From positions 192,001 to 256,000 of the forward strand of contig CAVYJM010000006.1 of NCBI GenBank assembly GCA_963768855.1: a stretch of 64,000 nt of DNA, in the 5' to 3' direction. Position 1 is the first letter of the stretch. The number at the start of each line of letters is the position of its first letter. Positions 1-64,000 of this stretch are shown one piece after another. The position numbers and the translations under genes are program-made. Source of the DNA: an uncultured Thermoplasmata archaeon. GTDB lineage: Archaea > Thermoplasmatota > Thermoplasmata > RBG-16-68-12. Under the pieces are notes generated by a model. The model searched no databases. It saw nothing but the letters and a program-made list of their open reading frames with translations, and was not told where the DNA came from.

Positions 1-76
1 TCGTGATTATCAGGTCGTGATAGCGACGACGTCAGCTACTTGAAGGCAACCCGGGGTTGGAGGCCCGGGTCGCCCC

Positions 77-535
77 ATGGCCTCGACATCCATCCGCAAC
101 CCCCTCGCGGGATTCATGCTGGCCGTCCTCGCGTCGCTCGTCCTGACCGCCGTGGCGGGCTTCGCGAGCACGTTCATCCCCTATCTCGAGTTCCGGCTCT
201 TCTTCCTCGGCTTCGCCCTCTTCGGAGCGGGAGCCTTCGCCGGACGGAAGACGTACCTGGGCTCCCTCGGCTTCGTGGGGTCGTACCTCGGGGCGTTCCT
301 CGGGTTCTACCTCGTCGAGCAGCTCTTCTGGGTCAACCCCTGGATGGAGCTGCTTGCCCTCGGTCTGGCCGTCTCGGCCGGCCTGGGCGGGTTCATGATG
401 GGGAAGATTGGCGTGCACCGTCTCGAGCGGCAGCAGCGCGTCACCCCGGCCCTCCGCCGGTGCAGCCGCTGCGGAGCGCGCGTCGGCCTCTCGGCCCGCA
501 AGTGCTGGTCCTGCAAGGCCTTCCTGACGTACTGA
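77..535 (+). CDS. Membrane protein (about 4 TM) with C-terminal zinc ribbon
   Basis: Hydrophobic Gly/Phe-rich helices followed by CSRC-x10-CWSC. Confidence 0.75.
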   Translation: MASTSIRNPLAGFMLAVLASLVLTAVAGFASTFIPYLEFRLFFLGFALFGAGAFAGRKTYLGSLGFVGSYLGAFLGFYLVEQLFWVNPWMELLALGLAVSAGLGGFMMGKIGVHRLERQQRVTPALRRCSRCGARVGLSARKCWSCKAFLTY

Positions 536-572
536 GCGCGGGGTTTATGGCCCGCGGCCGCGTCGGCGGGCC

Positions 573-1007
573 ATGGCGCGCATCGAGAAGAGCGTGATGA
601 TCGCGGCGGACCCCGAGACGGTCTGGTCCCTGGCCTCCGCGCTGGACCGGGAGCCGGAGATCTGGAAGGGCACGAAGTCCGTGCGCACGCTCTCGTCGGA
701 CGGGAACGTGCTGGAGCGCGAAGTGACCCTCGCCTTCCGGGACCGGGTCGAACGGGAGCGGGTCCGACTCGAACCCCCGAACCGAGTCGTCCACGAGCTC
801 TTGGCGGGGCCCATGCGGGGGACGAAGACGGTCTCCGTGACCCCGAAGGGCGACGGGCAGACGGAGCTCACCGCCGTCTACGACGTGAAGCTCGCGGGTC
901 TGCTCAAGCTCGGGACCGGGCCGTTCACGAAGCATGCCGCCGAAGGCGTCGAACACGCTCTGCAGCGGATCAAAGACATGGCGGAGGGCCGGACGCCCTC
1001 CGCCTGA
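573..1007 (+). CDS. SRPBCC (START/polyketide cyclase-like) family protein
   Basis: IEKSVMIAADPETVW N-terminus, ~145 aa, C-terminal helix; TTTAT element ~25 nt upstream. Confidence 0.8.
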   Translation: MARIEKSVMIAADPETVWSLASALDREPEIWKGTKSVRTLSSDGNVLEREVTLAFRDRVERERVRLEPPNRVVHELLAGPMRGTKTVSVTPKGDGQTELTAVYDVKLAGLLKLGTGPFTKHAAEGVEHALQRIKDMAEGRTPSA

Positions 1008-1010
1008 GGT

Positions 1011-1904
1011 TCAGATCTTCTTCATGCGCCCCAGGATCGGCTCGTAGATCAGTCCCTTGTCCAGGAGGCTGTTGATCGACTCCTCGAGCTTGTCCTTCGA
1101 GACGCCCGCCTTGCCCGCGGAGTCGAGGATGCCCTCCCAGGGGGCGCCCTTGCCGTCCTTGTCGAGGGACGTGATCACCTCGAGGACCTTGTCCTCGTCC
1201 GCGGTCGGCTCCTCGGGCTCCTTCGGCTCCGCCCTCGGGGCGGCCTCCGTCACGGTCGGCTCGGCCTCCTCCGGACGGCCCTCGCGGTACTCCGGCAGGA
1301 GGTACCGCAGGGCCTCCGCGAGCATCGCGGTGTACCGCGAGAGGTCCGCCTTCCCGTAGTGGCCGGTCGCCTGGACGATCCCGTCGGCCAGGGCCTGCTT
1401 GACCCCGACCTGGGCGAGGGCTTCCTTCGTGAGGGGGTCCATCTTCTGGGCCTCCGACATCGCGTCGAGGCGCTTCCGCAGGGAGCGACAGGCCTCCAGG
1501 ATCCAGAAGTCCCGCACGCGCTCGTCGACGGCCTTGATGACCTCGGGGCGGACCGACGTGTACACGGTCCCCGGCTCGGGCGAGTAGACGCGGCTCTTGC
1601 CCACGATCGCGCCGAAGACGGGCGGCTTGAGCTTCGAGAGGGCCGCGGCGGCCTCGGGCTGGTACTGGCCCGCGTACACGTGGAACGTTCCCGTCGGGTC
1701 CGAGACCCGGGCGCGCCACATGGGCTGCATGTCCGTGCCCACGTTCTCGACGTCCGTGATCACGCCGACGACAAAGATGCGGTTCACCTTCGCGCCGAGG
1801 GGCGTGATGACGTAGGAGGGCGCGCGCTCGCCGGTCCCCTCGACCTCGAGGGTGGCGTCGTTGTACTCGCCGGCGAAGAGCCGCCAGGCGACCTCGCGCA
1901 TCAT
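1011..1904 (-). CDS. RPA32-like OB-fold protein with C-terminal winged helix (RPA-associated subunit)
   Basis: REVAWRLFAGEY…TPLGAKVNRIFVVGVIT…RVSDPTG pattern; C-terminal LLDKGLIYEP wH; 4-nt overlap with RPA large-subunit gene. Confidence 0.8.
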   Translation of the reverse strand: MMREVAWRLFAGEYNDATLEVEGTGERAPSYVITPLGAKVNRIFVVGVITDVENVGTDMQPMWRARVSDPTGTFHVYAGQYQPEAAAALSKLKPPVFGAIVGKSRVYSPEPGTVYTSVRPEVIKAVDERVRDFWILEACRSLRKRLDAMSEAQKMDPLTKEALAQVGVKQALADGIVQATGHYGKADLSRYTAMLAEALRYLLPEYREGRPEEAEPTVTEAAPRAEPKEPEEPTADEDKVLEVITSLDKDGKGAPWEGILDSAGKAGVSKDKLEESINSLLDKGLIYEPILGRMKKI

Positions 1905-3292
1905 GCGGGTCCCTCCATCTGCTCGAGCATCTCACGAGCCTCTGTCTGCACGTCCACGCGGAGCATCTTCGCCGTGTCGACGATCATCATGAGCCCGTAG
2001 TCGTCCGAGGTGACGTTCCCCCGCGCCTCGATGGGCTGGGCCACGAGGAGGTCGGAGAGTTCGTCCCGTACCACGTCGACGGACATGGCCTCCTTCGCCT
2101 GGGCGATCGCCGTGTCGATCGTCTTGTCGAGGAGGGCCTCCGTGAGCTCGCGGTTGAAGACCGCGGTCAGCGCGCCGCTGCCGTCGTCCAGGACGGCCTT
2201 CACGCGCAGGTCCGCCTCGCCCTTCACCTCGCCGTGGATCCGGCACGCGCCCTTCCGCAGGACCCGGCGGCACTCGGGGCAGCGGTACACGAGCCCGGAG
2301 CCCTCGCGCAGGTCGATCAGGATGCCGCGCACGGTGACGTCCACGCCCCCGCCGCGTTCCGCGAGGTCCTCGATCCACATCCGCGGGCTCTCGCCCACCT
2401 TGGCGGACGGCGGCAGGGCGTCGTCTTTGAGCTTTGTGACCGTCGCGCGGTCATCGAAACTGAGCTGGGGGATGCCCCGCCACGATTTGACGTAGGCGCC
2501 CTCGATGCGCAGGACGTCGTCCTCCTGGAGGCCGAAGTCCTTCCACGCGCTGAATTGGCTCTTGCCCGTCTCGTCGGCCAGGACGCCGCTGTGGACGGCC
2601 TTCTTCGCGCCGTCCACCTCGACCTCCCGCGTCTCGACGGACAGGACGCGCGCCGTCACGGCCACGTTCGACGCGCCCTCGCGCAGGTCGACGACCTTCA
2701 TCTCCGTCGGCTTGCCGAGGTAGGGCATGCCGCCTCCGGCCGAGGGCTTGTACTCGGGCAGGGCGTCCGGCTTCTCCTTGGTGACCGCCGTGCGCACCCC
2801 GAAGTTGACCTGGACCTGGCCGCGGTACTCCTTCGTGTAGGCGTTCTGCACGCGGATCACGTCGCCCTTGGTCAGGGTCATGTTCAGCGGCTCCCAGGCC
2901 GTGAAGGGCACTGTGGCGGAGGGGTCCCCGAGGATGCCGTACAGGATCCGCTTCGTGCCGCTGTCCACGGTCACGTCCTTCTCGTTCACGCTCACGATCC
3001 GCGCCAGGAGGTTCACGGACTGCTCCCCCGGCGCGAGCTCGCGGATCGTCTTGTTGATGCCGACCGCGAGGCCGGACGGGTTCCCGCCGTGCTTCTTGAC
3101 GATGGACCGCTTCGCCGTGTCCAGGGAGACGCGATACACGTTGAGGTAGCTGGACAGCTCCTTCTCGATCTCCGATTCGCTCACTTTTCCGCCGAGCGCC
3201 CGGGTGATGTCCTGAACATGGGGCGCTAGTTCTTCTCTCGTAGAATCACGTTCCCGAGGCGTGTCGATTTCTCGCCTCGTTTCTGGGTACAC
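1901..3292 (-). CDS. rpa: Replication protein A large subunit (multiple OB folds + zinc finger)
   Basis: Repeated OB motifs (GILGDPSATV, GVLADETG, AVLDDGSG) and CPEC…CRIH; start uncertain (GTG 3292 chosen). Confidence 0.85.
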   Translation of the reverse strand: MYPETRREIDTPRERDSTREELAPHVQDITRALGGKVSESEIEKELSSYLNVYRVSLDTAKRSIVKKHGGNPSGLAVGINKTIRELAPGEQSVNLLARIVSVNEKDVTVDSGTKRILYGILGDPSATVPFTAWEPLNMTLTKGDVIRVQNAYTKEYRGQVQVNFGVRTAVTKEKPDALPEYKPSAGGGMPYLGKPTEMKVVDLREGASNVAVTARVLSVETREVEVDGAKKAVHSGVLADETGKSQFSAWKDFGLQEDDVLRIEGAYVKSWRGIPQLSFDDRATVTKLKDDALPPSAKVGESPRMWIEDLAERGGGVDVTVRGILIDLREGSGLVYRCPECRRVLRKGACRIHGEVKGEADLRVKAVLDDGSGALTAVFNRELTEALLDKTIDTAIAQAKEAMSVDVVRDELSDLLVAQPIEARGNVTSDDYGLMMIVDTAKMLRVDVQTEAREMLEQMEGPA

Positions 3293-3389
3293 CCCGGCGG
3301 TATAAAGGGTCTCGTCGGGGTGGGTGAAAGTGCATCCTCCGCGGCGCGAAATCCTATTAACCCCCGGTGGTCTCGGCCGGACGGATCGG

Positions 3390-3482
3390 ATGAAGCTCAG
3401 CCGCGACGCCAAGTTCTGGATCGTGGTCGCCCTGGCGTTCATCGCCCTCGGCATCCTGCTGGACCTCTTCGTCGGCTTCTAG
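3390..3482 (+). CDS. Putative 30-aa single-TM micro-protein
   Basis: My translation MKLSRDAKFWIVVALAFIALGILLDLFVGF*; host-like codons; fills the gap before the GNAT gene; not in ORF track. Confidence 0.55.
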   Translation: MKLSRDAKFWIVVALAFIALGILLDLFVGF

Positions 3483-3527
3483 GGCTCACCGCAAAGCTTC
3501 ATCTCGGCCCTCCCCTTCGTCGGGCCC

Positions 3528-4325
3528 GTGGACACCCAGGAACTCCTGCGGGCCTGCCTGAGCTTCGAGCGGACTTGGGCGGAGACCGGGTCCGTCGTCC
3601 GGAAGACGCCGTATGGGGTCACGGTCCGGAACGACCGCTTCCCCCGGATCTACATGGCGAACCTGGCCTGGGTCGAGCGCCTCCCGAGCGGCGGGGTCGA
3701 CGAGGTCCTCGCGGACCTCGAGGAGGCCTTCCAAGGCAGCTCGGTGCGCCACCGCAACGTCGTGTTCGAGGATGCCCAGGTGGCCTTCGAGAACCAGGAA
3801 GCCTTCGCCTCCCGCGGCTTCCAGCCGCTCGCGGAGCTCGCCATGGCGCGCCTCGGCCTTCCCGCCTGCGTGACGAACCCGGACGTGGAGGTCCGCGAGG
3901 TGGGCCACGCCGCGCCGGAGGACGACTACCGCCGGCTGCGGATGCGAGTGTTCGAGGGCCTCGAGTATGCTCCGGACGAATCCGAGCAGCTGTACGCGAT
4001 CGCCCGCGACCACGCCGGCCTCCACGGCGAGCGGCACTACGTCGGGTACGTCGAAGGGACCCCCGCCGCGACGATCTCCCTCTGGGCGCGCGGGCGGTTC
4101 GCCTGCATCGGCGACGTGGCCACGATGCCCGAGTTCCGGAACCGCGGCGTCGCCCGGACGCTCGTGTTCGACGTCTCGAAGCGCGCCCTCGCGGCCGGAT
4201 GCGAGTACAGCGTGCTGTTCGCGGACCTCTTCGACTCGCCCCAGGCCATGTACAAGACGCTCGGCTACCAGCCCGTCGGCGAGGTGCGGAGCTTCCTGAG
4301 GGTGGCGCCTCCCGCCCCGGCGTGA
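3528..4325 (+). CDS. GNAT family N-acetyltransferase
   Basis: C-terminal IGDVATMPEFRNRGVA acetyl-CoA motif A and MYKTLGY. Confidence 0.85.
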   Translation: MDTQELLRACLSFERTWAETGSVVRKTPYGVTVRNDRFPRIYMANLAWVERLPSGGVDEVLADLEEAFQGSSVRHRNVVFEDAQVAFENQEAFASRGFQPLAELAMARLGLPACVTNPDVEVREVGHAAPEDDYRRLRMRVFEGLEYAPDESEQLYAIARDHAGLHGERHYVGYVEGTPAATISLWARGRFACIGDVATMPEFRNRGVARTLVFDVSKRALAAGCEYSVLFADLFDSPQAMYKTLGYQPVGEVRSFLRVAPPAPA

Positions 4326-4368
4326 GGCCGCGCGAAGCTTCAAGGGACGGAGCGACGGTGGGTGTTCC

Positions 4369-5160
4369 ATGGACCTTGGACTGAAGAGCAAGGTCGCCCT
4401 CGTGGCCGCCGCGAGCCAGGGAATGGGTCGGGCCGTCGCCCTCAACCTCGCGAGGGAGGGCTGCCAGGTCGCGATCTGCGCCCGGAACGCCGGGCCGCTC
4501 AAGGAGGCCGCTCGGGCGATCCACGACGAGACGGGCGCCGACGTCCTGAGCGTCGCGGCGGACGTCTCGAAGCTGGCCGACGCGACCGCGTTCGTGGACA
4601 AGGCGCGGGCCGCCTTCGGGGGCGTTGACATCCTCGTCGTGAACGCGGGCGGGCCGCCCACGGGACGGTTCGAGACCCTCACGGAGGAGCAGTGGGCGAA
4701 GGCCTACGACCTCACGTTGATGAGCGCCGTCCGGCTCATCCGGGCGACGGTCCCGGCGATGCGTCCCCGGGGAGGTGGCTCGATCGTGGCGATCACATCC
4801 CTGACCGTGAAGCAGCCCCTGGACAACCTCCTCCTGTCGAACGCGATGCGGGCCGCGGTGATCGGCCTCGTGAAGACACTCTCCCGCGAGCTCGGCCCCG
4901 ACAAGATCCGCGTGAACGCGGTCGCGCCCGGGTTCGTGGCCACGGAGCGCCTCCTCGAGATCCAGCGGGTCCGCGCCGAGCACGAGAAGCGGGTCCTCGA
5001 GGACGTCCAGACGGAGGAGACTCGCGCGATCCCCCTGGGCCGATACGGCCGTCCGGAGGAGGTCGCGGACCTAGTGACCTACCTCGTCTCGGACCGCGCG
5101 TCCTACGTCACGGGGAACGTCATCCAGGTGGATGGCGGGATGTACCGCGGCGTGCACTGA
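4369..5160 (+). CDS. Short-chain dehydrogenase/reductase (3-oxoacyl-ACP reductase-like)
   Basis: VALVAAASQGMG, DILVVNAGGP, SNAMRAA, IRVNAVAPG, VDGG. Confidence 0.92.
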   Translation: MDLGLKSKVALVAAASQGMGRAVALNLAREGCQVAICARNAGPLKEAARAIHDETGADVLSVAADVSKLADATAFVDKARAAFGGVDILVVNAGGPPTGRFETLTEEQWAKAYDLTLMSAVRLIRATVPAMRPRGGGSIVAITSLTVKQPLDNLLLSNAMRAAVIGLVKTLSRELGPDKIRVNAVAPGFVATERLLEIQRVRAEHEKRVLEDVQTEETRAIPLGRYGRPEEVADLVTYLVSDRASYVTGNVIQVDGGMYRGVH

Positions 5161-5188
5161 CGCCCCGGTCACCCCGCGCCGTGTTCGT

Positions 5189-6196
5189 TCAATTCTCGAC
5201 GGTGACCGTCCCGACCATGCCCATCATGTCGTGGAGCCCGCAGATGTACGAGTAGGTCCCCGCCGCCGTGAAGGTCACGTTGAACATGTTGCCCCACGGA
5301 AGGAAGGACAGCAGGAATCCCGAGCTCAGGTTGAACGAGCCGTCGTAGGACGTGGCGCTGTCGAACGGGAAGCTCCGGTTCGCCGGGGCGACGAGTCCCG
5401 CGTCCCCGCCCAGGGGTTCGGCCCCGAAGGTCACGGTGTGGGGGGTGAACGGGTCTCGGTTCACGAAGTGGACCGTATCCCCCACGTGGACCGTCAGGTC
5501 GGAGGAGAAGAACCGCATGACCGTGGACACGCCGTTGCCGCCGCCGACCGCGACCTCGATGCCAGTGCCCCCGATGTCAGCCGCCGTCGCCGCAGCCTCG
5601 ATGGAAGCCTCTTCGATGTCCCGGGCATGGGCGATGTCGACGGTCATCCGGGCGTGGGCCTGCTTCTGGTACTGTGCGTCCGTCTTGGGCAGCTTCTGGG
5701 CGTCGGGGACGACCGTGATCGTCCCGTTCATCAGCGGATGGAGGGCGCATTGGACCGTGTACGTGCCAGGCCCGACGTCCATCGTGACGGCGATGCTGTT
5801 GCCGAAGGGCCCTTCGGGGACCAGGATTCCGGAGTTCACGATTCCTGTGTTGTCGAACGTGGCCGTTCCAGGCCCCGTGAGGTTCTGCGGCGCGAAGAAC
5901 GCGAACGGGTCGGCGACCGGGCCGGTGAGACCGAAGGTGACCGTGTGAGGCTCGATGAGGTTGTTCGTGAACACAATCACGTCGCCCCGGTGGACCGTGA
6001 TGGCGTTCGGGTAGTACGCCATCCCCATCAGGGACATGTCCGCGTTGGCCGCTCCCAGGGTCACGTGGAAGGTGGCCGGCGGGGCCGCCCGGCTGGACGG
6101 CAACGCCGCAACCCCCGTAAACGCCAGGGCGAGGACAAGCAGCGCGATCACACTACGAGCACCGAATCTGAAGGTTCTGCGACTCACAAAATTCAC
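5189..6196 (-). CDS. Exported two-domain cupredoxin (blue copper) protein
   Basis: Two HTVTF…C-x2-H-x2/4-M type-1 copper ligand sets (CALHPLM, CGLHDMMGM); SRRTF Tat-like signal. Confidence 0.85.
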   Translation of the reverse strand: MNFVSRRTFRFGARSVIALLVLALAFTGVAALPSSRAAPPATFHVTLGAANADMSLMGMAYYPNAITVHRGDVIVFTNNLIEPHTVTFGLTGPVADPFAFFAPQNLTGPGTATFDNTGIVNSGILVPEGPFGNSIAVTMDVGPGTYTVQCALHPLMNGTITVVPDAQKLPKTDAQYQKQAHARMTVDIAHARDIEEASIEAAATAADIGGTGIEVAVGGGNGVSTVMRFFSSDLTVHVGDTVHFVNRDPFTPHTVTFGAEPLGGDAGLVAPANRSFPFDSATSYDGSFNLSSGFLLSFLPWGNMFNVTFTAAGTYSYICGLHDMMGMVGTVTVEN

Positions 6197-6240
6197 TCCG
6201 AACGTTATGGCCTAGGGCCCCCCTAGATTTCGGTTGGACT

Positions 6241-6262
6241 AAAAGCATGTGGTACATTTTTT
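6241..6262. promoter_or_regulatory. Imperfect palindrome upstream of cupredoxin gene (candidate operator)
   Basis: AAA-GC-ATGT-GGT-ACAT-TT-TTT; second inverted repeat CTAGGG-CCC-CCCTAG at 6212-6226. Confidence 0.3.
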
Positions 6263-6324
6263 GACCTCACGTCGATTTCCGGCCCGGCCCGTCGAGCCCG
6301 CGACGCGCGGTCGCTGACGGCGAT

Positions 6325-6657
6325 TCAGGCCTGCCGCTTCGGCTGCTTCGTCGGTGCGTTGGAGCAGGACCAGCAGGTGTGGCGGGTCGAGCCGTTCCAG
6401 GCACCGCATCGTCCGCAGCGCCACGTGTCGGCGGCCATGGGCCCCATCTCGGGGAAGAAGCGGTTCACGGAGATCGCCGCGCCGCAGTCCCAGCAGACCG
6501 TGCGCTCGGCCTCGTTCATGAGGTCGCAGTGGGGGCAATCCCAGCTCGGGGCGACGTTCCCGCCGAGCCTCTTCCTCCGGAAGCGCCAGTCGAGCGTGGT
6601 GAAGGCAAACGTGGCGAGGAACAGGAAGAGGAGTGCGGTCGGGAGAAGGTCGTCCAC
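6325..6657 (-). CDS. Membrane-anchored protein with two RanBP2-type zinc fingers
   Basis: N-terminal TM, then two exact W-x-C-x2-C-x3-N-x6-C-x2-C motifs. Confidence 0.8.
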   Translation of the reverse strand: MDDLLPTALLFLFLATFAFTTLDWRFRRKRLGGNVAPSWDCPHCDLMNEAERTVCWDCGAAISVNRFFPEMGPMAADTWRCGRCGAWNGSTRHTCWSCSNAPTKQPKRQA

Positions 6658-6737
6658 GACGGTCTCGATGCGGGGACGCGGGGCATATAGCCTGTGCAGT
6701 GGAAATCAGGTCCGATATTTGTTGTGTCGCGCGAGGC

Positions 6738-7361
6738 TCACTGGTTGAACGTCTCGACCTTCTCGTACGTCTGCTTGAGGTACTTGATCAGGATGTCGCG
6801 GTTCCGGCGGAGGTGGCTCTCGTACCAGACCTTGACGAGTTCGGCGAGGATCTTGTGCAGGTCGTCCAGGCTCACGCGGTCGATCGCGACGTCGTACAGG
6901 GTGTGGATCGTCCAGATCCGCTTCCAGCCGCTGTACTTGTAGTAGTGCTCCCCTTCGGAGTACTCGAACGCCATCTTGAGGTGGATTTTGCCCTCGACCT
7001 CGACGTAGTTGATCTTGACCGCGTCGCCGACACGGCCTTCGTCCATGGAGCGGTCGAGGAGCTGGACGGACTGCACCGCGGCGGGGTTGAAGCCGGGCCG
7101 CCACTTCCAGTCCCCCTCGGGGAACGTGTCCGTGAAGACACCCCAGTTGCTGTACGAGGGCTCCATCGTGAAGTGGACGTTGATCTTGTTGAACCGCTTC
7201 CAGACCTTCCAGAAATCCTCGATGAGCGCCCGGTTCAGCTCGAGGCGGACCTCGTTCTGCTCGCCGACGTCCTCGATGATCTCCTTCGTCTTCTTCTCAA
7301 GTTCCGCGTCGAGGGATGAGAACCAGTCATCCCCCTTGTCCGCGGCCTTCTTCGCGGCCAT
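6738..7361 (-). CDS. Conserved-looking hypothetical soluble protein
   Basis: Strong host codon bias, TATATAA upstream at 7401-7407 (minus strand); start may be GTG 7379. Confidence 0.8.
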   Translation of the reverse strand: MAAKKAADKGDDWFSSLDAELEKKTKEIIEDVGEQNEVRLELNRALIEDFWKVWKRFNKINVHFTMEPSYSNWGVFTDTFPEGDWKWRPGFNPAAVQSVQLLDRSMDEGRVGDAVKINYVEVEGKIHLKMAFEYSEGEHYYKYSGWKRIWTIHTLYDVAIDRVSLDDLHKILAELVKVWYESHLRRNRDILIKYLKQTYEKVETFNQ

Positions 7362-7426
7362 GGCCAAGTCCCTTCTCACCGACAGCGAATCAAGTCAAGT
7401 GTTATATAGGTTCTCGTGTCGAACGC

Positions 7427-8248
7427 TCACTCCTCCGACGACAGGTGCATGCAGGCGTAGAAGATCCGGAAGGCCGCCCGGAAGTCCTCGGCCGAGAACT
7501 CGACCCGGGTGCCGCCGACCCGGGTCACGAGCGGCTCGAGCTCCGCGCGGTCTGCGGCCTCCGTCCCCTTGAAGTCGATGGCCATGGCCACGGGCTTCGC
7601 CGCGACCAGCGGCTCGATCTCCGCGGCCTCCCGCACGGCCTTCTCGGCCTCGGTCCGAATCCGGTCGCACGCTCTGCGAGGATGGAGGTGCTTCGCTGCG
7701 TGCGTGTTGATCGCCTCCTTGACCGCGACCGTGTGCACACCGCGCAGGAGGGCCTGCGCCTCCGCGGCCAACGAGGTGTCTCCGGTAACCAGGACGACCG
7801 GCACGCCGAACTCGCCCGCCACGTAGGCGTTCAGCCCGGTCTCGCCGACCGCGCGGCCGTTTACCTCGACGCTCCGGATTCGTCCGGTGAAGGTGTGGTC
7901 GATGATCGCGCGGGGTGTGCCCGCCATCGCGTGGTAGCCGACGAACAGGGCGGCGTCGAACGAGCCGTCGAGGTCCTGGACCATGGAGAATGGGCGCGGG
8001 CTGCCGCGTAGCAGGGTGGCGGCCTCGTGCAACTCCTCCGGGATCAGGTTGTCGAAGTTCCAGTGGGAGTCTGCGACGAGGACCTCAGTCGCCCCCGCCT
8101 TGAGGGCGCCTTCGATTGCGGCGTTCGCTTCCGCGGTCATCCGGTGGCAGTTTGCCTGGTAGGCCTCGCCACCGTTCTCGGGATCTGTTTCCTTCTCGCC
8201 GACGACGCCGCAGATTCCCTCCATGTCCACGGAAAGGAAGACCTTCAA
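7427..8248 (-). CDS. dppA: D-aminopeptidase, peptidase M55 (DppA family)
   Basis: KVFLSVDMEG, VADSHW, ALFVGYHA, DHT; TTG start at 8248. Confidence 0.92.
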   Translation of the reverse strand: MKVFLSVDMEGICGVVGEKETDPENGGEAYQANCHRMTAEANAAIEGALKAGATEVLVADSHWNFDNLIPEELHEAATLLRGSPRPFSMVQDLDGSFDAALFVGYHAMAGTPRAIIDHTFTGRIRSVEVNGRAVGETGLNAYVAGEFGVPVVLVTGDTSLAAEAQALLRGVHTVAVKEAINTHAAKHLHPRRACDRIRTEAEKAVREAAEIEPLVAAKPVAMAIDFKGTEAADRAELEPLVTRVGGTRVEFSAEDFRAAFRIFYACMHLSSEE

Positions 8249-8415
8249 CCCATGTGCCCCCAGACCCCGAGAAGGAATGCATCGCCTTAACGATTCGTGA
8301 GGTGCGTGTGTCGCCGCGGACGTGCGGATTCCCCGCCACACATTTATGAACTGATGGTTCATGGGAAGGCTCACGTGAAATGGGGTCTGCCCCCCGGAGG
8401 AGTTAGACCCTGACC

Positions 8416-8463
8416 ATGGCGAAGAAGGCTGCGAAGAAGACGAAGAAGGGCAAGCACAACTAA
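8416..8463 (+). CDS. Possible 15-aa Lys-rich micropeptide
   Basis: MAKKAAKKTKKGKHN*; GGAGGAG at 8396-8402 and TTTAT at 8343-8347 upstream; all Lys codons AAG. Confidence 0.4.
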   Translation: MAKKAAKKTKKGKHN

Positions 8464-8496
8464 TCGCGCTTGCGCCTCCGATGTTGTGGAGGTCTC

Positions 8497-10374
8497 TCAG
8501 TTCTTTTCTTTCTTTTCTTCCTGAATTCTCTTCTGTAGCCGTGTGCGGACGACGTCGCTCACGACCTTCCCGTCCGCGCGCCCCCGGAGCTTCTCCATGG
8601 CGCGGCCCATGATCCCCTTCTCCGCGGCGGCTCCGCGGGAGCGGATGAGGTCCTCCGAGGCGTCCAGGACCTCGTCGACCGTCCTCTCGACCTCCTCGCG
8701 ACCGAGCCCCTGGACGCCGACCGCCTTCAGGGCGTCCGATGCGCGGCCCCCGGTCGTTGCCATGTGCCGCAGGAGATCCGGGATCGCCTCCTTGGCGAAC
8801 CGCCCCGCTTTCAGGAGGGAGAACAGCTCCCGCAGGTGGTCTTCCGGGATTCCGTCGACGTCCAGGCCTTCCCGCCGCAGCTCGGAATAGTGGTAGAGGA
8901 GGACCGTGGCCACGAGCGTGGCCTCGCCGAACTCCTTCGCGATGAGCTCGAAGAGGTCGTCGCTGCCTTCCTGCACGAGCTGTCGCGCCTGCTGCTCGTG
9001 GATCGCGTAGGCCTGCACGAGTCGCGGGACCTTCGCCTCGGGCCGCTCAGGGAGGTGCTCGCGGATCCGCTTCAGGCGGTCTTCGTGGACGCGCAGCGGC
9101 GGCACGTCCGTCTCCGGATACATGCGCGCTTTCCCGGGCAAGGGGCGGCTGTAGACCGAGGTCCCGTCGGGACGTGGATCGCGCGTCTCCTCAGGGACGC
9201 CCTGGACCGCGTAGCGTGCGCGGGGGAGCATCTCCTCGATCGCGTGGAGCCCCTTCGCCTCCTCGTCCGCCACCAGGACGAAGGCGTCGGCGTCCCCGAG
9301 CTTCAGCACCTTCCGGACCGCATCGACCTCCGCCTGGGTCACGCCGTAGGCGGGAAGCTCGTCCGAATGGAAGATGCCGCCGACCCCAGCGACCCGGGCA
9401 TGCGCCGCCAGTTCGGGCCCGAGCTTCCCTTTCAGGAGTCCCGCGAACTTCGGCAAGGGCCATCCGATCACCCTTCCCCCCTTCTTGAGGGCAGCCTGGA
9501 TGACCTTGGACAGGGAGGCAGTGAAGGCGGCGGTGAGGTCGACTCCCGCCTCGGGCACCGCCCCGCCGCCGCGCCGCGCGAGCTCCTTCGCGACATCGAT
9601 GAGCATGAGCTGCCGCTCCGCCTCCTTCTGCACGAACGTCTCGATGAGGCGCAGCTCCTGGACGCCCTTGATCTCGATGCGCGCCCCGCCGCGGATGGAA
9701 ATGTTGACGTCCTCGCGGATCGTGCCGATCCCACGGACCACCCGGCGCGTCGCGCGCAGGAGGGACCCGATCGCCAGGGCGACCTCACGCGCCTCTTCGG
9801 GGGTGGCGATGTCCGGGGTCGTGGAGACCTCTGCGAGCGGGATGCCGAGGCGGTCGAGGCGGTAGAAGATCTCGTCGACCTTCTCGCCCACCTTGCGGGC
9901 CGCGTCCTCCTCGAGGAGGATCGTCGGGACGCCGATCCGCTTCCCATTCACCTCGATCGCGCCGTCCATCGACACGAGGGCGGACCGCTGGAAGCCCGCC
10001 GTGTTCGAGCCGTCGATGACGATCTTGCGCATGAAGTCGACTTCCCGCACGGGCTTGGCGCCGAGCAGGAGGGAGATTTCCAGGGCGATGTCGAGGGCCT
10101 CCTCGTTCGGGTGGTGCGGCGGTTCCTCGTCCGCCTCGACGAGGCACGTGTTCGGTGTGGCCTCGTAGACGAATGTGAGATGGCGTCGCGCCTCCTCGAT
10201 CGCGGCGGCGTCCACTTCGCCGAGTTCGCTCTGCGTGGGCCGCAGACGGCGCTGGAACCGGATGCCGTCGTCCTCCTCGGAGAGGCGGGAGGCGCAGTTG
10301 CAGAACAGCTTGTGGGTGAGGAGCTGCTGGTGAATCTCGAGCCCGACCTTCAACCCCAGGGCCTTGTAGTCCAT
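8497..10374 (-). CDS. gatE: Glutamyl-tRNA(Gln) amidotransferase subunit E
   Basis: MDYKALGLKVGLEIHQQL, MRKIVIDGSNTAGFQR, LEEDAARK, RPLPGKARMYPETD. Confidence 0.97.
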   Translation of the reverse strand: MDYKALGLKVGLEIHQQLLTHKLFCNCASRLSEEDDGIRFQRRLRPTQSELGEVDAAAIEEARRHLTFVYEATPNTCLVEADEEPPHHPNEEALDIALEISLLLGAKPVREVDFMRKIVIDGSNTAGFQRSALVSMDGAIEVNGKRIGVPTILLEEDAARKVGEKVDEIFYRLDRLGIPLAEVSTTPDIATPEEAREVALAIGSLLRATRRVVRGIGTIREDVNISIRGGARIEIKGVQELRLIETFVQKEAERQLMLIDVAKELARRGGGAVPEAGVDLTAAFTASLSKVIQAALKKGGRVIGWPLPKFAGLLKGKLGPELAAHARVAGVGGIFHSDELPAYGVTQAEVDAVRKVLKLGDADAFVLVADEEAKGLHAIEEMLPRARYAVQGVPEETRDPRPDGTSVYSRPLPGKARMYPETDVPPLRVHEDRLKRIREHLPERPEAKVPRLVQAYAIHEQQARQLVQEGSDDLFELIAKEFGEATLVATVLLYHYSELRREGLDVDGIPEDHLRELFSLLKAGRFAKEAIPDLLRHMATTGGRASDALKAVGVQGLGREEVERTVDEVLDASEDLIRSRGAAAEKGIMGRAMEKLRGRADGKVVSDVVRTRLQKRIQEEKKEKN

Positions 10375-10448
10375 TTGCCTCGGAAAGGCCGGGGGGCTCG
10401 AATAAGGCTTTCGTGGTCCGCGTCCCGCGCGATTCCGCCCGTCGCCCC

Positions 10449-10841
10449 CTACGCCCCCTCGCCCGGTGGCCGCTCCAGCCTCGCCTCGAGCTCCTCGATG
10501 CGGGCCGCGGCGTTCTTCAGCTCGCCCCAGAGGATGTGGTGCCTCCGCGCCGCACGGTATTCGCGCAGGGCCTCGGGGTCCGCCGGCTCCGCCTCGCCGT
10601 CCGTGGACAGGATGTTCTTCACGTAGAATTCCCGGTCCAGCTCCGGGAGGGCGGACACGCGGCGGATCAGGTGCGCGGGATAGTCCGGCCGAAGCGTCGA
10701 CGCGTCGCGGAGGGCCATCATGATTGCATACTCGGCGCAGCAGTTCATGTCTCCCTGGGGAGGCTCATGGCTGCCGTGCGCCTTTCGGTGGGCCTCCACG
10801 AGCATGTCCCACACCTGACCGTACTCTTCGGGGACGGACAT
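10449..10841 (-). CDS. Hypothetical helical protein
   Basis: Host-like codons, between gatD and gatE; no recognised motif. Confidence 0.65.
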   Translation of the reverse strand: MSVPEEYGQVWDMLVEAHRKAHGSHEPPQGDMNCCAEYAIMMALRDASTLRPDYPAHLIRRVSALPELDREFYVKNILSTDGEAEPADPEALREYRAARRHHILWGELKNAAARIEELEARLERPPGEGA

Positions 10842-10895
10842 CGATCTCGCCGTCCGAGACAACCGGACGGGGCGTATCAAGCTGCGCGGAAACAC

Positions 10896-11369
10896 TCAGG
10901 CCTGGCGCCGGCGGTCCTCGGGCTTGTACGGGGACTCGAGCGTGCCCTCTTCCCGCATCTCCCGGTGCTCCTTCTCCTTCTTGAGCCATGCCAGCAGACG
11001 GGCGGCCGCGCCGAAGGGACGGAACTCGAAGATGACCTTCCCGTGCTCCGCGTCCTGCGTGTGGAGGAGCACGCGGCGCTTCTTATGGACGACGTCCGTG
11101 GCCTCCTCGAAGGGGATCTCGTGGTATCGCTTGCCCTTCTTCCCTCCAGGCAGGTCGAGCCACGCGTCGTCGAGGAGCAGGATCCGCTGCCGCGTCTGCC
11201 ACGCCCACCCGTGGCGGCGCTCGACCAGGGAGCGTTTCGTGAAGGCGCCCCCCTTGTAGATCTCGTAGTTCAGGGCGCGGAACCCGATGACCTGGTCCTT
11301 CTCCTTCAGGACGGGCTCGTTCGCCGCGGTCATGACGACGCCGACCTCTCCGACCTGGTCGATCTTCAT
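10896..11369 (-). CDS. Hypothetical protein, possibly PH-like fold
   Basis: Beta-rich core followed by one C-terminal helix; fold is a guess. Confidence 0.6.
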   Translation of the reverse strand: MKIDQVGEVGVVMTAANEPVLKEKDQVIGFRALNYEIYKGGAFTKRSLVERRHGWAWQTRQRILLLDDAWLDLPGGKKGKRYHEIPFEEATDVVHKKRRVLLHTQDAEHGKVIFEFRPFGAAARLLAWLKKEKEHREMREEGTLESPYKPEDRRRQA

Positions 11370-11436
11370 CCGGGCCCGTTGCGCGTCAACCCCTGGCCGC
11401 GCATAAGCTTAACGAAAGGTCCCCGCGATCCTGGCG

Positions 11437-12741
11437 TCAGTCCGAGAACTCGTCGAGGCCGATGCGCGGGTTCAGCTCGCCCGCGAGGTTCGTCCCCATT
11501 GCCTTCGCCACGTCGGCGGGCTCGCGGGTGTGGCCCAGGACCCACATCAGCTTGACGTAGGCCACCTCCGGGAGCATGTCCTCGCCGCTGATGACCCCCG
11601 CCTTGATCAGGTCGCGGCCCGTGTCGTAGACGCGCATCGACACGCGTCCCTGGAGGGTCTGGGTCGTCATGACGATGGGGATGCCGTCCCGGGTCGCGCG
11701 GTGGACCGCCGGGATGAGGTCGTGGGCCGTGTGCCCCAATCCCGTTCCGGCGAGGACGACCCCGTGCGCCTCCTTCAGGCAGTTCTCGAGGGCCGCGGGC
11801 TTCATCCCCGGGAAGAAGTGGATCAGGGCGACGTCCAGGTCGAGCCGGCTGTCGACCTTCACGGGTCCCTTGGCCCGCGGCTGGACGGGCTCGGTGAACT
11901 CGACGGGTCCCTCGGGGCGGACCGTCCCCAGGGGTGTGGCGTTCATGGAGCGGAACGCATCGCGCCGCGAGGAGTGCATCTTCCGGACCTTCGTCCCGCG
12001 GTGGATCCAGTCATACGAGTCCGAGGTCTCGGCGTGCATGACCGCCACGACCTCCCCGAAGTCCGCGGTGGCCGTCCGCGCGCCGCAGATCAGGTTGGAG
12101 GCCGCATCGGAGGACGGTCGGTCCGAGGAGCGCTGGGATCCGACGACGACCACGGGCCCGGTCAGGTCGCGCAGCATGAACGACAGGGCCGCGGTCGTGA
12201 AGTGCAGCGTGTCCGTCCCGTGCGGGATGAGGATGCCCGCGGCGCCCGCGTTCAGCTCCTTCCCCGTCTCCTGCGCGAGGTGCTGCCAGTTCTCCGGCTT
12301 CAGGTCCTCGCTGTAAATGCTGTAGATCACCCGCGCCCGTACGTTGCAGACCTCGAGGAGCTCGGGGACACTGAAGACGAGCTCCTCTGCGGTGACCGCG
12401 GGGTGCACGGCCCCCGTGCGGTAGTCCACGTACGACGCAATCGTGCCCCCGGTTCCCAGGACCGCGATCGTGGGCTTCGCTTTCGAGGAAGGCGGGAGGT
12501 TCCGGTCCACCCCGTGGGCGGCGTGCTTCGCCGTGACCTCCACGGACTCGACGTCTTCCACGGCAATCCCGATGTTGTAACCGCTCCCCAGCTTGACCGT
12601 GAGGATGTCCTCGCCGCTGAAGCTCGTGTGGGGCATGAGGACGCCTTCAAAGGTCTCTCCACGAGCCTTCACGCGCAGCGCGTCGCCCTGGACCGCCTTG
12701 GCCTTCTCCAGGAGGGCGTGGATCCTCGGCGGGTACTCCAT
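11437..12741 (-). CDS. gatD: Glutamyl-tRNA(Gln) amidotransferase subunit D
   Basis: N-terminal LTVKLGSGYNIG domain, TGGTIASYVDYRTGAV, HGTDT, SQRSSDRPSSD; start MEYPP at 12741. Confidence 0.96.
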   Translation of the reverse strand: MEYPPRIHALLEKAKAVQGDALRVKARGETFEGVLMPHTSFSGEDILTVKLGSGYNIGIAVEDVESVEVTAKHAAHGVDRNLPPSSKAKPTIAVLGTGGTIASYVDYRTGAVHPAVTAEELVFSVPELLEVCNVRARVIYSIYSEDLKPENWQHLAQETGKELNAGAAGILIPHGTDTLHFTTAALSFMLRDLTGPVVVVGSQRSSDRPSSDAASNLICGARTATADFGEVVAVMHAETSDSYDWIHRGTKVRKMHSSRRDAFRSMNATPLGTVRPEGPVEFTEPVQPRAKGPVKVDSRLDLDVALIHFFPGMKPAALENCLKEAHGVVLAGTGLGHTAHDLIPAVHRATRDGIPIVMTTQTLQGRVSMRVYDTGRDLIKAGVISGEDMLPEVAYVKLMWVLGHTREPADVAKAMGTNLAGELNPRIGLDEFSD

Positions 12742-12804
12742 CGGGCCACGGAACGGGGTCACCCGATAAGGGCTTTGTGGAGCGAGGGCCATTCCCGCCC
12801 CGCG

Positions 12805-13056
12805 ATGCGGACCGCCCGGGACGTCCTCAACGAACTGCGCTGGAGGAAGGGCCGCAGCCTCAAGCGGGCTGAGATCTGGGTCGCGGACCGGACCTCGCCG
12901 GAGGGCGGTCGCGTCCTCTCCGGCGCCGAGATCACGGAGCTGGGTCACCGTTACTTCTCGACGGTCCGAGCCACGATCCCCTTCTACAAGATCGTGAAGA
13001 TCACGTGCGGGGGCGAGGTGCTCTTCGAACGTCCCGTACCCCACGCGCGTCCGTGA
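12805..13056 (+). CDS. DUF504 / MJ1316-like RNA-repair-associated small protein
   Basis: MRTARDVLNELRW…IPFYKIVKI…LFER pattern; divergent from gatD. Confidence 0.75.
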   Translation: MRTARDVLNELRWRKGRSLKRAEIWVADRTSPEGGRVLSGAEITELGHRYFSTVRATIPFYKIVKITCGGEVLFERPVPHARP

Positions 13057-13193
13057 ACGGATGACAGGCGGATCGGCTTGGCCGGAGGCCGCCACGTCGT
13101 TGCGCCATCGAGCTGCAAGGCAACCTTGTTTAAGGTTGACTTGGAGCGGGCCCAACCCTTTTCGCGCGGCCCGGCATCTCGCCCGTGGTCCCC

Positions 13194-13475
13194 ATGTCCA
13201 GTTTCCCCGACGAGGTCCTCACGCGCACGAAGAAGGGCGAGATCGAGGTGCGTTCCCTGATCGATCGCGGTCGGTTTGTCCGGTACAACTACCTCCATCC
13301 GGAGACGGGCGAGCCCATGGAGGGCGGCAAGGTGAAGCTCGTCCTGATCTCGGAAGGCGGTCGCGCCGAGGAGTTCTTCATCATCCCGACGAAGTCGAAG
13401 CGCGATCTGCTCATCCCCGCCGCGGAGAAGGGTGCGCGGAAGATCTGGGACGGCAAGCAGCCCGTCGACCTGTGA
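13194..13475 (+). CDS. Hypothetical protein (93 aa)
   Basis: Host-like codons, beta-rich; no motif recognised. Confidence 0.7.
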   Translation: MSSFPDEVLTRTKKGEIEVRSLIDRGRFVRYNYLHPETGEPMEGGKVKLVLISEGGRAEEFFIIPTKSKRDLLIPAAEKGARKIWDGKQPVDL

Positions 13476-13535
13476 CAACCGAGCCACGGAGCTGGGTGCG
13501 CCCGCACGCCGTCGCGGGCGACGCGAGTGGACGCG

Positions 13536-14501
13536 TCAGCGCCCCGCCGGAGTCGTGAACTTGTCCAGGGTCGTGTGGTGCACCGCAAGCCCGAGGAGGA
13601 CACTCGCGTCCTGCGCGAACTCGCCGAGGTCGTGGGCGGCGGCTTCCACGGCCTGTTGTTCCTCGGGAAGGAGGGGCCATTCCTCCACGCGCAACAGGTG
13701 TCCTTTCCCGACCACGGCGGGCGCCCCGAGCGCGAGGTCCCGCACGCCGAATTCGCCTTGGAGGACGACCGAGGCCGGCACGGTCGAGGGCCGCGGGGAG
13801 ACCAAGGCGTGCAGGAGGCTCGCCGTCGCGCCCGCGGGTCCGTACGCGGTCCCGCCCTTCCCCTGGATGATCTTCGTGCTGACGGCTCGGAGATCCTCGA
13901 GGATCGTTGTCTTCTCCTCCGCGCTGAGCTCGACGGGCCGCCCCTGGATTCGGACGCGGCTGAACAGGGGCACGACCCGCTCGCCATGCTCCCCGAGGAC
14001 GAGGGCCTCCACCTGGGAGGGATTGACCCGGAATCGGTCCGCGAGCAGGCAGCGGAGCCGGACCGAATCGAGCAGCGCCCCGGACCCGAGGACCCGGTCC
14101 CTCGTCAGGCCCGAGGCCTCCCAGGCGATCGTCGTCAGGACGTCGACCGGGTTCGTGAGGACGACGAGGGTCGCGCGCGGGGCCACGGCCACGATCTGGC
14201 GGCTCAGGTCCCGGACGAGGGGTGCGTTCGCATGGAGCAGGTCGAGCCGCGTCATCCCTGGTTTGCGGCCCTGGCCCGCGACCAGCAGGATCACGTCGGA
14301 GCCGGCCAGGTCCTCGAGGGCGCCCGCCCGGACGATGCTGTCGGACCGCTCCGCGATCCCGCTCCGGATGTCCTCCGCCTGGGCCCAGGCGAGTCCCTCG
14401 ACGACGTCATAGAGGACGATCTCGTCCCACGTCCCGTCGCGGGCGACGGCGAAGGCGATTTCGCCTCCGAGCTTCCCCACGCCGACGACGCCGACCTTCA
14501 T
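13536..14501 (-). CDS. mdh: Malate/lactate dehydrogenase family protein
   Basis: KVGVVGVGKLG, AGQGRKPGMTRLDL, LTNPVD, LDSVR, GEHG. Confidence 0.9.
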   Translation of the reverse strand: MKVGVVGVGKLGGEIAFAVARDGTWDEIVLYDVVEGLAWAQAEDIRSGIAERSDSIVRAGALEDLAGSDVILLVAGQGRKPGMTRLDLLHANAPLVRDLSRQIVAVAPRATLVVLTNPVDVLTTIAWEASGLTRDRVLGSGALLDSVRLRCLLADRFRVNPSQVEALVLGEHGERVVPLFSRVRIQGRPVELSAEEKTTILEDLRAVSTKIIQGKGGTAYGPAGATASLLHALVSPRPSTVPASVVLQGEFGVRDLALGAPAVVGKGHLLRVEEWPLLPEEQQAVEAAAHDLGEFAQDASVLLGLAVHHTTLDKFTTPAGR

Positions 14502-14577
14502 CCGGACCGCCCGGTGCACGACACGGATGGAGGCCTATAAGCCATGTTGCGCACGGATTCCGCTGGACCACGCGGGT

Positions 14578-15309
14578 TCAGGCGGGCTGCAGCTCGTAGG
14601 AGATGCGGTCCGTCTCCTTCCCCTTGGACCGTTTCTCGAGGATGTGGATCCGGCCGATCTCCCTCGTGTTCTTCAGGTGCGTGCCCCCGCACGGGCAGTA
14701 GTCCGCGGGCCCGATCTCGATGACCCGCAGCCGCCGGATGCTCTGCGGGATCAGGTCCAGGAGCGAGCGGTCCTCGACCTTGTTCTGCACGACGACGCGG
14801 TCCTCCTCGAAGATCCGCACGTCGAGGGCGGCCTCTACGACCGCGTTGCACTCCTCCTCGATGCGCTCCAGGTCCTCCGGCGAGAAGTTCGCGGGTTGGA
14901 AGTCGACGCGGCTGAAGTCCGCGTGGATCTGGTTCCCGACGGTCCGCGCGGCGTAGATCCGGAACACGAGCCCGGACATCAGGTGCTGGGACGTGTGCAT
15001 CCGCATGTGCTTGTACCGCCGGTCCCAGTCGATCACGCCGTGCACGTCGTCCGACTCGGGCATGCGCTCCACGTGGTGCTTGACGACGCCCTTCTCCTTC
15101 GTTACCCGCAGGACCTTCGCCTCGTCTCCGGGCCACCGCAGGAGCCCGTGGTCGTCCGGCTGTCCGCCCCCCTCGGCGTAGAACAGGGTCTGGTCGAGGA
15201 CCACGTAGTCGGGGCCGCGCTCCGTTATCTTGGCATCGAACTCGCGGCGATAGCAGGGGTCCGGATCCTGCCCCTTCCTCTCTTCCATGTACAGGACGCG
15301 GGTGGACAT
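14578..15309 (-). CDS. alaX: AlaX trans-editing alanyl-tRNA deacylase
   Basis: FYAEGGGQP, MRMHTSQH (HxxxH), CPCGGTH (CxxxH). Confidence 0.93.
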   Translation of the reverse strand: MSTRVLYMEERKGQDPDPCYRREFDAKITERGPDYVVLDQTLFYAEGGGQPDDHGLLRWPGDEAKVLRVTKEKGVVKHHVERMPESDDVHGVIDWDRRYKHMRMHTSQHLMSGLVFRIYAARTVGNQIHADFSRVDFQPANFSPEDLERIEEECNAVVEAALDVRIFEEDRVVVQNKVEDRSLLDLIPQSIRRLRVIEIGPADYCPCGGTHLKNTREIGRIHILEKRSKGKETDRISYELQPA

Positions 15310-15418
15310 CCTGGCCGGGAAACCGCGACGGACCATAAAGGGTTCGCGTCAGCGGCCGGCCGCAGGTTCATTCCGTCCGCGGGAACCGTCTTATCGGGGG
15401 TCCCCCTTCCCCGCCGCG

Positions 15419-16510
15419 ATGGTCGCTCGGCTCGCATCCCCGAAGGAGAAATATGGGCCGCTCGAGGTCTTCCCAGTCCGCGGGTCGCCCCGGCAGGTCG
15501 GCGAGGCGCTCGGAGAGCGATTCGCCCACGAGGCGGACCGGGCCGTCGAGATCTTCCGGAAGGAGCTCACCTGGGAGAAGGGCGCCACGGTGGAGGGCGC
15601 GAAGCGGTACGCCCGCAAGGTCCTCCCGCGGATTGAGGCGTGGGTCCCCGACTTCATCGAGGAGATGCGGGGATACGCCGCTGGCAGCGGCGTCCCCTTC
15701 GATGTGCTCCTGGCGCAGTGGTCGGGTCACAGCCCGTCCGCCGGCCTGAAGGGCTGCACGGACGTCGCCGCGGGGCCGGAGCAGACCGCGGACGGGAGCG
15801 TGCTCGTCGCCCACAACGAGGACTACACGCCGGACTACGACGGCCTCGTCGTGCCCGTCCACGTCGCGGTCGAGGGCAAGCCCGCGTTCTTCGCGATGTC
15901 CTACCAAGGGCTCTTCCCGACGATGGGCTTCAATGACGCGGGGATCAGCCTGACCGGGAACGCGGTGAGCCCGAACGACGTCCGGATCGGGATCCCGAAG
16001 ATGTTCGCCCCCCGCCGCGTCCTCGAGTCCAGCACGTTGAAGGAAGCCCTCGAGTCCGCGATGCCGGCGGGACGCGGGTCCAGCTTCAACAACATCGTCT
16101 GCTCGAGGGAGGGTGAGCTCTATTCCGTCGAGGGCTCCGCCACGGACTTCGAGGCCCTCTACGGCGACGGCGGCTGGCTCGTCCACACGAATCACTACGT
16201 GGGCGAGCGGATGTTGAAGTACGAGCGGGATCCGCAGGAGAAGTTCTGCTCCATCCTGCGCTACAACCGGGCGCGGAAGCTCATGGAGGCCACGCTGGGC
16301 CACGTGACCCCCGAGACGATCGTGCGGATCCAGCGGGACCATCTCTCCCGCCCGGACTCGATCTGCCGCCATGAGAACCCGAAGGACCCCGAGGCGGATC
16401 GCGTGAAGACCCTCTTCGGGTCGATCGTGAATCTCACCACGGGAGACGTCTACATCAGCGGATCGACCCCGTGCGAGACGGAGTACCGCGTCTTCCGGCT
16501 GACCGGCTGA
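15419..16510 (+). CDS. Peptidase C45 / isopenicillin-N acyltransferase-like Ntn hydrolase
   Basis: G|CTD autoprocessing site, VAHNED, HTNHY. Confidence 0.9.
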   Translation: MVARLASPKEKYGPLEVFPVRGSPRQVGEALGERFAHEADRAVEIFRKELTWEKGATVEGAKRYARKVLPRIEAWVPDFIEEMRGYAAGSGVPFDVLLAQWSGHSPSAGLKGCTDVAAGPEQTADGSVLVAHNEDYTPDYDGLVVPVHVAVEGKPAFFAMSYQGLFPTMGFNDAGISLTGNAVSPNDVRIGIPKMFAPRRVLESSTLKEALESAMPAGRGSSFNNIVCSREGELYSVEGSATDFEALYGDGGWLVHTNHYVGERMLKYERDPQEKFCSILRYNRARKLMEATLGHVTPETIVRIQRDHLSRPDSICRHENPKDPEADRVKTLFGSIVNLTTGDVYISGSTPCETEYRVFRLTG

Positions 16511-16516
16511 TCCCGC

Positions 16517-17653
16517 TCACTTGCCGAGCAGGGATCGCGCGATGACCATCCGCTGCACCTCGGACGTCCCTTCGTACAGCTCCGTGATCTTCTGGTCACG
16601 ATACAGCTTCTCGACGACGTAGTCCTTGATGAAGCCGTAGCCGCCGTGGATCTGGACCGCGGCGTCGACCGCGCGGTGCGCCGCCTCCGAGGCGAACAGT
16701 TTCGCGACGCTCGACTCGTACGTGTGCTTCTGGCCCACGTCCTTGAGACGCGCGACCTTGTACGTGAGGAGGCGGGCCGCTTCGATCTCCGTGGCCATAT
16801 CGGCGAGCTTCCACTGGATCGCCTCGAATTCGGCGATCTTCGCTCCGAAGGCCTCGCGCTCCTTCGCGTACTTCAGGGACTCCTCGAGAGCGCGCTGGGC
16901 GATGCCGAGGGCCTGCGCCGCGATCCCGATCCGGCCCCCATCCAGCGTGGCGAGGGCGATGTTGAACCCCTTCCCCTCCTGACCCAGGAGGTTCTCCTTC
17001 GGGATCCGCATGCCGTCAAGACCTACCAGCATCGTGTCGCTTGCGCGGATCCCCATCTTGTTCTCTTTCCGGAGGAGCTTGTAGCCGGGTGCGTCCGTGG
17101 GCACGATGAAGCCCGAGATGTCGTACTTCTTCTCCCCCGTGCGCGCATACGTCACGAGGACCTTGGCCGCGGAGGCGTTCGTGATGAACGCCTTCGTGCC
17201 GTCGAGGACCCACTCGTCCCCCTCGAGGCGGGCGGTCGCACGCATCGCGGCGGCGTCCGAGCCGCTTCCGGGCTCCGTGAGGGCGTACGCCCCGACCCAC
17301 TCCCCCTTCGCGAGCGGCACGAGATACTTCTGCTTCTGCTCCTCCGTCCCCCAGCGCAGGATCGGCTCGCATGCGAGGCCGTTGCAGACTGCGGCGATCA
17401 CGGAGGCGCTCGCGTCCCCGCGGGCGAGCTCCTCGATCGCGATCGCGTAGCAGACCGTGTCGAGTCCGGAGCCGCCATACTTCTCCGGGACGAAGATGCC
17501 CAGGAGGCCAAGCTCGCCCATCTTCGTCGCCCAGTGGCCCGGGAACTCCTGGCTCTCATCGTACTTCATCGACTCGGGGATGATCTCCTGCTCGACGAAG
17601 TCCCGGACCATCTTCCGGGTCATTGCCTGCGTCTCGCTGAGCTCGAAGTCCAT
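16517..17653 (-). CDS. Acyl-CoA dehydrogenase
   Basis: ALTEPGSGSD, LDGGRIGIAAQ, QIHGGYG, ELYEGTSEVQR. Confidence 0.96.
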   Translation of the reverse strand: MDFELSETQAMTRKMVRDFVEQEIIPESMKYDESQEFPGHWATKMGELGLLGIFVPEKYGGSGLDTVCYAIAIEELARGDASASVIAAVCNGLACEPILRWGTEEQKQKYLVPLAKGEWVGAYALTEPGSGSDAAAMRATARLEGDEWVLDGTKAFITNASAAKVLVTYARTGEKKYDISGFIVPTDAPGYKLLRKENKMGIRASDTMLVGLDGMRIPKENLLGQEGKGFNIALATLDGGRIGIAAQALGIAQRALEESLKYAKEREAFGAKIAEFEAIQWKLADMATEIEAARLLTYKVARLKDVGQKHTYESSVAKLFASEAAHRAVDAAVQIHGGYGFIKDYVVEKLYRDQKITELYEGTSEVQRMVIARSLLGK

Positions 17654-17734
17654 CGCCCGGAGGTAGGCCCCGCCAGAGGATAAAATTTCGGCCGTCCGGA
17701 AAGGTTCAAGCCGGCCGTCCCGTTCGCCGCTCCC

Positions 17735-18622
17735 GTGGCCGCGCTCCGCCTCGAGCCCTTGCAGACGTTGGACGCGCAGGAGTACTGGCGCATCTATGTC
17801 GAGGGCCGCACCGACCTGCCGACGCGCTCCGTGCCCGCGCACGTCGAGCGCTACCTCGCGCTGCCGAAGGACGAGCAGCGCACGCACTACGCGATCCGCC
17901 AGGGAGAGGCGATGATCGGGACCGTGCGCCTCCTCCCCGACACGATCACGGGCTTCTCGCTCGAGCCGGCCCACGCGGGCGAGGCGCGCGCGGCGATTAT
18001 CCGGGCGCTGGATCTCCTCCGGTCCGGCGGCGCGGGAGCCATCACGGCCTCGTTCGACGAGGCGTACGAAAGGGACTTTGAGGCCCTCGGGTTCCGCCGG
18101 GCCTTCGCGAGGATGCGGATGGAGGCGCCCACGGAGCGACGTCCGCCCCCCGCGGTCCCCCTCAAGCCGCCGGAGGAGGCTGAGGTCCCCGGCCTCGCGC
18201 GGTTCTTCATGGACGTGTACGCCGGTCATGTGGAACAGCAGTATGGCATGCACGTTGGCTCCGAGGAGGACTGGCGCGGCTACATCTCCGGGGTCCTCCG
18301 GGGCGAGGCGGGCCGCTTCATGCCCGAGGCGTCCTTCGTGTCGCTGGAGGAGGGGCGTCTCGCGGGAGCGATCCTCGTGAGCCACTGGATGGGGTCCCCG
18401 CTGGTCGCTGAGCTGGGCGTGGCCGCGGATCGCCGGCGCCGCGGGATCGCCCGCGCGCTCGTGTCCGCCGCGTCGACGCGCCTCGCCGGCCTCGAGGAGA
18501 CCCGGTGGGCGCTCTACGTTACGCTCGGCAACGATCCTGCGATTACGCTGTACCGCGGGCTCGGCTTCGCCCCGTCGGGCGGAGAGACCGTTACGGCGCG
18601 GCTCGATGCGCCGCCCGGGTGA
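17735..18622 (+). CDS. Tandem GNAT acetyltransferase
   Basis: ELGVAADRRRRGIARAL motif A, LYRGLGF; degenerate N-terminal GNAT. Confidence 0.82.
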   Translation: MAALRLEPLQTLDAQEYWRIYVEGRTDLPTRSVPAHVERYLALPKDEQRTHYAIRQGEAMIGTVRLLPDTITGFSLEPAHAGEARAAIIRALDLLRSGGAGAITASFDEAYERDFEALGFRRAFARMRMEAPTERRPPPAVPLKPPEEAEVPGLARFFMDVYAGHVEQQYGMHVGSEEDWRGYISGVLRGEAGRFMPEASFVSLEEGRLAGAILVSHWMGSPLVAELGVAADRRRRGIARALVSAASTRLAGLEETRWALYVTLGNDPAITLYRGLGFAPSGGETVTARLDAPPG

Positions 18623-18694
18623 CGATTCTCAGGGCTGAGATTGAAGGGCCTACCCTTAAGGCCCGCCGCCCCAGCATGGCGGGGAGGCGAGCCT

Positions 18695-18985
18695 ATGATT
18701 CTCCTCGAGAGCTTCGTCGTGCTCCTCCTGAGCATCCTGTGCGGCGTGCTGGGGGCGTTCCTGCTGGCCCACCGCGGCGTGCGGATGATGCGCGGCGGTC
18801 TTCTGTACCGCTTGAGCGTCGGCCTCGCGGCCGTGGGGATCGCTCTGAGCCTGAGCGCGGCGGCCCGCGTGATCGGGCTGGACGTGATCGTCTCGGACGG
18901 GTTCCAGGTCGTCGCCCTCGTCGTCCTGTTCTTCATCGGCTACAGCGCGTGGCTGAGCGCGCACACGATGCAGTCCGAGGCATGA
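18695..18985 (+). CDS. Small 3-TM membrane protein
   Basis: Three hydrophobic helices; GGGGAGG RBS; ATGA-coupled to next ORF. Confidence 0.7.
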   Translation: MILLESFVVLLLSILCGVLGAFLLAHRGVRMMRGGLLYRLSVGLAAVGIALSLSAAARVIGLDVIVSDGFQVVALVVLFFIGYSAWLSAHTMQSEA

Positions 18986-19236
18986 TCCGCGTGGGCGTGC
19001 AGGCAGCGTACGAGCGCATCGCGGAGGACCTGCGGTCCATCTGGGGAGACATGGCCCTCGCCATGCTCCGCAAGCGCATCCGCGACGTGCACGCCGACCC
19101 GAACGCCCTCACGAGGCAGGACCTGGAGCAGATCGTGGACCTCCTGCGCGCGAAGACGCTCCCGTCCGTCCTCGGCGAGGACGGCGCCGAGGCGAAGGCC
19201 CGCCAGTACCTCGCGTGGGTCGCGAGCTCGGCCTGA
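18982..19236 (+). CDS. Small helical protein (84 aa), translationally coupled to membrane protein
   Basis: ATG 18982 overlaps TGA 18983-18985; MIRVGVQAAYERI…WVASSA*. Confidence 0.7.
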   Translation: MIRVGVQAAYERIAEDLRSIWGDMALAMLRKRIRDVHADPNALTRQDLEQIVDLLRAKTLPSVLGEDGAEAKARQYLAWVASSA

Positions 19237-19240
19237 CGCC

Positions 19241-19708
19241 TCACCGCGCCGTGTCGTGGGAGGCTTTCACGAGTCGGACGACCTTGTACATCTCGAGCTC
19301 GGAACGGGACCACGGGTGCAGATCCTCCGGGAGGGGCGCGTCGATCGCCTCCGTGCGCACGAGGTGGCTGCCCTTCTCCAGCGTGGCGTCGTCCGCCAGA
19401 TGCGCCTCGAACTCAAAGGTGAGCACCCAGTCGCCTCCCATCGCGGATCGCACCCCCACCAGGCGGATCGTCCTCGGAGTCTCCCCCGTCTGCTCCCTCA
19501 GGAAGCGGGTCGCGCACAGGCGGGGATGCACCCCGTAGTTGAGGACGCCTCCGGGCAGGGTCCATGAATCGCCGAACACGGGGTCTTTGTGCTGGCGGAT
19601 GAGGACGAGCCGGTCGCGGTGGTGCGCGAAGATCACGCAGCGGAGCTCGAGCCCGCCCGCCGCGGTTCCGGCCCCGACCGGGAACAGAGCCTTCTCGACT
19701 TCCTCCAT
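19241..19708 (-). CDS. Nudix-fold protein with degenerate Nudix box
   Basis: WTLPGGVLNYGVHPRLCATRFLREQTG; three box glutamates replaced. Confidence 0.75.
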   Translation of the reverse strand: MEEVEKALFPVGAGTAAGGLELRCVIFAHHRDRLVLIRQHKDPVFGDSWTLPGGVLNYGVHPRLCATRFLREQTGETPRTIRLVGVRSAMGGDWVLTFEFEAHLADDATLEKGSHLVRTEAIDAPLPEDLHPWSRSELEMYKVVRLVKASHDTAR

Positions 19709-19794
19709 GACCCCGCAATCGGTCAGGGGTGACGGACCCGATAAGTGTTCCGTGCCGAGGGAGGATCCGCGGGATCGTGATCTCGCGAGCCGGT

Positions 19795-21372
19795 TCACGC
19801 CGCGGGGAAGCTGATCGTGTGGCCTTCCGCTTGCCGGCGCGTCTTCGCGGGCTGCCGGATCCGGAAGCCGCGGTCCTCGCCGTAGCGGCGCATGATCTGC
19901 AGGATATAGCGGCCTCCGAGGCGGCCCGTGGCCACGACCATCGCCCGGAGGGGCAGCGGGAGCTTCGTGAGATCCCAGAGGAGCGAGTCCATCTCGAGAA
20001 CCTCATGGCGCCACGCACGGTATGCGATGTTGAAGCGCGCCTCGTCGATCATCTCGTCGATGCTGTAGAACTCCTCCCCGCGGAGTGCGCCGACCGGCAC
20101 GAAGGTGAGCGGGGCGGTCACGAAGTGGCTGTTCGGGATCTGCTCCATCCGGTCGATCAGGTCCACGGTCAGCCACGCGTCCTCGGGGGTCTCGCCGGGC
20201 AGGCCCATGATGATTGTGTACGCGGGAAACCAGTAGTTCCGGTTCAGGATCTCCGTCCCCTCGATTACCACATCGGGCCACTCTTCCGCGCTGAACGGGG
20301 CGGCCTTGCGGTTCAGCACGGCCTTGGAGAGCTTCGGGCTTCCCGTCTCGATGCCGCTCTGGACTCCGATCCACTTGTCCGGTCCCGCGTGGACGATCTT
20401 GGAGAGATCCTCAATGAGACCCGGGTTCGTCACGGCTGCACTGACCGTGCCGTGGGTCGGATAGCAGTGCGAGACGCCGGGCTGCTTCATCACGTGCTCG
20501 AAGAGGCCCTTCACCGCGTCCTCATTGGGCTCGAAGGTCTTCCAGTTCTCCAGCTGGTACAGGAAGATGTCGTCCGAGTGAAGCTGGATCGAGCTTCCGT
20601 TCGGCGCGCGGGCGTTGACGGCGACCTCGTCTGCAATGAAGTCGAGAGGGAAGTATCTCGGACGGCGGAGCGTGACCTCGCAGAACTCGCAGCCGCGGCC
20701 GCATCCGCGCATGACCTCGACCATGTTGTGCATGACGGGCCCGAGGATCTTCGGGACTTCCTCGACGCGGGGCGCGGTCCGGTTGTTGAACCGCAGGACG
20801 GGCGGCGCGCTCCCGCTCCGCACTTGGTCGAAAACGTCCGCGATGAAATGGTCGCATTCCCCGTAGACGATGTGGTCGATCCCCAGTTCCTCCTGGAGAC
20901 CGGGGCGGTTGTCGAACTGCCACGCGCCGGGTCCGCCGAGGATGACCTTGTACTTCCGGTTGGGCTTCTGGCTCTGCGCGGCGAGCTCGAGGAACTTCGC
21001 CTTCGTGTAGGGCGTCAGGACGCCGCCCATCGTGAAGGACATGCTCACGGGCCCGAGGCCGAGCGGGTCCATCGTGTGCAGCCCGACGACCTCCGTGTCG
21101 TCCGTGATGTAGCGGTCGATCATCTGCGGCGGGGCCACGACGACCTGGTCCCGGCCGTACGCCTTCACGAGCCCCGCCTCCACCTTGCGCAGTCCGTACG
21201 GCGCGCGGATCGGCTGGCCCGTCGCGTCGAGCTGGGGCGGGTCCGCGAGGATACGGTACACGAGGCGGGAGTACCAGTAGTCCGTCGGGATGCAGCTGAA
21301 GAAGGTCGCAAGCGGGACGCCGCGGTAATCCGTCATCAGGGTGTAGTCCGCCGCCAGCACGACCTTGGCCAT
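19795..21372 (-). CDS. Radical SAM protein with N-terminal B12-binding-like domain (archaeal family)
   Basis: EVMRGCGRGCEFC (CxxxCxxC), GIETGS, IMGLPGET; GAGGTGG RBS. Confidence 0.9.
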   Translation of the reverse strand: MAKVVLAADYTLMTDYRGVPLATFFSCIPTDYWYSRLVYRILADPPQLDATGQPIRAPYGLRKVEAGLVKAYGRDQVVVAPPQMIDRYITDDTEVVGLHTMDPLGLGPVSMSFTMGGVLTPYTKAKFLELAAQSQKPNRKYKVILGGPGAWQFDNRPGLQEELGIDHIVYGECDHFIADVFDQVRSGSAPPVLRFNNRTAPRVEEVPKILGPVMHNMVEVMRGCGRGCEFCEVTLRRPRYFPLDFIADEVAVNARAPNGSSIQLHSDDIFLYQLENWKTFEPNEDAVKGLFEHVMKQPGVSHCYPTHGTVSAAVTNPGLIEDLSKIVHAGPDKWIGVQSGIETGSPKLSKAVLNRKAAPFSAEEWPDVVIEGTEILNRNYWFPAYTIIMGLPGETPEDAWLTVDLIDRMEQIPNSHFVTAPLTFVPVGALRGEEFYSIDEMIDEARFNIAYRAWRHEVLEMDSLLWDLTKLPLPLRAMVVATGRLGGRYILQIMRRYGEDRGFRIRQPAKTRRQAEGHTISFPAA

Positions 21373-21629
21373 TCGATCCCCCACCTCGTCTCGAAACGTT
21401 CCTTCCGAAAGGTTCCGTCCGCGTGGATTGGTAGCCCAGTGATTCGACATCCACCATAGTTATACGTTTCGCATTCGGGCTCGCGACATCGCCGCTCGTC
21501 GCCGATCCATAGACCGTTCGGCTCTCCTCGGGATCCATCGCCCCGCCCTTCCCCGGACGCGGCGTGCCTGGGGCGAATGCGAAAGGGTAAAGGGAATCTG
21601 GTCTCTGGGCGCCTCCGGTCGGGATCGAC

Positions 21630-22100
21630 ATGGTCGAGGTTGGACAGAGGGCCCCGGAGTTCACGATGCCGAGCGACGAAGGCAAGCCGGTTACGCTCTC
21701 GAAGGAGCTGGGCCAGGGCCCGGTCGTCCTGTCGTTCTACGTGTTCGACTTCACCGGCGTCTGCACGGGCCAGCTGTGCGCGATGCGGGATTCGATGGGG
21801 AACCTGCAGCAGCACGGCGCGAAGGTCTTCGGGATCAGCACCGACAGCGCCGCGAGCCACAAGGCGTTCCGCGCCGCGAACAACGGGAACCACCCGCTGC
21901 TCAGCGACTGGAACAAGACGGTCAGCAAGTCCTACGGCGTTCTGTACGACAAGTTCGGGGACTACCTCGGCGCCTCGAAGCGCTCCGTCTTCGTGCTCGA
22001 CAAGGACGGCGTCGTGCGGTACAGGTGGGTCACGGAGGACTCGAAGATCCCTCCGGACGCGAAGCGCGTGCTCGAGGAAGTCAAGAAGCTGACGAAGTGA
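21630..22100 (+). CDS. Peroxiredoxin (AhpC/TSA, AhpE/BCP-like)
   Basis: FDFTGVCTGQLC, GISTDS, LLSDWN, RSVFVLDKDG. Confidence 0.92.
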   Translation: MVEVGQRAPEFTMPSDEGKPVTLSKELGQGPVVLSFYVFDFTGVCTGQLCAMRDSMGNLQQHGAKVFGISTDSAASHKAFRAANNGNHPLLSDWNKTVSKSYGVLYDKFGDYLGASKRSVFVLDKDGVVRYRWVTEDSKIPPDAKRVLEEVKKLTK

Positions 22101-23302
22101 GGCCGAGCTCCCGCACGGCCGCGGCTACGCTGTCAACCGTCGGAATCGATCGAGACTCGGGTCGGTCGTCCCCTCGTCCGGCGCCCGTGTTCACGAGGAC
22201 CACTTGGTCCTCGGACCGGATCACGCCTTCGTCGTACAAGCGCCGCAGCCCCGCCAAGGTCGCCGCGCCCTCCAGGCACGCCGAGACGCCCTCGAGGGCC
22301 GCCAGGTTCGCCGCGGCGAGGGCCATCGCCTCCTCCGTGACGGTCACCGCCGACGCCGTTCGTCTCTCGTAGGGCGCGTAGGACGATCCGATCCGCCAGG
22401 GTCGCCGGGACCCGTAGCCCCGCCGCGCGGGTCCTCGGATCCGGCCAGGGTTCCGCCCTCTCCCTCCGCTCCTTCCATGCGCGGACCAGCGGGGCGCAGC
22501 CTTCCGCCTGCACGAGCCCGATCCGGGGCCAGGGTCCCTCGTACCATCCGAGCTCCTGGAGCTCCTGGAGCGCCTTCCAGATTCCCGCCACACCCGTGCC
22601 ACCCCCGGTCGGGAAGAGGATCCAGTCGGGCATGCCGTCCAGGTCCTCCCAGATCTCATAGAGCATTGTCTTCTTCCCCTCGACCCGGTACGGTTCTCGG
22701 AGCGTCGCCACATTGAACGCTTCCGTTGCGACGGCCACTTCCTGGGCGAGGCGCCCCGCCTGCGTGATGTCCCCGCGCACGTGAGCCACTTTCGCTCCGT
22801 GGTCGAGGGCCGCCCGGACCGCGTCCGCTGGCGCGTCCGGCGTCATGAGGATCGTGGCCTCGAGCCCGTACGTTGCAGCGTAGAGCGCCAGGGCCGCGCC
22901 TGCGTTCCCGGCGGTGGGTGCGACGAGGGATTTGGCGCCCAGGGACTTCGCCATGGGGACCGCCACGGCCATCCCGCGGGCTTTGAACGTCCGGGTGGGG
23001 TTGCCTCCCTCGTCTTTCACGTAGAGCGCCGCGAGCTTCAGCCGGGCCACGCGCCCTCTTGATCCAATCCGCTCGAGCCGGAGGAGCGGCGTTCCGCCTT
23101 CCCCCCGGGCTCGAATCTCCTCCTCCGGGAGTGGGAGCAAGGGCGCGTAGCGCCAGAGGTCCCGGCGGCGCAGGAGTTCCTCCCGCCGAACCGCGGAAAG
23201 GTCGTACCGCGCGAACAACGGAGCGCCGCATTCGCAGAGGTTCGCGAGCCGAGCCTCGCGGCGTCGACCGCAAGCTGTGCACTCGAGGAACTCCGGACGC
23301 AT
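22081..23302 (-). pseudogene. thrC: Threonine synthase-like PLP enzyme, frameshifted near 22351 (pseudogene or sequence error)
   Basis: N-terminal Zn ribbon, GEGGTPL, KDEGGNPTRTFKARG, GKKTM, PTGGG; C-terminal LEGAATLAG…VLVNTG lies in another frame (one extra base). Confidence 0.8.
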
Positions 23303-23382
23303 GGCCCCGCGATGGTCCGACCGCCGCATCACCGTTTGGCTTTGCGCATGTCTTTATCCGGGCGGATGCTTTGGCACGACGG

Positions 23383-24207
23383 ATGTGCGCCGCGGTCTCG
23401 GAGGTCGACCTCGATCGAACGTATCGAGGTATGATCGAGGACATGAGGAAGCGCGGTCGGATCCTCGTCGCGTTCTCCGGAGGTGTCGACAGCGGTCTCA
23501 TCGCGCGGATCGCCTTCGACGCGCTCGGCCCCGACGCGCTTGCCGTCCTCGCGGACGCAGAGTCCCTCTCTCGCCACGAGCTCGAGGAGGCGGTGGCCGA
23601 GGCCGCAGAGATCGGGATCCCGCTTCGGATCCTGCGGATGTCCGAGCTCATGAACGAGTCCTATGTCGCCAACCCGACGAACCGGTGCTACTTCTGCCGC
23701 AAGGAGCTTGGACGTAACCTGCGCCCTCTCGCCGCAGAGCTCGGGTTCGATGTGATCGCAGACGGTGTCAACGTCTCGGACCTAGGAGACCACCGCCCCG
23801 GGATCCAGGCCATGAACGAGGAGGGCTTCTGGCACCCCCTCGTCGAACATGGTCTCGGGAAGGCGGAGGTCCGTGCCCTCGCGCGGCAGCTCGGCCTCAG
23901 CTTCCACGACAAGCCGAGCAACGCATGTCTGTCATCTCGGATCGCCTACGGGGAGGTCATCACCGTGGAGAAGTTGCAGCAGGTCGACGTCGCAGAACAG
24001 GCTCTCCGGGTCCTGGGCTTCCCGGTCGTGCGGGTGCGTGCCCACGAAGGCATCGCGCGGATCGAGGTTCCGAAGGAGGACATCCCCCGCCTGACGGCGC
24101 CCGAGGTGTCCGAGAAGGCGCTGCAGGCCGTTCGGGACGCGGGCTTCGTCTACGTGACCGTGGACCTCCGCGGGTACCGGAGCGGATCGATGAACGAGGG
24201 CCTCTAG
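23383..24207 (+). CDS. larE: LarE-family ATP-dependent sulfur insertase
   Basis: AFSGGVDS PP-loop, NRCYFC, GDHRPG, KPSNACLSSRI, VRVRAH, DLRGYRSGSMN. Confidence 0.9.
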   Translation: MCAAVSEVDLDRTYRGMIEDMRKRGRILVAFSGGVDSGLIARIAFDALGPDALAVLADAESLSRHELEEAVAEAAEIGIPLRILRMSELMNESYVANPTNRCYFCRKELGRNLRPLAAELGFDVIADGVNVSDLGDHRPGIQAMNEEGFWHPLVEHGLGKAEVRALARQLGLSFHDKPSNACLSSRIAYGEVITVEKLQQVDVAEQALRVLGFPVVRVRAHEGIARIEVPKEDIPRLTAPEVSEKALQAVRDAGFVYVTVDLRGYRSGSMNEGL

Positions 24208-24647
24208 CGCTTCGCAACCAAGTACTTGCAATGGAGCTTCGTGAGGTCGTAGCAGTCCGGGCATGTCGCGGGCCAGTCGATCTCCTTCTGTAATCGCCGC
24301 GTCGTGTCGTCGCTCAGCACGTGCTCCATCTCGCAGGCTTCGTCGTGGTATTTGCCCTCGGGGACTCCGAGGTGGACCAGGAAGTATTCCATCGTGCAGT
24401 GCCGCCGCAGGATCTTCTGCGCGATGTCTTTGCCCTTCTTGGTCAGGGTCGCCCCTTGGTACTTCGCGTACTTGACGAGCTTCTCCTTCTGGAGCCGCTC
24501 GAGCATCTCCGTCACGCTCGAGGGCGCCACCTTCAGGTAGTGGGAGATCTCGCCGGTCTTGGCCGTGCTGTGGTTCTGCTCGGAGAGCAGGAAGATGTAC
24601 TTCAGGTACATCTCGACGTTCTCCGTCAGCTCGGGTGCCTTCGCCAT
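24204..24647 (-). CDS. DtxR/MntR-family metal-dependent repressor
   Basis: TENVEMYLKYI, VAPSSVTEML, LRRHCTME, ACEMEH. Confidence 0.92.
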   Translation of the reverse strand: MAKAPELTENVEMYLKYIFLLSEQNHSTAKTGEISHYLKVAPSSVTEMLERLQKEKLVKYAKYQGATLTKKGKDIAQKILRRHCTMEYFLVHLGVPEGKYHDEACEMEHVLSDDTTRRLQKEIDWPATCPDCYDLTKLHCKYLVAKR

Positions 24648-24786
24648 AGTTTCGGCTTTCCCAAACGGGCGACCCTCCATAAAGCCTCCAGCCGAACGGC
24701 TCCAGGCGGATATGTACTGTACTTGCGGTAGGCTTAGCCCGGTGGCGCAGCGGGCCCGGCGCGATTTAGGTTGTTCCGTGTTCTGT

Positions 24787-24810
24787 TTCGGCTGACCTAA
24801 CCGTTAAATA
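24787..24810 (+). promoter_or_regulatory. Candidate DtxR-type operator abutting TATA box of FTR1 gene
   Basis: TTCGG-CTGA-CCTAA-CC (12/19 match to TTAGGTTAGCCTAACCTAA) immediately before TTAAATA. Confidence 0.6.
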
Positions 24811-24849
24811 ATACAGTGTTATAGAGCGCGCTCGGACGAGGAATCGGTC

Positions 24850-25755
24850 GTGGCGACAGCAGGCATCGCACCGGGAGTGATCATCGGTCTGCGGGAGGGG
24901 GTCGAGGCCGCCCTCGTCGTGGGCATCATCCTGGGGTATCTCGTCAAGATCGATCGCCCCGGCCTTCGCCGGTACGTCTACGGGGGTACCGCGGCCGCGT
25001 TCGCCGCGAGCGCGGGACTCGCCGGAGCCCTGTTCCTCCTGGGCGCTGAGTTCGAGGGAAGCGCCGAGGCCGCCTTCGAAGGGTTCGCCCTCATCCTCGC
25101 GGTCGTCGTCCTGACCTCGATGGTCTTCTGGATGATGAAGGCGTCCAAGAGCCTCTCCGTCCACGTGCAGAAGCGGATCGACTCCTACCTGGACGGGAGC
25201 CACCTCTTCGGCCTCGTGGTCCTTTCGTTCCTCGTCGTCTTCCGGGAAGGGGTCGAGACGGCCCTCCTCATGTTCGGTGCAGGCGCGGAGACCTCCGCCG
25301 CGGATGCCACCCTCGGCGTCGGGATCGGTCTCCTGATCGCCGGCGTCATCGGTGTGGGCATCATGCGTCTATCGTGGCGAATCCCTCTCCACCGCTTCTT
25401 CCAGATCACGGGCGTGGCGCTCGTCGTGATCGGCGCGGGACTCTTCGCAACGGGAGTCAACGAGCTCCAGGAAGCGTTCGGTTGGACGGTCGGAAACGGC
25501 CTCGTGTACAACCTGCGTGCGGTCTTCTCGTCCGGCCCGGAGAACCCCCTGGGCTACCTGCTTCGCGGGATCGTCGGGTACAGCGACGCGCCGACCGTCC
25601 TCGAGTCGGTCGCCTACGTCGCCTACTGGATCTTCACGGGGCTCGTCTATCTCGGAATTCGGAGCGGCAAGATGTCGGTCGTGACCGATCCGCTCCGCAG
25701 GATGTGGAGATCCCTGGTGCCCCGCGCAGCGAAGGCGCCGCGCGAAACGGAATGA
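24850..25755 (+). CDS. FTR1/EfeU family iron permease
   Basis: Two REGxE motifs (LREGVEA, FREGVET), multiple TM helices. Confidence 0.94.
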   Translation: MATAGIAPGVIIGLREGVEAALVVGIILGYLVKIDRPGLRRYVYGGTAAAFAASAGLAGALFLLGAEFEGSAEAAFEGFALILAVVVLTSMVFWMMKASKSLSVHVQKRIDSYLDGSHLFGLVVLSFLVVFREGVETALLMFGAGAETSAADATLGVGIGLLIAGVIGVGIMRLSWRIPLHRFFQITGVALVVIGAGLFATGVNELQEAFGWTVGNGLVYNLRAVFSSGPENPLGYLLRGIVGYSDAPTVLESVAYVAYWIFTGLVYLGIRSGKMSVVTDPLRRMWRSLVPRAAKAPRETE

Positions 25756-25833
25756 ACGGGCCTCCAGCTGCGGTGTTGGATTCGACAGGTGTGACGCGCC
25801 CGTGGGCCCGGCGCGCCGCTCGTCTCGCCGGCT

Positions 25834-26259
25834 CTACGGGTTGATCTTGATGGCTTTCGTCGGGCACGCGGTCTCGCACGCCATGCAGTCGATGCAGTCC
25901 GACTCCCGGATGGGCTCGGACTTGTCCGTGCGATACTGGTTGTACTGCTCGCCGCCCTTTTCCATGACCAGGTCGTTCCCGGTGCCCTTCTTGCCCGGAG
26001 CAAAGTTCCACTCGAAGACGTCGACGGGGCAGACGTCCATGCAGACGCCGTCCGCGACGCAGGCTTCCCAGTCCACCGCGACGTGGGTCCCGTGGATCCC
26101 GAGCTTCGTCGGATAGGGATTGCCGTTCGCGTCCGTCCGCTGGACGCCCTCGCCCAGGATCTTGTGGTTGTTGTGGGTGCCCGTCTCCGGATACTCATCG
26201 GGCTTGTTCATGAAATCCGGATCAATCGGCTTCGGTGCATAGTCCACCTCACGCGACAT
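25834..26259 (-). CDS. zfx: Zinc-containing 7Fe ferredoxin (Thermoplasma type)
   Basis: PKPID…HNNH…YPTKLGIHGTHVAVDW, CVADGVCMDVCP, CIDCMACETACP. Confidence 0.9.
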   Translation of the reverse strand: MSREVDYAPKPIDPDFMNKPDEYPETGTHNNHKILGEGVQRTDANGNPYPTKLGIHGTHVAVDWEACVADGVCMDVCPVDVFEWNFAPGKKGTGNDLVMEKGGEQYNQYRTDKSEPIRESDCIDCMACETACPTKAIKINP

Positions 26260-26460
26260 CAGGGTACCTCCGAATGGTATGAGACCCGGTCCTTGGAGGG
26301 GCCGGGCGGCTTTGGAATACGCCTTCCCCTTTTGAGGATTCCGGTATTACCGCGATGAATCTCTCCCGATACGCCCTGATATGTGCTAGCAACGCACGGC
26401 GGCGCCGCGCCTCCGGGGAATCGGCGAAACCTATTTGCCCGCACCGGCGCTCGCGGACTC

Positions 26461-27645
26461 GTGGCGCGGCGGGAGCGGGGCAGAGCGACGCGGGCGATCC
26501 ACGGTCGGCGTCGGAAAGGGTACGCTCCCCTCGTGACGCCGATTTACGCGAGCTCGACCTGGGCGCTCGACTCGGTCCGCCAGGGCGCGGACTTCTCCCA
26601 CGCAACGGCGCCCGCGGCGTTCTACACGCGATGGGGCAACCCCACCCTGCGCGATCTCGAGGACGTGCTCGCGGATCTCGAGGGCGGATCCCGCGCCCTC
26701 GTCGCCGGATCAGGGATGGGCGCGATCGCCTCCGCGATCCTGTCTTGCGTGGACGCGGGCGACCACGTCGTCGCGGGGGCAAGCCTCTACACGGCCACGA
26801 CGGAGATCTTCACGCGGCTCCTCCCGCGGTTCCAGGTCGGCACCACGTTCGTCGACCCGCGCGTCCCCGGGTCTTGGTCCGAGGCGGTGACGCCGGACAC
26901 CCGGCTCGTCTACGTGGAGTCCCCCGCCAATCCGACCATGATGATCACGGACTTCCGGGAGGCCGTGAAGGCGGCCCGGTCCGTCGGAGCGACCGTCCTC
27001 GCCGACAACACCTTCGCAACCCCCATCAACCAACGCCCGCTCGAGTTCGGGGTGGACGGAGTCCTGCACAGCGCCACGAAGTATCTGGGCGGGCACAGCG
27101 ACGTCGTGGCGGGCGCGTTCGTCGCGCGTTCCCCGCGGCTCTACAATCGCGTGTGGTTCAACTACAAGATGCTCGGCCCATCCCTGGGCCCGTTCGAAGG
27201 GTTCCTCGTGCGGCGCGGCGTGAAGTCCCTCCCGCTCCGCGTCCGCCAGCACAACGCGAACGCGCAGGCGCTCGCGGAGTTCCTCGAGGATCGGACCGCC
27301 GTGCGCGTCGTGCACTATCCCGGCCTACGGTCGTTCCCCCAGCACAGGCTCGCTCGTCAACAGATGGACGGCTTCGGGGCCATGCTCAGCTTCGAGCTGA
27401 AGGGCGGATACCGCGCGGGGAAGCGCTTCGTCGAGTCCGTCCGGGTGGCGACGCTCGCCGTGAGCCTGGGCGGGATGGAGACCCTCGTGCAGCATCCCGC
27501 CTCGATGACCCACGGTCCGCTCACGGACGCGGAGCGCAAGACGAGCGGAGTCACGGAGGGCCTGGTCCGCGTGAGCGTCGGGCTCGAGGACTTGGACGAC
27601 CTCCTCGCGGACTTCGAGCAGGCGGTCAAAGCGGCCTCCCGCTGA
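26461..27645 (+). CDS. Cys/Met metabolism PLP enzyme (cystathionine gamma-lyase / methionine gamma-lyase family)
   Basis: TRAIHG, YTRWGNPT, VESPANP, HSATKYLGGHSD, SLGGMETLVQHPASMTH. Confidence 0.93.
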   Translation: MARRERGRATRAIHGRRRKGYAPLVTPIYASSTWALDSVRQGADFSHATAPAAFYTRWGNPTLRDLEDVLADLEGGSRALVAGSGMGAIASAILSCVDAGDHVVAGASLYTATTEIFTRLLPRFQVGTTFVDPRVPGSWSEAVTPDTRLVYVESPANPTMMITDFREAVKAARSVGATVLADNTFATPINQRPLEFGVDGVLHSATKYLGGHSDVVAGAFVARSPRLYNRVWFNYKMLGPSLGPFEGFLVRRGVKSLPLRVRQHNANAQALAEFLEDRTAVRVVHYPGLRSFPQHRLARQQMDGFGAMLSFELKGGYRAGKRFVESVRVATLAVSLGGMETLVQHPASMTHGPLTDAERKTSGVTEGLVRVSVGLEDLDDLLADFEQAVKAASR

Positions 27646-27658
27646 CCGAGCCGCCGGG

Positions 27659-28105
27659 CTACTTCAGCACGCCTTCGAAGCGGAGGAGTTTCTTCTTGTA
27701 GTCGAGGCCGCCCGTGAAGCCGCCCAGGCTGTCCGCCCCGACCACGCGGTGGCATGGGATGACGACGCCGATCGGATTCTTCCCTAGCGCGTTCCCCACC
27801 GCCCGTTGAGCGTTCGGGTGACCGATGGCCTTCGCAATCTGCCCGTACGTCGCGACCTTGCCGAAGGGGATCTGCCGCGTCGCCTCGTAGACGCGCCGCT
27901 CGAACGGCGTGGAGTCGCTCAGGTCGACAGGGATGGCCCGCAGATCTCGACGCCTCCCCTGGAAGTACTCCCGGATCTCTGCTTCGATGCGGTCCCCCCG
28001 GCCGTGTGTGGGTCGTTCGCGAGTGAAGCCCATTTCTCGAAGCCGGCCCGCCTCGGTCACGAGCCGGACGTTGCCGAGCGGGGTCGCCAGGACGCGCCGT
28101 TCCAT
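27659..28105 (-). CDS. ogt: Methylated-DNA--protein-cysteine methyltransferase
   Basis: IPFGKVATYG, RAVGNA, IPCHRV. Confidence 0.95.
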   Translation of the reverse strand: MERRVLATPLGNVRLVTEAGRLREMGFTRERPTHGRGDRIEAEIREYFQGRRRDLRAIPVDLSDSTPFERRVYEATRQIPFGKVATYGQIAKAIGHPNAQRAVGNALGKNPIGVVIPCHRVVGADSLGGFTGGLDYKKKLLRFEGVLK

Positions 28106-28181
28106 GTTCGCACCGGGGCGGGGAAGGGCCGGGGCCGATATGGCGTTTGCCCCGGCGAACGCGGGCTCGCGCTCTGGCGGA

Positions 28182-31100
28182 TCAGGACTTCGCTTCGACG
28201 CCGAGCTGCGCCGCGAGGACTTTCAACTCTTCTTCCTTCTTCCGGAGTTTCTCCTCGCGGTCCAGGAGATCGAGAGCCTTCTTCTGGATGATCTTCACGC
28301 GGTTCTCGATGTCGCGTTTCCATTCGTCCATGTCGATCGTGCTCTTGCCCGCCTTCTCGGCCTCGACCAGCTTCGCCCTGAGCTTGTCGTTCTCCTGCTT
28401 CGCCTTCTCGATGCGCGCGGTCAGCTCTTCCTTCTCCGAATCCATGGCGCGGTCCTTCTGGTCGAGGATCTGGGCCCGGGATTCCAGGAGGTGGCTCTGC
28501 TCGTCGACCTTGACCTCGCGTCCGCGGAGCTTCTCCTCGCGGTCGAGGACATCGAGCGCCTTCTTCTGGAGGAATCGCATGTTCTTCGCGACCTCGGCCT
28601 GCATGGCGTCCGCCTGGGTTTTGAGCTTCTCGGCGTCGGTCCGGATGCCCTCGGCGTCCTTTCGGGCCTCCGAGGCCACGCGGTGGTCCTCGTCGACCTG
28701 CGCGGCCCGGGCCTCGTGCTCGCGGCGCAGACGCTCGAGGGTCTGCATCCCTTCCCGGAGTTCGGCGTCCCGCTGCGAGAGCGTCGCCTCGCGCTTCGCG
28801 AGTTCCTGATCCCGGCCGGTGACCCCCTTCTCGCGCGTGACGAGCTCCGCCTCCTTGCGGTTCAGGTCCTCCATGAGGTTGTCCGCGCGCTGGAGCTCGG
28901 TGGACAGGACCTGCTCCCGCGTCGTCACGTCCACGAGCTTGGCCTCCACCGCGGCGTGACGGCTCTCGTCTTCCGCCTGGCGCTTGTCCAGCTGGGCGGC
29001 CAAGGCACCGATCCGCTCGGCCTCCTGGTCTAGGGCCGTCTTGCGTCCCTTGAGGCTTTCCGTGGTCTCGAGCGTCTTCTTCTCCGCGTCGCTCAGGCGG
29101 GCCTGGAGGGCCCCAAGCTCCTTCGCTCGGGAACCGAGCTCGATCTCCTGCTCGCCGAGCCGCTGGGCCGCGTCGCGGAGCTGCGCGTTTTGGGCCTCGA
29201 GGTCCTTCTCCGCCTTCTCAGCGTCCGCACGCCTCCGCTCGATGACCGTCTGGGCCGCGGCGAGCTCATCGCCCTGCCGCTTCGCGGCCTTCTCCGCCTC
29301 GGCTGCGACGTACGCGCGCCGCTGCGCTTCCTCGATGAGCCGCTCGGCTTGCTGGGTCTGTTCTCCGGCCGCGTCCCGCGTGGCCTCCAGCTGTTTCAGC
29401 TCCTCATTCCGGCGCGCGGACCATCCGGCCTTCTCGGACTCGAAGGTCTGGCGGGTCTTCAGGAGCTCGTCCTCCATCGCTTTCAGCTCGCCGAAGCGCT
29501 TGTCGGCGCGGGCCGCGGATGCATCGATCTCGGCCTGCTTCGCGCTCTGTCCCTTCGCCTGGTCCTCGAGCCGCGTCCGCTCGATCTGCGCCTGGGTGAG
29601 GGTCGCGTTCACGCTGCGTTCCCTCTGCTCGAGGTCCTCCATGCGCTTCCGAATCTCGGTCTGGCGGGTCTCCGTGCTGGCGGCGAGTTGGGCCTCTTGG
29701 GACTTCAGTGTAGCCTGGAGGTCCTTCCATTCTTGCTGACGCGCGATGGCCTCGGCTTCGAACTTCTGGACCGTCTCGTCGAACTGAGTCCGGCGAGCGT
29801 TTTGCTCTTGCTCGCCATGGGCCAGGGCCTGCTCTCGGGCGGCGATCTCGGCGGCCCGGGCCTCCGCCTGCCGCTCGCGGGACTCGATCTCGCGGATGCG
29901 GGTCTCGAGGTCCTGCTCCTCGGACCGCAGTTCCTCCTCCCGGGCCGCGAGGGATTTCTCGCGAGCGGCCATCTCCTTGGCCTTCCCGCCCAGCTTTTCC
30001 TGGAGGGCGCTGGATTCCCGCTCGAGGCGCTCCCTCTCCGACAGGAGGTCGGCCTCCTTGGCGGCTAGGGATTGCCGGACCGCATCCGTCTCGTTGCGGA
30101 GCCGGAGGGATTCGGCATCGAGGCGCTCGCGCGTCTGCCCAAGCTCGAGTTGCCTCGCCTCGACCTGCTTCTCCATCGCCTGGTAATCGATCTTCTCCCG
30201 GGCGAGCCGGTCCTCGTCCGCCCGGAGGGCGGACTGCTGGCTCACGAGCGCCGCCTCGCGCGACACGAGATCCGCCTCGTGGACATCCAGTTCCCCCTTC
30301 CGCTGCAAGAGCTCCGCCTCGCGATCCTTGACCTTCTGGGTCTGGGTCGCAAGCTCGCGCTCGGACTGGGCCTTCCGGCCTGCGAGCTCCGCCTCCTGGG
30401 TCTGGAGGGTCTCCACGCGCTTCTCGAGGTCGACGGCTTGGTTCGCCGCCTCCTCGCGGAGGCTGCGTTCGCGGGACTCGATTTCGAGGGAGCGTTGCTC
30501 GAGGTCCGTCTGAAGCCGTTCTCCCTCCGCCTTCAGCGCGCTGGCGGCTCGCAGTCCCTCCGTGGCGAGCTTCTCACGCTTCACGATCTCGGTCTCGTTC
30601 CGCGCGACCCACTCGACGTCCGCCTGGACTTTCGTCTCGCGTTCCCCAAGCTCCTCTTCGCGCTGCTCCACCCGGATCATGCGGCCGGCCCAGGACTCGC
30701 GGAGGTCCTGCATCTCCTTCTCGAAGGTCTCTCTCTGCTCCTTGAGCAAGGCCTGCTCGGATTCGATCGTGGCCTGCCAGGTGCGGAGCTCCTCGGCCTT
30801 TCGGGCCTCCTCGTCCCGGAACTTCGCGGTCTTCCCTTCGAAGTCACGGGTCATCGCGCCGAGCTCGGCCTTGCGGGTCTCGACCTCGGCGCGCGCCTTC
30901 TCCAGCTTGTCCGCCTCGATCTCCAGCGTCTCTTCTCGGGCTGCGAGCTCGGAGAGCCGACGAGCGTTCTCCTCGGCCTGGCCTCGGATTTCAGCTTCAC
31001 GATCGGCCTGGCCCTGCTCCTTGGCCTCCAGCTCGATTTCCTTGGAAGCGATCCACTGGCTCTTCTCGAGCCTCAGGGCCTCGAACGTTTCATTGTCCTT

Positions 31101-34100
31101 TGTGAGTCGCATCCGCGCCTCGCCGAGCGTGCGCTCTTGGCTCGCGGTCTGCGCTTCGCGCTTTTGCATTTCCTGCGCGAACTCGGCCTTCTTCGCCTCG
31201 AGCTCCTGATGTTCCGCATCGAAGGCGCCCCTGGCGTCCTGGAGGAGCATCTTCTCCTGCGCGAGCGCGGTCTCGCGTTCCTTCAGCTGCTCCATCTGTT
31301 GCTCGATCTCCAGCGCTTTGGCAGCCACGAGGTCCTGCTGGCCTTGGGACACGTTGCGTTCCTCCGCGAGCGCCTTCTCGCGCGCCGCGAGATCGTCCTC
31401 CTTTTGGACGAGGGCAGCCTCGCGCGGACCGAGATTCTCCTTCAGGCTGGTCAGATCCTGAGTTTTCTTCGTGACGTCCGCCTCTTGCTCCGCGAGCGCG
31501 GCCGTCTTCGCGTCGAGAGCCTTGCGCTCCTCGACAGCCTCCAGCGTCAGGTCGTCCAGCGCCTTGCGCTCGTCTGCGAGGTCCTGCGCACGGGTGGCGA
31601 GCGCCACCTCCCGCGAGTGGAGATCCTCGAGCTGGGCGCGGATTTCCTTCTCCCGCGTCGACACGACGTCCTCCCTCAGGGCGAGGGCTGAGTCACGGGA
31701 TGAGAGTTCAGCCTCGCGTGCCGCGAGGCTCTGCTCGCGCGGTTCGAGGTCGGATAGCTTCGCCTGCAGGGTCCGCGCGGCATCCGCGTTTTCCTTCTCG
31801 CGTGCCTCGACCGCCGACATCGTCGCCTTGAGGCTCTCCTCTTCCTGATCGATCTGAACGCTGAGGTCGTCGAGCGATTTGCGTTCCTCGGCGAGTTCGG
31901 CTTGCAGGGCGTCGATCTGGTCGGCCTTTGTGCGGTAGTCTTCGAGGTCCGCGGTCAGCTTTGTCTGCGCCGCAGCAAGGGACTGATCCTTGTCCGCGAG
32001 ATCAGCTTCCCTCTTCGAGGCTTCCTCGAGGCGACCCGTCAGTTCCTTCTCCTTCGGCGCGAGGCTCGTCTCGCGCTCCCGGAGTCCTTGCTCGGTCTCC
32101 TGGAGTTCGCTTCGCTGGGATTCGAGGTCCGCTGCGGTGCTATCGAGCTCCGCCTGCCTCGTTTCCATGTGGGCCGCCTGCTCCTCGAGGGTGGCTCGCA
32201 CTTCCGCGAGATTCCCTTCCCTCTCCCGGAGATCTGTGTCCAGGCGGCGGAGCTTCACGGCATCCGCGTCCATCTTGGTTCGGGCGATGGTGAAGGCGTT
32301 GACCATGTCTCCGAAGACGCGGGCACGGGCCTGAAGGTCCGCACGCGACTCGTTCGCGTCGGCGCGGTCGTTCTCCAGGGTCGTCTCCTCGGCGCGGGCC
32401 TCCTCGACGCGTTGCTTGACGCGGTCCTCGAGCTTGTCCTGGATGCTGACAAGGAGTCCTCGGGCGAACTCGACCTCTCCGACGTCGGCGGGTCCGACCG
32501 CGAGCATGATCAGGGAGAGCATGTCCCCCCGGACGGCGCGCGCATGGTACTTCGACACGCGGACGTCCTTCTCCACGGCGTTGAGGGCTCCCGCCTGGAG
32601 GGCCTGGTCATACGTGACCTCACAGGAGGGATCCAGGGTGAATTCCCTGAGCAGCTGTCCGCGTTCGTCCACGAGGAAGGCCTTCGTTGGCCTCCAGCGT
32701 CGTCGTTGTACAAACATGGCTACCACCATGAGCAAGCCGATGGGGGGAATGGCAAGGAAGTAGGGAGACTGCCACCACGGGGGAATGGGCGGGGCCGAGA
32801 CGGTCACCCGGACGTCCGGGTCCGAGCCGGTCATTGTGAAGACGATGTCGCCCGAGTCGTTGACCGTCCCGTCCGCGAAGTCGGAACTGTCCTTCGTCAC
32901 GTGGTACAGGAATCGCGAGGTGTTCCCGCCGATGGTCCACGTGATCGTCTGGGACGTTTCGCTGGACGTGTGCGTCCAGGCGTATTCGGAACCGGGGTTC
33001 CACGAAGTGAAGGCGGAGATCGTGACGAGGGCCGTTGTATCGCTGTTCGTGACCGTGAGTCCGGTGACGTTCACGGTCCCATACGCGATGGTTCCGTTCA
33101 CGGTCAGGCTGTTGAACGCGATGCGGTAGCCGGTCATGGTCAAGATGCCCGAGGCGTTCACGATCAGGCTCATGGCCGTCACTGCGGATGCGAGGGTGAT
33201 GGCCCCCGCGATCGTCAGGGTCGCGAATTGCTGGCCGGCGCCGAGCGTGATGGTCGTGCCGGCGCCGGTGAAGGTCGCGGACGAGCCGGTGGAGGTGAAG
33301 GCCGTCGCGGAGGAGGTGCCCCAGGAGCCTCCGACGGAGATCGTCGCGGAGGCGAAACTGAGGGCCGCGGCGCCGGATGAGGTCAGGTTGTCCTGGAACG
33401 CGACCGTGGCGCCGGTGAGGTTCAGGACCGAGGACCACGTGATGTTCGAGGTGAAGGTCGTCGTAATGCCCGGGTTCACCGTCAGGCTGTTCAGGGGTTG
33501 CGGAACCCGGATCGTCCCGCCGGACGCGTTGACCACGATGACGGAGCTGCCCGCGGTGAAGGCGCCTGCCGAGGTGTCCATCGCCCGGATCGTGAGGACG
33601 CTTCCGTTGGCGAGGAGCGCCCCGCCCGCCCGGACCGCCAAGGTGTCCGCGGTGATTGGGAGGTCCGAGCCTGCGGTGGTCACGGTGGTGGTCCCCGAGC
33701 CGCCTTGGACCGTGAGGGTGTGAACCTGCAAGGCGGAGCCTGTCAGGGTGAAGACGACGGTCGAGGCGCCGCCGTTGAACACGACCGCGTTGAACTCGGG
33801 ACCCGCGAGATTAGTCCCGGCGAAGGTCATCGTCTGGGACGAGGCCGTGTCGAACGTCACGCTTCCTGTACCCGCGGACCACGACGCCGAGGTCGAGCCG
33901 TTCGTCCAGCTTCCCGAGACCGTCCAGGCCTCGGAGCCGAAGGCGATGTACGAGGTGGCCGCGGAGATGTCGACGTTGCCCGTGATTGTGACGTCTCCGG
34001 ACGCGGAGGTCAGGTACCCCCCGGCGAGGGTCAGGTCGCCGTCCACCGTCAGGGGGTTGCTGCCCTTCGCAAGGCCGCCCACAGAGAGCGTCAGGGACGT

Positions 34101-37100
34101 CGCCGAGAGTTGCGTCGTCTGGGTGTACGCCCCGGAAAGATTCAGGGTCGCGAAGCTCTGCGCCGCTCCCAATGCGATCGTGCCCGAGGGGGCCGTGAGA
34201 GTCACCGTGGAGGTCCCGGAGCTGAAGGTGGACGCAGGCCCGGAGGTGTCCCAGGATCCCGAGACCGTGATGGATCCCGTCGTCAGGGACAACATGTCTG
34301 CCGCGGCGTCGTTCATGGTCACGGCGGACACGGAGATCGACGCGGTTGTCCCGATGAAGGCTCCGCCTCCGGAAATGACGAGGCTCGCTCCGCCTGTGAC
34401 GTTGTTGCCCGCCGTCGTCAAGGTCCCCGTGATGGCCAGGGAGCTGCTCACATCGATCGCACTGGCCTGTGTGACCGTGCCCGAGATCGTGAGGCTGTAG
34501 AAGCCGTCGGTGGGATCCAGGATCGTCAACGTGCGCGCCGTTCCCGACATGGTCACCGCGCCGGTGCCCTTCGTGAACGTCGAGCCGGATCCGGAGGTGT
34601 CCCAGTTGCCGCTCACCGTCCACGAGCCGGTCGTCATCGTGATTCTTCCGGAGACGCCCCCGGTCATCGTGACGTCGGCGACGGCAACGGCCGAGGCGTC
34701 TGCGGTCAGGATCCCGGAATTGCCGACCGTCAGGGAGCCTCCCGCGAGAGCGAGGTCCGCGGTCGCCAGGGTCGTGATCGAGCCCGCCGGATCTTGGATC
34801 GTCAGGGTGCCGCTCCACTTCAGGGAGTTGGCGCCGATTGTGAACGTGACCGCGCCGCTGACCGCGGTCGAGGCGAACGTGACGTTGTTGAACTCCTTGC
34901 CGCTGAAGCCCCCTAGGCTCATCGTCTGGGGCGTCGCGGAATTGAACACGACGGTCCCCGTGCCCGCACCCCAGTTCGCCGAGGTGCTGCCGTTGGACCA
35001 GGAACCGCTGAACGTCCACGTCCCGCTGCCCATCCGGAAGTAGGCCGTGGCGCTCGTGATCGAGGTGTTCCCTCCGATGCTCACCAGGGAGGCGGCCCCG
35101 GAACCGTCGAGGACCGCCGTGTCCGAGACGGTCAGGTTGCCCGTGACCGTGAGCCCGGCGCCGGCGGACGTTCCCACGGTGAGGTTCCCGCCCGCCAGCG
35201 TGAGGTTCCCGCCGACCGTGAAGTTGAATGTGCCGACCGCGATCGTTCCCGCCCATCCCGTGGTGCTCAGGGAGGCCATCGTGGCGTTCTGGTCGACCGT
35301 GACCGTACCGCCTCCGGAGTTCGCATCGAAGAAGGTCGCGCTCGCTCCGCCTGGAGCCGGGCAGCCTCCTGCGCCTCCCGAGGTGGCGGACCAGTGCGCC
35401 GAGTCGGACCAGTTGCCCGCGCCGCCGACCCAGTAGCGGGTTCCGCCGCATGGCGCGGCGATGATCACGTCGACCACGGGGTCGGACCCGAGCATGGTGA
35501 AGACCACCTGGCCCGAGCCATCCACCATGCCCGTCGTGAACGCCGTGCCATCCTTCGTGACGTTGAAGCGGTACCCGCTCGTGTTCCCGCCGATTGTAAA
35601 GGTGAGCGTCGACGTCCCGACGGTCGAGGCGTCCGTCCATCGGAACTCGCCGTCCAGAACCCACACGGAGAAGACGCTGACCGTCGTGAGATTGGTCGGA
35701 TCACTGTTCGTGATCGTCAGGTTGACCACGGTGACGACGCCGTCCACAATGCTCCCGGTCCCGGTCTCCGCGAGCCCGTTGAAGGTGAGGTTCTGTCCCG
35801 TCTTCGTCAGAACGGCCCCGTCTGTGATGCTCAGCGTCGCGAGGGCGGTCACGGTGGAACCAAGAGACGCCGTCCCACCGATCGTGAGATCATAGAACGC
35901 CTGCCCCGCCGCGAGGCGGATGGTCGCGGAGGTCCCGAGGAACGTCACCGTGGAGGTTCCGGCGGAGAAGGCCGAGCCGGCGCCCGAGGTGTCCCAGCTA
36001 CCGCCCACGCTCCATGACCCGGTGGTCACCGCGATCGTTCCGGAGGTTCCTCCGATCATCGACACGGCCGTGACGCTGACCGCCGACGCGTTTGAGGTCA
36101 GGATGCCTCCGTTGCCGAGGCTTATCATCCCGCCCGTCAATCCGAGATCGTTCGTGGCGAGGGTCGTGGTCCCGCTTCCTCCCACGATCGTGAAGATTTC
36201 CGCCCACACCACGCCGTTGCCGGCCATGGTGAACGTGACGGTGGAGGCGCCGCTGCTGAAGGTGAGGTTGTAGAACTCGGCTGCACCCCCGGGAAGTGAC
36301 GCGAACCGCATCGTCTGGGACGATGCCGAGGTGAAGGTCACCGTGGCTGTCCCCGCAGACCAGCTGGCGGAGGTCGAGTTGTTCGTCCACGATCCGCTCA
36401 CGGTCCACGTCTCCGATCCGAAGGCGATGTACGAGGATGCGGCGGAGACGGTCACGTTCCCCGCGATGCTGACCGCCCCGGACACGGACGTCAGCGCGCC
36501 TCCGGACAGGATGAGCCCGGCATTCGCGGTCAAAGCGTTCGCACCCTTCACGAACGTTCCGCCGGACAGGGTGAGCAGCCCGTTCGTGGTGAGCGGGCCC
36601 AGGAGGGTCCGCGTGCCCCCGCTGATCGTGACGGCGGCGAGGGCGGCACCCGCCCCGAGGTTGAGGCTGCCGGTGCTCGAGAACGTCACCGAGGAGCCCG
36701 TCCCGGTGAAGCCGGTCGCGGAGGATGTGTCCCAGCTGCCGGTGCTCATCGTGATGGTCGCGGACGCAAAGGTGAGGGTCGCGGCCCCGCTGGAGGTGAG
36801 GTCATTCGTCCCGAAGCTGATGATCGCGCTCGTCAGGGTGAGGGTCCCGCTCCATGCGAGCGGACCGCTAAACGTGGTGGAGATGCCCGGATTGACTGTG
36901 AGGTTGTTGGCGGTCTGCGTGAGGTTGATCGTCCCGCCCGAGGCGATCACGACCACGGTCGATGTACCGACATCGAACGTTCCCAGGTGGGTGTCGATGG
37001 AGGTGACGGTGATCGTGCACCCGTTCGCGGTCAGGGCCCCCGTGCTCGCGAGGACAAGTGCGACGGCCGCAATCGGGAGATTGGATCCGGAGGTGCTCAG

Positions 37101-40100
37101 GATCGTGTTCCCCGTCGGGCTCGCCGTGGAGTTCTGCACGGTGAGGGTGCCGCCCGCCCGGAGTCCGTTGGTCGCCAGGGTGTACGTGACACCGCCCGCC
37201 ACGCTCGCGTCGAATGTGACATTGCCGGCGAACTCCAGCGGCAGGTTCCCGAACGTCATCGTCTGAGATGTGTTGGATCGGAACGTGATCGAGGCCCCGA
37301 AGCTCCACGATGCCGACGTCGAGGAATCCGTCCAGGTGCCGTTCGTGACCGTCCAGGACCCGGCAGGCGACGAGGTGACGTATCCCGACCCGTTGTTCAC
37401 GGTGACGTTGCCCGTCACGATGACGAGGGATGCGTTCGACTTGAGGATTCCCGCGGCTCCGCTCACCGTGAGGCCCGCGCCGGCCGTGAGGGAGTAGTTC
37501 GCGGCGGTCGTGTCGAGCGTGCCGACGACGGTCAGCAGTCCGTTCGCGGTGAACTGGCTGCCGAGCGAATAGCTGCCCGATACGGTGACCGTCGAGAAGC
37601 TTTGCGAAGCCGCAGCCGTTACGGTCTTTCCTGCACCGGTGAAGGAGACGGTCGAGCCCGTTGACGTGAATGCAGTTACCGTGGACGTGTTCCAGTTGCC
37701 CGCGATGTTGACCGTTGCGTTGCTGATCGCGAGCGTCGCGGGACCCGAGGACGTGAGGTCGGAGTTGAACGTCGAGGTGGCCCCGGTGAGGGTCAGGACG
37801 CCCGACCAGCTGATCGCCGACGTGAACGTCGTGCTGACGCCTGGGCTCACGGTCAGGCCGCTCAACGTCTGCGGGACGTTGACCGTCCCGCCGGAGCCAC
37901 CGACGACGAGGGTGGACGTCCCCGGCGCAAAAGTCCCCAAGTGCGTGTCGATGGACGTGATGGTGATTGTGGACCCGTTGGCCGTGAGCGCCCCGCCCGC
38001 AACGACATTGAGCGCGGTGGCGCTGATGGCAAGGTTGGAAACGCTCGTGTTCAAGGTGGTGACCGAGGCGCCGCCGCCGAGGGTGAGCGTTCCGGCGATC
38101 GTCATTCCCCTTGCGGCCAGGGTGAAGGTGACCGCTGACGGCCCCGAGTTGAACGTCACGTTGTTGAGCTCGTTCCCGCTGAGGTTGGAGCCCGCGAACG
38201 TCATCGTCTGGGCCGATGCCGCGTTGAACAGGACCGTCCCGCCTCCGGGATTCCACGACGCCGAAGTGCTGGCGTTCGTCCAAGTCCCCGCAATCGTCCA
38301 GGACTCGGACCCGAAGGAGATGTACGAGGCGGGGGACGAGATGTTCACGTTGCCCGTCACCGTCACGCTCCCCGAGGAGGACGTGATGGCCCCGCCTCCG
38401 AGGGTCACGTTGCCGTTGATGGTGAGGACGTTCGTCCCCTTCGCGAGCGTCCCTCCATTCACGTTCAACGCGGCGGCGGTGATCGCGCTTCCAGCGGTCG
38501 CCGTGCCCGCGGAGATCGTCAGGATGTTGAATGCCTGGGCGCCGCCGAGCGTGATCGTCCCAGAGGCCGCGAAGCTGACCGTAGAGGTGTTCGGGTTGAA
38601 CGCCGCCCCTGCGGCGGTCGACGTCCAGTTGCCGTATACCGTAATGACACTCCCGTTGGCGGTCAACGTGCCGTTCGTCCCGAGGGTGAGGCTTCCGGCG
38701 GTGATGGTCAACGCGGCTCCGGAGGTGTTGAGGACCGTGTTGGCCGTCGGCGTTGCATTGGAGTTGAGAATCAGGAGCGCGCCGGCGATTCTCAGACCGT
38801 TCGTCACCATCGTGTACGCGACGCCGGCTGCAGCCGCGCTATCGAGGGTGAGGTTGTTGAACTCGTTCCCAGCCAGGTTGGTCCCGGCGAAGGTCATCGT
38901 CGCCGCGGAGGCGTCATTGAAGAGGATCGTTCCCGTCCCCGCTGACCAGGAAGCGGACGTGCTCAGGTTAGCCCACGAGCCGCCGATCGTCCAGGTCTCC
39001 GAGCCGAAGGCGATGTACGAGGCGGGGGAGGAGATGCTGACGTTTCCCGTGACGGTCCCAGACCCGGATGTGGAGGTCAGTGCTCCCCCGGACAGGGTGA
39101 GGGCGCCCGCAGCCAAGGTGAAGGTCCCCTTCGCAAGGAGGCCGGCCGACACGGTCAGGGTCGCCGTCACGGTGGTGTTGGCGGCGAGCGTCGCGGTCCC
39201 GGCCGACACGGTCAGGTTGTTGAAGGCCTGGGTCATGTTGATGGCCGCGGCGGCGGTGAAAGCGACCGTACTCGTCGCGGCGGTGAACGTGGCGTTCGCC
39301 GCGGTCACCGTCCAGTTGCCGCCGACGCTGATCGTGGATCCATTTGCCCGTAGCGTCCCGTTCGTCCCGATCGTCACGGATCCTGCGGCGATGCCCAGGT
39401 CGGCGCCCGAGGTGTCGAGGATCGTGTTCCCCGTGGGACCGACGACCGAATTGCGGATGGACAGGAGTCCGGACAGGGTGAGGCCGTTCCCGGCCATCGT
39501 GTAGGTGACGCCCGCGACCGCCGTCGTGTCGAAGGTGACTGCGCCTCCGATCCGTCCCGCTCACCTTGAACGTCATCGTCTGGCTGCTCGCGCTGCGGAA
39601 CGTGATGGGGGCGGGGAACGACCAAGAGGCCGAGGTCGTAGCGTTGGTCCACGAGCCGGTGACGGTCCACGCCCCGGCCCCCGTGCTGGTGATGTACCCG
39701 CTCGCGGCGACGCTCACGTTCCCATTCGCAGCGACGGCCGCGCCCCTCGAGGTGTAGGCTCCCAGGGCTCCGAGGCTCAGGCCGCCCAGAGTGGAACCGT
39801 AGTTCGTGGCGGTTGCGTCCAAGGCAACCACGCCGGTCGCGCCCGCTGCGGTGTTCCGAACCGTCAGGGTCCCGGCCGCCTGGAGCGCGTTGACCTGGGC
39901 ATAGGTGAAGCCGCCGACGACCGAGGAGTCGAGGACGAGGTTGTTGAACTCGCTCCCCGTCGCGGTCCAGAAGGTGAGCGTGGTGGCTCCGGAATCCACG
40001 ATCCGCACGGTTGACGAGGAGACGGACCAGCTGGCGGGGACTGAGATGTTGCTGTTCGTCCACGATCCGTTGATCGTCCAGGTCCCGGCTCCCGTGAACC

Positions 40101-43100
40101 GGACCGCCCCTCCGGCCGCGATCGTAACGTTCCCTGAAGTCGTGGCCATGCTCGCCTCCAGGTTCAGGACGCCGCTCGCGCCGATCGAGAGCGTGGATTG
40201 AAGGGTGAGGGTGAAGTTCGAACCCGAGGTGTCCAGGGTGCCGTTCACGGACGTGGCGCCCGACACGGTGACGTTCGAGCCCAGGGTGGTCGTCCCCGCG
40301 TTCTGGGTCAGGGTGTTGAAGGACTCGCCGACGCTCATCGTGAGCGTCCCGCTCGCGCCGAACACGACGGTCGAGGTCCCTTTGTTCCACACATGGTTGG
40401 CGGCGGTGGACGTCCAAGAGCCGTTGACCGTAATCGTGGAGCCGTTCGCGGTCAGGGTTCCGCGGCTGCCGAGGACAAGCCCTCCGGACGTGAGGGGGAG
40501 ATTCGAGGCGCCCGTCGTCAGGACCGTGTTTCCCGTGGGCGTGGCCGCAGTGTTCACGACTGTCAGGGTCCCCGCAATCCGGAGACCGTTCGTCGCCATC
40601 GTATAGGTCATGCCTGCGGCGGTCGTCGTGTCGAAGACCACGTTGTTGGCCTCGTTCGCTCCGAGGTTGGCAAAGGCCATCGTCGCGTTCGCGGGGGCCC
40701 GGAACGTGAGCGTGCCGGTCCCTGCCGACCAGTCGGCGCTGTCTGCGGTGTTGTTGGTCCACGAGCCCGCGATGGTCCATGCCGCGCTCCCGAGCACGAG
40801 ATAGGAGTTCGCGTCCGAGACGAGCACGGCTCCACTGATCGTGACGACGGATCCTTCGGATCTCAGGGCGCCTCGGGGGTTACCGAGGGTGAGTGACCCT
40901 GCGCTGAGGTTGTAGCTGCCCGCGGACGTGTCGAGGATTGTGGCGGCGGTGGCGCCCGCCGCCGTGTTCCGGATGGTTAGGGCGCCCCCGATCTTGAGGG
41001 AGGCATCCCCCGTGGCACCGGCCGCCATCATGTAGGTGATGCCGCCGGTCGACGTCGTGTCGAACGTCACAGCGCCGCCAAACTCGTTGCCCGCGAGATT
41101 CGAGCCGGTGAAGGTCATCGTTTTCGAAGCGGCAGCGCGGAAGGTCACCGCCGCCGCGAAGGACCAGGAGGCGGACGTGGTCCGGTCCGTCCAGAGGCCT
41201 GTGATGGCCCACGAGCCTCCCGTGTTCGTGATGTAGGCACTCGTCGCACCGATTGTGGCGTCGCCGTTGAGGGTGATCGTCGAAGCCCGCGTGTTGAATG
41301 CGCCCAAGGCGGATTCGGTCAGTCCGCCGGCCGTGACGGCGAGATTCCCCGCGGAAGTGTCCAGGATGACGGGCCCCGTCGCTCCCCCTGCGGTGTTCTG
41401 GACCGTCAGGACGCCACCGAGGTCCAGCGGGTTCGTCACCATCGTGTACGTGACGCCAGCCGCGGCGGTCGTGTCGAACGTCACGGCGCCGCCAAACTCG
41501 TTGCCCGCCTGGGCTCCAAAGGTCATCGTCTGGGCTGCCCCGGAGCGGAACGTGATCGGGGCGACGAAGGACCACGAGGCCGACGTGGACGTGTCCGTCC
41601 AGGATCCGGTGACTGTCCACGCGCCTCCCGCGTTCGCCACGGAGCCGGTGGCGGCGGAGACGTTGACGTTCCCGTTGACGGTGACGCGGAGGACTCCGAA
41701 TTGAACGCCCCCAGGTCGCGACCGTGAGCGCGCCTGCCGTGACGACCAAGTTGGAGGTGGACGTGTCCAGTCGCGTGGCCCCCGTGGCTCCGGCCGTGGA
41801 GTTGCGGAGAATCAGGGTGCCGGCCATCCGCAGTCCGTTCGTGGCCATCGTGTACGTCAGGCCGGCCGCGACACTCGCGTCCAGAGTGAGGTTGTTGAAC
41901 TCGTTCGTCGCGCCCGCTAGGTTGGCGAAGGTCAGCGTGCCGCTCCCGGCGTCCCGGATCGTGACCGTCCCGGTCCCCGCCGACCATGTGGCCGACGTGG
42001 AGTTGTTCGTCCACGTCCCGCTGATGGTCCAAGCGGACGTGCTCATCGTCACCACGGTTGCGGCGCCGAGGATCGTGACATTGCTGGAGATCGTGACGGT
42101 CGATCCCGGGGCAGGAAGGTTCCCTGGATCGTGAACGCGCCGTTCACGGTGAGGGGCCAGTTGTTGGCATTCGTCGTGTCGAGGGTTCCCGTGAAGCCCG
42201 TCATGTCGAGGCCGGCAATCGTGGTCGCCGCCGCGAGCGTCGTCGTCCCTGTCGGACTCGCGTTGAAGATGGCCAAGTCTGTCGCGGTCGGCGTGCATCC
42301 GCAGGATGCGCCACCGGAGGAGTTGGACCAATTTGCCGGGTTGCTCCACGCTCCACCCGCGCCGATCCGATAGCAGTTCGCTCCGCCGATGCTGCCGCAC
42401 GTCGGGGTGGCCACCACTTCCACCGCGGAGACGACCCACGTCGTCGCCGCGTTGGTCCAGGTGACCGCGGTCCCCGGGTTCGGGATGTCGGCGCCGGCGG
42501 CACATTCGTTGGAGCCCCCCCCTCCCGTGCAGTGCTGGATCGCCACGCCATACAGATCGGTCGCGGCCGCTCCGGTCCCAGTCACCGCGGTTGGCGGTAT
42601 GCCACCGCCTCCCTGCTGGATTGCCGCCACGGCGACGCCCAGGTTTCCGATCGAGATGGCTGACGTGAAGGTGATTGCCGCGTTGGTGGCCGTGTCCGTG
42701 TCGCTCGTTCCATTGATGAACGAACCGCTGGCCTTGACGCCTTGGAGGAGGATCGTGGCGCAGGACATCCTCGCGACTTGGCCTCCGGAAAGCGTGGCCG
42801 TCATCGTCTGGGCGCCGACCGGCACGCTGCCTGCGAACCCCCAGATCTCAGTCCTGACGAAGGTGCCGCCGTTCGCATCCGTGCTGGCTACGAGCGTGAG
42901 GCTGGCCGATCCGTACGTTACCGAGAGAAGAGTGAACGTCCCGCGTTCAGAGAGCATCACGAGGATCGCGTTGTCCGAGACCGCGGCGGTCTGGGATGTC
43001 GTACAGGTGTTCGTAGCCACGGTCACGTCGGTCACGGTCGTGCTGTCGACGACCACGGCCGCCCGCGCATCCCAGGTGAACAGGCCGAACACCCAGGCCG

Positions 43101-43488
43101 TGGCGGAGCGGACGGCTGCGCCCCAGTCGACCGGCGGGAACCACCGGTCGATGGCGTGGGCCACGCCTGCCGCGAGGGACTCCGGCTCCTGGCTCGGATG
43201 GGTGAATACGTTCAGGTTGGGCTGGAGATACCCCCTCTCGGCAAGCTGCATGGTCGGATACGAGGACCGAGCGGGTCCGAAGTACGTCAGATTCCAGAAC
43301 GGTTGCAGATCGTTGCCGCCGAACAGGAGGCGCTGGAGTTCGGGAGTGAGGGCGTGACCCGGGATGTGGAGGCTCCCGTCCGGCGCGCGATACGGAGCCA
43401 GCGGGTCCGTAGAAACGTGACTTACGAGTGCAAGTCCGGCCGTCGCCAAGAGGATGCAGGCGAGGAACGCCGCGCTCGCGGGTCTCAC
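28182..43488 (-). CDS. Giant surface protein (~5,100 aa reconstructed): repetitive beta-rich ectodomain, single TM, cytoplasmic longin-like domain and long coiled coil; four frameshifts in 5' part
   Basis: Track ORFs 42049-43578, 40880-42505, 41523-42032, 38968-41640 and 28182-39497 carry one continuous T/S/G/A-rich repeat text; frame changes at ~42105, ~41714, ~41686, ~39550; GTG start 43488 followed by hydrophobic signal. Confidence 0.8.
32800..42400 (-). repeat. Intragenic coding repeats of giant ectodomain
   Basis: About a dozen W-T-x-x-S/T-T-S-A-S-W-S units with flanking TMTF…EF…VTF and NG(S)xITV…TSTV motifs; imperfect at DNA level. Confidence 0.85.
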
Positions 43489-43692
43489 GGGACCACCGCG
43501 CTCTCGAGAGCCGATCCGCCTGCGTTGACCCGGCCGTCCAGCGTCGTACGGCGGAGCTCGGTAGGGCGCGCGCTCCATCGGGCCAGGATGCGATGTACCT
43601 GAGTACGCGACTGGGAATGCATGGTCGCCGTTCCCCGGCCGCGACGAGTTGTCGCCTGCGGCGGAATCGGGAAAAACGACCTCTTTCGGACC

Positions 43693-43702
43693 TATTTAAG
43701 AG
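43693..43702 (-). promoter_or_regulatory. TATA-like element CTCTTAAATA upstream of giant gene
   Basis: Same 10-mer (TATTTAAGAG on + strand) also at 45235-45244 upstream of the next paralogue. Confidence 0.5.
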
Positions 43703-43754
43703 AAGTCGGGTGGTTATCTGACCTGATTCCCTAGGGACGCGGGGAGGGTCCCGA

Positions 43755-45086
43755 CTATCGGGCCGGGAGGTTCCCGGACAGGCGGGCTTCGAGGGCTTCG
43801 AGCTCCGCGGCGCGCCTGCGGAGTTTCTCCTCTCGATCGAGCAGCTCCAGAGCCTTCTGCTGGATGATCTTGACACGTCGCTCGATGTCCTTGCGGGCCT
43901 CCTCGCTCTCGGCCGGGGACACTCCCGCGTCACTCGGGGCCGCCTTGGCGAGGGCCCCCTCGCGCGTGATCAGATCCTGCTCGCGTTTGGCGAGGGCCAT
44001 GTCCCGCTCCTCCATCGCCATCTCTCGTCCGCGGATCTTCTCCTCGCGGTCGAGCATCTCGATAGCCCGACGCTGCAGGAACTTGCGTTCCTTGCCGAGC
44101 TCCGACTTGACCGTCTCGAGCTCCTGCGTCGCGGCCGGAGAGGAGACGCCGGATGCCTCCGGAGGCTTGTGGGAGTTGACGAGCCGTTCTTTCGCCATCG
44201 CGGCGAACCTCTGGCTGAGCTCTTGGACGCGTCCCTCGATCGCGACGCGCATCCGCTCTGCCTCCGCCTCGCGGGCCGCCGCGTCCGCGCGCTCCCTGGC
44301 AATCGCGTCGGCGGCTTCCTTGGATTGCTGCTCGAGCTGGCGCACCTTGTCGGAGGCTTCGCGGTATTTCGATTCGAGCTCGTCCCGAGCGACCAGGAGA
44401 GCCTTCCGCTCGTCCTCGAACTGGTGGCGCAGATCCGTGAGCGCCTTGGCGTCCGCAAGATCGTGATTCTCGGCCGCGGATGCGGCCAGATGTTCGCTCA
44501 TCTCGAGCGACTGCCGTGCCCGGTCCACTCCGCTCGCCACGCCCTGCTGCATCTGGGCGACGTAGTCGGCAAGGGCCTTGAGCCGGTCCTTCTGACGGGC
44601 GAGCTCCTCGCCCCGCCCGTTCAGGTTCGCCTCGTCCGCCTTGAGCTGGACCTCGAGCTTGGCGAGTTCTTTCTCCCTCGCCTCGAGCTGCGCTTGGCGG
44701 TCGGTCAGCGCGGCATCCGGCTCGGCGTTCGCCTTCGGCGGTTCGAGGGCCCGGCCGGCCACGGTCCGCTTGGCCTCCGCGGCAAGATGGGCGTCTGCAG
44801 CGGTCAGGAGGGTCGCGGTCCAGTCCATGTCCTCGGGCGCCAGCTGTCCGCGCGAAAGGAGCACGAACACGAACTTCCCGCTCTGGAATGCGGTGAAGAC
44901 GTACTCGCCGACGAAGAGGGCCTCACGGTCGCCGATCCCGTCATCCGGGAGGACCTTAAGGAAGTCGTTGTAGTCAATGGGGCAGTCCGAATCCAGGACG
45001 TACTCCCCGTCCATGTCCCCCATCTCGTTGAGGACGTAGATCTTCTTCAGTTGTGCGCGCGTGGCTTTCTTCGAAGGAGGCGCCAT
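43755..45086 (-). CDS. Soluble longin/roadblock-like domain + coiled-coil protein (paralogue of giant protein tail)
   Basis: KIYVLNEMGDMDGEYVLDSDCPIDY N-domain; C-terminal DIERRVKIIQQKALELLDREEKL. Confidence 0.8.
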   Translation of the reverse strand: MAPPSKKATRAQLKKIYVLNEMGDMDGEYVLDSDCPIDYNDFLKVLPDDGIGDREALFVGEYVFTAFQSGKFVFVLLSRGQLAPEDMDWTATLLTAADAHLAAEAKRTVAGRALEPPKANAEPDAALTDRQAQLEAREKELAKLEVQLKADEANLNGRGEELARQKDRLKALADYVAQMQQGVASGVDRARQSLEMSEHLAASAAENHDLADAKALTDLRHQFEDERKALLVARDELESKYREASDKVRQLEQQSKEAADAIARERADAAAREAEAERMRVAIEGRVQELSQRFAAMAKERLVNSHKPPEASGVSSPAATQELETVKSELGKERKFLQRRAIEMLDREEKIRGREMAMEERDMALAKREQDLITREGALAKAAPSDAGVSPAESEEARKDIERRVKIIQQKALELLDREEKLRRRAAELEALEARLSGNLPAR

Positions 45087-45299
45087 GAGCACGGATGCGA
45101 GGGCGGGGCCGAGTGCCCTGAAGACGATACCGGTGACCAGGGTCTCGCGAACCCCTTGCATGCGCTGCCCGCCTCGGCGTCGCGAGGGCTGGACCTCGCG
45201 TTGCCATCGTGCAAGAATCGACTCGCCAGAAGGTTATTTAAGAGGGGGCCCTTGGTTATCGGGGCTGAGAAACTCTGCCTGCAGACGGGGGATTTTCTC

Positions 45300-45971
45300 T
45301 CAGGCCGGGGTCGGGGGGAGGCCGGCTGCGGCGCGGGGGTCCTTCGCCTTCTCCTCCTTCGCCGGGAGGAACGTGCGCTGCATCTGGACCGCGTAGTCGC
45401 GGAGCGTCACGAGCTTCGCCTCCCGCGAGCGGATGTCCGCCTCGAGTTCGTTCAGCCTCGTCGAAGCGACCCGGATCTCCGATTCCATGGTTCCTGCGCG
45501 CTGCTCGCGTCGGGCGAGGTCGGACTCCCGCTGTGCGATCTCCTGCTCCCGCGCCCGCAGGTCCAGATCCTTCTTCGCGAGGAGGGGCTCGATCATGGGC
45601 GGGATGTGGATGCGCGCGGCCGCGAGGAGCGTTCCCACCGAGCCGCGCTCTTCGATGCGGGGCACGCCGTGGGTGAGGATGACGAACCAGAGGTCGTCCA
45701 CCTTGAACGGGGTGAAGGCGTACTCGCCCTGGTAGAAGCTGACGAGGTGGCGCAGGCCGCTCACGGGCACCGAGCGGACCAGGTCGGAGTTCTCGAGAGG
45801 GCAATCGTCGTTGAGCGCGTACTCGCCGATGAGGTTGCGGTTCGAATCCATGACGAAGATCCTCTCATAGTCGATCTGCGGGACCGTCTTGGGGCCCCGG
45901 ATCGAGAACCTCGTCGGGACAATCCCGCTCGCGTTCCGAGTCTTCTCATCCTGCTCGCTGACCTCTCGCAT
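45300..45971 (-). CDS. Short longin/roadblock-like domain + coiled-coil protein
   Basis: RIFVMDSNRNLIGEYALNDDCPLE N-domain; LxxRE heptads; GGAGAGGAGG RBS. Confidence 0.8.
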   Translation of the reverse strand: MREVSEQDEKTRNASGIVPTRFSIRGPKTVPQIDYERIFVMDSNRNLIGEYALNDDCPLENSDLVRSVPVSGLRHLVSFYQGEYAFTPFKVDDLWFVILTHGVPRIEERGSVGTLLAAARIHIPPMIEPLLAKKDLDLRAREQEIAQRESDLARREQRAGTMESEIRVASTRLNELEADIRSREAKLVTLRDYAVQMQRTFLPAKEEKAKDPRAAAGLPPTPA

Positions 45972-46107
45972 GGAACTACGCCCTCCTCTCCCACTTTGGC
46001 GCGGTGCTTGGAAGATAGGCACACGGGGTCATTTGAGCGTTTCTATTGAATTCGCACGTTCTTGTTATCGAGCCTGGGAACATCACCGGCCGAGACCGGG
46101 GAATCGC

Positions 46108-46482
46108 TCACACGACGGCGCGTGCGGCGTCGATGTTGTCGACGCCAATCGCGAGCTGCACGTGGTCCCCCATGGACTCGAGGTGCACCACGCTCTGAAT
46201 GTCGACCCCCGCATCGCCGAGTTTGTGCGCGAGGGCGGCGAAGGCGCCTGGGGTGTCCGGGAGGCTGATGACGATCACGGTCCGCTGGGCGCACTCGTAC
46301 CCGGCCTTCGTGATCGACTGGCGCGCCTTGATCGGCTGGTCCGTGATCAGGCTGACATAGGAGTGGCCGGCGCCCGAGTTCGCGCTCATCGCGTCGATGT
46401 TGATCGATTCCTCCGCAAGGAGCCGGAGGATCTTCCCCAGCTCCCCGGGACGGTCCGGGATGTCGACGTCGAGCTGTATCAC
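46108..46482 (-). CDS. Tandem ACT-domain protein
   Basis: DRPGELGKI…INI and DTPGAFAAL…VDI ACT signatures. Confidence 0.9.
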   Translation of the reverse strand: MIQLDVDIPDRPGELGKILRLLAEESINIDAMSANSGAGHSYVSLITDQPIKARQSITKAGYECAQRTVIVISLPDTPGAFAALAHKLGDAGVDIQSVVHLESMGDHVQLAIGVDNIDAARAVV

Positions 46483-46598
46483 GCCTCGCTTCCCCGCTGC
46501 TCCTCTCCAAGGCACCCGAGGCTACTAGGGTTGCGCGTTTCCCGGCGCCTGCCGGCGAAGGCCTTATCGGGTGCGCGCACGGTCCGTACCGGGATCAC

Positions 46599-46994
46599 AT
46601 GCAGTTCCGGTTCGTCTACGTCGGCATCCAGGTCCGAGACCTCGACCGATCCATCGCGTTCTACCGAGACCTCCTCGGCATGAAGGTCGGGCGCCGCGAG
46701 AAAGTCGCGGAGACCGGCGGGGAGTGGGCGGAGCTCCGGACGCCCGGTTCCGACCTGCTCCTGGAGCTGAACTGGTATCCCGAGGGCACGCGCTTCTTCA
46801 AGGGTCCGTACCGGCACGGCGACGAGCTCGACCATCTCGCCTTCGACTGCGAGGATGCGGATGCGGCGTACCGCGAACTCGTCGCGAAAGGCGCCCGACC
46901 CGGCCTTCCCCCGTTCACAGAGAGCACGTCCCGCCTCGCCTACGTCGTGGATCCAGACGGCGTATGGATCGAGTTGTCCTCGAAGGCGCGCTGA
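46599..46994 (+). CDS. VOC/glyoxalase family protein
   Basis: VRDLDRSIAFY, LELNWY, LDHLAF, DPDGVWIEL. Confidence 0.92.
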   Translation: MQFRFVYVGIQVRDLDRSIAFYRDLLGMKVGRREKVAETGGEWAELRTPGSDLLLELNWYPEGTRFFKGPYRHGDELDHLAFDCEDADAAYRELVAKGARPGLPPFTESTSRLAYVVDPDGVWIELSSKAR

Positions 46995-47041
46995 ACCCGC
47001 AACCCTAAGTGCGCTCGTTCGTTCGGGGGACCGGGTTGGCC

Positions 47042-47908
47042 GTGGGCGCGGAATCCGACTTGATCTTCGGGCTCGCCACGGCGTTCGGGTACGGGAGCGG
47101 GGATTTCGTCGCCCGCCAGACGGCCCGCCGAATCGGGCACCTCCAGGTCCTGTTCTACATGGAGGTGGCGAGCCTCGCGCTCCTGGTCCCCGCAGCGGTC
47201 CTCTTCGATTCAGGCCAGTGGCACTGGACCCCGATGTGGGGGTACGCCGCTGGCCTCGCGGTCCTCAACGTCGTGGCATCGCTCTTCCTCTACCGCTCGT
47301 TCGAATACGGTGTCCTCTCCGTGGTCTCGCCCGTCGTGTCGACCTTCCCCGCGGTCACGGCGATCCTTGCGTTCGTGTTCCTTCCGGAGCAGCCCACGCC
47401 TTTGGTGGTCGCCGGGATCGTCGCGGCCCTCGCGGGCGTCGTCCTGATCTCGCGGGCCCAGGCGCACCCGGACAACCCTCCTGCGAAGGACGCCCGGAAG
47501 GGCCTGGTCAGCGCCGTCCTCTGCTTCCTGGGCTATGGGGTCTTCTACTTCGCCTTGAAGTTCGTCGTGGCGGACCTGGGCGTGCTCACGACCGCGGCGT
47601 ACATCCGGGTCGTCGGCGTCGCGGCGATCGCCGTGGCCATGCTCGTGGGGATCGCGCATGTCCGCCGCGTTCCCCGCGCGTTCGTCCCCTCCCTCGTGGT
47701 CGTCGGGGTCTTGGACAGCGCGGCGTTCCTCACGTACAACGTGGGGATTACCCTCGGCTCCGTCGCGGTCGTAGGCACGCTCAGCGGTCTCTTCAGCGCG
47801 GTGACCGTCGGGCTCGCGGCCCTCATCCTCCGGGAACGCCTCGTCCGGATTCAGTACGCGGGTCTCGCCGCGATCTTCCTCGGCATCGTGCTGCTGGCCC
47901 TCGCCTGA
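47042..47908 (+). CDS. EamA/DMT family transporter
   Basis: About 10 TM in two repeats; GVLSVVSPV, ILRERL. Confidence 0.9.
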   Translation: MGAESDLIFGLATAFGYGSGDFVARQTARRIGHLQVLFYMEVASLALLVPAAVLFDSGQWHWTPMWGYAAGLAVLNVVASLFLYRSFEYGVLSVVSPVVSTFPAVTAILAFVFLPEQPTPLVVAGIVAALAGVVLISRAQAHPDNPPAKDARKGLVSAVLCFLGYGVFYFALKFVVADLGVLTTAAYIRVVGVAAIAVAMLVGIAHVRRVPRAFVPSLVVVGVLDSAAFLTYNVGITLGSVAVVGTLSGLFSAVTVGLAALILRERLVRIQYAGLAAIFLGIVLLALA

Positions 47909-47948
47909 CGGCTCGAAGACCATATAGCGGCACCCACTTGCCGTCCGC

Positions 47949-48350
47949 ATGGTCCCCTGCACCTTCACCTACACGGGCATCCGCGTCCGCGATCTCGACC
48001 GCTCCATCGCGTTCTACACGGGCATCCTCGGGATGCGTCTCGTGTTCCGAATGAAGCTGCGGAAGACCCGCGGGGAGGTGGCTCTCCTCCGGAGCGGGCG
48101 GAGCCGCCAGCGCCTGGAGCTGAACTGGTACGAGCCGGGAAGCCGGTACGCAAAGCCGTTCCAGGTGGGCGAGGGCCTCGACCACCTCGCCTTCCGGACG
48201 GGGGACCTGAGGAAGGCGATCCGGGAGTTCCGCAAGGCGGGCCACGCCGTCGTGGACGGTCCGCACGGGGGCCCGAAGGCCGCGTGGATCTACATCCGCG
48301 ACCCGGACGGCCTATGGATCGAGATCAACGGCCCGCTCGCGAAGGCGTGA
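47949..48350 (+). CDS. VOC/glyoxalase family protein (paralogue of 46599-46994)
   Basis: VRDLDRSIAFY, LELNWY, LDHLAF, DPDGLWIEI. Confidence 0.92.
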   Translation: MVPCTFTYTGIRVRDLDRSIAFYTGILGMRLVFRMKLRKTRGEVALLRSGRSRQRLELNWYEPGSRYAKPFQVGEGLDHLAFRTGDLRKAIREFRKAGHAVVDGPHGGPKAAWIYIRDPDGLWIEINGPLAKA

Positions 48351-48354
48351 GGCG

Positions 48355-50475
48355 TCAGTCTGCCGAATCGGCGGCGACCAGGATCACGCGCGCGTCGACC
48401 GCACGATACCCCTTGCCCTGCTCCAGGGACTCGATCGGGTTCAGGTCGATCTCCTGGATCTGGTCGAAGTCGAGGACGAGCTGGGAGAACCGCAGGATCG
48501 CCTCCGCGAGCGCGTCGACATCCCGCGGAGGCTCGCCTCGGACACCCGCCAGGAGGGGGTAGGTCCGGATCGCGCGGATCATCCGGTAGGCATCCTGGTC
48601 CGTGAGGGGCGGGAGCCCGAACGACACGTCCTTCATGTACTCGACGTAGACGCCGCCCAGGCCGAACACGAGGAAGGGGCCGTACACCTTGTCCCGGGTC
48701 ATCCCCAGGATGACCTCCTTCCCGCGGAAGATGTACTCCTGGACGAGGATGGCGTCCGCTTTGATCCCCTGGGTCTCCATGCGATGCAGGAGTCGCATGC
48801 CCTCGAGCCGCAGGGCGCGCTCGTCGCGAATGTCGAGCACGACGGCCCGCAGCTCCGTCTTGTGCAGGAGCTGCTTCCCGACGGCCTTCAGGACCACCGG
48901 GTAGCCGAGCTCGCGCGCCGCACGCGCCGCGTCGTCCATGTCCTTGCAGAGCCTCGCCCGCGCGGTCGTCAGGCCGTACGCCTCGAGGAACTCCACCGCC
49001 TCGATCTCGGTGAGGCGCGTGCGCCCCTCGCCCAGCGCGTTGTCGAGGATCGTGCCGGCCCGGGCCCGGGACACGTCGAAGGTGCGGACCTTGCCCTCAT
49101 CCCGCTTCAGGTACTGGGCGTAGCGGTACATCGCCGCCAGAGCGCGGGCCGCGTTCTCCGGATACAGATACGATGGGAGGCTGTGCGTCACCAGTTCCAT
49201 GAATCCCGGACTGTCCGCGGTGCGGCCCAGGAAGTTGCAGAGGACCGGCTTCTTGAACTTCGAGGCGGCCTGCCACACGACCTTCGCCCAGTCCACCTCG
49301 TCTGTGCGCACCGGAGGCACGTAGACCGCGATCGCCGCGTCGACCTCGGGGTCCGCGAGGGCGGCCTCGAGGGCGCGCCGGTAGTCGTCGAGCGAGCCCT
49401 CCGGCGTGAGGTCGACCGGGTTCGCGATCGAGGCGTCCGGCGGCGCCCAGGCCTTCATCGAGGCCTTCGTGGTCTCCGTGAACTCCGCGAGCGTCAGACC
49501 CTGGGCCGAGAGCTCGTCCACGGCCATGATCGCGGGGCCGCCGGCGTCCGAGATCACCGCGACCCGGTTCCCCTGGGGCAGTGGTTGTAGGGAGAACGCC
49601 ATCGTGAAGTCGAACAGTTCCTCGATGGAGTTCGCCCGGAGGACGCCCGTCTGGTTGAACACGGCCTCCGCGGCGAGGTCAGATCCTCCGAGGCTGCCCG
49701 TGTGGGACGCGGTTGCCCGGCCGCCCGCCTCGGAGCGTCCCGCCTTCACCGCGATCACCGGCTTGATCTTCGTGACCTCCCGCGCGATCCGCACGAAGTT
49801 CTTCGGGTTGCCGAAGTTCTCGATGTAGGCCGCGACGAGTTTGGTCTCCGGGTCGTCCTTCCAGGCGTTGAGCAGGTCGTTCAGGCTGACCTGGGCCTTG
49901 TTGCCGAGGGAGCAGAACTTCGCGAAGCCGAGGCCGAGCGACTTCGCATGCTCCAGGATCGCGACGCCGAGCGCGCCGCTCTGCGTGATCAGAGAGACGT
50001 GGCCGCGGAGCGGCGGCGTGGGGGCGAAGGTCGCGTCCAGCTGGACGTCGGGGTGGGAGTTGATGATGCCCATGCAGTTCGGGCCGATCATCGTCATCCC
50101 GTACTTCTGGACGAGAGCGGTGAGGTCCTTCTCGCGCTCCACGCCGACGCCGCCGATTTCGCGGAAGCCGGCGGTGATCACGATGAGCCCTTTGATCCCC
50201 TTCTTGCCGCATTCCTCGACCGCGGCCAGGGCGATTGCCGCTGGGACGGTGATGATCGCGAGGTCGACCGGCTCGGGGAGCGCGGTCACGCTCGGGTAGC
50301 AGGGCAGGCCGTGGATGGCGTCGGCCTTCGGGTTCACCGGGTAGACGCGGCCCTTGTACTCGTTGACGACCAGGTTGTGGACGAGCTCGTAGCCGATCTT
50401 CCCAGGCTGGCGCGAGGCCCCGACGACCGCGATCGATCGGGGCGAGAAGATCGCGTCGAGCCCATCCTCCGCCAT
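48355..50475 (-). CDS. acd: ADP-forming acetate/acyl-CoA ligase, fused alpha-beta
   Basis: PRSIAVVGAS, GPNCMG, SQ/TQSGALG, KAGRS…ASHTGSL (phospho-His), ATP-grasp C-terminus LHKTE. Confidence 0.93.
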   Translation of the reverse strand: MAEDGLDAIFSPRSIAVVGASRQPGKIGYELVHNLVVNEYKGRVYPVNPKADAIHGLPCYPSVTALPEPVDLAIITVPAAIALAAVEECGKKGIKGLIVITAGFREIGGVGVEREKDLTALVQKYGMTMIGPNCMGIINSHPDVQLDATFAPTPPLRGHVSLITQSGALGVAILEHAKSLGLGFAKFCSLGNKAQVSLNDLLNAWKDDPETKLVAAYIENFGNPKNFVRIAREVTKIKPVIAVKAGRSEAGGRATASHTGSLGGSDLAAEAVFNQTGVLRANSIEELFDFTMAFSLQPLPQGNRVAVISDAGGPAIMAVDELSAQGLTLAEFTETTKASMKAWAPPDASIANPVDLTPEGSLDDYRRALEAALADPEVDAAIAVYVPPVRTDEVDWAKVVWQAASKFKKPVLCNFLGRTADSPGFMELVTHSLPSYLYPENAARALAAMYRYAQYLKRDEGKVRTFDVSRARAGTILDNALGEGRTRLTEIEAVEFLEAYGLTTARARLCKDMDDAARAARELGYPVVLKAVGKQLLHKTELRAVVLDIRDERALRLEGMRLLHRMETQGIKADAILVQEYIFRGKEVILGMTRDKVYGPFLVFGLGGVYVEYMKDVSFGLPPLTDQDAYRMIRAIRTYPLLAGVRGEPPRDVDALAEAILRFSQLVLDFDQIQEIDLNPIESLEQGKGYRAVDARVILVAADSAD

Positions 50476-50635
50476 CGTCGCGCCGAAGCTTCGCCGGACT
50501 AATGAACCTTCCCCGTGGGCCACGTGCGATTCGTTATCGCGGTTGGTAACGGCGCCCCTTTCCTAATATATCGTCCCGCGAACGGCGTGGGTCACTCACG
50601 CAGCGCCGATCTTCCGTTCGGAGCAGCGATTCCCT

Positions 50636-53600
50636 ATGGCCCAAGCCATCGAACGCCGGTCCCGGCGAAGCCTCGCAACCGTCCTTCTCCTCCTCGGGGC
50701 GGCGCTCACGCTCACGCCGATTCTGGCCCCGTCCGCGGTCGCTGCGGGCACGACGTACCTGTCCGGGAACGCATGTGCCTCGAGCACCACTCCGACCTGG
50801 GTGAACACGACCACGTACGTCCTAGCCGGGAACGTGACCGTCCCCGTGGGTTGCACGCTCACCATCCAGTCGGGCACGGTCATCAAGGCCGACCCCCAGG
50901 TGCGCCTCTACCTCAACGGCGTGCTCGAGGCGAACGGCACCGCTACGAGCTACATTTCGTTCGACGCGAACCGTACGAGCCAGGTCTGGGGCGGCGTCCA
51001 GTTCAACAAGACCTCCCAGGCCTCCTACCTCCAGTACGCCTCCCTGCACATGGTGGACCACGGCGTCCGCGTCGTCGGAACCCCGCTGTTCTGGGGACCG
51101 ACTCTTTCCCATCTCGACATCGACCATGCGATCGTCGGGGTCGAGTTCCAGGGGGCGAACGCGACGCTGTCCTGGAGCCGAATCAACTACACCACGATGG
51201 CCGTCCACGCCTCCGATGGCGGCTACGGCGGTTACCCGATTATCGTCGCGAACACGATCACGACCGTCCTCTCGAACCCCGCCATCGCCATCTACGCGAC
51301 CAACCTGGTGCAGCCGACGATCCAGTCAAACTGGATTACCTGGGTGAACGGAACGGACGGCTCGGCGGGCGGGGCCTTGCTGACGACCGGCCAGGACGGG
51401 GGCGCGGCCGTGGGCATCCTGGTCACCGGGGGCACCTGGCCAATCGTTGCCGGGAATACGATCAGCCAGGTCCGCGGCGGCCGGGGAGGCGCAGGAGGTT
51501 CGCCTCTCATCTCCGGCAACGGCGGCCGCGGTGGGAAGGGCGGGGACGCGAGCGGAATTGTGATGGCGAACGCCCAGAACTCGAGGGCCCAGACCAACGA
51601 CATCACGGGCGTCGTCGGCGGGCATGGCGGGAACGGAGGGGATGCGAGCGGCCTGGGCACCACCGGCGGCGCGGGTGGTGCGGGCGGCACCGCCATCGCG
51701 ATGGAAGCCCTCGACAACACGGTCACGGGATGGTGGTTCTACAACGACGCCATCGGGATCAGCGGCGGATCCGCGGGAGACGGCGGCGGGGGTCCCCTCT
51801 CGGGCGCCGGTGGGTCCGGTGGCGCCGCGTACGCTCACTTCTTCCTTCAGAACATGGCGGGCAACGCCAGCAACAACCTGGCCCAGACCCTCGTGGGCGG
51901 ATACGGCGGGAACGGGTCCGTCGGCGGCGTGGGCGGGGAGGTCGGCGGCGTCTGGATGGCCGGCATGGGTGGCAGTGGCATCGTGGGCAGCAACACGATC
52001 GCGGGACTCACCGGAGGCCAGGGCGGTGCGGGAGCTCAGCCTACGGCAGGCGGCGGAAACGCGACCGCGCTCCTCCTGATCGGGGACGCAGGCAAGTACA
52101 ACACCACGACCGTCCGGGGCAACACGATCAACGGGATCACCGGAGGCGTTGGGGGCGTCGGCAGCCGCGGCGGCTCGAACGGGGGAGTCGCCACCGCGAT
52201 CGGCGCGGTCTACACGCGCGTCGTTTCGTCTGGGAACACGATCCAGGCGATTACGGGGGGTCAGGGAGGCAGCACGGGTCCAACCTGGACGAACGGCCAG
52301 GGCGGTTCCGCCACGGCCTACGCCGTTGCCCTGACCCCGTCGAGCTCCTCGTCCCAAGATCGGGTCCAGTCCGTCACGAAGGGGCTGCCCGGGTCCGGCG
52401 GGACCAATCCGTCTCCGGCCCAGGCGATCGGCTTCTACGTCCTCGGGAACGCGACCCTCACCTCGGTCGCCTCCCTCACGAACGACACGTTCGCATCCAT
52501 CGGGGAGCGCGACCTCTTCCTCGAGAACTACACGAGGACGACCGCGCTCAACACGACCTTTGCGCCGAGCACGCTTTACGTCGGGCCTGCGGCGAACCTG
52601 ACCGTGCAGAACTTCCTGGCGGTCAAGGTCCTCTGGCCCAACAACGTCACCGCGGTCGCGGGTGCACGGGTCGCCGTCGCGGACAGTGGGGTCGAGGTCT
52701 ACAATCGGACGAGCTCCACGGGGAATCTGAAGTGGATCGTCGTGACGAATCGCGTCTACATCGACAGCGCGATCCCCTTGTGGAACACGACGCGGGTGAC
52801 GGTTAGCTATCTCACCTACACGTTCGGGAACAACCCGCGGACCGTGAACATGACCACGAGCCAGACCCAGTACTTCACGATGATCGACCGAACGCCTCCC
52901 ACGACGGCCATGACCGCCCTGTCCGCGTTCACCACGACGAGGACGTTCACCCTCCACTACTCCTACTCGGATGGCTTCGGAGCCGGAGTCACCAGCGTCA
53001 CGATCTGGGACCGTGTGAATGGGAGCACATGGAACACATACGCAATCATCTCCGTCACCGGCTCCGGGAGCGGGCAAATCTCGTTCACTGCGGCCTCCGA
53101 TGGTCTCTACGAGTTCGCCGCGACGGCGATCGACGCCGCGGCCAACCAGCAGACCCCCGTCCCGCCGACGGCGAACCAGACGTGGACGATCGTCGACACG
53201 ACGAAGCCCGCGTCCCAGGCGACCGCGCTCCCGGCCTGGGAGACGTCTCTCTCCTTCCTCGTGAGCTGGGGTCCCAGCCCGGGCACGACGGACATCGCCT
53301 CGTACACCGTCCAGTACAACAGCACGGGGACGTGGGTGACGTGGCTCAGCTCGACGCTCCTGACCTCCTCCACGTTCACGGCGACGAGCCAGACCGTCTA
53401 CCAGTTCCGGACGCTCGCCCGGGACTTCGCGGGCAACGTCGAGGTGAAGACGGGCAACGACACGTGGACCCTGGTCGACTCCGTGGTCCCGACCTCCGCG
53501 GTCTCCGCGCTACCTAGCTATGAGACGATCGCGGTCTTCTCCATCGCCTGGGGTCCGACGGCGGGCACCTCGGACGTCGCGAACTACACGGTCCAGGTCC

Positions 53601-55495
53601 GCACGGATGGCGGCGCATGGGTCACGTGGCTCTCCGGCGTCACGAACACCTCGGCCACGTTCACGGGCGTCAATGGCCACTGGTATGCCTTCCGCTCCCT
53701 CGCGACGGACGTCGCCGGAAACGTCGAGACGAAGGCGGGGAACGACACGTGGACGACCGTCGACACGAGCCCGCCGGGCTCCCTCGTCGCCTCCCTCCCC
53801 TCCTACGAGACCTCTCTCTCCTTCACCGTCTCCTGGAGCCCCGAGGCCGGGGTCACGGACATCGCCTCGTACCGGATCGAGTACAACCACGGGGCCGGAT
53901 GGGTGTCCTGGCTCGGGGACACCACCGCGACCTCGGCCACGTTCAGCATCGTCGCCCTCGGAATCGTGAGCCCACAGGGCAACTATGCGTTCCGCTCGGT
54001 CGCCACGGACCGCGCCGGGAACGTCGAGACGAAGACGGGCAACGACACGTGGACCGTCGTGGATACGATCGTTCCTACGTCGCTCGTATCCGTCCTGCCC
54101 GCATACGAGACGACCGCGGCGTTCACGGTCTCCTGGAATCCCACCGGGGTCACCTCGGACGTACAGGGCTACACCCTCCAAGTCAGCGCCGACGGCGCCG
54201 CCTGGGTGAGCTGGTTCTCCGGGGCCACGAACCGGAGCGCGACGTTCACCGGCGTCAACGGCCACCGGTATGCCTTCCGCTCCCTCGCGACGGACGTCGC
54301 GGGCAATGTGGAGACCAAGTCCGGGAACGACACGTGGACGATCGTGGACACGACCCCGCCCTCGTCTTCCATGAACGCCCTCCCGCTCTACGAGACCGCC
54401 CTGACGTTCCCGGTGAACTGGGGTCCTGCTCCCGGGACCGCAGACGTGGCGACCTGCGATGTTCAGCTCAGCTTGGATGGCGGCACCTGGACCACGTGGC
54501 TCTCCGGGGTCAACAACCGGTCCGCAGTCTTCTCCGCAGCGAATGGCCACCGGTACGCCTTTCGTTCTCTCGCGACGGATGTCGCAGGCAACGCCGAGGC
54601 GAAGTCGGGAAACGACACGTTCACCTTCGTGGACGCGACCCTGCCGACCGTCGTGCTCGATGCGCCGGAGGGCGCGGGCGTCGACCCGGCTGCCACGCTC
54701 ACGGTCACGTTCAGCGAGCCCATGGACGAAGGGTCCGTGGAACAGGCGTTCTCCCTGTCGCCCAGCATCGATGGCGCCTTCAGCTGGAATGCTGCGGGGA
54801 CCGTCCTCACCTTCACCCCGGCCCGAGCCCTTTCCGCCGGGACGTCGTACACGGTCGTCATCACCCCGGGCGCGAAGGACCTGGCCGGCAACTCCCTGGG
54901 CACGGTCAAGACGTTCACCTTTTCGACCGCGGGCTCGTCGACGGCCGCCGGTTCCTCGTTCGGGGACTGGTGGCCGCTCCTCCTAGCCGTCGTGGTTGGC
55001 GCGATCGTCGCCGTCCTCGTCCTCCTGCGTCGCCGCGGGTCCGCGGCCCAGGAGTTGGCCTCGAAGCCCGCTGCCCCGGCGAGCCCCGCTGCCGGGACGG
55101 AGATCGACGACATCTTCCTCCTCTACAAGGACGGCATCCTGATCAAGCACGAGACCCTGCGCCTGCGGCCCGACATCGACACGGACATCCTGAGCGGCAT
55201 GCTGACCGCGGTCCAGCAGTTCGTCAAGGACTCCTTCCAATCCGAGGACGAGGGCGAGCTGAACGAGATCACGGTCGGTCAGATGCATCTGCACATCGGC
55301 CGCGGCAAGTGGCTCATCCTGGCCGCCCGCGTGGCGGGCGGGGACGTCACGACGATGAACGAGCAGATCCGCAAGGCGATCCAGGACATGGAGGACCACC
55401 ACTGGGACCAGCTCGAGGACTGGGACGGGGACATGGCGCTCTCGAAGGTCCTGGGGCCCTACCTGAAGCGGCTCATCCGCGGCGACTACACGTGA
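50636..55495 (+). CDS. Large cell-surface protein: Gly-rich beta-helix, FN3-like repeats, Ig-like domain, TM, cytoplasmic longin-like domain
   Basis: Signal peptide; GGxGGxGG-rich region; repeated FRxLAxDxAGNVE; VTFSEPMD Ig-like; TM at ~54967-55026; DDIFLLYKDG…LSGMLTAVQQFVKDSF tail. Confidence 0.88.
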   Translation: MAQAIERRSRRSLATVLLLLGAALTLTPILAPSAVAAGTTYLSGNACASSTTPTWVNTTTYVLAGNVTVPVGCTLTIQSGTVIKADPQVRLYLNGVLEANGTATSYISFDANRTSQVWGGVQFNKTSQASYLQYASLHMVDHGVRVVGTPLFWGPTLSHLDIDHAIVGVEFQGANATLSWSRINYTTMAVHASDGGYGGYPIIVANTITTVLSNPAIAIYATNLVQPTIQSNWITWVNGTDGSAGGALLTTGQDGGAAVGILVTGGTWPIVAGNTISQVRGGRGGAGGSPLISGNGGRGGKGGDASGIVMANAQNSRAQTNDITGVVGGHGGNGGDASGLGTTGGAGGAGGTAIAMEALDNTVTGWWFYNDAIGISGGSAGDGGGGPLSGAGGSGGAAYAHFFLQNMAGNASNNLAQTLVGGYGGNGSVGGVGGEVGGVWMAGMGGSGIVGSNTIAGLTGGQGGAGAQPTAGGGNATALLLIGDAGKYNTTTVRGNTINGITGGVGGVGSRGGSNGGVATAIGAVYTRVVSSGNTIQAITGGQGGSTGPTWTNGQGGSATAYAVALTPSSSSSQDRVQSVTKGLPGSGGTNPSPAQAIGFYVLGNATLTSVASLTNDTFASIGERDLFLENYTRTTALNTTFAPSTLYVGPAANLTVQNFLAVKVLWPNNVTAVAGARVAVADSGVEVYNRTSSTGNLKWIVVTNRVYIDSAIPLWNTTRVTVSYLTYTFGNNPRTVNMTTSQTQYFTMIDRTPPTTAMTALSAFTTTRTFTLHYSYSDGFGAGVTSVTIWDRVNGSTWNTYAIISVTGSGSGQISFTAASDGLYEFAATAIDAAANQQTPVPPTANQTWTIVDTTKPASQATALPAWETSLSFLVSWGPSPGTTDIASYTVQYNSTGTWVTWLSSTLLTSSTFTATSQTVYQFRTLARDFAGNVEVKTGNDTWTLVDSVVPTSAVSALPSYETIAVFSIAWGPTAGTSDVANYTVQVRTDGGAWVTWLSGVTNTSATFTGVNGHWYAFRSLATDVAGNVETKAGNDTWTTVDTSPPGSLVASLPSYETSLSFTVSWSPEAGVTDIASYRIEYNHGAGWVSWLGDTTATSATFSIVALGIVSPQGNYAFRSVATDRAGNVETKTGNDTWTVVDTIVPTSLVSVLPAYETTAAFTVSWNPTGVTSDVQGYTLQVSADGAAWVSWFSGATNRSATFTGVNGHRYAFRSLATDVAGNVETKSGNDTWTIVDTTPPSSSMNALPLYETALTFPVNWGPAPGTADVATCDVQLSLDGGTWTTWLSGVNNRSAVFSAANGHRYAFRSLATDVAGNAEAKSGNDTFTFVDATLPTVVLDAPEGAGVDPAATLTVTFSEPMDEGSVEQAFSLSPSIDGAFSWNAAGTVLTFTPARALSAGTSYTVVITPGAKDLAGNSLGTVKTFTFSTAGSSTAAGSSFGDWWPLLLAVVVGAIVAVLVLLRRRGSAAQELASKPAAPASPAAGTEIDDIFLLYKDGILIKHETLRLRPDIDTDILSGMLTAVQQFVKDSFQSEDEGELNEITVGQMHLHIGRGKWLILAARVAGGDVTTMNEQIRKAIQDMEDHHWDQLEDWDGDMALSKVLGPYLKRLIRGDYT
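53194..54632 (+). repeat. Five tandem ~96-aa FN3-like coding repeats
   Basis: Units begin DTTKPAS/DSVVPTS/DTSPPGS/DTIVPTS/DTTPPSS and end GNDTWT; DNA-level similarity visible. Confidence 0.9.
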
Positions 55496-55507
55496 GACGG
55501 GCGTCCG

Positions 55508-56092
55508 TCACACGGGCAGCGTCGTGAGCAGGGCCATGACCTCGTCGCCCGGCTCACCCTGTGCGCGGGCCTTCGCCTCGAGGCGCTCGAGCTTGTGCTT
55601 CGCCTCGTCGAAGATCTCCATGACCTGCTGGACCGTGTCCTTCCGCCAAGGCACATGGTAGAAGTAGAGCCGGCCCACCTCGAAGTCGACCGTGCCCTTG
55701 GCCTGGATACGCTTGATGGACTCGTTCACGAGCCCCTTCAGCATACCGAGGACCGCGACCCGGTAGTTCACCTTGTCCTCCGGGCCGAGCTGGTCCCAGA
55801 TCGCGCTCGAGTCGAGGGAGGTGCCCGGGATGCGGTAGTACTTCTCGACGAGGTTCCCGCGGATCTCCGTCTTCGTGGGCTCGATGAGCTTCGCGGCGAG
55901 CAGCTGGTTCACGTGATGGTGGACCGTGGCGGGGCTCAGCTCGAGGGCCTTCGCGATCCCGCTGATCGACATGTCCCGCTCCATCAGGAGCGTGAGCATC
56001 CGCAGGCGGGAGGGCTCGCTCAGGACCTTGAATTGGTCGACGGTGACGGACACGGCGCGCTCGGTTGGGACCGGGAGCTGCTCGTCGGGCAT
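55508..56092 (-). CDS. ArsR-family winged-helix transcription regulator with C-terminal extension
   Basis: FKVLSEPSRLRML, SPATVHHHVNQL, RGNLVEKYY. Confidence 0.9.
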   Translation of the reverse strand: MPDEQLPVPTERAVSVTVDQFKVLSEPSRLRMLTLLMERDMSISGIAKALELSPATVHHHVNQLLAAKLIEPTKTEIRGNLVEKYYRIPGTSLDSSAIWDQLGPEDKVNYRVAVLGMLKGLVNESIKRIQAKGTVDFEVGRLYFYHVPWRKDTVQQVMEIFDEAKHKLERLEAKARAQGEPGDEVMALLTTLPV

Positions 56093-56136
56093 GACCACAC
56101 CCCATTCGATAATATCAAAGCGTGTAAATGACGCCG

Positions 56137-56188
56137 ATATATTTAAATACTTCCGAGGAATAGTCTCGTTTAGATAACACCGAAACGA
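56137..56188. promoter_or_regulatory. AT-rich divergent promoter with inverted repeat (candidate ArsR operator)
   Basis: ATATATTTAAATAC at ~56137-56150; TCGTTT-N11-AAACGA at 56166-56188. Confidence 0.5.
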
Positions 56189-56205
56189 TGTTACCAGGTG
56201 ATAAT

Positions 56206-56307
56206 ATGAAGCTCTTCAAGAAGACAACCTCCAAGGACCTCAATCTCCCCTCCGACGCCCTCGTCTGGGGCAGCGGATCGATCATCTACGCGTCCTTGAA
56301 GCGGTAG
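56206..56307 (+). CDS. 33-aa micro-ORF divergent from ArsR
   Basis: MKLFKKTTSKDLNLPSDALVWGSGSIIYASLKR*; AGGTGA RBS 4 nt upstream. Confidence 0.6.
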   Translation: MKLFKKTTSKDLNLPSDALVWGSGSIIYASLKR

Positions 56308-56340
56308 ACTGGCCGGAAGGAACCGTGGGAGGTGACCCTG

Positions 56341-56430
56341 TTGCAACTGATTCTGACCCCCTCCACCGTCCGCCTCCTTGTGCGCGAGCACGGCGAGAAG
56401 ACGGTGAACCGACCCGTCCCGCCTCTCTAG
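56341..56430 (+). CDS. 29-aa micro-ORF
   Basis: TTG start, (M)QLILTPSTVRLLVREHGEKTVNRPVPPL*; full GGAGGTGA RBS upstream. Confidence 0.5.
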   Translation: MQLILTPSTVRLLVREHGEKTVNRPVPPL

Positions 56431-56455
56431 ATCCGACTCAACCCTCCTCCAAGTT

Positions 56456-56487
56456 CCGCCCGCACCCGCGGGCGGACCCCACTTTTT
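56456..56487 (+). terminator. Hairpin followed by T-tract
   Basis: CCGCCCGC-ACCC-GCGGGCGG perfect 8-bp stem, then TTTTT at 56483-56487. Confidence 0.55.
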
Positions 56488-56522
56488 CTGCGTCCGACTC
56501 TGCGTGAGCGGAGCGGCCGTCT

Positions 56523-57203
56523 TCACGGCCCCGGCGGGCCGGGGGGCGGAGACAGCTGGGAGGGCGGATAGCTGGGCGGGGACGCCGGGAGCAGCTGCGG
56601 CGGGACGCCTCCAGGTGGAGGCTGCCATGCCGGGGCCAACGGCGGGAGAGCCGCGGCCTTCCGTCGCTTACGGAGGATGGAGAGGACGACCAGGACGCTT
56701 CCGACCCCGATCAACGCGACAAGGACGAGCCCGACGATGAGCCGCGTCGTATCCCCGCCGGCGTTTCCTACCTGAGCGCTCACGACGACCGTCGCGCTCG
56801 CCGCTCCCATGGCCCCGGAAGACGAGATCGGGGCGTTGTCCACCACGAAATAGTAGGTCGCCACCCGAGGCGCGGTGAAGCTCCCGGAGAACGACATCGT
56901 GTTCTCTTGCGTGCCGGCCGAGTAGTATCCGAAGGTGAGCTCCATCGGATCCTTGTATTCCGCGTAGCTCGTCGCGTTGAACAGGTAGACGTCCACGGGC
57001 CCTCCTGCGGTGACTCGCACGGAGAAGGTGAACGGAGACGCGGGCGAGAGGCTCACCCCGTACGCCTTGTACTCGTCCGACGGGAGCGTGAGGGTCTCGG
57101 ACATCGTATTGCCCATCATCGTCTCCATCTGTGCGCTCGCAAGCGGGAGCAGCACCGCCATCAGCACGATTCCGACGAGAACGGACGCGATGGCGCCGGT
57201 CAC
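56523..57203 (-). CDS. Exported membrane-anchored protein with Pro-rich cytoplasmic tail
   Basis: Signal peptide, beta-sandwich-like core (YYFVVDN), TM, KRRK, poly-Pro tail. Confidence 0.75.
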   Translation of the reverse strand: MTGAIASVLVGIVLMAVLLPLASAQMETMMGNTMSETLTLPSDEYKAYGVSLSPASPFTFSVRVTAGGPVDVYLFNATSYAEYKDPMELTFGYYSAGTQENTMSFSGSFTAPRVATYYFVVDNAPISSSGAMGAASATVVVSAQVGNAGGDTTRLIVGLVLVALIGVGSVLVVLSILRKRRKAAALPPLAPAWQPPPGGVPPQLLPASPPSYPPSQLSPPPGPPGP

Positions 57204-57326
57204 GTGTTTCGTATGGATCCCTCCGGTCTCCCGAACGCAGGTGGGGCACCATGTAACTGTCCTACTTACTCGCGCGGGTCCCGGCGGCCGGGAAACGTTT
57301 TACGCCGCTCGGTCCATGGCGCCGCG

Positions 57327-58109
57327 ATGGCCCCCCGGAGTCCCCATCCCGAGCCCGACCCGGCCGGCTCCCTCGCCGGACGTTCGGCCCTGGTCACGGG
57401 CGGCTCCCGCCGGATCGGGAAGGCGATCGCCCTCGCCCTGGCCCGCCACGGCGCGGACGTTGCGATTACATACCGGACCCAGCGGCGGGACGCCGAGACC
57501 GTCGTCGGGTCCGTCCGGGCGATGGGCCGCCGGTCCATCGCGATACGCGCCGACCTGACGCGGCCTGCGGACTGTCGGCACGCTGTCTCGTCCGCCGCCA
57601 AGGCCCTGGGACGGCTCGACATCCTCGTGAACAACGTGGGCGAGTGGATCGTGAAGACTGTCGAGGCGACGGACCTCGAGGAATGGCGAGAAGTCCTCGA
57701 TTCGAACCTGACCGCTGCCTACCTGTGCTCCCGCGCGGCCCTGCCCCACATGCGCGCGCACGGATGGGGGCGGATCGTGAGCATGGGAGCCGCGGGCGCG
57801 TACCGCGCGCACGGCACGGCCCGCATGTCCTCGTTCTACGCTGCGAAGGCCGGGATCGTAGCGTTTTCCAAGTCCCTTGCGCGGGAGGTCGGTCGGGACG
57901 GGATCACGGTGAACGTCGTTTCCCCCGGCGTGATCGCGGACCCGGAGTTGTCCCGGGCCCGCGCGCGGCGGCGGAAGGATCCCGACACCGCCGTCCGGCG
58001 GCCGGGCACGGGCGCGGACGTCGCGGCGGCCGTCCTGTTCCTCGTCTCGGACGACGCGGAATTCATCACGGGGGATGTGGTCGGGGTCACCGGTGGCTGG
58101 CTCCTCTGA
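57327..58109 (+). CDS. Short-chain dehydrogenase/reductase
   Basis: ALVTGGSRRIG, LVNNVG, YAAKAG (YxxxK), TVNVVSPG. Confidence 0.92.
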   Translation: MAPRSPHPEPDPAGSLAGRSALVTGGSRRIGKAIALALARHGADVAITYRTQRRDAETVVGSVRAMGRRSIAIRADLTRPADCRHAVSSAAKALGRLDILVNNVGEWIVKTVEATDLEEWREVLDSNLTAAYLCSRAALPHMRAHGWGRIVSMGAAGAYRAHGTARMSSFYAAKAGIVAFSKSLAREVGRDGITVNVVSPGVIADPELSRARARRRKDPDTAVRRPGTGADVAAAVLFLVSDDAEFITGDVVGVTGGWLL

Positions 58110-58129
58110 GGCGATCATTATTTCTGTGA

Positions 58130-59359
58130 GTGAATAATTATCTCCCGAGCAGCGGCGCTTCCCACGCGGACGCGATGCGGGCACGCTTAAGTGGCCTCAC
58201 ACCGTTTCGGGGAGGCGTGGCGGCGGGCCTCGTCTACCATCCGGACTACCTGCGGTACGACTTCGGCGGTGACCACGCCCTGCGGCAGCTCCGAGTGCGC
58301 CTGGCCCGCGATCTCATTGCCGACTACGGCCTCCTCAAGGAGGCGGAGGAGATCCTTCCCATCCCCGCAGGGCCGGAGGCGGTTGCCCGCGTCCACACCG
58401 AGGACTACCTGTCCGTCGTGAAAGACCTGAGCGTCCACCCGAAGGGTGCGGCCTACCAGCACGGCTTGGGCACTGCGGACAACCCGGTGTTCGAGGGGAT
58501 GTACGAGGCGACCCTGCTCCACGTCGGCGGGACCCTGCGCGCCTGCGAGGAGGTCGCTTCCGGCCGCCGGACTCGCGCGATGACCCTGGGAGGCGGCTTC
58601 CACCACGCGATGCGCGACAAGGCGTCCGGGTTCTGCATCTTCAACGATGTGGCGGTGGGCATTCAATCCCTCCTGGAGGACCACAAGCTCCGGCGGATCC
58701 TCTATGTCGACATCGACGCCCACCATGCGGACGGCGTCCAGTCAATCTTCTACGAGGATCCGCGCGTCCTCACGATCTCTCTCCACGAGGACGGTCATTA
58801 TCTCTTCCCGGGGACCGGGTTCACGGACGAAATCGGGGCCGGCGAGGGACGTGGGTATGCGGCGAACGTGCCGCTCCCTCCCTACACCCGGGACGTGTCC
58901 TACCTGTACGCGTTCCAGGAGATCGTGCCCCCGCTCGCTCGCGCGTTCAAACCGGAGCTGATCGTCAGCCAGCTCGGCGCGGACGGTCACTATCTCGACC
59001 CGCTCACGCACCTCATGCTCACCACGGAGACCTACGAGGCCGTCGGCATGATGCTCGACGGACTCTCGAAGGAGCTCTGCGGCGGTCGCTGGATCGCGAC
59101 GGGCGGCGGCGGCTACGAGGTCACAGCGGTGCCGCGCGTTTGGACGGTCATGTTCGCCACGATGAACGGCCGCGAGCTCGAGGACGCGCTGCCCGCGGAG
59201 TGGCTCAGGGAGTGCAACCACCTGGCGGGCTCCGTGCCTCCGGACAAGTCGCTGCGGGACCACGTGCACGCGGAGGAGGAGACCCATGTTCCTCGCGCCG
59301 CGAAACGCGTCGTCGACGAGCTCCGCAAAACGCTGTTCCCTCTCCACGGAATCCGGTGA
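58130..59359 (+). CDS. acuC: Histone deacetylase family / acetoin utilization protein AcuC
   Basis: GGGFHHA, SGFCIFND, YVDIDAHHADG, GADGHYLDPL, GGGGY; true start may be downstream. Confidence 0.92.
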   Translation: MNNYLPSSGASHADAMRARLSGLTPFRGGVAAGLVYHPDYLRYDFGGDHALRQLRVRLARDLIADYGLLKEAEEILPIPAGPEAVARVHTEDYLSVVKDLSVHPKGAAYQHGLGTADNPVFEGMYEATLLHVGGTLRACEEVASGRRTRAMTLGGGFHHAMRDKASGFCIFNDVAVGIQSLLEDHKLRRILYVDIDAHHADGVQSIFYEDPRVLTISLHEDGHYLFPGTGFTDEIGAGEGRGYAANVPLPPYTRDVSYLYAFQEIVPPLARAFKPELIVSQLGADGHYLDPLTHLMLTTETYEAVGMMLDGLSKELCGGRWIATGGGGYEVTAVPRVWTVMFATMNGRELEDALPAEWLRECNHLAGSVPPDKSLRDHVHAEEETHVPRAAKRVVDELRKTLFPLHGIR

Positions 59360-59561
59360 GCCGGCGGTTGTCGTCGGACTCGCGAGGGAATCGGGCTCCC
59401 TCCCGGCGTGCGGTCCGGCGAGCGCCGACGCGTCTTCATGCGTTTTTCGGCGGACCTAAACAATTCAAGGTGACGCCGAACCGGGATTTGGCGGGATGTC
59501 GAAGCGAGAACGGCCTTTTTCCCATAGAATCGGCTCGTTCGTCACTCGTTCCACAAAGGGG

Positions 59562-59611
59562 ACAAAAGCTTTAATGTCACACGCGAGTTGCTAACACGGG
59601 ACGGGACAAAG
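59562..59611 (+). promoter_or_regulatory. Archaeal BRE/TATA promoter of arc operon
   Basis: AAAAG-C-TTTAAT at 59563-59575; GGGACAAA direct repeat at 59559 and 59603; GGTGA RBS 6 nt before ATG 59699. Confidence 0.55.
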
Positions 59612-59698
59612 CGCACTGTTCCTCCATAGGCATCCGCGAGGGGAGGTGCCGCCGAGTCCGACCGTCGTTCGCGGGCTGGAACCCGTGGTGATACAAGA

Positions 59699-61258
59699 AT
59701 GACCAACGACGAGGTCGACGAGAAGGTGTCCAAGTCGGCGGAGGATGTGCGCGATGAGTTCGAGGAGAAGATGGACCGGCTCCGTCGCCAGTACGAGCGG
59801 GACCTCCACTCCTTCCGCTACGAGATTGAGGAACGGGAATACCGCCTCAAGGCGTACGAGGACAAGTTCAACAAGATCAAGCAGCCCCCGCTCCTGTACG
59901 CCTACGTCATCCGCAAGGAGGGGCCGGACATGGACGGAAACCAGGTCGTGGTCGCCCGCGCCACAGAGCTCCTGAAGGTCTCCACCGGCCTCGCGGACAA
60001 GACCCAGCTCCAGGTCGGACAGTACGTGTGGGTGCACCCCCAGACCTACGCGATCGTCGAGGGGAGTGCCGTCCGCAACGAGGGAGTGATCGCGAAGGTC
60101 GTGGACATGATCGACGGCAAGCTCGTCGTGTCGGTCGAAGGGGACATGGAGAAGCGCCTCGTGTCGTGCGACAAGTCCGTGTACAAGAAGCTGAAACCCG
60201 GATTCCAGATCAGCGTGCTTCCTCCGACGATGGAGGTCCTCGACATCCTCCCGAACTTGGAGGTGAAGTCTCTCCTCCTCGGGGAGAAGCCGAACGTCTC
60301 CTATGCGGCGATCGGCGGGCTCTCCGAGATGATTGAGCGCATCAAGGACGTCGTGGTCCTGCCCTACCGCGAGGCGAAGCTGTTCGAGCAGATCAAGCTC
60401 GAGGCCCCGCGCGGCATCCTGCTCTACGGCCCGCCGGGCTGCGGCAAGACCCTCCTGGTGAAGGCAATCGCCACGGAGAACGACATGACCTTCTTCAACG
60501 TCAGCATCGCGGACGTCCTCTCGAAGTGGGTGGGGGAGTCCGAGCGGATCATCAAGGAGATTTTCCGCCAGGCCCACGAGAAGAAGCCGAGCATCGTTTT
60601 CTTCGACGAGATCGAGGCCCTCTTCACGGTCCGGGGGATGATGGACACGTCGGGCGTGCACAAGAACATCATCGCTCAGATCCTGAGCGAGATGGACGGC
60701 CTGGTCCGCCTGCATGACGTGTTCGTGATCGGAGCGACGAACCGCGCGGACCTCGTCGACCCCGCGTTGCTGCGGCCCGGACGCTTCGACGAGATCATCG
60801 AGATTCCGAGGCCCGAGCGGGCCGCCGCGGAGGAGATCCTCAAGATTTACCTGACGGACGACCTGCCGCTCGCCGTGGACGTGGTCCAGGAGTACGGCGG
60901 CCGCTCGGAGGCCGCGCAGGGTCTGCGGCGCTTCGTCCTGGACGAGCTCTATGGCGAGAACAAGTGGGTCAAGGTCAAGCTGGACGCCGAGGCGAACGAG
61001 GCGATCAAGACGGTCAAGCGGAAAGACATCATCTCCGGCGCGATCATCGAGGCCATCATCAAGACGGCGAAGAAGAACTACGTGAAGCGTGTGATCGCCC
61101 TGAAGAAGGGCGACCGGAAGAAGGAGGGCCTGACGGCGCGGGACCTCGAGATGGCCATCGAGGAGGAATGCAAGGAGCACGCGATCACGGAGATGTACAT
61201 CTACGAAAAGCGGCAGCGGGAGGTCTTCCGGACCGGCGCGGACCCGATGGTCGGGTGA
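59699..61258 (+). CDS. arc: ARC/Mpa-type proteasomal AAA+ ATPase
   Basis: N-terminal coiled coil, QPP, two OB-like segments, VSYAAIGGL, GPPGCGKT, KWVGE pore loop, FFDEIE, LLRPGRFD, ARC-type insertion and SGAIIEAIIKTAKK helix. Confidence 0.85.
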   Translation: MTNDEVDEKVSKSAEDVRDEFEEKMDRLRRQYERDLHSFRYEIEEREYRLKAYEDKFNKIKQPPLLYAYVIRKEGPDMDGNQVVVARATELLKVSTGLADKTQLQVGQYVWVHPQTYAIVEGSAVRNEGVIAKVVDMIDGKLVVSVEGDMEKRLVSCDKSVYKKLKPGFQISVLPPTMEVLDILPNLEVKSLLLGEKPNVSYAAIGGLSEMIERIKDVVVLPYREAKLFEQIKLEAPRGILLYGPPGCGKTLLVKAIATENDMTFFNVSIADVLSKWVGESERIIKEIFRQAHEKKPSIVFFDEIEALFTVRGMMDTSGVHKNIIAQILSEMDGLVRLHDVFVIGATNRADLVDPALLRPGRFDEIIEIPRPERAAAEEILKIYLTDDLPLAVDVVQEYGGRSEAAQGLRRFVLDELYGENKWVKVKLDAEANEAIKTVKRKDIISGAIIEAIIKTAKKNYVKRVIALKKGDRKKEGLTARDLEMAIEEECKEHAITEMYIYEKRQREVFRTGADPMVG

Positions 61259-61261
61259 GCG

Positions 61262-62560
61262 ATGAAGAAGATGGTCCAGGGGACCGAGCACGAGTACACC
61301 CTGTTCTGTCGCAGGATGGGGTCGATGGGGTTCGATCCCCACACCGTGGCGCTGGATCTGCTCCGCGAGAGCGACCTCCACCTCGCAGGCGAGTACATCA
61401 CGAACGGCTCGCGCGTCTACTACGACGTCGGGCACTTCGAGGTCAGCACGGCCGAGACGACGAACTTCCACGACGTCGTCGTTTGGGAGAAGGCCGGGGA
61501 GAAGGTCCTCGACTGGCTCCGCCGGGTCATGGAGGACAAGTACACGGACGGGTCCACGAAGATCCACGCGTTCAAGAACAACACCTCGCCCGACGGCACG
61601 TCCTACGGATCCCACGAGAACTACTGCGTCGCTCGCGGCGTGCCGTGGCCGGGCCGCTTCGTCCGGGACCTCGTCCCCCATCTCTCGACGCGGGTTATCT
61701 ACACCGGCGCGGGCGACATCATCCGCGGAAAGTACGTCCTGTCGCCGATGGCCTTCCTCACCTCCCAAGTGATCAGCGGGGAGACGATGCACGACACGGG
61801 CATCCTGAACACGCGCGATGAGCCGCATGCGGACGGCCGCCTCTGGCGTCGCCTGCACGTCATCGTGGGGGACGCCCTCATGAACGAGACGGCGATCATG
61901 CTGCGCCACTTCACGACCTCCGCCGTCCTCCAACTCATGGAGGCGGACGGCCTGAGGGACGTGCCCCGACTCAAGGACCCCGTCCGCGACCTGTGGCACA
62001 ATGTCGAGACCCGGATCCCGGACCAGTGGCGGATCGAGCTCGAGGACGGATCCGTCGTGTCTCCGATCGACATCCAGCGGTACTATCTCTCAAAGGTCGA
62101 GCCGCTGGTCGAGGACGCGTGGGAGAAGCGCGCCCTGAAGACCTGGGAGGAGGTCCTCGACGACCTGGAGAACCGGCGGTCGAAGGAGGCCGCCCACCGC
62201 GTCGAGTGGCTGGACCGATGGTTTGCCATCCAGGCCGCCACGGAGGACAAGGAAGGCCCCGACGTCGAGATGATGGCGTGCAAACAGTACTCCGAGATCG
62301 GTGCGGAGCGCTCCCTGTTCTACAAGAGGCAGAGGGAAGGCCTCGTCGACCGGATCACGGACGACGAGACGATCAAGGCCGCGATCACGACGCCACCGGA
62401 CGACACCCGTGCACGTCTTCGCCGGGAACTTTGCGACACCTTCAATATCGAGATGATTGATTGGTCTGTACTGGTCGTGAACGACGGGAGCCGGCGGCGG
62501 ATCGATCTTCCGGATCCGTACGCCACAAAGTTGGAGGCGACCTATGCCACTGCAGGTTGA
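61262..62560 (+). CDS. pafA: Pup-ligase/deamidase (PafA/Dop) family enzyme
   Basis: GTEHEY, TNGSRVYYDVGHFE, FKNN, SYGSHENY, NTRDEPHAD, RRLHVIVGD, PPDDTRARLR, IDW. Confidence 0.93.
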   Translation: MKKMVQGTEHEYTLFCRRMGSMGFDPHTVALDLLRESDLHLAGEYITNGSRVYYDVGHFEVSTAETTNFHDVVVWEKAGEKVLDWLRRVMEDKYTDGSTKIHAFKNNTSPDGTSYGSHENYCVARGVPWPGRFVRDLVPHLSTRVIYTGAGDIIRGKYVLSPMAFLTSQVISGETMHDTGILNTRDEPHADGRLWRRLHVIVGDALMNETAIMLRHFTTSAVLQLMEADGLRDVPRLKDPVRDLWHNVETRIPDQWRIELEDGSVVSPIDIQRYYLSKVEPLVEDAWEKRALKTWEEVLDDLENRRSKEAAHRVEWLDRWFAIQAATEDKEGPDVEMMACKQYSEIGAERSLFYKRQREGLVDRITDDETIKAAITTPPDDTRARLRRELCDTFNIEMIDWSVLVVNDGSRRRIDLPDPYATKLEATYATAG

Positions 62561-62720
62561 GGAGAAGCCGAAGAAGCGCAAGAAGCAGGAGAAGAAGCTA
62601 GAGTTCGAAGCGGGAAAGGTCTTCAGCCCGGGTGAAGTGAAGGAAGAGGACTTCGAGCTCGACCTCGACTCGGCACGGTATCGGGCATCGAAAGGGGAGG
62701 GCGGCGATCGCCGCGCTTGA
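62544..62720 (+). CDS. Pup/UBact-like small charged protein with 6-residue C-terminal extension
   Basis: My translation MPLQVEEKPKKRKKQEKKLEFEAGKVFSPGEVKEEDFELDLDSARYRASKGEGGDRRA*; GGAGG RBS at 62533-62537; overlaps ligase stop; not in ORF track. Confidence 0.7.
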   Translation: MPLQVEEKPKKRKKQEKKLEFEAGKVFSPGEVKEEDFELDLDSARYRASKGEGGDRRA

Positions 62721-62783
62721 ACCCGCCCGCAGCGACCGCACCGGCGTAACTCTTTATGGCCCGCGGCGTTTCCCGCCGCCTGC

Positions 62784-64000
62784 ATGGCCACCCACGTGGA
62801 CACCTTGGAGAACGGCCTCAAGGTGATCCTCCGCCCCATGCCGGACACGAAGGCCCTCTCTTGCTGGGTCACGTACCGCGTCGGCTCCCGCAATGAGGTC
62901 CCCGGCATGACCGGCTCGACGCACTGGGTCGAGCACATGCTGTTCAAGGGAGGCGGGAAGCTCAAGAAGGGCGAGATCGACCGCCTCATCAGCCGGGTCG
63001 GCGGCAAGATGAACGCCTTCACCGACACGGACTTCACGACGTACTTCGAGACAATCCCCGCGTCCGAGATGGACACGGCCCTCATGATCGAGTCCGAACG
63101 GATGCGGAACGCCGCCTTCGATCCGAAGGAGGTCGAGGCGGAGCGGACCGTCGTGATCAGTGAGCGGGAGGGCGCGGAGAACCAGCCCGAATTCCTCGCC
63201 GAGGAGGAGCTCTGGGGCCTCGCCTTCCACGTGCACCCGTACCACTGGACCGCGATCGGGTACAAGCAGGACCTGGCCAAGCTGGACCGCGACCCTCTCT
63301 ACCAGCATTACCTCCGGTACTACGCGCCGAACAACGCGTTCCTCGTCCTCGTGGGCGGCTTCGACCCTGCGGTCGCGATGCAGCACATCCGGGAGTCCTT
63401 CTCGCCCCTGAAGCCCGAGCCGATCCCTCCGGTCATGCGCCTCGTGGAGCCGGAGCAGCACGGGGAGCGCCGGAGTGACCTCGAACGGCCCGGGGCGACG
63501 GACCTCTTCAGCGTCGGCTGGCACATCCCGCCGTTCGTCCACGAGGACACGCCCGCGCTGATCCTCCTCGCGACGATCCTGGGCGGTTGGCATGGGCTCA
63601 CCCCCTTCGCCGCGGGCGACTGGCACTCCCGCTCAAACCGGCTGTACCGTGCGCTCGTCGACGCGAAGCTCGCGACGGACGTCGGCGTGCGGCAGGAGCT
63701 GAAGCTCGACCCCGCGCTCCTGATCGTCAGCGCGACCCTCGCGGGCAAGATTCCGCTGGACCGGGTCGAGCACGTCCTGGACCGCGAGGTGGACCGCCTG
63801 CGCAAGGCCCCGCCCTCCAAGGCGGAGATGGACCGCGCGAAGCGGCAGGTTCGCTCGTGGTACCGCTACGAGCACGACGGGGTGACGTACCAGGGGATGC
63901 TCCTGTCCACGCTCGAGGCCCTCTCCGGCTGGGATGCGGGGGAGGGCATCCTGACGAAGGTCGACCGGCTCCGGCCGAACCACGTGCGGGAGGCCGCGCG
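62784..64000 (+). CDS. M16 family zinc peptidase (pitrilysin-like), truncated by window edge
   Basis: LENGLKV, YRVGSRNE, HWVEH (HxxEH), MNAFT; TTTAT 27 nt upstream; not in ORF track because no stop in window. Confidence 0.92.
   Translation, partial: MATHVDTLENGLKVILRPMPDTKALSCWVTYRVGSRNEVPGMTGSTHWVEHMLFKGGGKLKKGEIDRLISRVGGKMNAFTDTDFTTYFETIPASEMDTALMIESERMRNAAFDPKEVEAERTVVISEREGAENQPEFLAEEELWGLAFHVHPYHWTAIGYKQDLAKLDRDPLYQHYLRYYAPNNAFLVLVGGFDPAVAMQHIRESFSPLKPEPIPPVMRLVEPEQHGERRSDLERPGATDLFSVGWHIPPFVHEDTPALILLATILGGWHGLTPFAAGDWHSRSNRLYRALVDAKLATDVGVRQELKLDPALLIVSATLAGKIPLDRVEHVLDREVDRLRKAPPSKAEMDRAKRQVRSWYRYEHDGVTYQGMLLSTLEALSGWDAGEGILTKVDRLRPNHVREAA

Follow-up and report, generated by a model that had tools for sequence, protein, structure and literature searches.

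The window analyzed here is a 64,000-nucleotide stretch of DNA from the MAG of a Thermoplasmata archaeon whose habitat is soil/wetland. Its minus strand carries a gene (28182..43488) for a type I membrane protein of ~5,103 aa, which runs from a probable GTG start at 43488 to 28182, stop codon included, and is adjoined by two genes for soluble paralogues. The window copy of this giant gene is five bases short at three sites. Its longest intact frame covers 28182..39497 (3,771 aa), and a tblastn search queried with P0002, an intact orthologue of 5,018 aa, located three frame changes upstream of that frame, near 42104, 41713/41688, and 39550. On the minus strand at 42104, one base is missing beside a C4G3 run, where the near-identical public contig X6 has an additional C. 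At 41688..41713 (minus strand), single bases are missing at 41713 (a G5 run) and at 41688, where X6 has an additional G and C. At 39550 (minus strand), AT is missing; it is present in contig X2 (38431-40336), which yields T-E-F-G-G as in P0002. The public contigs thus supply all five bases, and the repair of the frameshifts that the sequence-only reading had called for was completed: with N placed at each of the five gaps, the read-through gave one open frame of 5,103 codons with zero stops.

The three frame changes could mean that the gene is an artefact or a pseudogene, i.e., a misassembly around 32700, two genes, or one gene killed by frameshifts. The contamination of the source MAG (7.7%, at 93.6% completeness) also speaks for this, as do the public contigs aligning to the gene, which are fragmentary and of which none of the listed pieces spans 32694-32958. 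As this interval is left unbridged, the support for the junction between ectodomain, TM helix, and tail was taken from orthologues. The search for orthologues built in the same two-sided way retrieved 54 homologues of 2,100-5,460 aa from independent assemblies, all sharing the identical ectodomain-TM-domain-coiled-coil junction; intact orthologues reach 3,500-5,462 aa, and congeners have open frames of 2,600-4,500 aa across the junction. Some, at least, of the indels in the window copy lie at or beside homopolymer runs. The missing bases found in public contigs, the open read-through, and the same junction in more than 50 orthologues together refute misassembly and separate genes, and an artefact or pseudogene is considered very improbable. 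Comparison of these sequences strongly indicates that the giant gene is real and intact in nature, encoding a single ~5,103-aa type I membrane glycoprotein. The frameshifts point to small indel errors in this MAG, some of them next to homopolymer runs, and such errors can split real genes. A single two-sided protein with ~3,500 aa outside and ~1,500 aa inside had been proposed from the window alone, and both sizes proved right (an ectodomain of ~3,570 aa and a tail of 1,507 aa).

The probable GTG start and the Sec-type signal peptide (R, then AAFLACILLATAGLALV) occupy 43414..43488 on the minus strand. A Kyte–Doolittle-type scan (KD19 > 1.8) marked residues 4-22 as hydrophobic, in agreement with the signal peptide noticed earlier, and the signal peptides of orthologues are similar at the N-terminus. 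The same scan marked residues 3577-3595, which are the TM helix, and residues 3427-3445, which fall within a confidently modelled beta-helix. The N-terminal ectodomain region (42400..43413, minus strand; ~340 aa) is 58% identical to P0002; it had no match in Pfam or NCBIfam, and the best score of the Atlas feature search (0.81) was uninformative.

The repetitive, sequon-rich beta-helix ectodomain follows at 32784..42399 (minus strand) and includes two beta-sandwich modules at ~35313-35630 and 32790-33110 (minus strand). The 2,238 aa of the ectodomain that lie within P0001 include T 18%, G 14%, S 13%, and A 13%. The whole ectodomain contains 91 N-x-S/T sequons vs 63 ± 6.7 in shuffles, and the tail contains six; the T/S/G/A-rich and sequon-rich character described previously was therefore borne out, and the ectodomain is probably N-glycosylated. 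The AF2 model of its final 851 aa (pLDDT 93.5) is all-beta with short strands and superposes on the Vag8 autotransporter passenger with a Z of 21.2 over 343 aligned residues in the VIA comparison, followed by UpaB (18.1), pertactin (15.3), and HMW1 (15.3). The fold was resolved by VIA-align and not by Foldseek, whose PDB rows (tailspike, RsaA, and Awp1) were all weak, at very low TM. The models support the earlier description of the ectodomain as adhesin-like at the level of fold, with a right-handed beta-helix in the modelled part. The single TM helix (PPWWQSPYFLAIPPIGLLMVVAMFV) and the following QRRRWRPTK, which conforms to the positive-inside pattern, were mapped to 32697-32783 (minus strand), where a TM segment ending in QRRR had been expected at ~32700-32780. 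They are conserved in all homologues, and no PGF motif was found in the TM region.

Of 24 congeneric genomes, 23 contain the family. In congener G002, the TM protein encoded at this locus is 2,772 aa long and carries CBM96, Disaggr_repeat, DUF1349, GH43_C2, and Big_9. Such comparisons strongly indicate that the ectodomain is exchangeable, being a beta-helix giant here and of a CBM96/ConA-like/Ig lectin type in the congener.

Directly after the TM helix, at 32373..32696 (minus strand), lies a 110-aa domain whose LDxxC motif contains an invariant Cys, delimited by the A1 alignment, AF2, and fold searches. It corresponds to the ~100-aa alpha/beta domain of the sequence-only reading, and AF2 (pLDDT 84.7, most of the core >90) modelled it in the order b-b-a-b-b-b-a, i.e., b1-b2-a1-b3-b4-b5-a2, with the elements E5-12, E18-23, H32-37, E48-50, E53-59, E64-70, and H75-, a five-stranded antiparallel sheet with helices packed against it. 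The best superposition was on AP-2 mu (Z 8.3, rmsd 2.5 Å, 87 residues), and many longin/roadblock entries followed at Z 6-7.7, although Z <8 is common for this tool. The top fold matches, consistent in kind, were AP mu/sigma, sedlin, VAMP7, zeta-COP, Rag C-terminal domains, and MglB; Foldseek gave E ≥0.017 at a probability of ~1, and the Atlas gave TM 0.61-0.63 to the Clat_adaptor_s and Sybindin clusters. The domain matched no Pfam family at E ≤ 0.1 in a whole-protein scan (Longin, Clat_adaptor_s, Sedlin_N, and Sybindin included) and no NCBIfam family, and its profile retrieved nothing better than E 0.078 (vinculin tail) from the PDB sequences. A genome-wide search with Robl_LC7 (PF03259) hit seven other loci and not C6:224364-224705, which is this domain. 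On the strength of the model, at moderate Z, we describe the juxtamembrane domain as longin-like in fold.

Searched against the genome, a narrow HMM of just the giant-class domains retrieved the giant gene and no other; the broader A1 profile was needed to detect the soluble paralogues. The medium paralogue (43755..45161, minus strand; 468 aa; E 5.5e-34 to the A1 profile) has a longin-like head followed by a coiled coil and shares the C-terminal motif of the giant. The small one (45300..45971, minus strand, in an ORF open to 46022; ~223 aa; E 6.3e-8 to the A1 profile and 6e-19 to the 468-aa gene) has a longin-like head and a short coiled coil. The order of small, medium, and TM genes is kept at orthologous loci and in congeners, with syntenic counterparts of 222-223 aa for the small protein and a medium protein that stays within 464-470 aa in almost every full-length relative listed. 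A fourth paralogue elsewhere in the genome (1,140 aa) matches tail residues 555-1473 in an almost gap-free alignment of 924 aa (38% identity, E 2.7e-146), and both adjacent soluble genes and this fourth gene share the longin head and rod homology with the giant. The longin domains of the giant and the medium protein were predicted to form a complex at a score of 0.56 (best control 0.01), with runs agreeing in at least 67% of contacts and a partner pLDDT of at least 60. The support is weak. Among 80 solved complexes, 58 reached the mark for this score, as did 2 of the 110 mismatched pairs; passing scores of 0.60 or less were given by only seven of the 80 solved complexes and by both of the passing mismatches. 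The pass may also reflect likeness, roadblock/longin dimers being common in solved structures.

In other systems, longin and roadblock domains serve as platforms for GTPases and not as structural elements; MglB, Ragulator, TRAPP, and Mon1-Ccz1 dock or regulate small GTPases. Together with the ~18-20 Ras-family GTPases in the genome, this role favors a signalling function, in which the protein would be an outside-in receptor or polarity platform: the ectodomain would bind a ligand or surface, the longin domain, dimerized by the coiled coil, would dock or regulate a Ras-like GTPase, and the rod would scaffold effectors. The fold itself and the seven Robl_LC7 proteins of the genome also fit such a platform. 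However, there were zero Ras or Robl_LC7 matches within the 64-kb window or beside the fourth paralogue, for which the nearest Ras-family match on the same contig is ~32 kb off. The conserved neighbors are two soluble paralogues and no GTPase, and docking leaves an indel-free rod of 1,400 residues unexplained. We regard a receptor or platform as rather doubtful.

The rod (28185..32372, minus strand) comprises ~1,400 aa. The 1,507-aa tail is composed of E 16.6%, A 15.2%, L 11%, and R 10.8%. Beyond the globular domain, prolines in the rod are limited to three, at positions 217, 322, and 427 of the tail, each 105 residues from the next. In a BLOSUM autocorrelation of the rod, the peaks fall on multiples of 7 (z 4-11 out to lag 161), the mean z being 2.7 at multiples of 7 vs −0.18 at other lags, and the windowed period is 3.45-3.6. 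The composition (for E, A, L, and R) and the autocorrelation agree with the heptad-repeating, E/K/R/A/L-rich rod reported before, and a long uninterrupted heptad rod of this kind is seen in IF-like and other coiled-coil-rich cytoskeletal proteins. A length of ~200 nm would apply only if the rod is single, continuous, and not folded back. Scanned against Pfam and NCBIfam, the giant and its neighbors gave no domain, with only coiled-coil noise (FBF1, SMC arms, RNase_Y_N, and FlbB) far below the cut-offs; PF27881 (CRWN_N) and PF27734 (Cytadherence_Hmw2), precomputed on homologues, were dismissed as weak or faint coiled-coil matches. An SMC identity was also rejected: the NCBIfam SMC models scored 35 bits where the cut-offs are 567 and 729, matched only at model positions 690-1023 (the coiled-coil arm), and the ABC ATPase head halves and the hinge are absent from the giant. 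Some relatives bear the JGI name 'chromosome segregation ATPase'.

The tail is 1,505-1,508 aa long in 13 of 14 aligned relatives, two of the lectin type being among the 14, and 1,502 aa in the other, vs ectodomain lengths of 1,364-3,957 aa. At 55-78% identity, the 14 tails align with gaps at the termini only and zero internal indels. It is strongly indicated by these alignments that the TM-longin-rod module is the constant part of the protein and the ectodomain the exchangeable one. The first conserved rod motif (FLQKKALDVLDREEKLR) lies at 28515..28577 (minus strand) in the homologue comparison, and a terminal motif (IIQKKALDLLDREEKLRKKEEEL..LAAQLGV) forms the extreme C-terminus (28185..28295, minus strand) in every full-length homologue. 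The conserved rod end reads KALxLLDREEKLRKKEEEL..LA.QLGV, of which KALxLLDREEKLR recurs in two of the three paralogues; the motif is also found internally in the rod and, in the soluble paralogues, directly after the longin head.

Oligomerization is commonly driven by coiled coils, and the beta-helices of the ectodomain may need pairing. The tail could therefore be a mere oligomerizing or clustering zipper with no scaffold role, with the paralogues unrelated and linked by chance. A stretch of 1,400 residues without indels, at 55-78% identity and with conserved ends, is far beyond what a zipper would constrain, and the paralogues share the head, the motif, and 924 aa of collinear rod; such a zipper is quite improbable. 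A golgin-like tether or ruler has the geometry in its favor, as the anchor and the most conserved motif lie at opposite ends of the rod, helix breakers are few, and the tail length is near-constant (1,502-1,508 aa) with no internal indel. The rod would then reach up to ~200 nm into the cytoplasm, where its C-terminal motif would capture a target far from the anchor, for instance a division structure, the nucleoid, or the opposite membrane, and set a distance without forming a layer. However, the motif is also internal and stands behind the longin head of the soluble paralogues, copies that self-assembly fits better than cargo capture, and no candidate target was found. Neither was a MIT domain found in the 93.6%-complete genome, so that the terminal helix (EEEL..LA.QLGV) was rejected as a Vps4-binding MIM; the ESCRT survey paper likewise gave no link. 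A tether or ruler is, in our judgment, unlikely.

We favor, with a probability of roughly 0.5, the reading that a variable surface module is anchored to a fixed-length submembrane coiled-coil scaffold, on the basis of the architecture, the indel-free tail length, the linked paralogues, and one weak complex prediction. It is strongly indicated that the Sec signal peptide leads the ~3,570-aa ectodomain out of the cell and that the single TM helix spans the membrane, with the longin-like domain directly beneath and running into the ~1,400-residue rod. The rod would dimerize as a parallel coiled coil, while the longin heads of the giant would pair with the heads of the two co-located soluble paralogues. 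Common rod segments and end motifs would let membrane-bound and soluble members co-assemble into a submembrane scaffold of defined dimensions, and the giant would anchor its variable adhesive or coat module to this internal skeleton. Cultured relatives (Thermoplasma and kin) have no rigid wall. One point against a scaffold is length: 200 nm is long for a rod inside a small cell.

Mechanical linkers across membranes are familiar from eukaryotes, in LINC/nesprin and in integrin-cytoskeleton links. By analogy, we tentatively raise a prokaryotic counterpart as one possibility, in which an exchangeable adhesin, a molecular-ruler coiled coil, and soluble paralogues would yield a fixed-mesh submembrane skeleton in wall-less archaea; the longin heads might be switched by the unusually many Ras-like GTPases of the organism. 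The family is relevant to how wall-less or S-layer-only archaea hold their shape, place surface structures, and sense contact; a coiled-coil archaeal membrane skeleton was not found described in the literature searched. It offers a concrete and abundant handle on these questions, with a constant TM-longin-rod part, exchangeable surface modules, and co-encoded soluble genes. The family also places a longin-like fold at the membrane of a non-Asgard archaeal lineage with a genome rich in Ras-like GTPases, which is relevant to the evolutionary prehistory of membrane traffic in eukaryotes. The longin-like identity of the alpha/beta domain, the ectodomain swap among relatives, and the adjoining soluble paralogues go beyond the sequence-only reading, and no description of the family was found in searches of the literature on Thermoplasmata giant or coiled-coil proteins, archaeal longin/roadblock domains with TM helices, cytoplasmic coiled-coil surface proteins, or Angelarchaeales.

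The juxtamembrane domain, as modelled, has the same b-b-a-b-b-b-a order as the longin domains of AP-1/2/3/4 mu/sigma (N-terminal), zeta-COP, TRAPP sedlin/synbindin, VAMP7/Ykt6/Sec22, and SRX. Roadblock/LC7 domains (MglB, LAMTOR, and Rag C-terminal domains) have a related fold, but the Robl_LC7 profile did not match the juxtamembrane domain. This domain differs from the longin systems in having a TM helix on one side and a 1,400-residue rod on the other, in its only moderate Z, and in a locus without a linked GTPase or SNARE motif.

Outside the membrane, the modelled 851 aa form a right-handed beta-solenoid, as do autotransporter/TPS adhesins (Vag8, UpaB, pertactin, Ag43, TibA, HMW1, and EtpA) and phage tailspikes, and the ectodomain is similarly long, repetitive, and T/S/G/A/N-rich. 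Sequence identity to these adhesins is ~10%, and the giant is sequon-rich. It has no beta-barrel translocator or TPS partner and matched no Autotransporter or TPS family in Pfam/NCBIfam; C-terminal to its beta-helix come a beta-sandwich, an alpha-helical TM segment that serves as its own anchor, and a cytoplasmic tail, and the archaeal host has only one membrane.

Inside the cell, the closest parallels are the prokaryotic coiled-coil-rich or intermediate-filament-like proteins crescentin, FilP, and Scy and the rod protein HMW2 of the Mycoplasma terminal organelle, which are likewise long heptad rods; in the giant, too, the rod ends are best conserved and the paralogues could co-assemble. In wall-less Mycoplasma, adhesins are tied to an internal skeleton, an arrangement analogous to that proposed here. 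There is no detectable homology to these proteins, the Pfam matches (Cytadherence_Hmw2 and CRWN_N) being weak or faint coiled-coil ones; filament formation by the giant is putative, and in the giant an adhesin and a rod are joined in one membrane-crossing polypeptide. Golgins (giantin) and LINC nesprins have a very long rod, one TM helix at the membrane, conserved far-end binding sites, and a role in mechanical bridging, to which a long rod held by one TM helix with a conserved far end would be analogous. They are tail-anchored with almost nothing across the membrane, and nesprins use spectrin repeats, whereas the giant has 3,570 aa outside. With archaeal TM-anchored surface and S-layer glycoproteins, the giant shares the signal peptide, the sequon-rich ectodomain, and the single TM helix near the ectodomain end; those proteins end a few residues past the anchor or use PGF-CTERM, whereas the giant continues for 1,507 residues beyond it.

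The longest intact frame of the giant gene (P0001, 3,771 aa) occupied 28182..39497 of the window on the minus strand, and tblastn with an intact 5,018-aa orthologue (P0002) showed that the gene continues upstream in other frames (-2, 43488-42103; -1, 42124-41708; -2, 41712-39550; -3, 39560-28185). The sequences at the frame breaks were ctgCCCCGGGatc, cctGGGGGcg, and acggatcgg. The source MAG comprises 2.87 Mb in 24 contigs (completeness 93.6%, contamination 7.7%; GC content ~67%). Window positions 28000-44000 were compared with Logan contigs from four wetland/sediment runs. Contigs of run X6 differed from the window by 0-2 letters and carried an additional C behind 42104, G behind 41713, and C behind 41688, and a ~97.5% identical relative in run X2 (contig covering 38431-40336) carried AT behind 39550, which gave back T-E-F-G-G, identical to P0002. 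The missing bases (one, two, and two) were consistent with the frame changes, and the frameshifts, marked for repair in the sequence-only reading, were repaired with these public contigs: N inserted at the five missing positions gave an open frame of 5,103 codons. The frameshifts do not mark true breaks of the gene, which is intact in the population and in all relatives; that it is an artefact or a pseudogene is very improbable. As the depth of the X6 contigs was low (2.7-3.7), this single strain could still carry a true lesion. At the four affected positions, two of which adjoin homopolymer runs, the window assembly lacks single or double bases present in the public contigs, and other genes in the MAG may likewise be artificially split by small indels. 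One near-identical X6 contig (record 30) joined 36986 to 37941, skipping 954 bases (318 codons, in frame) within the ectodomain repeats, which reflects either repeat-number polymorphism or short-read collapse.

A Kyte-Doolittle scan identified three hydrophobic segments. Residues 4-22 are the signal peptide, residues 3577-3595 (window 32697-32783) are the TM segment, and residues 3427-3445 fall within a confidently modelled beta-helix. The TM is directly followed by QRRRWRPTK, matching the positive-inside rule. N-x-S/T sequons numbered 91 in the ectodomain against 63 +/- 6.7 in shuffled sequences, and six in the tail (all 1,507 residues after the TM). The signal peptide, the TM ending in QRRR at ~32700-32780, and the sequon-rich ectodomain noticed from the sequence alone were all recovered. 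A search for orthologues with the same two-sided architecture retrieved 54 homologues (2,099-5,462 aa; independent assemblies from NCBI, ENA, JGI, and Logan) sharing the junction of ectodomain, TM, domain, and rod at 50-85% identity, and open frames of 2,600-4,500 aa ran across it in congeneric genomes. The giant is thus a single protein as proposed, neither separate genes nor a misassembly at 32700.

The ~1,400-residue rod is rich in E, A, L, R, Q, and K. Autocorrelation peaked at multiples of 7 (z 4-11, up to lag 161), bearing out the heptads earlier read from LxxRE recurring along its E/K/R/A/L-rich sequence, and windowed Fourier analysis gave a period of 3.45-3.6 almost throughout. Its length would be ~207 nm (1,397 x 0.1485 nm) if the coiled coil is straight. 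Its only three prolines (tail positions 217, 322, and 427; window 31092-31724) are spaced by exactly 105 residues (15 heptads). Each lies in an L-x-P-[KR]-E context, and conservation within the tail is lowest in the proximal third that contains them. Among 14 aligned relatives, two of them having a different ectodomain, 13 had a tail of 1,505-1,508 aa and one a tail of 1,502 aa, whereas ectodomain length ranged from 1,364 to 3,957 aa. These 14 tails (55-78% identity) aligned with gaps at the termini only; those of more distant members measured 1,130-1,680 aa. The length constraint to which this alignment points is the most telling result. That the near-fixed rod acts as a golgin-like tether or ruler is improbable, and that it is a mere oligomerisation zipper slightly more so. 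KA..LLDREEKLRKKEEEL..LA.QLGV forms the C-terminus of every full-length member, with a second motif copy ~95 residues upstream.

Between the TM and the rod lies a very highly conserved domain with an invariant Cys in an LDxxC motif (alignment of 54 rows). The ~100-aa alpha/beta domain expected here was supported by the AF2 model (pLDDT 84.7, most of the core >90), with the predicted order b-b-a-b-b-b-a followed by a long helix. Foldseek matched it exclusively with longin/roadblock superfamily members (zeta-COP, AP mu, MglB, MglC, Rag C-terminal domains, sedlin, and LAMTOR; E >=0.017, probability ~1). In VIA the top-ranked structure was AP-2 mu (Z 8.3; 87 aa at rmsd 2.5 A), with other longin domains next, and an ESM Atlas fold search returned the family's own soluble members first and Clat_adaptor_s and Sybindin clusters next. 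Row 9 was a cluster of bacterial 'putative OmpA family proteins' (572 aa) with a domain superposing on the model (TM 0.57); it is reminiscent of the uncharacterised membrane protein encoded in Group 1 Rup GTPase operons (PMC4316618). No sequence match was obtained in Pfam, NCBIfam, or PDB sequences, and the Robl_LC7 profile matched seven other genes of the genome and not this domain, which by sequence constitutes a separate, undescribed family.

The predicted longin/roadblock-like fold raises the main alternative, a receptor or GTPase platform, in a genome where Ras-family GTPases number ~18-20 and roadblock proteins seven. Pfam Ras gave 20 matches in 2.87 Mb, 18 of them full domains (E 5e-22 to 2.5e-39), including G000:C6:749275-749769, C7:106450-108233 (three in tandem), C12:41751-42891 (two in tandem), and others outside the window; this complement seems large for a non-Asgard archaeon. 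The canonical Robl_LC7 (MglB-like) genes L010-L016 were located at G000:C6:941711-942354, C6:293506, C11:155982, C11:352163, C6:636225, and C6:391799. A weaker Ras match (C6:942428-942856) adjoins two roadblock genes. None of the seven lies in the giant's locus by genome-wide search, the window contains no Ras or Robl_LC7 match, and docking would leave the indel-free rod unexplained, so we consider such a platform rather unlikely.

AF2 modelling of the last 851 ectodomain residues (24-row alignment) gave an all-beta structure of short strands with a terminal beta-sandwich (pLDDT 93.5). Foldseek returned weak rows only; exhaustive VIA alignment placed the passenger of the Vag8 autotransporter at Z 21.2 (rmsd 4.6 A over 343 aligned residues), UpaB at Z 18.1, and pertactin and HMW1 at Z 15.3 each, and also matched Ag43, TibA, EtpA, PfbA, and phage tailspikes. 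On these modelled similarities, the term 'adhesin-like' is therefore apt at the level of fold. Unlike autotransporter adhesins, the ectodomain has no translocator domain, and no known sequence family was found in the giant (Pfam, NCBIfam); its first ~340 residues had no match in Pfam or the Atlas feature search. Textbook beta-helix geometry suggests an ectodomain of ~60-75 nm, if mostly one solenoid.

In the congeneric genome G002, the same three-gene locus encodes a 2,772-aa TM protein with a different ectodomain, containing CBM96 (DNRLRE), Disaggr_repeat, DUF1349, GH43_C2 (ConA-like), and Big_9 (Pfam). Congeners fall into giant-type (~3,600-4,500 aa) and lectin-type (~2,600-2,850 aa), judged by open-frame length, with the Pfam check made for G002. 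From these comparisons, the inner part is constant and the outer part is an exchangeable cassette.

Two soluble paralogues precede the giant on the minus strand: a medium protein directly upstream (43755-45161; 468 aa), with a longin-like head, a coiled coil, and the giant's C-terminal motif, and a small one (45300-45971; ~223 aa), with a longin-like head and a short coil. Behind the giant lies an O6-methylguanine-DNA methyltransferase (MGMT) gene (27659-28105, minus; DNA_binding_1, E 1.2e-33). The order small, medium, giant, MGMT was kept in orthologous loci and congeners, and the medium protein measured 464-470 aa in nearly all full-length relatives among the matches listed. A fourth paralogue, L002 (G000:C15:96616-100038; 1,140 aa), combines a hydrophobic stretch at the N-terminus, a longin-like head immediately followed by the KALDLFDREEKLR motif, and a basic, low-complexity C-terminal end. 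Its rod aligns collinearly, with hardly any gaps, to two thirds of the tail of the giant (tail residues 555-1473; 924 aa at 38% identity, E 2.7e-146).

Modelling the giant's head in complex with that of the medium protein gave weak support (score 0.56, best control 0.01). Of 80 solved complexes, 58 passed the mark, as did two of 110 mismatched pairs; a pass at 0.60 or below occurred in only 7 of these solved complexes and in both passing mismatches. The runs agreed in at least 67% of contacts, with partner pLDDT of at least 60. As roadblock/longin dimers are common in the PDB, the pass may reflect likeness only.

With topology, conservation pattern, and gene linkage established and the folds supported by models, we propose that the rod dimerises in parallel, that the longin head pairs with those of the soluble members, and that the shared rod segments and end motifs would allow assembly into a submembrane scaffold, which may hold a variable adhesive or coat module. 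The probability of this whole scheme is about 0.5.

When 1.84 billion cluster representatives were searched exhaustively with a profile of the juxtamembrane domain, only 100 reached E <= 0.001; these were TM giants and 100-700-aa soluble proteins. By whole-genome profile search, the family occurred in 23 of 24 congeneric genomes and in each of the five genomes from two other families in the order, and in none of 11 genomes (84-96% complete) of four further families. Homologues in NCBI and JGI are named hypothetical, 'DNRLRE domain-containing', or 'chromosome segregation ATPase'; the last label is wrong, and the giant does not qualify as an SMC protein. The putative lineage assignment follows source names recorded for homologues (Thermoplasmata archaeon, Euryarchaeota archaeon RBG_16_68_13). 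The paper defining Ca. Angelarchaeales (RBG-16-68-12) is silent on such proteins, and a literature search found no description of the family. The giant joins traits of an archaeal TM-anchored surface glycoprotein, a beta-helix adhesin, and a coiled-coil-rich scaffold protein, and the combination of these three kinds in one polypeptide is unprecedented.

Follow-up and report, generated by a model that had tools for sequence, protein, structure and literature searches.

A three-gene module encoding an ARC/Mpa-like ATPase, a single Pup_ligase-family enzyme and a small charged protein is conserved in a soil archaeon and in many of its relatives from two classes of the Thermoplasmatota. We lean towards reading this module as an archaeal counterpart of Pup/UBact tagging, in which an unfoldase, one enzyme and one small protein would act together and lysines would be tagged covalently via the Glu or Gln at position 52 of the small protein. 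Archaea are thought to depend on SAMP/ubiquitin-like tags in combination with PAN and Cdc48. In the literature searched, Pup-type tagging is described for bacteria only, and no Pup-like system is mentioned for archaea; with a single-enzyme module of this kind conserved in two classes of Thermoplasmatota, archaea would gain a second tagging chemistry.

Gene organization and genomic context

The three genes form one operon-like set on the forward strand of the window, i.e., the whole stretch of 64,000 nucleotides that was analysed (Table 1). The TGA of the first gene is followed after a gap of 3 nt by the ATG of the second, the third gene starts 17 nt ahead of the stop of the second, and Shine-Dalgarno-like sequences are found 5' of the first gene (GGTGAT, at 8 nt) and of the third (GGAGG, at 6 nt). 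The ORFs and HMM searches bear out what the first-pass annotation had described, namely an ARC-like ATPase, a PafA/Dop-family enzyme and a small charged ORF tightly spaced on one strand. Its observation that prcA, prcB and a second ligase-family gene are absent from the locus holds as well, and the whole genome (93.6% complete) contains one Pup_ligase gene only. The AAAAGCTTTAATGT box is a plausible BRE/TATA element for the ATPase-led genes.

Table 1. Position of the module and of neighbouring features in the window.
Feature	Position	Strand	Remarks
Histone-deacetylase-family (lysine deacetylase-like) gene	58130..59359	+	directly 5' of the module
Candidate BRE/TATA promoter AAAAGCTTTAATGT	59566..59579	+	~120 nt 5' of the ATPase start; read from sequence
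ARC/Mpa-like AAA+ ATPase, 519 aa	59699..61258	+	AAA 7e-41, Prot_ATP_ID_OB_C 4e-08
Single Pup_ligase-family (carboxylate-amine ligase) enzyme, 432 aa	61262..62560	+	Pfam Pup_ligase
Small partner protein, 58 aa, candidate tag	62544..62720	+	charged ORF
Codons K50-G51-E52-G53-G54-D55-R56 of the small protein	62691..62711	+	family motif [K/H]G[E/Q][G/A]GxR
M16 peptidase gene	62784..64000, continues past the window end	+	63 nt 3' of the small ORF

Two further genes flank the module. The histone-deacetylase-family gene is a kept neighbour in several families, and a functional link would be putative. The M16 peptidase gene adjoins the module solely in the window's own family and is therefore not a core part of it; its candidacy as a core maturase was rejected on the same ground.

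The locus is situated on a contig of 1.127 Mb, 330 kb from a full-length archaeal SSU rRNA gene (582583-584049, 1494 bits), and no GC break was found along the window or the contig; the composition is host-like, and the first pass had noted a host-like codon style. An artefact of assembly or binning, by which a bacterial piece was fused to an archaeal contig, might be suspected from the estimated contamination of the bin (7.7%) and from a bacterial-type PafA on a short contig (G007:C74) in the bin of one relative. Against such a chimera stand the even GC of this 16S-bearing contig, the recurrence of the locus together with its neighbours in dozens of related archaeal genomes, and the low identity (at most 37%) of bacterial homologues to the sequences of the locus, so that we regard the probability of an artefact as negligible.

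Phylogenetic distribution of the module

Within the window's class (301 genomes), the enzyme was found in 26 genomes and the small protein in 27; both are confined to the same five of the families sampled. These five belong to the seven families of the window's order, of which f2 and f3 are without both proteins, and most genomes of the positive families carry the system. All 18 loci examined at the order level have their genes arranged as ARC-enzyme-small ORF, and so does locus L077, where the enzyme is 57% identical. In a second class of the same phylum at least seven families possess the system; there the enzyme shows ~51% identity, the cognate small ORF is the next gene in 5/5 loci, an ARC-like gene lies 1.4-5 kb off in three genomes, and no peptidase is conserved alongside the enzyme/small-protein pair. 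The small ORF stands beside homologous ligases wherever the enzyme occurs in both classes, and the related genomes confirm a genuine, vertically inherited archaeal module rather than the sporadic occurrence that had been assumed initially.

The gene of the small protein is real and under strong purifying selection, with a dN/dS of ~0.05 and 14, 13 and 52 variable sites at the first, second and third codon position, respectively, among 14 orthologues. Moreover, soil metatranscriptome contigs from two studies span the entire operon including the small ORF with 85-99% likeness; they document its presence in RNA libraries of relatives, where DNA carry-over is possible.

Sequence features and phylogeny of the enzyme

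The enzyme scored 302 bits with Pfam PF03136 Pup_ligase (cut-off 25), and with 261 bits for PafA (TIGR03686) and 256 bits for Dop (TIGR03688) it reached neither of the equivalog cut-offs, 551 and 492, respectively. The GTEHE (GhExE) motif at G7-T-E-H-E11, D55, which aligns with D94 of Dop, and the motifs SYGSHENY, NTRDEPHAD and RRLHVIVGD do not vary among 26 archaeal enzymes and are common to solved Dop, PafA and a bacterial homologue. The archaeal module shares with the actinobacterial Pup system (Mpa/ARC, Dop, Pup, PrcB, PrcA, PafA) a glutamine-synthetase-like enzyme of the Pup_ligase family with all catalytic motifs. The loop around the catalytic Asp reads YYD55-VGH-FE, without the extra residue of the PafA type (signature D-V-G-S-H) and without the D-H-A-H signature of Dop. 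The Dop loop of ~37 residues is absent as well, since residues 1-32 of the enzyme align with Dop 1-~42 and residue 33 with Dop 72. With equal PafA and Dop scores and an alpha-loop like neither, the sequence favours neither a ligase nor a hydrolase.

Whereas actinobacteria possess the paralogues Dop and PafA, the one archaeal enzyme falls into neither clade. The archaeal enzymes form a separate clade with a stem of ~2.2-2.6 substitutions per site, outside Dop in the best tree and outside the PafA clade (SH-aLRT 97-99%); the branch that joins them to the tree has 22% support, and constraining them with Dop was not rejected by the AU test (p = 0.595). No bacterial homologue found exceeded 37% identity to the enzyme, and a look-alike search of a sequence atlas returned generic Pup_ligase clusters only. 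The proposal that the system was domesticated from bacteria does not follow from this long branch and low identity. Because the archaeal enzyme lies outside the Dop/PafA split, it bears on the open question whether ligase or hydrolase activity arose first (Hecht et al., 2020, PMC7947786). The single Dop/PafA homologue of some Planctomycetes, which served as outgroup in the same study, is ~30% identical to Dop and PafA and, like the archaeal enzyme, is described as single-copy and as lying outside both clades. The insert of the membrane-anchored enzyme variants of Rhodopirellula (Iyer et al., 2008, PMC2588565) is lacking in the archaeal enzyme.

In a UBact locus of the 'Candidatus Poribacteria' phylum, ARC, a Dop-like enzyme and UBact are followed ~2 kb on by a second enzyme, whereas the archaeal loci hold only one. 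The archaeal loop D-V-G-H-F-E is like D-M-G-H-L-E of this second enzyme; in the tree, the archaeal clade groups robustly with neither of the UBact-locus enzymes.

It might be argued that the enzyme acts only in hydrolysis or deamidation, like Dop, without ligation, and that the locus is the remnant of a tagging system. The best PDB matches favour Dop (1.5e-52) over PafA (7.6e-47), the tree with the archaeal clade beside Dop was not rejected, and position 52 of the small protein is more often Gln. However, the enzyme has neither the Dop loop nor the DHAH signature, and its catalytic loop resembles that of the additional enzyme of UBact loci, which is not Dop-like. The strong purifying selection, the fact that enzyme and small protein are strictly inherited together in two classes and the lack of any other ligase in the genome also argue against a remnant, and a deamidase without a recipient for its product is hard to explain; we consider pure hydrolysis very unlikely.

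The small partner protein and its predicted complex with the enzyme

The small protein, which judged by its composition is probably disordered, contains a basic KKRKK run, the segment LEFEAGKVF, an acidic DFELDLD and the C-terminal part SARYRASKGE-GGDRRA. Its gene directly follows that of the enzyme, as pup follows dop in actinobacteria. Among family representatives, G54 is invariant, R56 is present in at least 90%, and position 52 is occupied by Q in 60 and by E in 27, with swaps between the two even among close relatives. E/Q alternation at the reactive position is a hallmark of Pup, and E52, which shares it, is the presumed reactive residue, internal rather than C-terminal. Following KG[E/Q], the sequence GGDRR[A/T/S/G] is found in 18/18 order-level copies, and AGTR plus five residues in the second class. 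Family-wide, the tail past the motif ranges from 2 to ~70 residues, whereas in ligase-adjacent copies it is conserved and comprises 2-5 residues. The E/Q of Pup is C-terminal, in contrast to the archaeal E/Q with its six conserved residues behind, and no residues past the terminal E/Q occur in known Pup and UBact (Iyer et al., 2008, PMC2588565).

None of 16 orthologues of the small protein matched the Pup HMMs (PF05639/TIGR03687) at E up to 10, and no Pup match was obtained anywhere in the host genome. Likewise, the UBact HMM (NF033388) gave no match at the locus, Pfam and NCBIfam gave none for the small protein, and the sequence atlas contained no look-alikes of it. The hhalign probabilities were 0.6-3% against Pup and <1% against UBact; the Pup-versus-UBact positive control attained only 6%, so that the power of this comparison is low for proteins this short. 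In a local profile alignment, ARYRASKGE falls in register with the end of UBact, RRYRQRTGE; the ten residues ahead of E/Q are alike in the archaeal protein and in UBact of Gram-negative bacteria (ubiq_like_UBact), S-x-R-Y-R-x-x-x-G-E, and one Gly, not two, precedes E/Q in both, but UBact stops exactly at E (...R-T-G-E). None of these sequence tests places the ORF, called 'pup-like' in the first-pass annotation, in the Pup or UBact families, and its E/Q is internal.

For the complex of enzyme and small protein, structure prediction gave a score of 0.78 (median of three runs; best control 0.00). Of 80 solved complexes 58 attain this mark, as do 2 of 110 mismatched pairs. Since solved Pup complexes (PafA-Pup, Dop-Pup) exist, the score shows likeness only and may reflect resemblance to those structures. 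Contact agreement between runs was at least 17%, and the pLDDT of the partner was at least 30, reaching 69 in two good runs. [quoted passage not shown] In the model, its residues 17-56 contact enzyme residues 11-17, 55-58, 100-118, 163-179 and 326-376, which belong to the cradle, to the loop of the catalytic Asp and to the groove at the C-terminus, and residues 39-56 lie entirely in the interface. Taken as a whole, enzyme and small protein very probably constitute a functional pair.

Proposed mode of tagging and alternative functions

According to the tagging model, the small protein would occupy the enzyme's groove and its beta-sheet cradle, and the enzyme would use ATP to activate the gamma-carboxylate of Glu52, Gln forms being deamidated first. 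The activated Glu52 would then be attached to target proteins at their lysine side chains, and the ARC-like ATPase might recognise and subsequently unfold the tagged proteins. The reactive E/Q would be placed inside a glycine-flanked turn, G-E/Q-G/A-G-x-R, with the tail following. Two routes may be envisaged. In the first, the side chain would be ligated with the tail retained, which is chemically allowed, as it is the gamma-carboxylate rather than the alpha-carboxylate that reacts in Pup ligation. A tag attached through an internal residue, its tail left free, would represent a new design of protein tag. Proximity-labelling tools already use PafA and Pup, and an internal-residue tag could serve such tools as well.

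In the second route, the tail would be trimmed by a peptidase before ligation. This sub-variant of tagging treats the small protein as a precursor, comparable to those of ubiquitin, that would be cut after G51-E/Q52 and whose terminal Glu could be ligated in the manner of Pup only thereafter. A fixed motif with tails of variable length would be expected at a processing site, and peptidase genes recur near members of the family, M16 downstream in the window's family and, in three genomes of a single genus, the gene order M20-M29-small ORF. On the other hand, these linkages are limited to that one family and that one genus, and no peptidase is conserved with the pair in the second class. Few positions of the family are as conserved as those after E/Q (G/A-G-x-R), and the modelled contacts of residues 39-56 would suit a segment recognised by the enzyme better than a tail that is thrown away; trimming appears possible but doubtful.

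Alternatively, the small protein might not be a tag but the enzyme's own substrate or regulator, which is deamidated, cyclised by joining E52 to its own lysine, employed as an inhibitor or adaptor, or processed in the manner of a RiPP precursor, the variable C-terminal part yielding the product. A conserved 'leader' in front of a hypervariable, sometimes Cys-rich C-terminus resembles RiPP precursors, peptidase neighbours are present, and orphan copies lie distant from ligase genes. In ligase-adjacent copies, however, the tails are short and conserved, not hypervariable, the locus contains neither a transporter nor RiPP enzymes other than the ligase-family one, and the linkage of an ARC-type unfoldase in both classes fits tagging better than peptide maturation. 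We therefore give such functions little credence and retain tagging as the preferred reading.

Tagging of this kind would share with archaeal SAMP/ubiquitin-like conjugation the labelling of proteins for proteolysis, but fold and chemistry are unrelated: SAMPs are beta-grasp proteins whose C-terminal Gly is adenylated by E1, in contrast to a glutamine-synthetase-like ligase acting through a gamma-glutamyl phosphate.

The ATPase and the 20S proteasome

The ATPase consists of a coiled-coil-like N-terminal segment, an OB domain and an AAA module, and the actinobacterial Pup system likewise has an AAA+ unfoldase that combines a coiled coil with an OB domain. It scored 353 bits with NCBIfam pup_AAA versus 273 bits with PAN; the Mpa/ARC equivalog cut-off (TIGR03689, 505) was missed at 353 bits, with model positions 24-482 of 512 covered. 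Its C-terminus, ...TG(A/S/T)DPMVG, is conserved order-wide, and a docking tail of the HbYX/GQYL type with a penultimate Tyr is absent from all orthologues of the order; the ATPase of the second class ends in ...EGVEVM. UBact-locus ATPases also lack the penultimate Tyr, while the actinobacterial system differs by its GQYL tail and by the prcBA genes that are missing from the archaeal locus.

Unlike actinobacterial Pup hosts, the archaeal host has its own PAN, Cdc48 and 20S proteasome. PAN (...MYA) and one Cdc48 (...YYR) of the same genome both end in HbYX. Two alpha and two beta 20S genes are located away from the locus (a fifth match duplicates alpha2), and the alpha subunits show, by eye, the archaeal-type N-terminal motif. 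The assumption in the first pass that the module feeds the native archaeal 20S proteasome finds no support, since the ATPase is without the HbYX/GQYL tail that PAN and one Cdc48 keep, and we view delivery of substrates to 20S with some scepticism. The beta2-alpha2 20S pair was considered as a dedicated protease and rejected, since it occurs only in f1/f6 and the enzyme also in f4/f5/f7.

Orphan and virus-like copies of the small protein

Paralogues of the small protein also occur far from ligase genes, some of them near peptidases and some on contigs that resemble those of head-tailed viruses (metagenome contigs only). A scan of IMG/VR with two alignments of the small protein yielded no confirmed relatives. 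One may speculate that the internal Glu/Gln tag carries a free, cargo-bearing tail, that the family has diversified in keeping with this, and that the virus-like copies are conjugated by the host enzyme or jam it; we hold this to be unlikely. If it were true, these copies would be the first Pup-like modifiers known to be encoded by viruses. Their occurrence on virus-like contigs suggests an involvement of mobile elements with the system. The tails of orphan copies extend up to ~70 residues, and some of them end in a zinc-ribbon-like CxxC...CxC.

Organization of the locus and its host

The first-pass annotation had read an arc - pafA/dop - pup-like operon from the sequence alone, and the three tightly packed plus-strand ORFs are present as described, with a 3-nt spacer between genes 1 and 2 and a 17-nt overlap between genes 2 and 3. 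SD-like motifs precede gene 1 (GGTGAT) and gene 3 (GGAGG), and a TTTAAT box, A-rich on its 5' side, can be read about 120 nt upstream of gene 1. Using Pfam and NCBIfam profiles, we found AAA and proteasomal-ATPase OB domains in gene 1. Its score was higher for the bacterial pup_AAA (Mpa/ARC) model (353 bits) than for PAN (273 bits), and neither score reached the curated cut-off. The product of gene 2 falls clearly within the Pup_ligase family (302 bits) and scored equally against PafA (261 bits) and Dop (256 bits), in both cases far below the equivalog cut-offs. Gene 3 had no match among Pfam or NCBIfam models.

Homologues of the upstream histone-deacetylase-family gene occupy the same place in five related loci from several lineages (L071-L075; enzyme identities 67-80%), which may reflect a link to lysine-directed tagging or mere inherited synteny. 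The downstream M16 peptidase gene is a neighbour in the family of the window only.

Coordinates of the operon and associated features (window positions unless a contig or locus is named)
Feature	Position	Strand	Remarks
Gene 1, ARC/Mpa-like ATPase	59699-61258	+	519-aa product
Gene 2, Pup_ligase-family enzyme	61262-62560	+	432-aa product
Gene 3, small protein	62544-62720	+	58-aa product
Histone-deacetylase-family (lysine deacetylase-like) gene	58130-59359	+	directly upstream of the ATPase, same strand
Second adjacent 20S pair, beta2 then alpha2	G000:C11:7352-8600		loci L004/L005; outside the window, besides standard alpha and beta genes
Divergent small-protein members on virus-like contigs	L029:284-502; L030:1899-2117; L031:2270-2446; L032:2702-2947		

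The host is archaeal and the locus native, with no sign of a chimera: GC is even along the 1.127-Mb contig (C6, of which the window spans 192001-256000), a full-length archaeal 16S rRNA lies 330 kb from the locus, and the closest enzyme homologues (>120 clusters, 72-93% identity, some labelled 'PafA2 family protein' by NCBI) come from Thermoplasmata/'Methanobacteriota' MAGs including RBG_16_68_12. The source genome (2.87 Mb, 24 contigs, 93.6% complete, 7.7% contamination) has a single Pup_ligase gene in a genome-wide profile search, and elsewhere encodes a canonical PAN (590 bits), two Cdc48-type ATPases and four 20S genes. Contigs from three soil metatranscriptome runs, belonging to two studies, span the entire operon at 85-99% likeness, and some of them cross the junction of enzyme and small ORF or that of small ORF and M16; since these contigs come from relatives, transcription of the operon is only likely.

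Distribution of the enzyme and the small protein

Among 301 sampled genomes of the class, 26 carry the enzyme and 27 the small protein. Both are restricted to one set of five families of the window's order (f1, f4, f5, f6, f7), with no hits in any other family sampled; f2 and f3, within that order, have neither. Sampling across the phylum added 21 genomes of other classes (at least seven families) with the enzyme, which in family f40 occurs in 8/9 genomes. In a second class of Thermoplasmatota the enzyme is about 51% identical, and a cognate small ORF (...DFDLDLDAARFQGKKGQAGTR plus 5 residues) follows it in 5/5 loci inspected, where a small gene that looks winged-helix-like by eye precedes it. 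The small ORF is thus kept next to homologous ligases in both classes. In three genomes an ARC-like ATPase (350-372 bits) is encoded 1.4-5 kb from the second-class enzyme; enzyme and small protein therefore form the conserved core, to which the unfoldase is linked more or less tightly.

Downstream of two enzyme homologues at 52% identity (L079:1498-2781 and L080:8-1024) no small ORF was found. The latter comes from a MAG labelled Proteobacteria, on a 245-kb contig (GC 0.70) that may be mis-binned or mislabelled.

The small protein

Gene 3 is genuine: 14 orthologues give a dN/dS of 0.05, with 14, 13 and 52 variable sites at codon positions 1, 2 and 3. Searching 1.84 billion representatives with a profile yielded 93 family members. 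Their common features are a basic stretch at the N-terminus, the segments (L)EFxAGKVF and DFxLDLD (the latter acidic), and the pattern xARYKAx-[K/H]G-[E/Q]-[G/A]-G-x-R, after which come another 2 to ~70 residues of tail. G54 never varies and R56 hardly does. The key position, that of the presumed reactive E52, is Q in 60 and E in 27 representatives, and the two are exchanged even between close relatives. The reactive residue of Pup shows the same alternation, and Pup carrying Gln has to be deamidated before ligation. In Pup and UBact, however, E/Q is by definition the last residue, which does not hold for the archaeal protein. A G[EQ] C-terminal signature has been described (Iyer et al., 2008, PMC2588565).

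The ten archaeal residues ending in E52, SARYRASKGE, resemble the UBact end SRRYRQRTGE, drawn from 30 bacterial loci, and a local profile alignment pairs the two in this register. Profile comparison gave a probability of <1% against UBact and 0.6-3% against Pup, and has low power because the control of Pup against UBact reached only 6%; the resemblance is not significant.

The enzyme

All catalytic motifs of the enzyme are invariant among the archaeal sequences, and alignment to Dop revealed no Dop loop. The catalytic loop (Y-Y-D-V-G-H-F-E) is Dop-like in length and PafA-like in V-G; its closest pattern is Y-I-D-M-G-H-L-E, in the second enzyme of UBact loci. At the positions discriminating Dop from PafA (Hecht et al., 2020, PMC7947786) the enzyme is a mosaic: S-T-A follows the loop, and the alpha-loop resembles that of neither. 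Phylogenies of 66 and 81 sequences group the archaeal enzymes into a single clade (100% SH-aLRT, stem ~2.2-2.6 substitutions per site) outside both the Dop and PafA clades. Their placement relative to the two UBact-locus enzymes has only 22% support, and the AU test does not reject a grouping with Dop (p = 0.595); identity to any bacterial enzyme is at most 37%.

UBact occurs in 56/61 sampled genomes of the phylum of a 'Candidatus Poribacteria' genome. Loci L180-L187 have the order ARC-like ATPase (ending ...VI/AI, no Tyr), Dop-like enzyme (DHAH) and UBact, with the second enzyme (loop D-M-G-H-L-E) about 2 kb beyond. The Poribacteria genome itself (G339) has a separate classical Pup locus too.

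Predicted complex and proposed mechanism

Prediction of the enzyme - small protein complex gave a median score of 0.78 (three runs, one at 0.00), the best of three controls being 0.00; the score mark was reached by 58/80 solved complexes and 2/110 mismatched pairs. Runs agreed in at least 17% of contacts, with a partner pLDDT of at least 30 (69 in the two high-scoring runs). In the small protein, residues 17-56 are predicted to contact enzyme residues 11-17 (first cradle strand), 55-58 (catalytic-Asp loop), 100-118 (SYGSHENY region), 163-179 (alpha-loop region) and 326-376 (C-terminal domain). This supports binding in the model, where the small protein is predicted to occupy the Pup groove and to place its KG-E/Q-GG segment at the cradle. 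PafA-Pup and Dop-Pup complexes have already been solved; the high score therefore expresses likeness to that binding mode and is not proof.

The archaeal Pup-like module is real and conserved. Its ligase-family active site is intact, enzyme and small protein are co-inherited and adjacent in two classes, and both purifying selection and E/Q alternation are evident. E52 would be activated as a gamma-glutamyl intermediate in an ATP-dependent step and then ligated to lysines, Q forms might be deamidated by the same enzyme, and the ATPase would recognise and unfold the tagged proteins. The literature searched, including Iyer et al. (2008), Hecht et al. (2020), Mueller and Weber-Ban (2019) and the 'Ca. 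Yaplasmales' (RBG-16-68-12) genome paper, makes no mention of such an archaeal system.

Relation to the native 20S proteasome

It had also been proposed that the system may feed the native 20S proteasome. All ATPase orthologues of the order end in ...TG(A/S/T)DPMVG and those of the second class in ...EGVEVM; neither end has the penultimate Tyr of GQYL/HbYX, whereas in the same genome PAN ends in MYA and one Cdc48 in YYR; direct gating is thus not supported. ATPases of the UBact loci inspected likewise end without Tyr. At an identity of at least 66%, orthologues of alpha2 from the second 20S pair were confined to families f1 and f6, and the pair is therefore not co-distributed with the Pup-like module; its near-identical copy on another contig (C17) suggests strain duplication in the bin.

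Orphan and virus-like copies

Several genomes of ligase-bearing families carry extra, more divergent small-protein copies with longer tails. In three genomes of one genus (G183, G203, G320) orphan paralogues have proline-rich tails: two directly follow M20 and M29 metallopeptidase genes by Pfam (L064:8972-11667, L066:6776-9485), and the third (L067:6781-9490) has neighbouring ORFs matching these in size and order only. One orphan copy adjoins toxin-antitoxin genes, and some tails show CxxC...CxC patterns.

Profile scans of IMG/VR found no confirmed relatives of the small protein. Family members lie on a 60.7-kb JGI metagenome contig with portal and Mu-F genes, on contigs with a phage-type exonuclease and TFIIB or with ThyX and a DNA methylase, and, in L029 and L030, amid portal (weak), HNH endonuclease and major head protein genes. 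Several virus-like contigs have a GC of 42-49%, much below the host order.

Elsewhere in the window, a 3771-aa ORF without Pfam match (28182-39497, minus strand), within a stretch of strongly negative AT skew (-0.38 to -0.44), may encode a giant surface or repeat protein, and a 1619-aa ORF with Big_5 and fn3 domains (50636-55495, plus strand) probably encodes a large extracellular protein.

Follow-up and report, generated by a model that had tools for sequence, protein, structure and literature searches.

In the literature pupylation figures as a bacterial system. It is described from Actinobacteria and Nitrospirae, homologues being scattered among other bacterial phyla, and the papers on pupylation that we searched make no mention of archaea. 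The established gene order in Actinobacteria places pup after dop. The UBact proteins of Nitrospirota, Verrucomicrobiota, Planctomycetota and other Gram-negative phyla have an ending of the form ...Y-R-Q-R-[T/S]-G-[E/Q], i.e., they terminate at E/Q. The characterised chemistry of the PafA/Dop family acts on a C-terminal Glu or Gln (PMC12288473, PMC8599861). Thr217 in the alpha-loop of Dop tightly holds the terminal residue, and PafA holds the alpha-carboxylate of the last residue of Pup weakly (PMC8599861). Some Planctomycetes possess a single-copy Dop/PafA homologue which is about equally related to Dop and to PafA and aligns partly with the Dop-loop (Hecht et al. 2020, PMC7947786); archaea are not mentioned in that study.

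The window analysed here, a stretch of 64,000 nucleotides in all, comes from a Thermoplasmatota lineage that has 20S proteasome and PAN genes and, besides these, an ATPase of the ARC type, one enzyme of the Dop/PafA type and a small protein inherited along with them (Table 1). The setting resembles that of Pup: the small gene directly follows a Dop/PafA-family gene, itself preceded by the gene of an ARC-type ATPase, and these adjoining genes co-occur. It differs from the Pup system in that the host is an archaeon which also has PAN and 20S genes, with no proteasome genes in the operon itself, and in that one archaeal enzyme, devoid of the Dop-loop, replaces the pair of Dop and PafA.

Table 1. 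Features of the locus (window numbering).
Feature	Position	Strand	Basis or remark
HDAC-family amidohydrolase	58130..59359	+	PF00850 E 4e-90; 5' of ATPase
ARC/Mpa-like AAA ATPase, 519 aa, first gene of the module	59699..61258	+	TIGR03689 pup_AAA, PF00004, PF16450
PafA/Dop-family carboxylate-amine ligase/amidase (Pup_ligase), 432 aa	61262..62560	+	PF03136 E 1e-89
GGAGG ribosome-binding site	62533..62537	+	from sequence; 6 nt 5' of ATG
58-aa Pup-like small protein (P0001)	62544..62720	+	ATG 62544, TGA 62718-62720; conservation, codon pattern, ligase co-occurrence, predicted ligase binding
Core motif K50-G51-E52-G53-G54-D55-R56	62691..62711	+	E52 = presumed reactive residue, Q in many relatives
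Six-residue tail GGDRRA after E52	62700..62717	+	codon usage, fixed stop
M16 peptidase, first of pair	62784..64000	+	PF00675, PF05193

The initial annotation had described a K/E-rich reading frame with its own ribosome-binding site directly after the ligase gene, and all of this holds. The frame and the spacing of its GGAGG are confirmed, the protein contains 10 K and 10 E with 50% of its residues charged, and its start lies inside the last 17 nt of the ligase gene, overlapping the ligase stop. In 25 of the 25 relatives whose loci have downstream sequence, the small gene likewise comes after the ligase. GGAGG is retained before the start codon in most orthologues, although this stretch also provides codons of the ligase C-terminus. 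The protein, which is probably disordered, has a basic N-terminus followed by a KLEFEAGKVF block, an acidic DFELDLDSA block and the C-terminal motif, and its last residues read ...ARYRASKGE-GGDRRA.

Short frames are plentiful in GC-rich DNA such as this (78 of at least 40 aa per 10 kb), and a size of 58 aa is unremarkable, which speaks for a chance frame or an assembly artefact. We judge the gene real because of its conservation and not because of its size. The frame also follows the ligase in most of 61 additional public MAG loci, and more than 60 independent assemblies contain it with synonymous-only variation and a fixed stop; the orthologue DNAs vary at third codon positions while the amino acids remain constant, and the gene callers of the public sources give the same 58-aa product. 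These observations refute the artefact reading, to which we attach next to no credence. Four soil RNA libraries from two studies, which may also contain DNA and need not reflect transcription, yielded contigs with relatives (85-95% alike) of both the ligase 3' end and the small ORF; the contigs belong to other strains, and one of them reads ...FKAQKGEGGD. The 58-residue protein is a real, conserved gene product of soil and wetland archaea. Its former description as unannotated is only partly apt, as the exact protein and relatives of it are deposited in public collections, the named ones merely as "hypothetical protein".

The small gene co-occurs with the ligase. Throughout the order to which the source genome belongs, it either overlaps the ligase gene or comes directly after it. 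Within a sample of 401 genomes of the phylum, both genes are present in 21 and neither in 378; the exceptions are one genome with the small gene only (72% complete) and one with only a ligase fragment. A sample of 41 genomes of the order contains 29 with both and 9 with neither, the latter including all 7 genomes of two families. The co-occurrence persists where the two genes are unlinked, as in family f23.

The neighbouring enzyme reaches the equivalog level of neither bacterial family, with 261 bits against the PafA model TIGR03686 (cut-off 551) and 256 bits against the Dop model TIGR03688 (cut-off 492), and its profile matches in the PDB are Dop at 257 and PafA at 224 bits. This near-equal distance from the PafA and Dop models parallels the single-copy enzyme of Planctomycetes, from which the archaeal enzyme differs by the absence of the Dop-loop, the 40-65 residues preceding strand beta2. 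The spacing between E11 and R51 is about 40 residues compared to about 80 in Dop, and the alignment with Dop begins only at Dop residue 72. Ten residues are invariant in 26 archaeal ligases (E9, E11, R51, Y53, D55, E60, H118, R185, H189, H199) and can be aligned by hand to E8, E10, R90, Y92, D94, E99, H155, R227, H231 and H241 of Dop, the active-site residues being taken from PMC8599861. Judging from this hand mapping, the PF03136 member keeps all active-site residues named for Dop, i.e., the complete metal-, nucleotide-, phosphate-binding and catalytic set, and a complete set implies that the enzyme needs some carboxylate or amide substrate. Its alpha-loop region is Dop-like (SGET..NTRDEPHAD), and T175 matches the position of the Dop alpha-loop Thr in the hand alignment. 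A single enzyme of the family was found per genome, in lineages with an E-tag and in lineages with a Q-tag alike, and all ligase homologues among the matches listed are archaeal.

The ATPase scores 353 bits against TIGR03689 pup_AAA, below the cut-off, and also matches PF00004 and the OB domain PF16450. Wherever a locus of the order extends far enough upstream, it lies immediately 5' of the ligase. In the second class in which the family occurs, some loci have it nearby and others have no copy within about 8 kb. The HDAC-family gene precedes the ATPase in most loci of the order, with 48-82% identity, and is unlinked in the other class.

Despite the Pup-like setting, none of the models of known modifiers matches the small protein. 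The Pup models PF05639 and TIGR03687 gave no match to the ORF or to 22 orthologues even at E values up to 10, and a genome-wide search with PF05639 is negative at E up to 1. The UBact model NF033388 does not match the ORF, and its sole match in the genome is an unrelated one elsewhere (E 0.16). A profile of the family retrieved no Pup chain from the PDB, nor any PDB match at all with an E value of 10 or less. Searches of Pfam, NCBIfam and PHROGs with the ORF and with sets of 22 and 81 relatives gave nothing relevant, and a feature search of the ESM Atlas gave no usable match. At the level of sequence the family has no detectable relationship to Pup or UBact, with which it would nevertheless share the logic of the reactive site. 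The Pup/UBact-like character proposed in the initial annotation finds no counterpart in model matches, and stands in the [F/Y]-x4-G-[E/Q] spacing, the E/Q alternation and the charged partner of a ligase.

The likeness to the Pup of Actinobacteria (PDB 4BJR, 7OXY) comprises a small, charged and probably disordered protein, an aromatic residue followed by four residues and then G-[E/Q], an alternation of E and Q among close relatives, and a C-terminal part that is predicted to lie at the active site of the enzyme. By contrast, the N-terminus of the archaeal protein is basic (KKRKK) instead of acidic, and its E/Q lies inside the sequence, with a conserved G-G-D-R-R-x after it; the Pup-type ending with G-G-[Q/E] as the last residues does not occur in the family. 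UBact is comparable as a Pup-like small protein outside Actinobacteria, with a Y-to-E/Q spacing that equals the archaeal one when the ending given above is used. Measured against that same ending, the archaeal family differs in never ending at E/Q and in bearing a tail of at least six residues.

Residue 52 is exclusively E or Q in the 70 loci scored, and its state changes 9 times on a ligase tree of 48 rows, with at least 7 of these changes forced by well-supported branches and some of them separating near-identical ligases. Such swapping restricted to E and Q is the pattern expected if a side-chain carboxylate or amide matters, as for PupE and PupQ (PMC12288473).

The conservation does not end at this residue. 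Among 81 representatives of the family the motif reads G-[E/Q]-[G/A]-G-x-R: G51 is found in 80, G54 in 81 and R56 in 80 of them, 56 have Q, 24 have E and one has P at position 52, and position 53 is divided between G (39) and A (39). All 81 have at least six residues following E/Q, as have all loci examined, and none ends at E/Q. The tail comprises 6-77 aa in total; its variable part is confined to the sequence beyond R56, which ranges from 1-2 to over 70 residues and in distant members often consists of a poly-Gly linker and subsequent Cys-rich segments. The four residues after E/Q are kept across two classes whose ligases share only about 50% identity. Among 32 distinct orthologue DNAs, four Gly codons each are in use for G53 and for G54 and all six Arg codons for R56, and the stop stays at codon 59 although TGA, TAG and TAA all occur. 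The codons are under purifying selection through the tail, and conserved tail residues in varying codons together with a fixed stop therefore show that the tail is neither a sequencing error nor a neutral pro-peptide. Two findings that would have spoken against the initial annotation, orthologues lacking the frame or its motif and a stop directly after GAG, do not occur: the orthologues retain both, and the six extra codons are present in independent assemblies. In agreement with its remark on the G-run, a shift by one base there gives no nearby stop.

The same data bear on the interpretation first given to the tail, namely that of a pro-modifier in need of proteolytic maturation. On this reading a protease encoded elsewhere would cut the capped protein after G-E/Q, which would then enter canonical Pup chemistry, and G-G-x-R would be a prime-side recognition site. 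A precursor of this kind would agree with the action of the canonical PafA/Dop enzymes on a C-terminal residue (PMC12288473, PMC8599861), and extra residues after the reactive residue are also known from the precursors of ubiquitin, SUMO, NEDD8 and Atg8. The length beyond R56 varies and the long extra part of distant members can carry other modules, as in ubiquitin precursors, which we count against an internal reactive site because these ends recall cleaved fusion proteins. However, the tails of ubiquitin-type precursors are poorly conserved, while the first four residues of the archaeal tail are near-invariant and no dedicated protease is linked to them; the systems further differ in their fold and in a chemistry that would involve a side-chain carboxylate here and involves the alpha-carboxylate there. 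A pro-form had been predicted to display a conserved GE and a variable tail. Instead, GGDR[R/K]x proved as invariant as GE within the order and [G/A]-G-x-R near-invariant family-wide, and a discarded pro-peptide is not expected to be held in this way. In addition, a cap combined with a Gln awaiting deamidation would constitute a double lock.

The M16 peptidase pair would be a candidate for a maturase in the source genome and its closest relatives, where it begins 63 bp 3' of the small gene (the first gene extends beyond the window to 64064 and its partner ends at 65317 in window numbering). The pair is adjacent only in the loci most similar to the window, which belong to the same genus by ligase and small-protein identity. 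Neighbourhoods of 6-8 kb in other families and in the other class lack it; among their genes are those for a winged-helix regulator, a phosphoesterase and a signal-peptide peptidase. Because its adjacency is limited to the closest relatives, we reject the pair as a conserved maturase. No protease common to all loci was found in the neighbourhoods of the order and the other class. As originally stated, proteolytic maturation is not supported by the conserved tail, the lack of any natural member ending at E/Q and the lack of a conserved protease neighbour. It is a possible reading and not the one we rank as most likely; we consider it unlikely.

Modelling of the complex with the ligase, as suggested in the initial annotation, predicts binding. 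The model, which comprised the ligase, ATP, Mg and the small protein and was run along with three controls, gives contacts and not coordinates. It reached an ipSAE of 0.82 compared to 0.00 for the best control, a score that may partly be recall since PafA-Pup and Dop-Pup complexes have already been solved; among solved complexes 58 of 80 reach the ipSAE mark, and among mismatched pairs 2 of 110 do. The runs share at least 81% of their contacts, and the pLDDT of the partner is at least 67. The modelled interface comprises residues 17-56 of the small protein and residues 11, 13, 15, 55-58, 107-118 and 175-180 of the ligase, including the strand of the catalytic Asp55 and the alpha-loop.

We interpret the small protein as the cognate partner of a single PafA/Dop-family enzyme and, most likely, as the tag that this enzyme conjugates, with an internal reactive Glu/Gln, and regard this interpretation as about evenly balanced between right and wrong. 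Residues of approximately 17-56 would lie on the enzyme and bring K-G-[E/Q]-G-G-D-R to the active site, where the side chain of E52 would be the group acted on; in relatives with Q52 the same enzyme would first deamidate or directly transamidate the side chain. The internal G-G-D-R would contribute to the function of the motif and be in place when tag and enzyme meet, instead of being a disposable pro-peptide, and the tail would either stay on the conjugate or be trimmed afterwards. From these combined patterns we infer that the tagging is covalent, that E/Q52 is the site that reacts and that the tail is present during catalysis. The weakly held alpha-carboxylate in PafA may leave chemical room for such an extension. 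On the other hand, the Dop-like alpha-loop and T175 suggest that the archaeal enzyme could want a free C-terminus, which counts against an internal site.

Predicted binding is silent on chemistry, and a peptide that is never ligated but sits in the Pup groove of the enzyme or on the ATPase, acting as a regulator, pseudo-substrate or adaptor, could explain it. The absence of Pup or UBact homology and the occurrence of orphan copies and of copies unlinked to the ligase are likewise in line with such a non-covalent partner. A simple contact would, however, be expected to vary more than a position that has remained E or Q over at least 7 independent swaps, the complete catalytic set demands a carboxylate or amide substrate, and the gene position matches that of pup after dop. 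We consider a purely non-covalent role quite improbable.

It is also conceivable, purely by chemical analogy, that the ligase itself processes the tag, the adjacent Gly amide attacking the activated E/Q52 side chain to form a glutarimide, by which the tail would be released or re-routed ahead of the transfer to lysine. E/Q is in every case followed by small residues (G/A, then an invariant G), a context that favours imide formation, and there is a single enzyme with no conserved protease beside it. This route is without precedent in the PafA/Dop family, nothing in the data specifically requires it, and we regard it as very improbable.

Returning to the conjugated tag with an internal reactive residue, a more specific version of it is that one ancestral-type Dop/PafA enzyme both deamidates and ligates, and that the internal Glu/Gln side chain is joined to lysines with the tail kept, so that a branched, Y-shaped tag would result. 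We propose this only tentatively, as possible rather than probable; a Y-shaped branched linkage geometry for protein modifiers is not described in the papers searched. If the tag is indeed used with its tail on, two assumptions would fall, that the enzyme family needs a C-terminal glutamate and that ligase and deamidase are separate enzymes. If the tail is trimmed, the protein would be the first pro-modifier of the Pup type. Both outcomes are relevant to the evolution of Dop and PafA from one enzyme.

A scan of IMG/VR with the KGQAGTR subgroup yielded no viral relatives. The search for longer or fused forms returned 14 rare proteins of 108-164 aa with at most five member sequences each, which look like mis-called starts or read-through and are not accepted as true fusions; two long profile matches (P0091 and P0096) are unrelated repeat proteins. 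The neighbours of the orphan second copies are uninformative and comprise HMG-CoA synthase, thiolase, an amidohydrolase, TFIIB and an HNH-repeat protein.

The neighbourhood in question comprises four genes of the window, all on the plus strand: an ATPase, the ligase, the small ORF and an M16 peptidase (see table). The initial annotation had described the small ORF as an unannotated Pup/UBact-like pro-modifier after the ligase gene, with a tail needing proteolytic removal; its coordinates, the GGAGG 6 nt ahead of its start and its translation were re-read and found correct. The ORF overlaps the last 17 nt of the ligase gene. ORFs of 58 codons are common in the GC-rich DNA of the window, and conservation is therefore the test of the gene's reality. 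The small ORF lies directly 3' of the ligase in all 25 loci of relatives with downstream sequence, and was seen in another 61 public loci, immediately behind the ligase wherever the locus includes that gene. The 58-aa product is also what public gene callers predict, and relatives carrying a name are called "hypothetical protein", the only public name of the small protein. Among 32 distinct 58-codon DNA versions the codons vary while the amino acids remain constant: four Gly codons are each used for G53 and G54, both Asp codons for D55 and all six Arg codons for R56, and the stop (TGA, TAG or TAA) is always codon 59. This synonymous variation ahead of a fixed stop shows that the six residues after E52 are translated and under selection. 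The codon pattern and the fixed stop exclude sequencing error or read-through as the source of the tail, and the probability that the small ORF is an artefact is negligible.

Coordinates of the features discussed (window numbering unless a contig or locus is named)
Feature	Location	Strand	Remarks
HDAC-family amidohydrolase	58130-59359	+	PF00850
ARC/Mpa-like AAA ATPase	59699-61258	+	TIGR03689 353 bits, OB domain
Pup_ligase family protein, 432 aa	61262-62560	+	PF03136 E 1e-89
Small-protein ORF, 58 codons	62544-62720	+	reads MPLQVEEKPKKRKKQEKKLEFEAGKVFSPGEVKEEDFELDLDSARYRASKGEGGDRRA
M16 peptidase	from 62784	+
Antisense ORF, 396 codons	62090-63280	-	rejected
PAN/Cdc48-type/PF00227 genes, window genome	C6:508755-509831, C11:143825-144379, C11:8055-8597 and others
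Winged-helix gene, other class	L140:8184-8513, L142:8109-8429, L144:8425-8766
Orphan second copies	L084:6001-6159, L085:6001-6159, L086:6001-6162, L081:20-172, L068:1534-1707
121-aa member P0062	L092:129-494		Logan contig
Homologue, MAG labelled Aenigmatarchaeota	L087:5926-6216
Distant members on short contigs	L093:267-569, L094:1163-1438

The antisense ORF covers the small gene and reaches into the end of the ligase gene on one side and the beginning of the M16 gene on the other. Third-position variation follows the plus frame, which marks this ORF as a shadow of the GC-rich sequence rather than a gene.

A profile of the orthologues, searched against 1.84 billion representative proteins, retrieved 96 clusters, of which 81 were kept after removal of junk. 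Their representatives begin with a basic N-terminus, continue with an [LV]xFxxGxVF block and an acidic DFDLDLD-like block, and then carry the C-terminal motif [F/Y]-x-A-x-[K/H]-G-[Q/E]-[G/A]-G-[D/T/N/S]-R. Glycine occupies position 51 in 80 of the 81 and position 54 in all, arginine position 56 in 80; position 52 is Q (56), E (24) or P (1), and position 53 is G in 39 and A in 39. The tail beyond position 52 comprises 6-77 residues, never fewer than 6, and small proteins of the second Thermoplasmatota class end in ...FQGKKGQAGTRTKAxx. The initial expectation of a conserved GE followed by a variable tail does not hold within the order, with its invariant GGDR[R/K]x; in the wider family it applies only beyond R56, the preceding [G/A]-G-x-R being near-invariant. 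Some long tails start with a poly-Gly run and contain Cys-rich segments. The distant members P0024, P0030, P0042, P0071 and P0077 carry CxxC-type Cys clusters behind a poly-Gly linker, which looks as if a small zinc-binding module had been fused behind G-[E/Q]-[G/A]-G-x-R.

The small gene adjoins the ligase throughout the order. In a sample of 401 genomes drawn evenly from the phylum, the small gene was found together with a PF03136 gene in 21, and 378 had neither; one genome (72% complete) had the small gene alone and one a ligase fragment alone, at a contig end. Among 41 genomes of relatives, 29 had both. Nine had neither, and these include every genome of two families (seven genomes, 86-95% complete); two had ligase fragments alone and one (53% complete) the small gene alone. 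Related genomes are not independent, and we therefore give counts rather than a statistical test. Co-occurrence persists even in a family of the other class that has them far apart or on separate contigs.

The alternation of E and Q at position 52 parallels the behaviour of Pup. A maximum-likelihood tree was built from 48 distinct ligases and scored for the adjoining tag: the E/Q state requires 9 changes, at least 7 of them forced by well-supported branches, and some swaps fall between ligases about 1% apart; no other residue was found in the 70 loci scored. One PafA/Dop-type gene per genome was found, in E-tag and Q-tag lineages alike. PupQ requires deamidation by Dop, a step of which PafA is incapable (PMC12288473), so one archaeal enzyme serving both tag forms should be capable of amidase and ligase reactions alike. 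Alternatively, residue 52 may be simply a hydrogen-bonding contact. That the small protein is a non-covalent regulator appears quite improbable.

With 261 bits for the PafA model and 256 bits for the Dop model, the ligase matches both about equally well and stays under either cut-off. Ten residues are invariant in 26 archaeal ligases (E9, E11, R51, Y53, D55, E60, H118, R185, H189, H199) and match by hand alignment E8, E10, R90, Y92, D94, E99, H155, R227, H231 and H241 of Dop, which bind metal, nucleotide and phosphate or are catalytic (PMC8599861). As in PafA, the Dop-loop is lacking, and the alpha-loop region reads Dop-like. A joint fold of the small protein (alignment of 22 rows) with the ligase (26 rows), ATP and Mg gave an ipSAE of 0.82, against 0.00 for the best of three controls. 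Solved structures of PafA-Pup and Dop-Pup exist, and part of the score may be recall of them, although no similarity of the tag to Pup is detectable. Of 80 solved complexes 58 reach the ipSAE mark, as do 2 of 110 mismatched pairs. At least 81% of contacts agree between runs, with a partner pLDDT of at least 67. The modelled interface joins residues 17-56 of the small protein to ligase residues 11, 13, 15, 55-58, 107-118 and 175-180, including the catalytic Asp55 strand and the alpha-loop; the model consists of contacts without coordinates and gives no pose of the E52 side chain. We consider the small protein likely to be the ligase's cognate partner and tag.

An M16 pair lies 63 bp downstream in the window genome and adjoins, at 63 bp to about 1.7 kb, only in those loci that resemble the window most. 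In the order's other families and in the other class it was not found within 6-8 kb; a winged-helix regulator, a metallophosphoesterase and a signal-peptide peptidase are among the genes around the system there, and no protease common to those loci was found, so that no conserved maturase gene accompanies the system. Prior trimming by an unlinked protease would agree with known PafA/Dop chemistry, which always acts on a terminal residue, gripped in Dop by Thr217 of the alpha-loop (PMC8599861); a Thr stands at the matching place of the archaeal enzyme (T175, hand alignment), and long variable tails resemble ubiquitin fusion precursors. We nevertheless regard such prior trimming as unlikely, and three points speak against a disposable tail: [G/A]-G-x-R stays near-invariant across classes with ligases of only about 50% identity, no family member ends at E/Q, and residues 53-56 lie within the modelled interface. 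PafA holds Pup's terminal carboxylate weakly (PMC8599861), so an extension is not chemically excluded. We favour, at even odds, a tail that is still in place while the enzyme works on E/Q52; somewhat more than half of that chance goes to a tail that also stays on the conjugate. Processing of the tail by the ligase itself is very improbable.

According to the Pup and UBact family models the small protein is a member of neither; it probably works like Pup/UBact yet defines its own family. The archaeal enzymes are named "PafA2 family protein" (NCBI) or "proteasome accessory factor A" (JGI). The pupylation literature searched places the pathway in Actinobacteria, Nitrospirae and sporadically other bacterial phyla, and makes no mention of archaea. 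Besides Cdc48-type ATPases and a bona fide PAN (TIGR01242, 591 bits, above cut-off), the window genome has five proteasome-subunit matches to PF00227. Its archaeal proteasome set is thus complete, and the ARC-type ATPase supplements that set instead of replacing it.

Loci of the other class have the ligase directly preceded by a gene of about 110 aa for a winged-helix (MarR/IclR/TrmB-like) protein, which suggests dedicated regulation there. In most of the order's loci the HDAC-family amidohydrolase (48-82% identity) is found upstream of the ARC-type ATPase; in the other class it is not linked to the system. Since N-acyl-lysine amides are the substrates that HDAC-type enzymes hydrolyse, a role as de-conjugase is conceivable, as pure speculation.

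The window genome has one copy of the small gene. Some relatives possess a second, orphan copy, 53-63% identical, which ends in ...AQKGEGGDRRx or ...MKGQGGTRRS and stands without a ligase or ATPase close by; the one orphan locus looked at (L085) has mevalonate-pathway and amidohydrolase genes next to the copy. P0062 reads KGQAGTRRKGGGGG followed by about 55 more residues, and its gene lies within a run of short, overlapping, co-directional genes, including RlaP and MazG-like products. This context looks virus-like; a scan of the subgroup against IMG/VR found no relative. The long-tailed homologue in the MAG labelled Aenigmatarchaeota (…KGQGGDRGSGDGPEGY…) has TFIIB and HNH-repeat genes as neighbours but no ligase in the surrounding 6 kb, and may reflect a binning error or transfer. 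Two distant members on short contigs without ligase lie beside a PCNA gene (L093) and convergent with a PmbA/TldD peptidase pair (L094). Public records of relatives are labelled as Thermoplasmata, "Methanomassiliicoccales" or Thermoplasmatota MAGs, some with isolate labels indicating soil-depth or aquifer samples, and the sequencing runs containing the window stretch are labelled as wetland or freshwater-sediment metagenomes.
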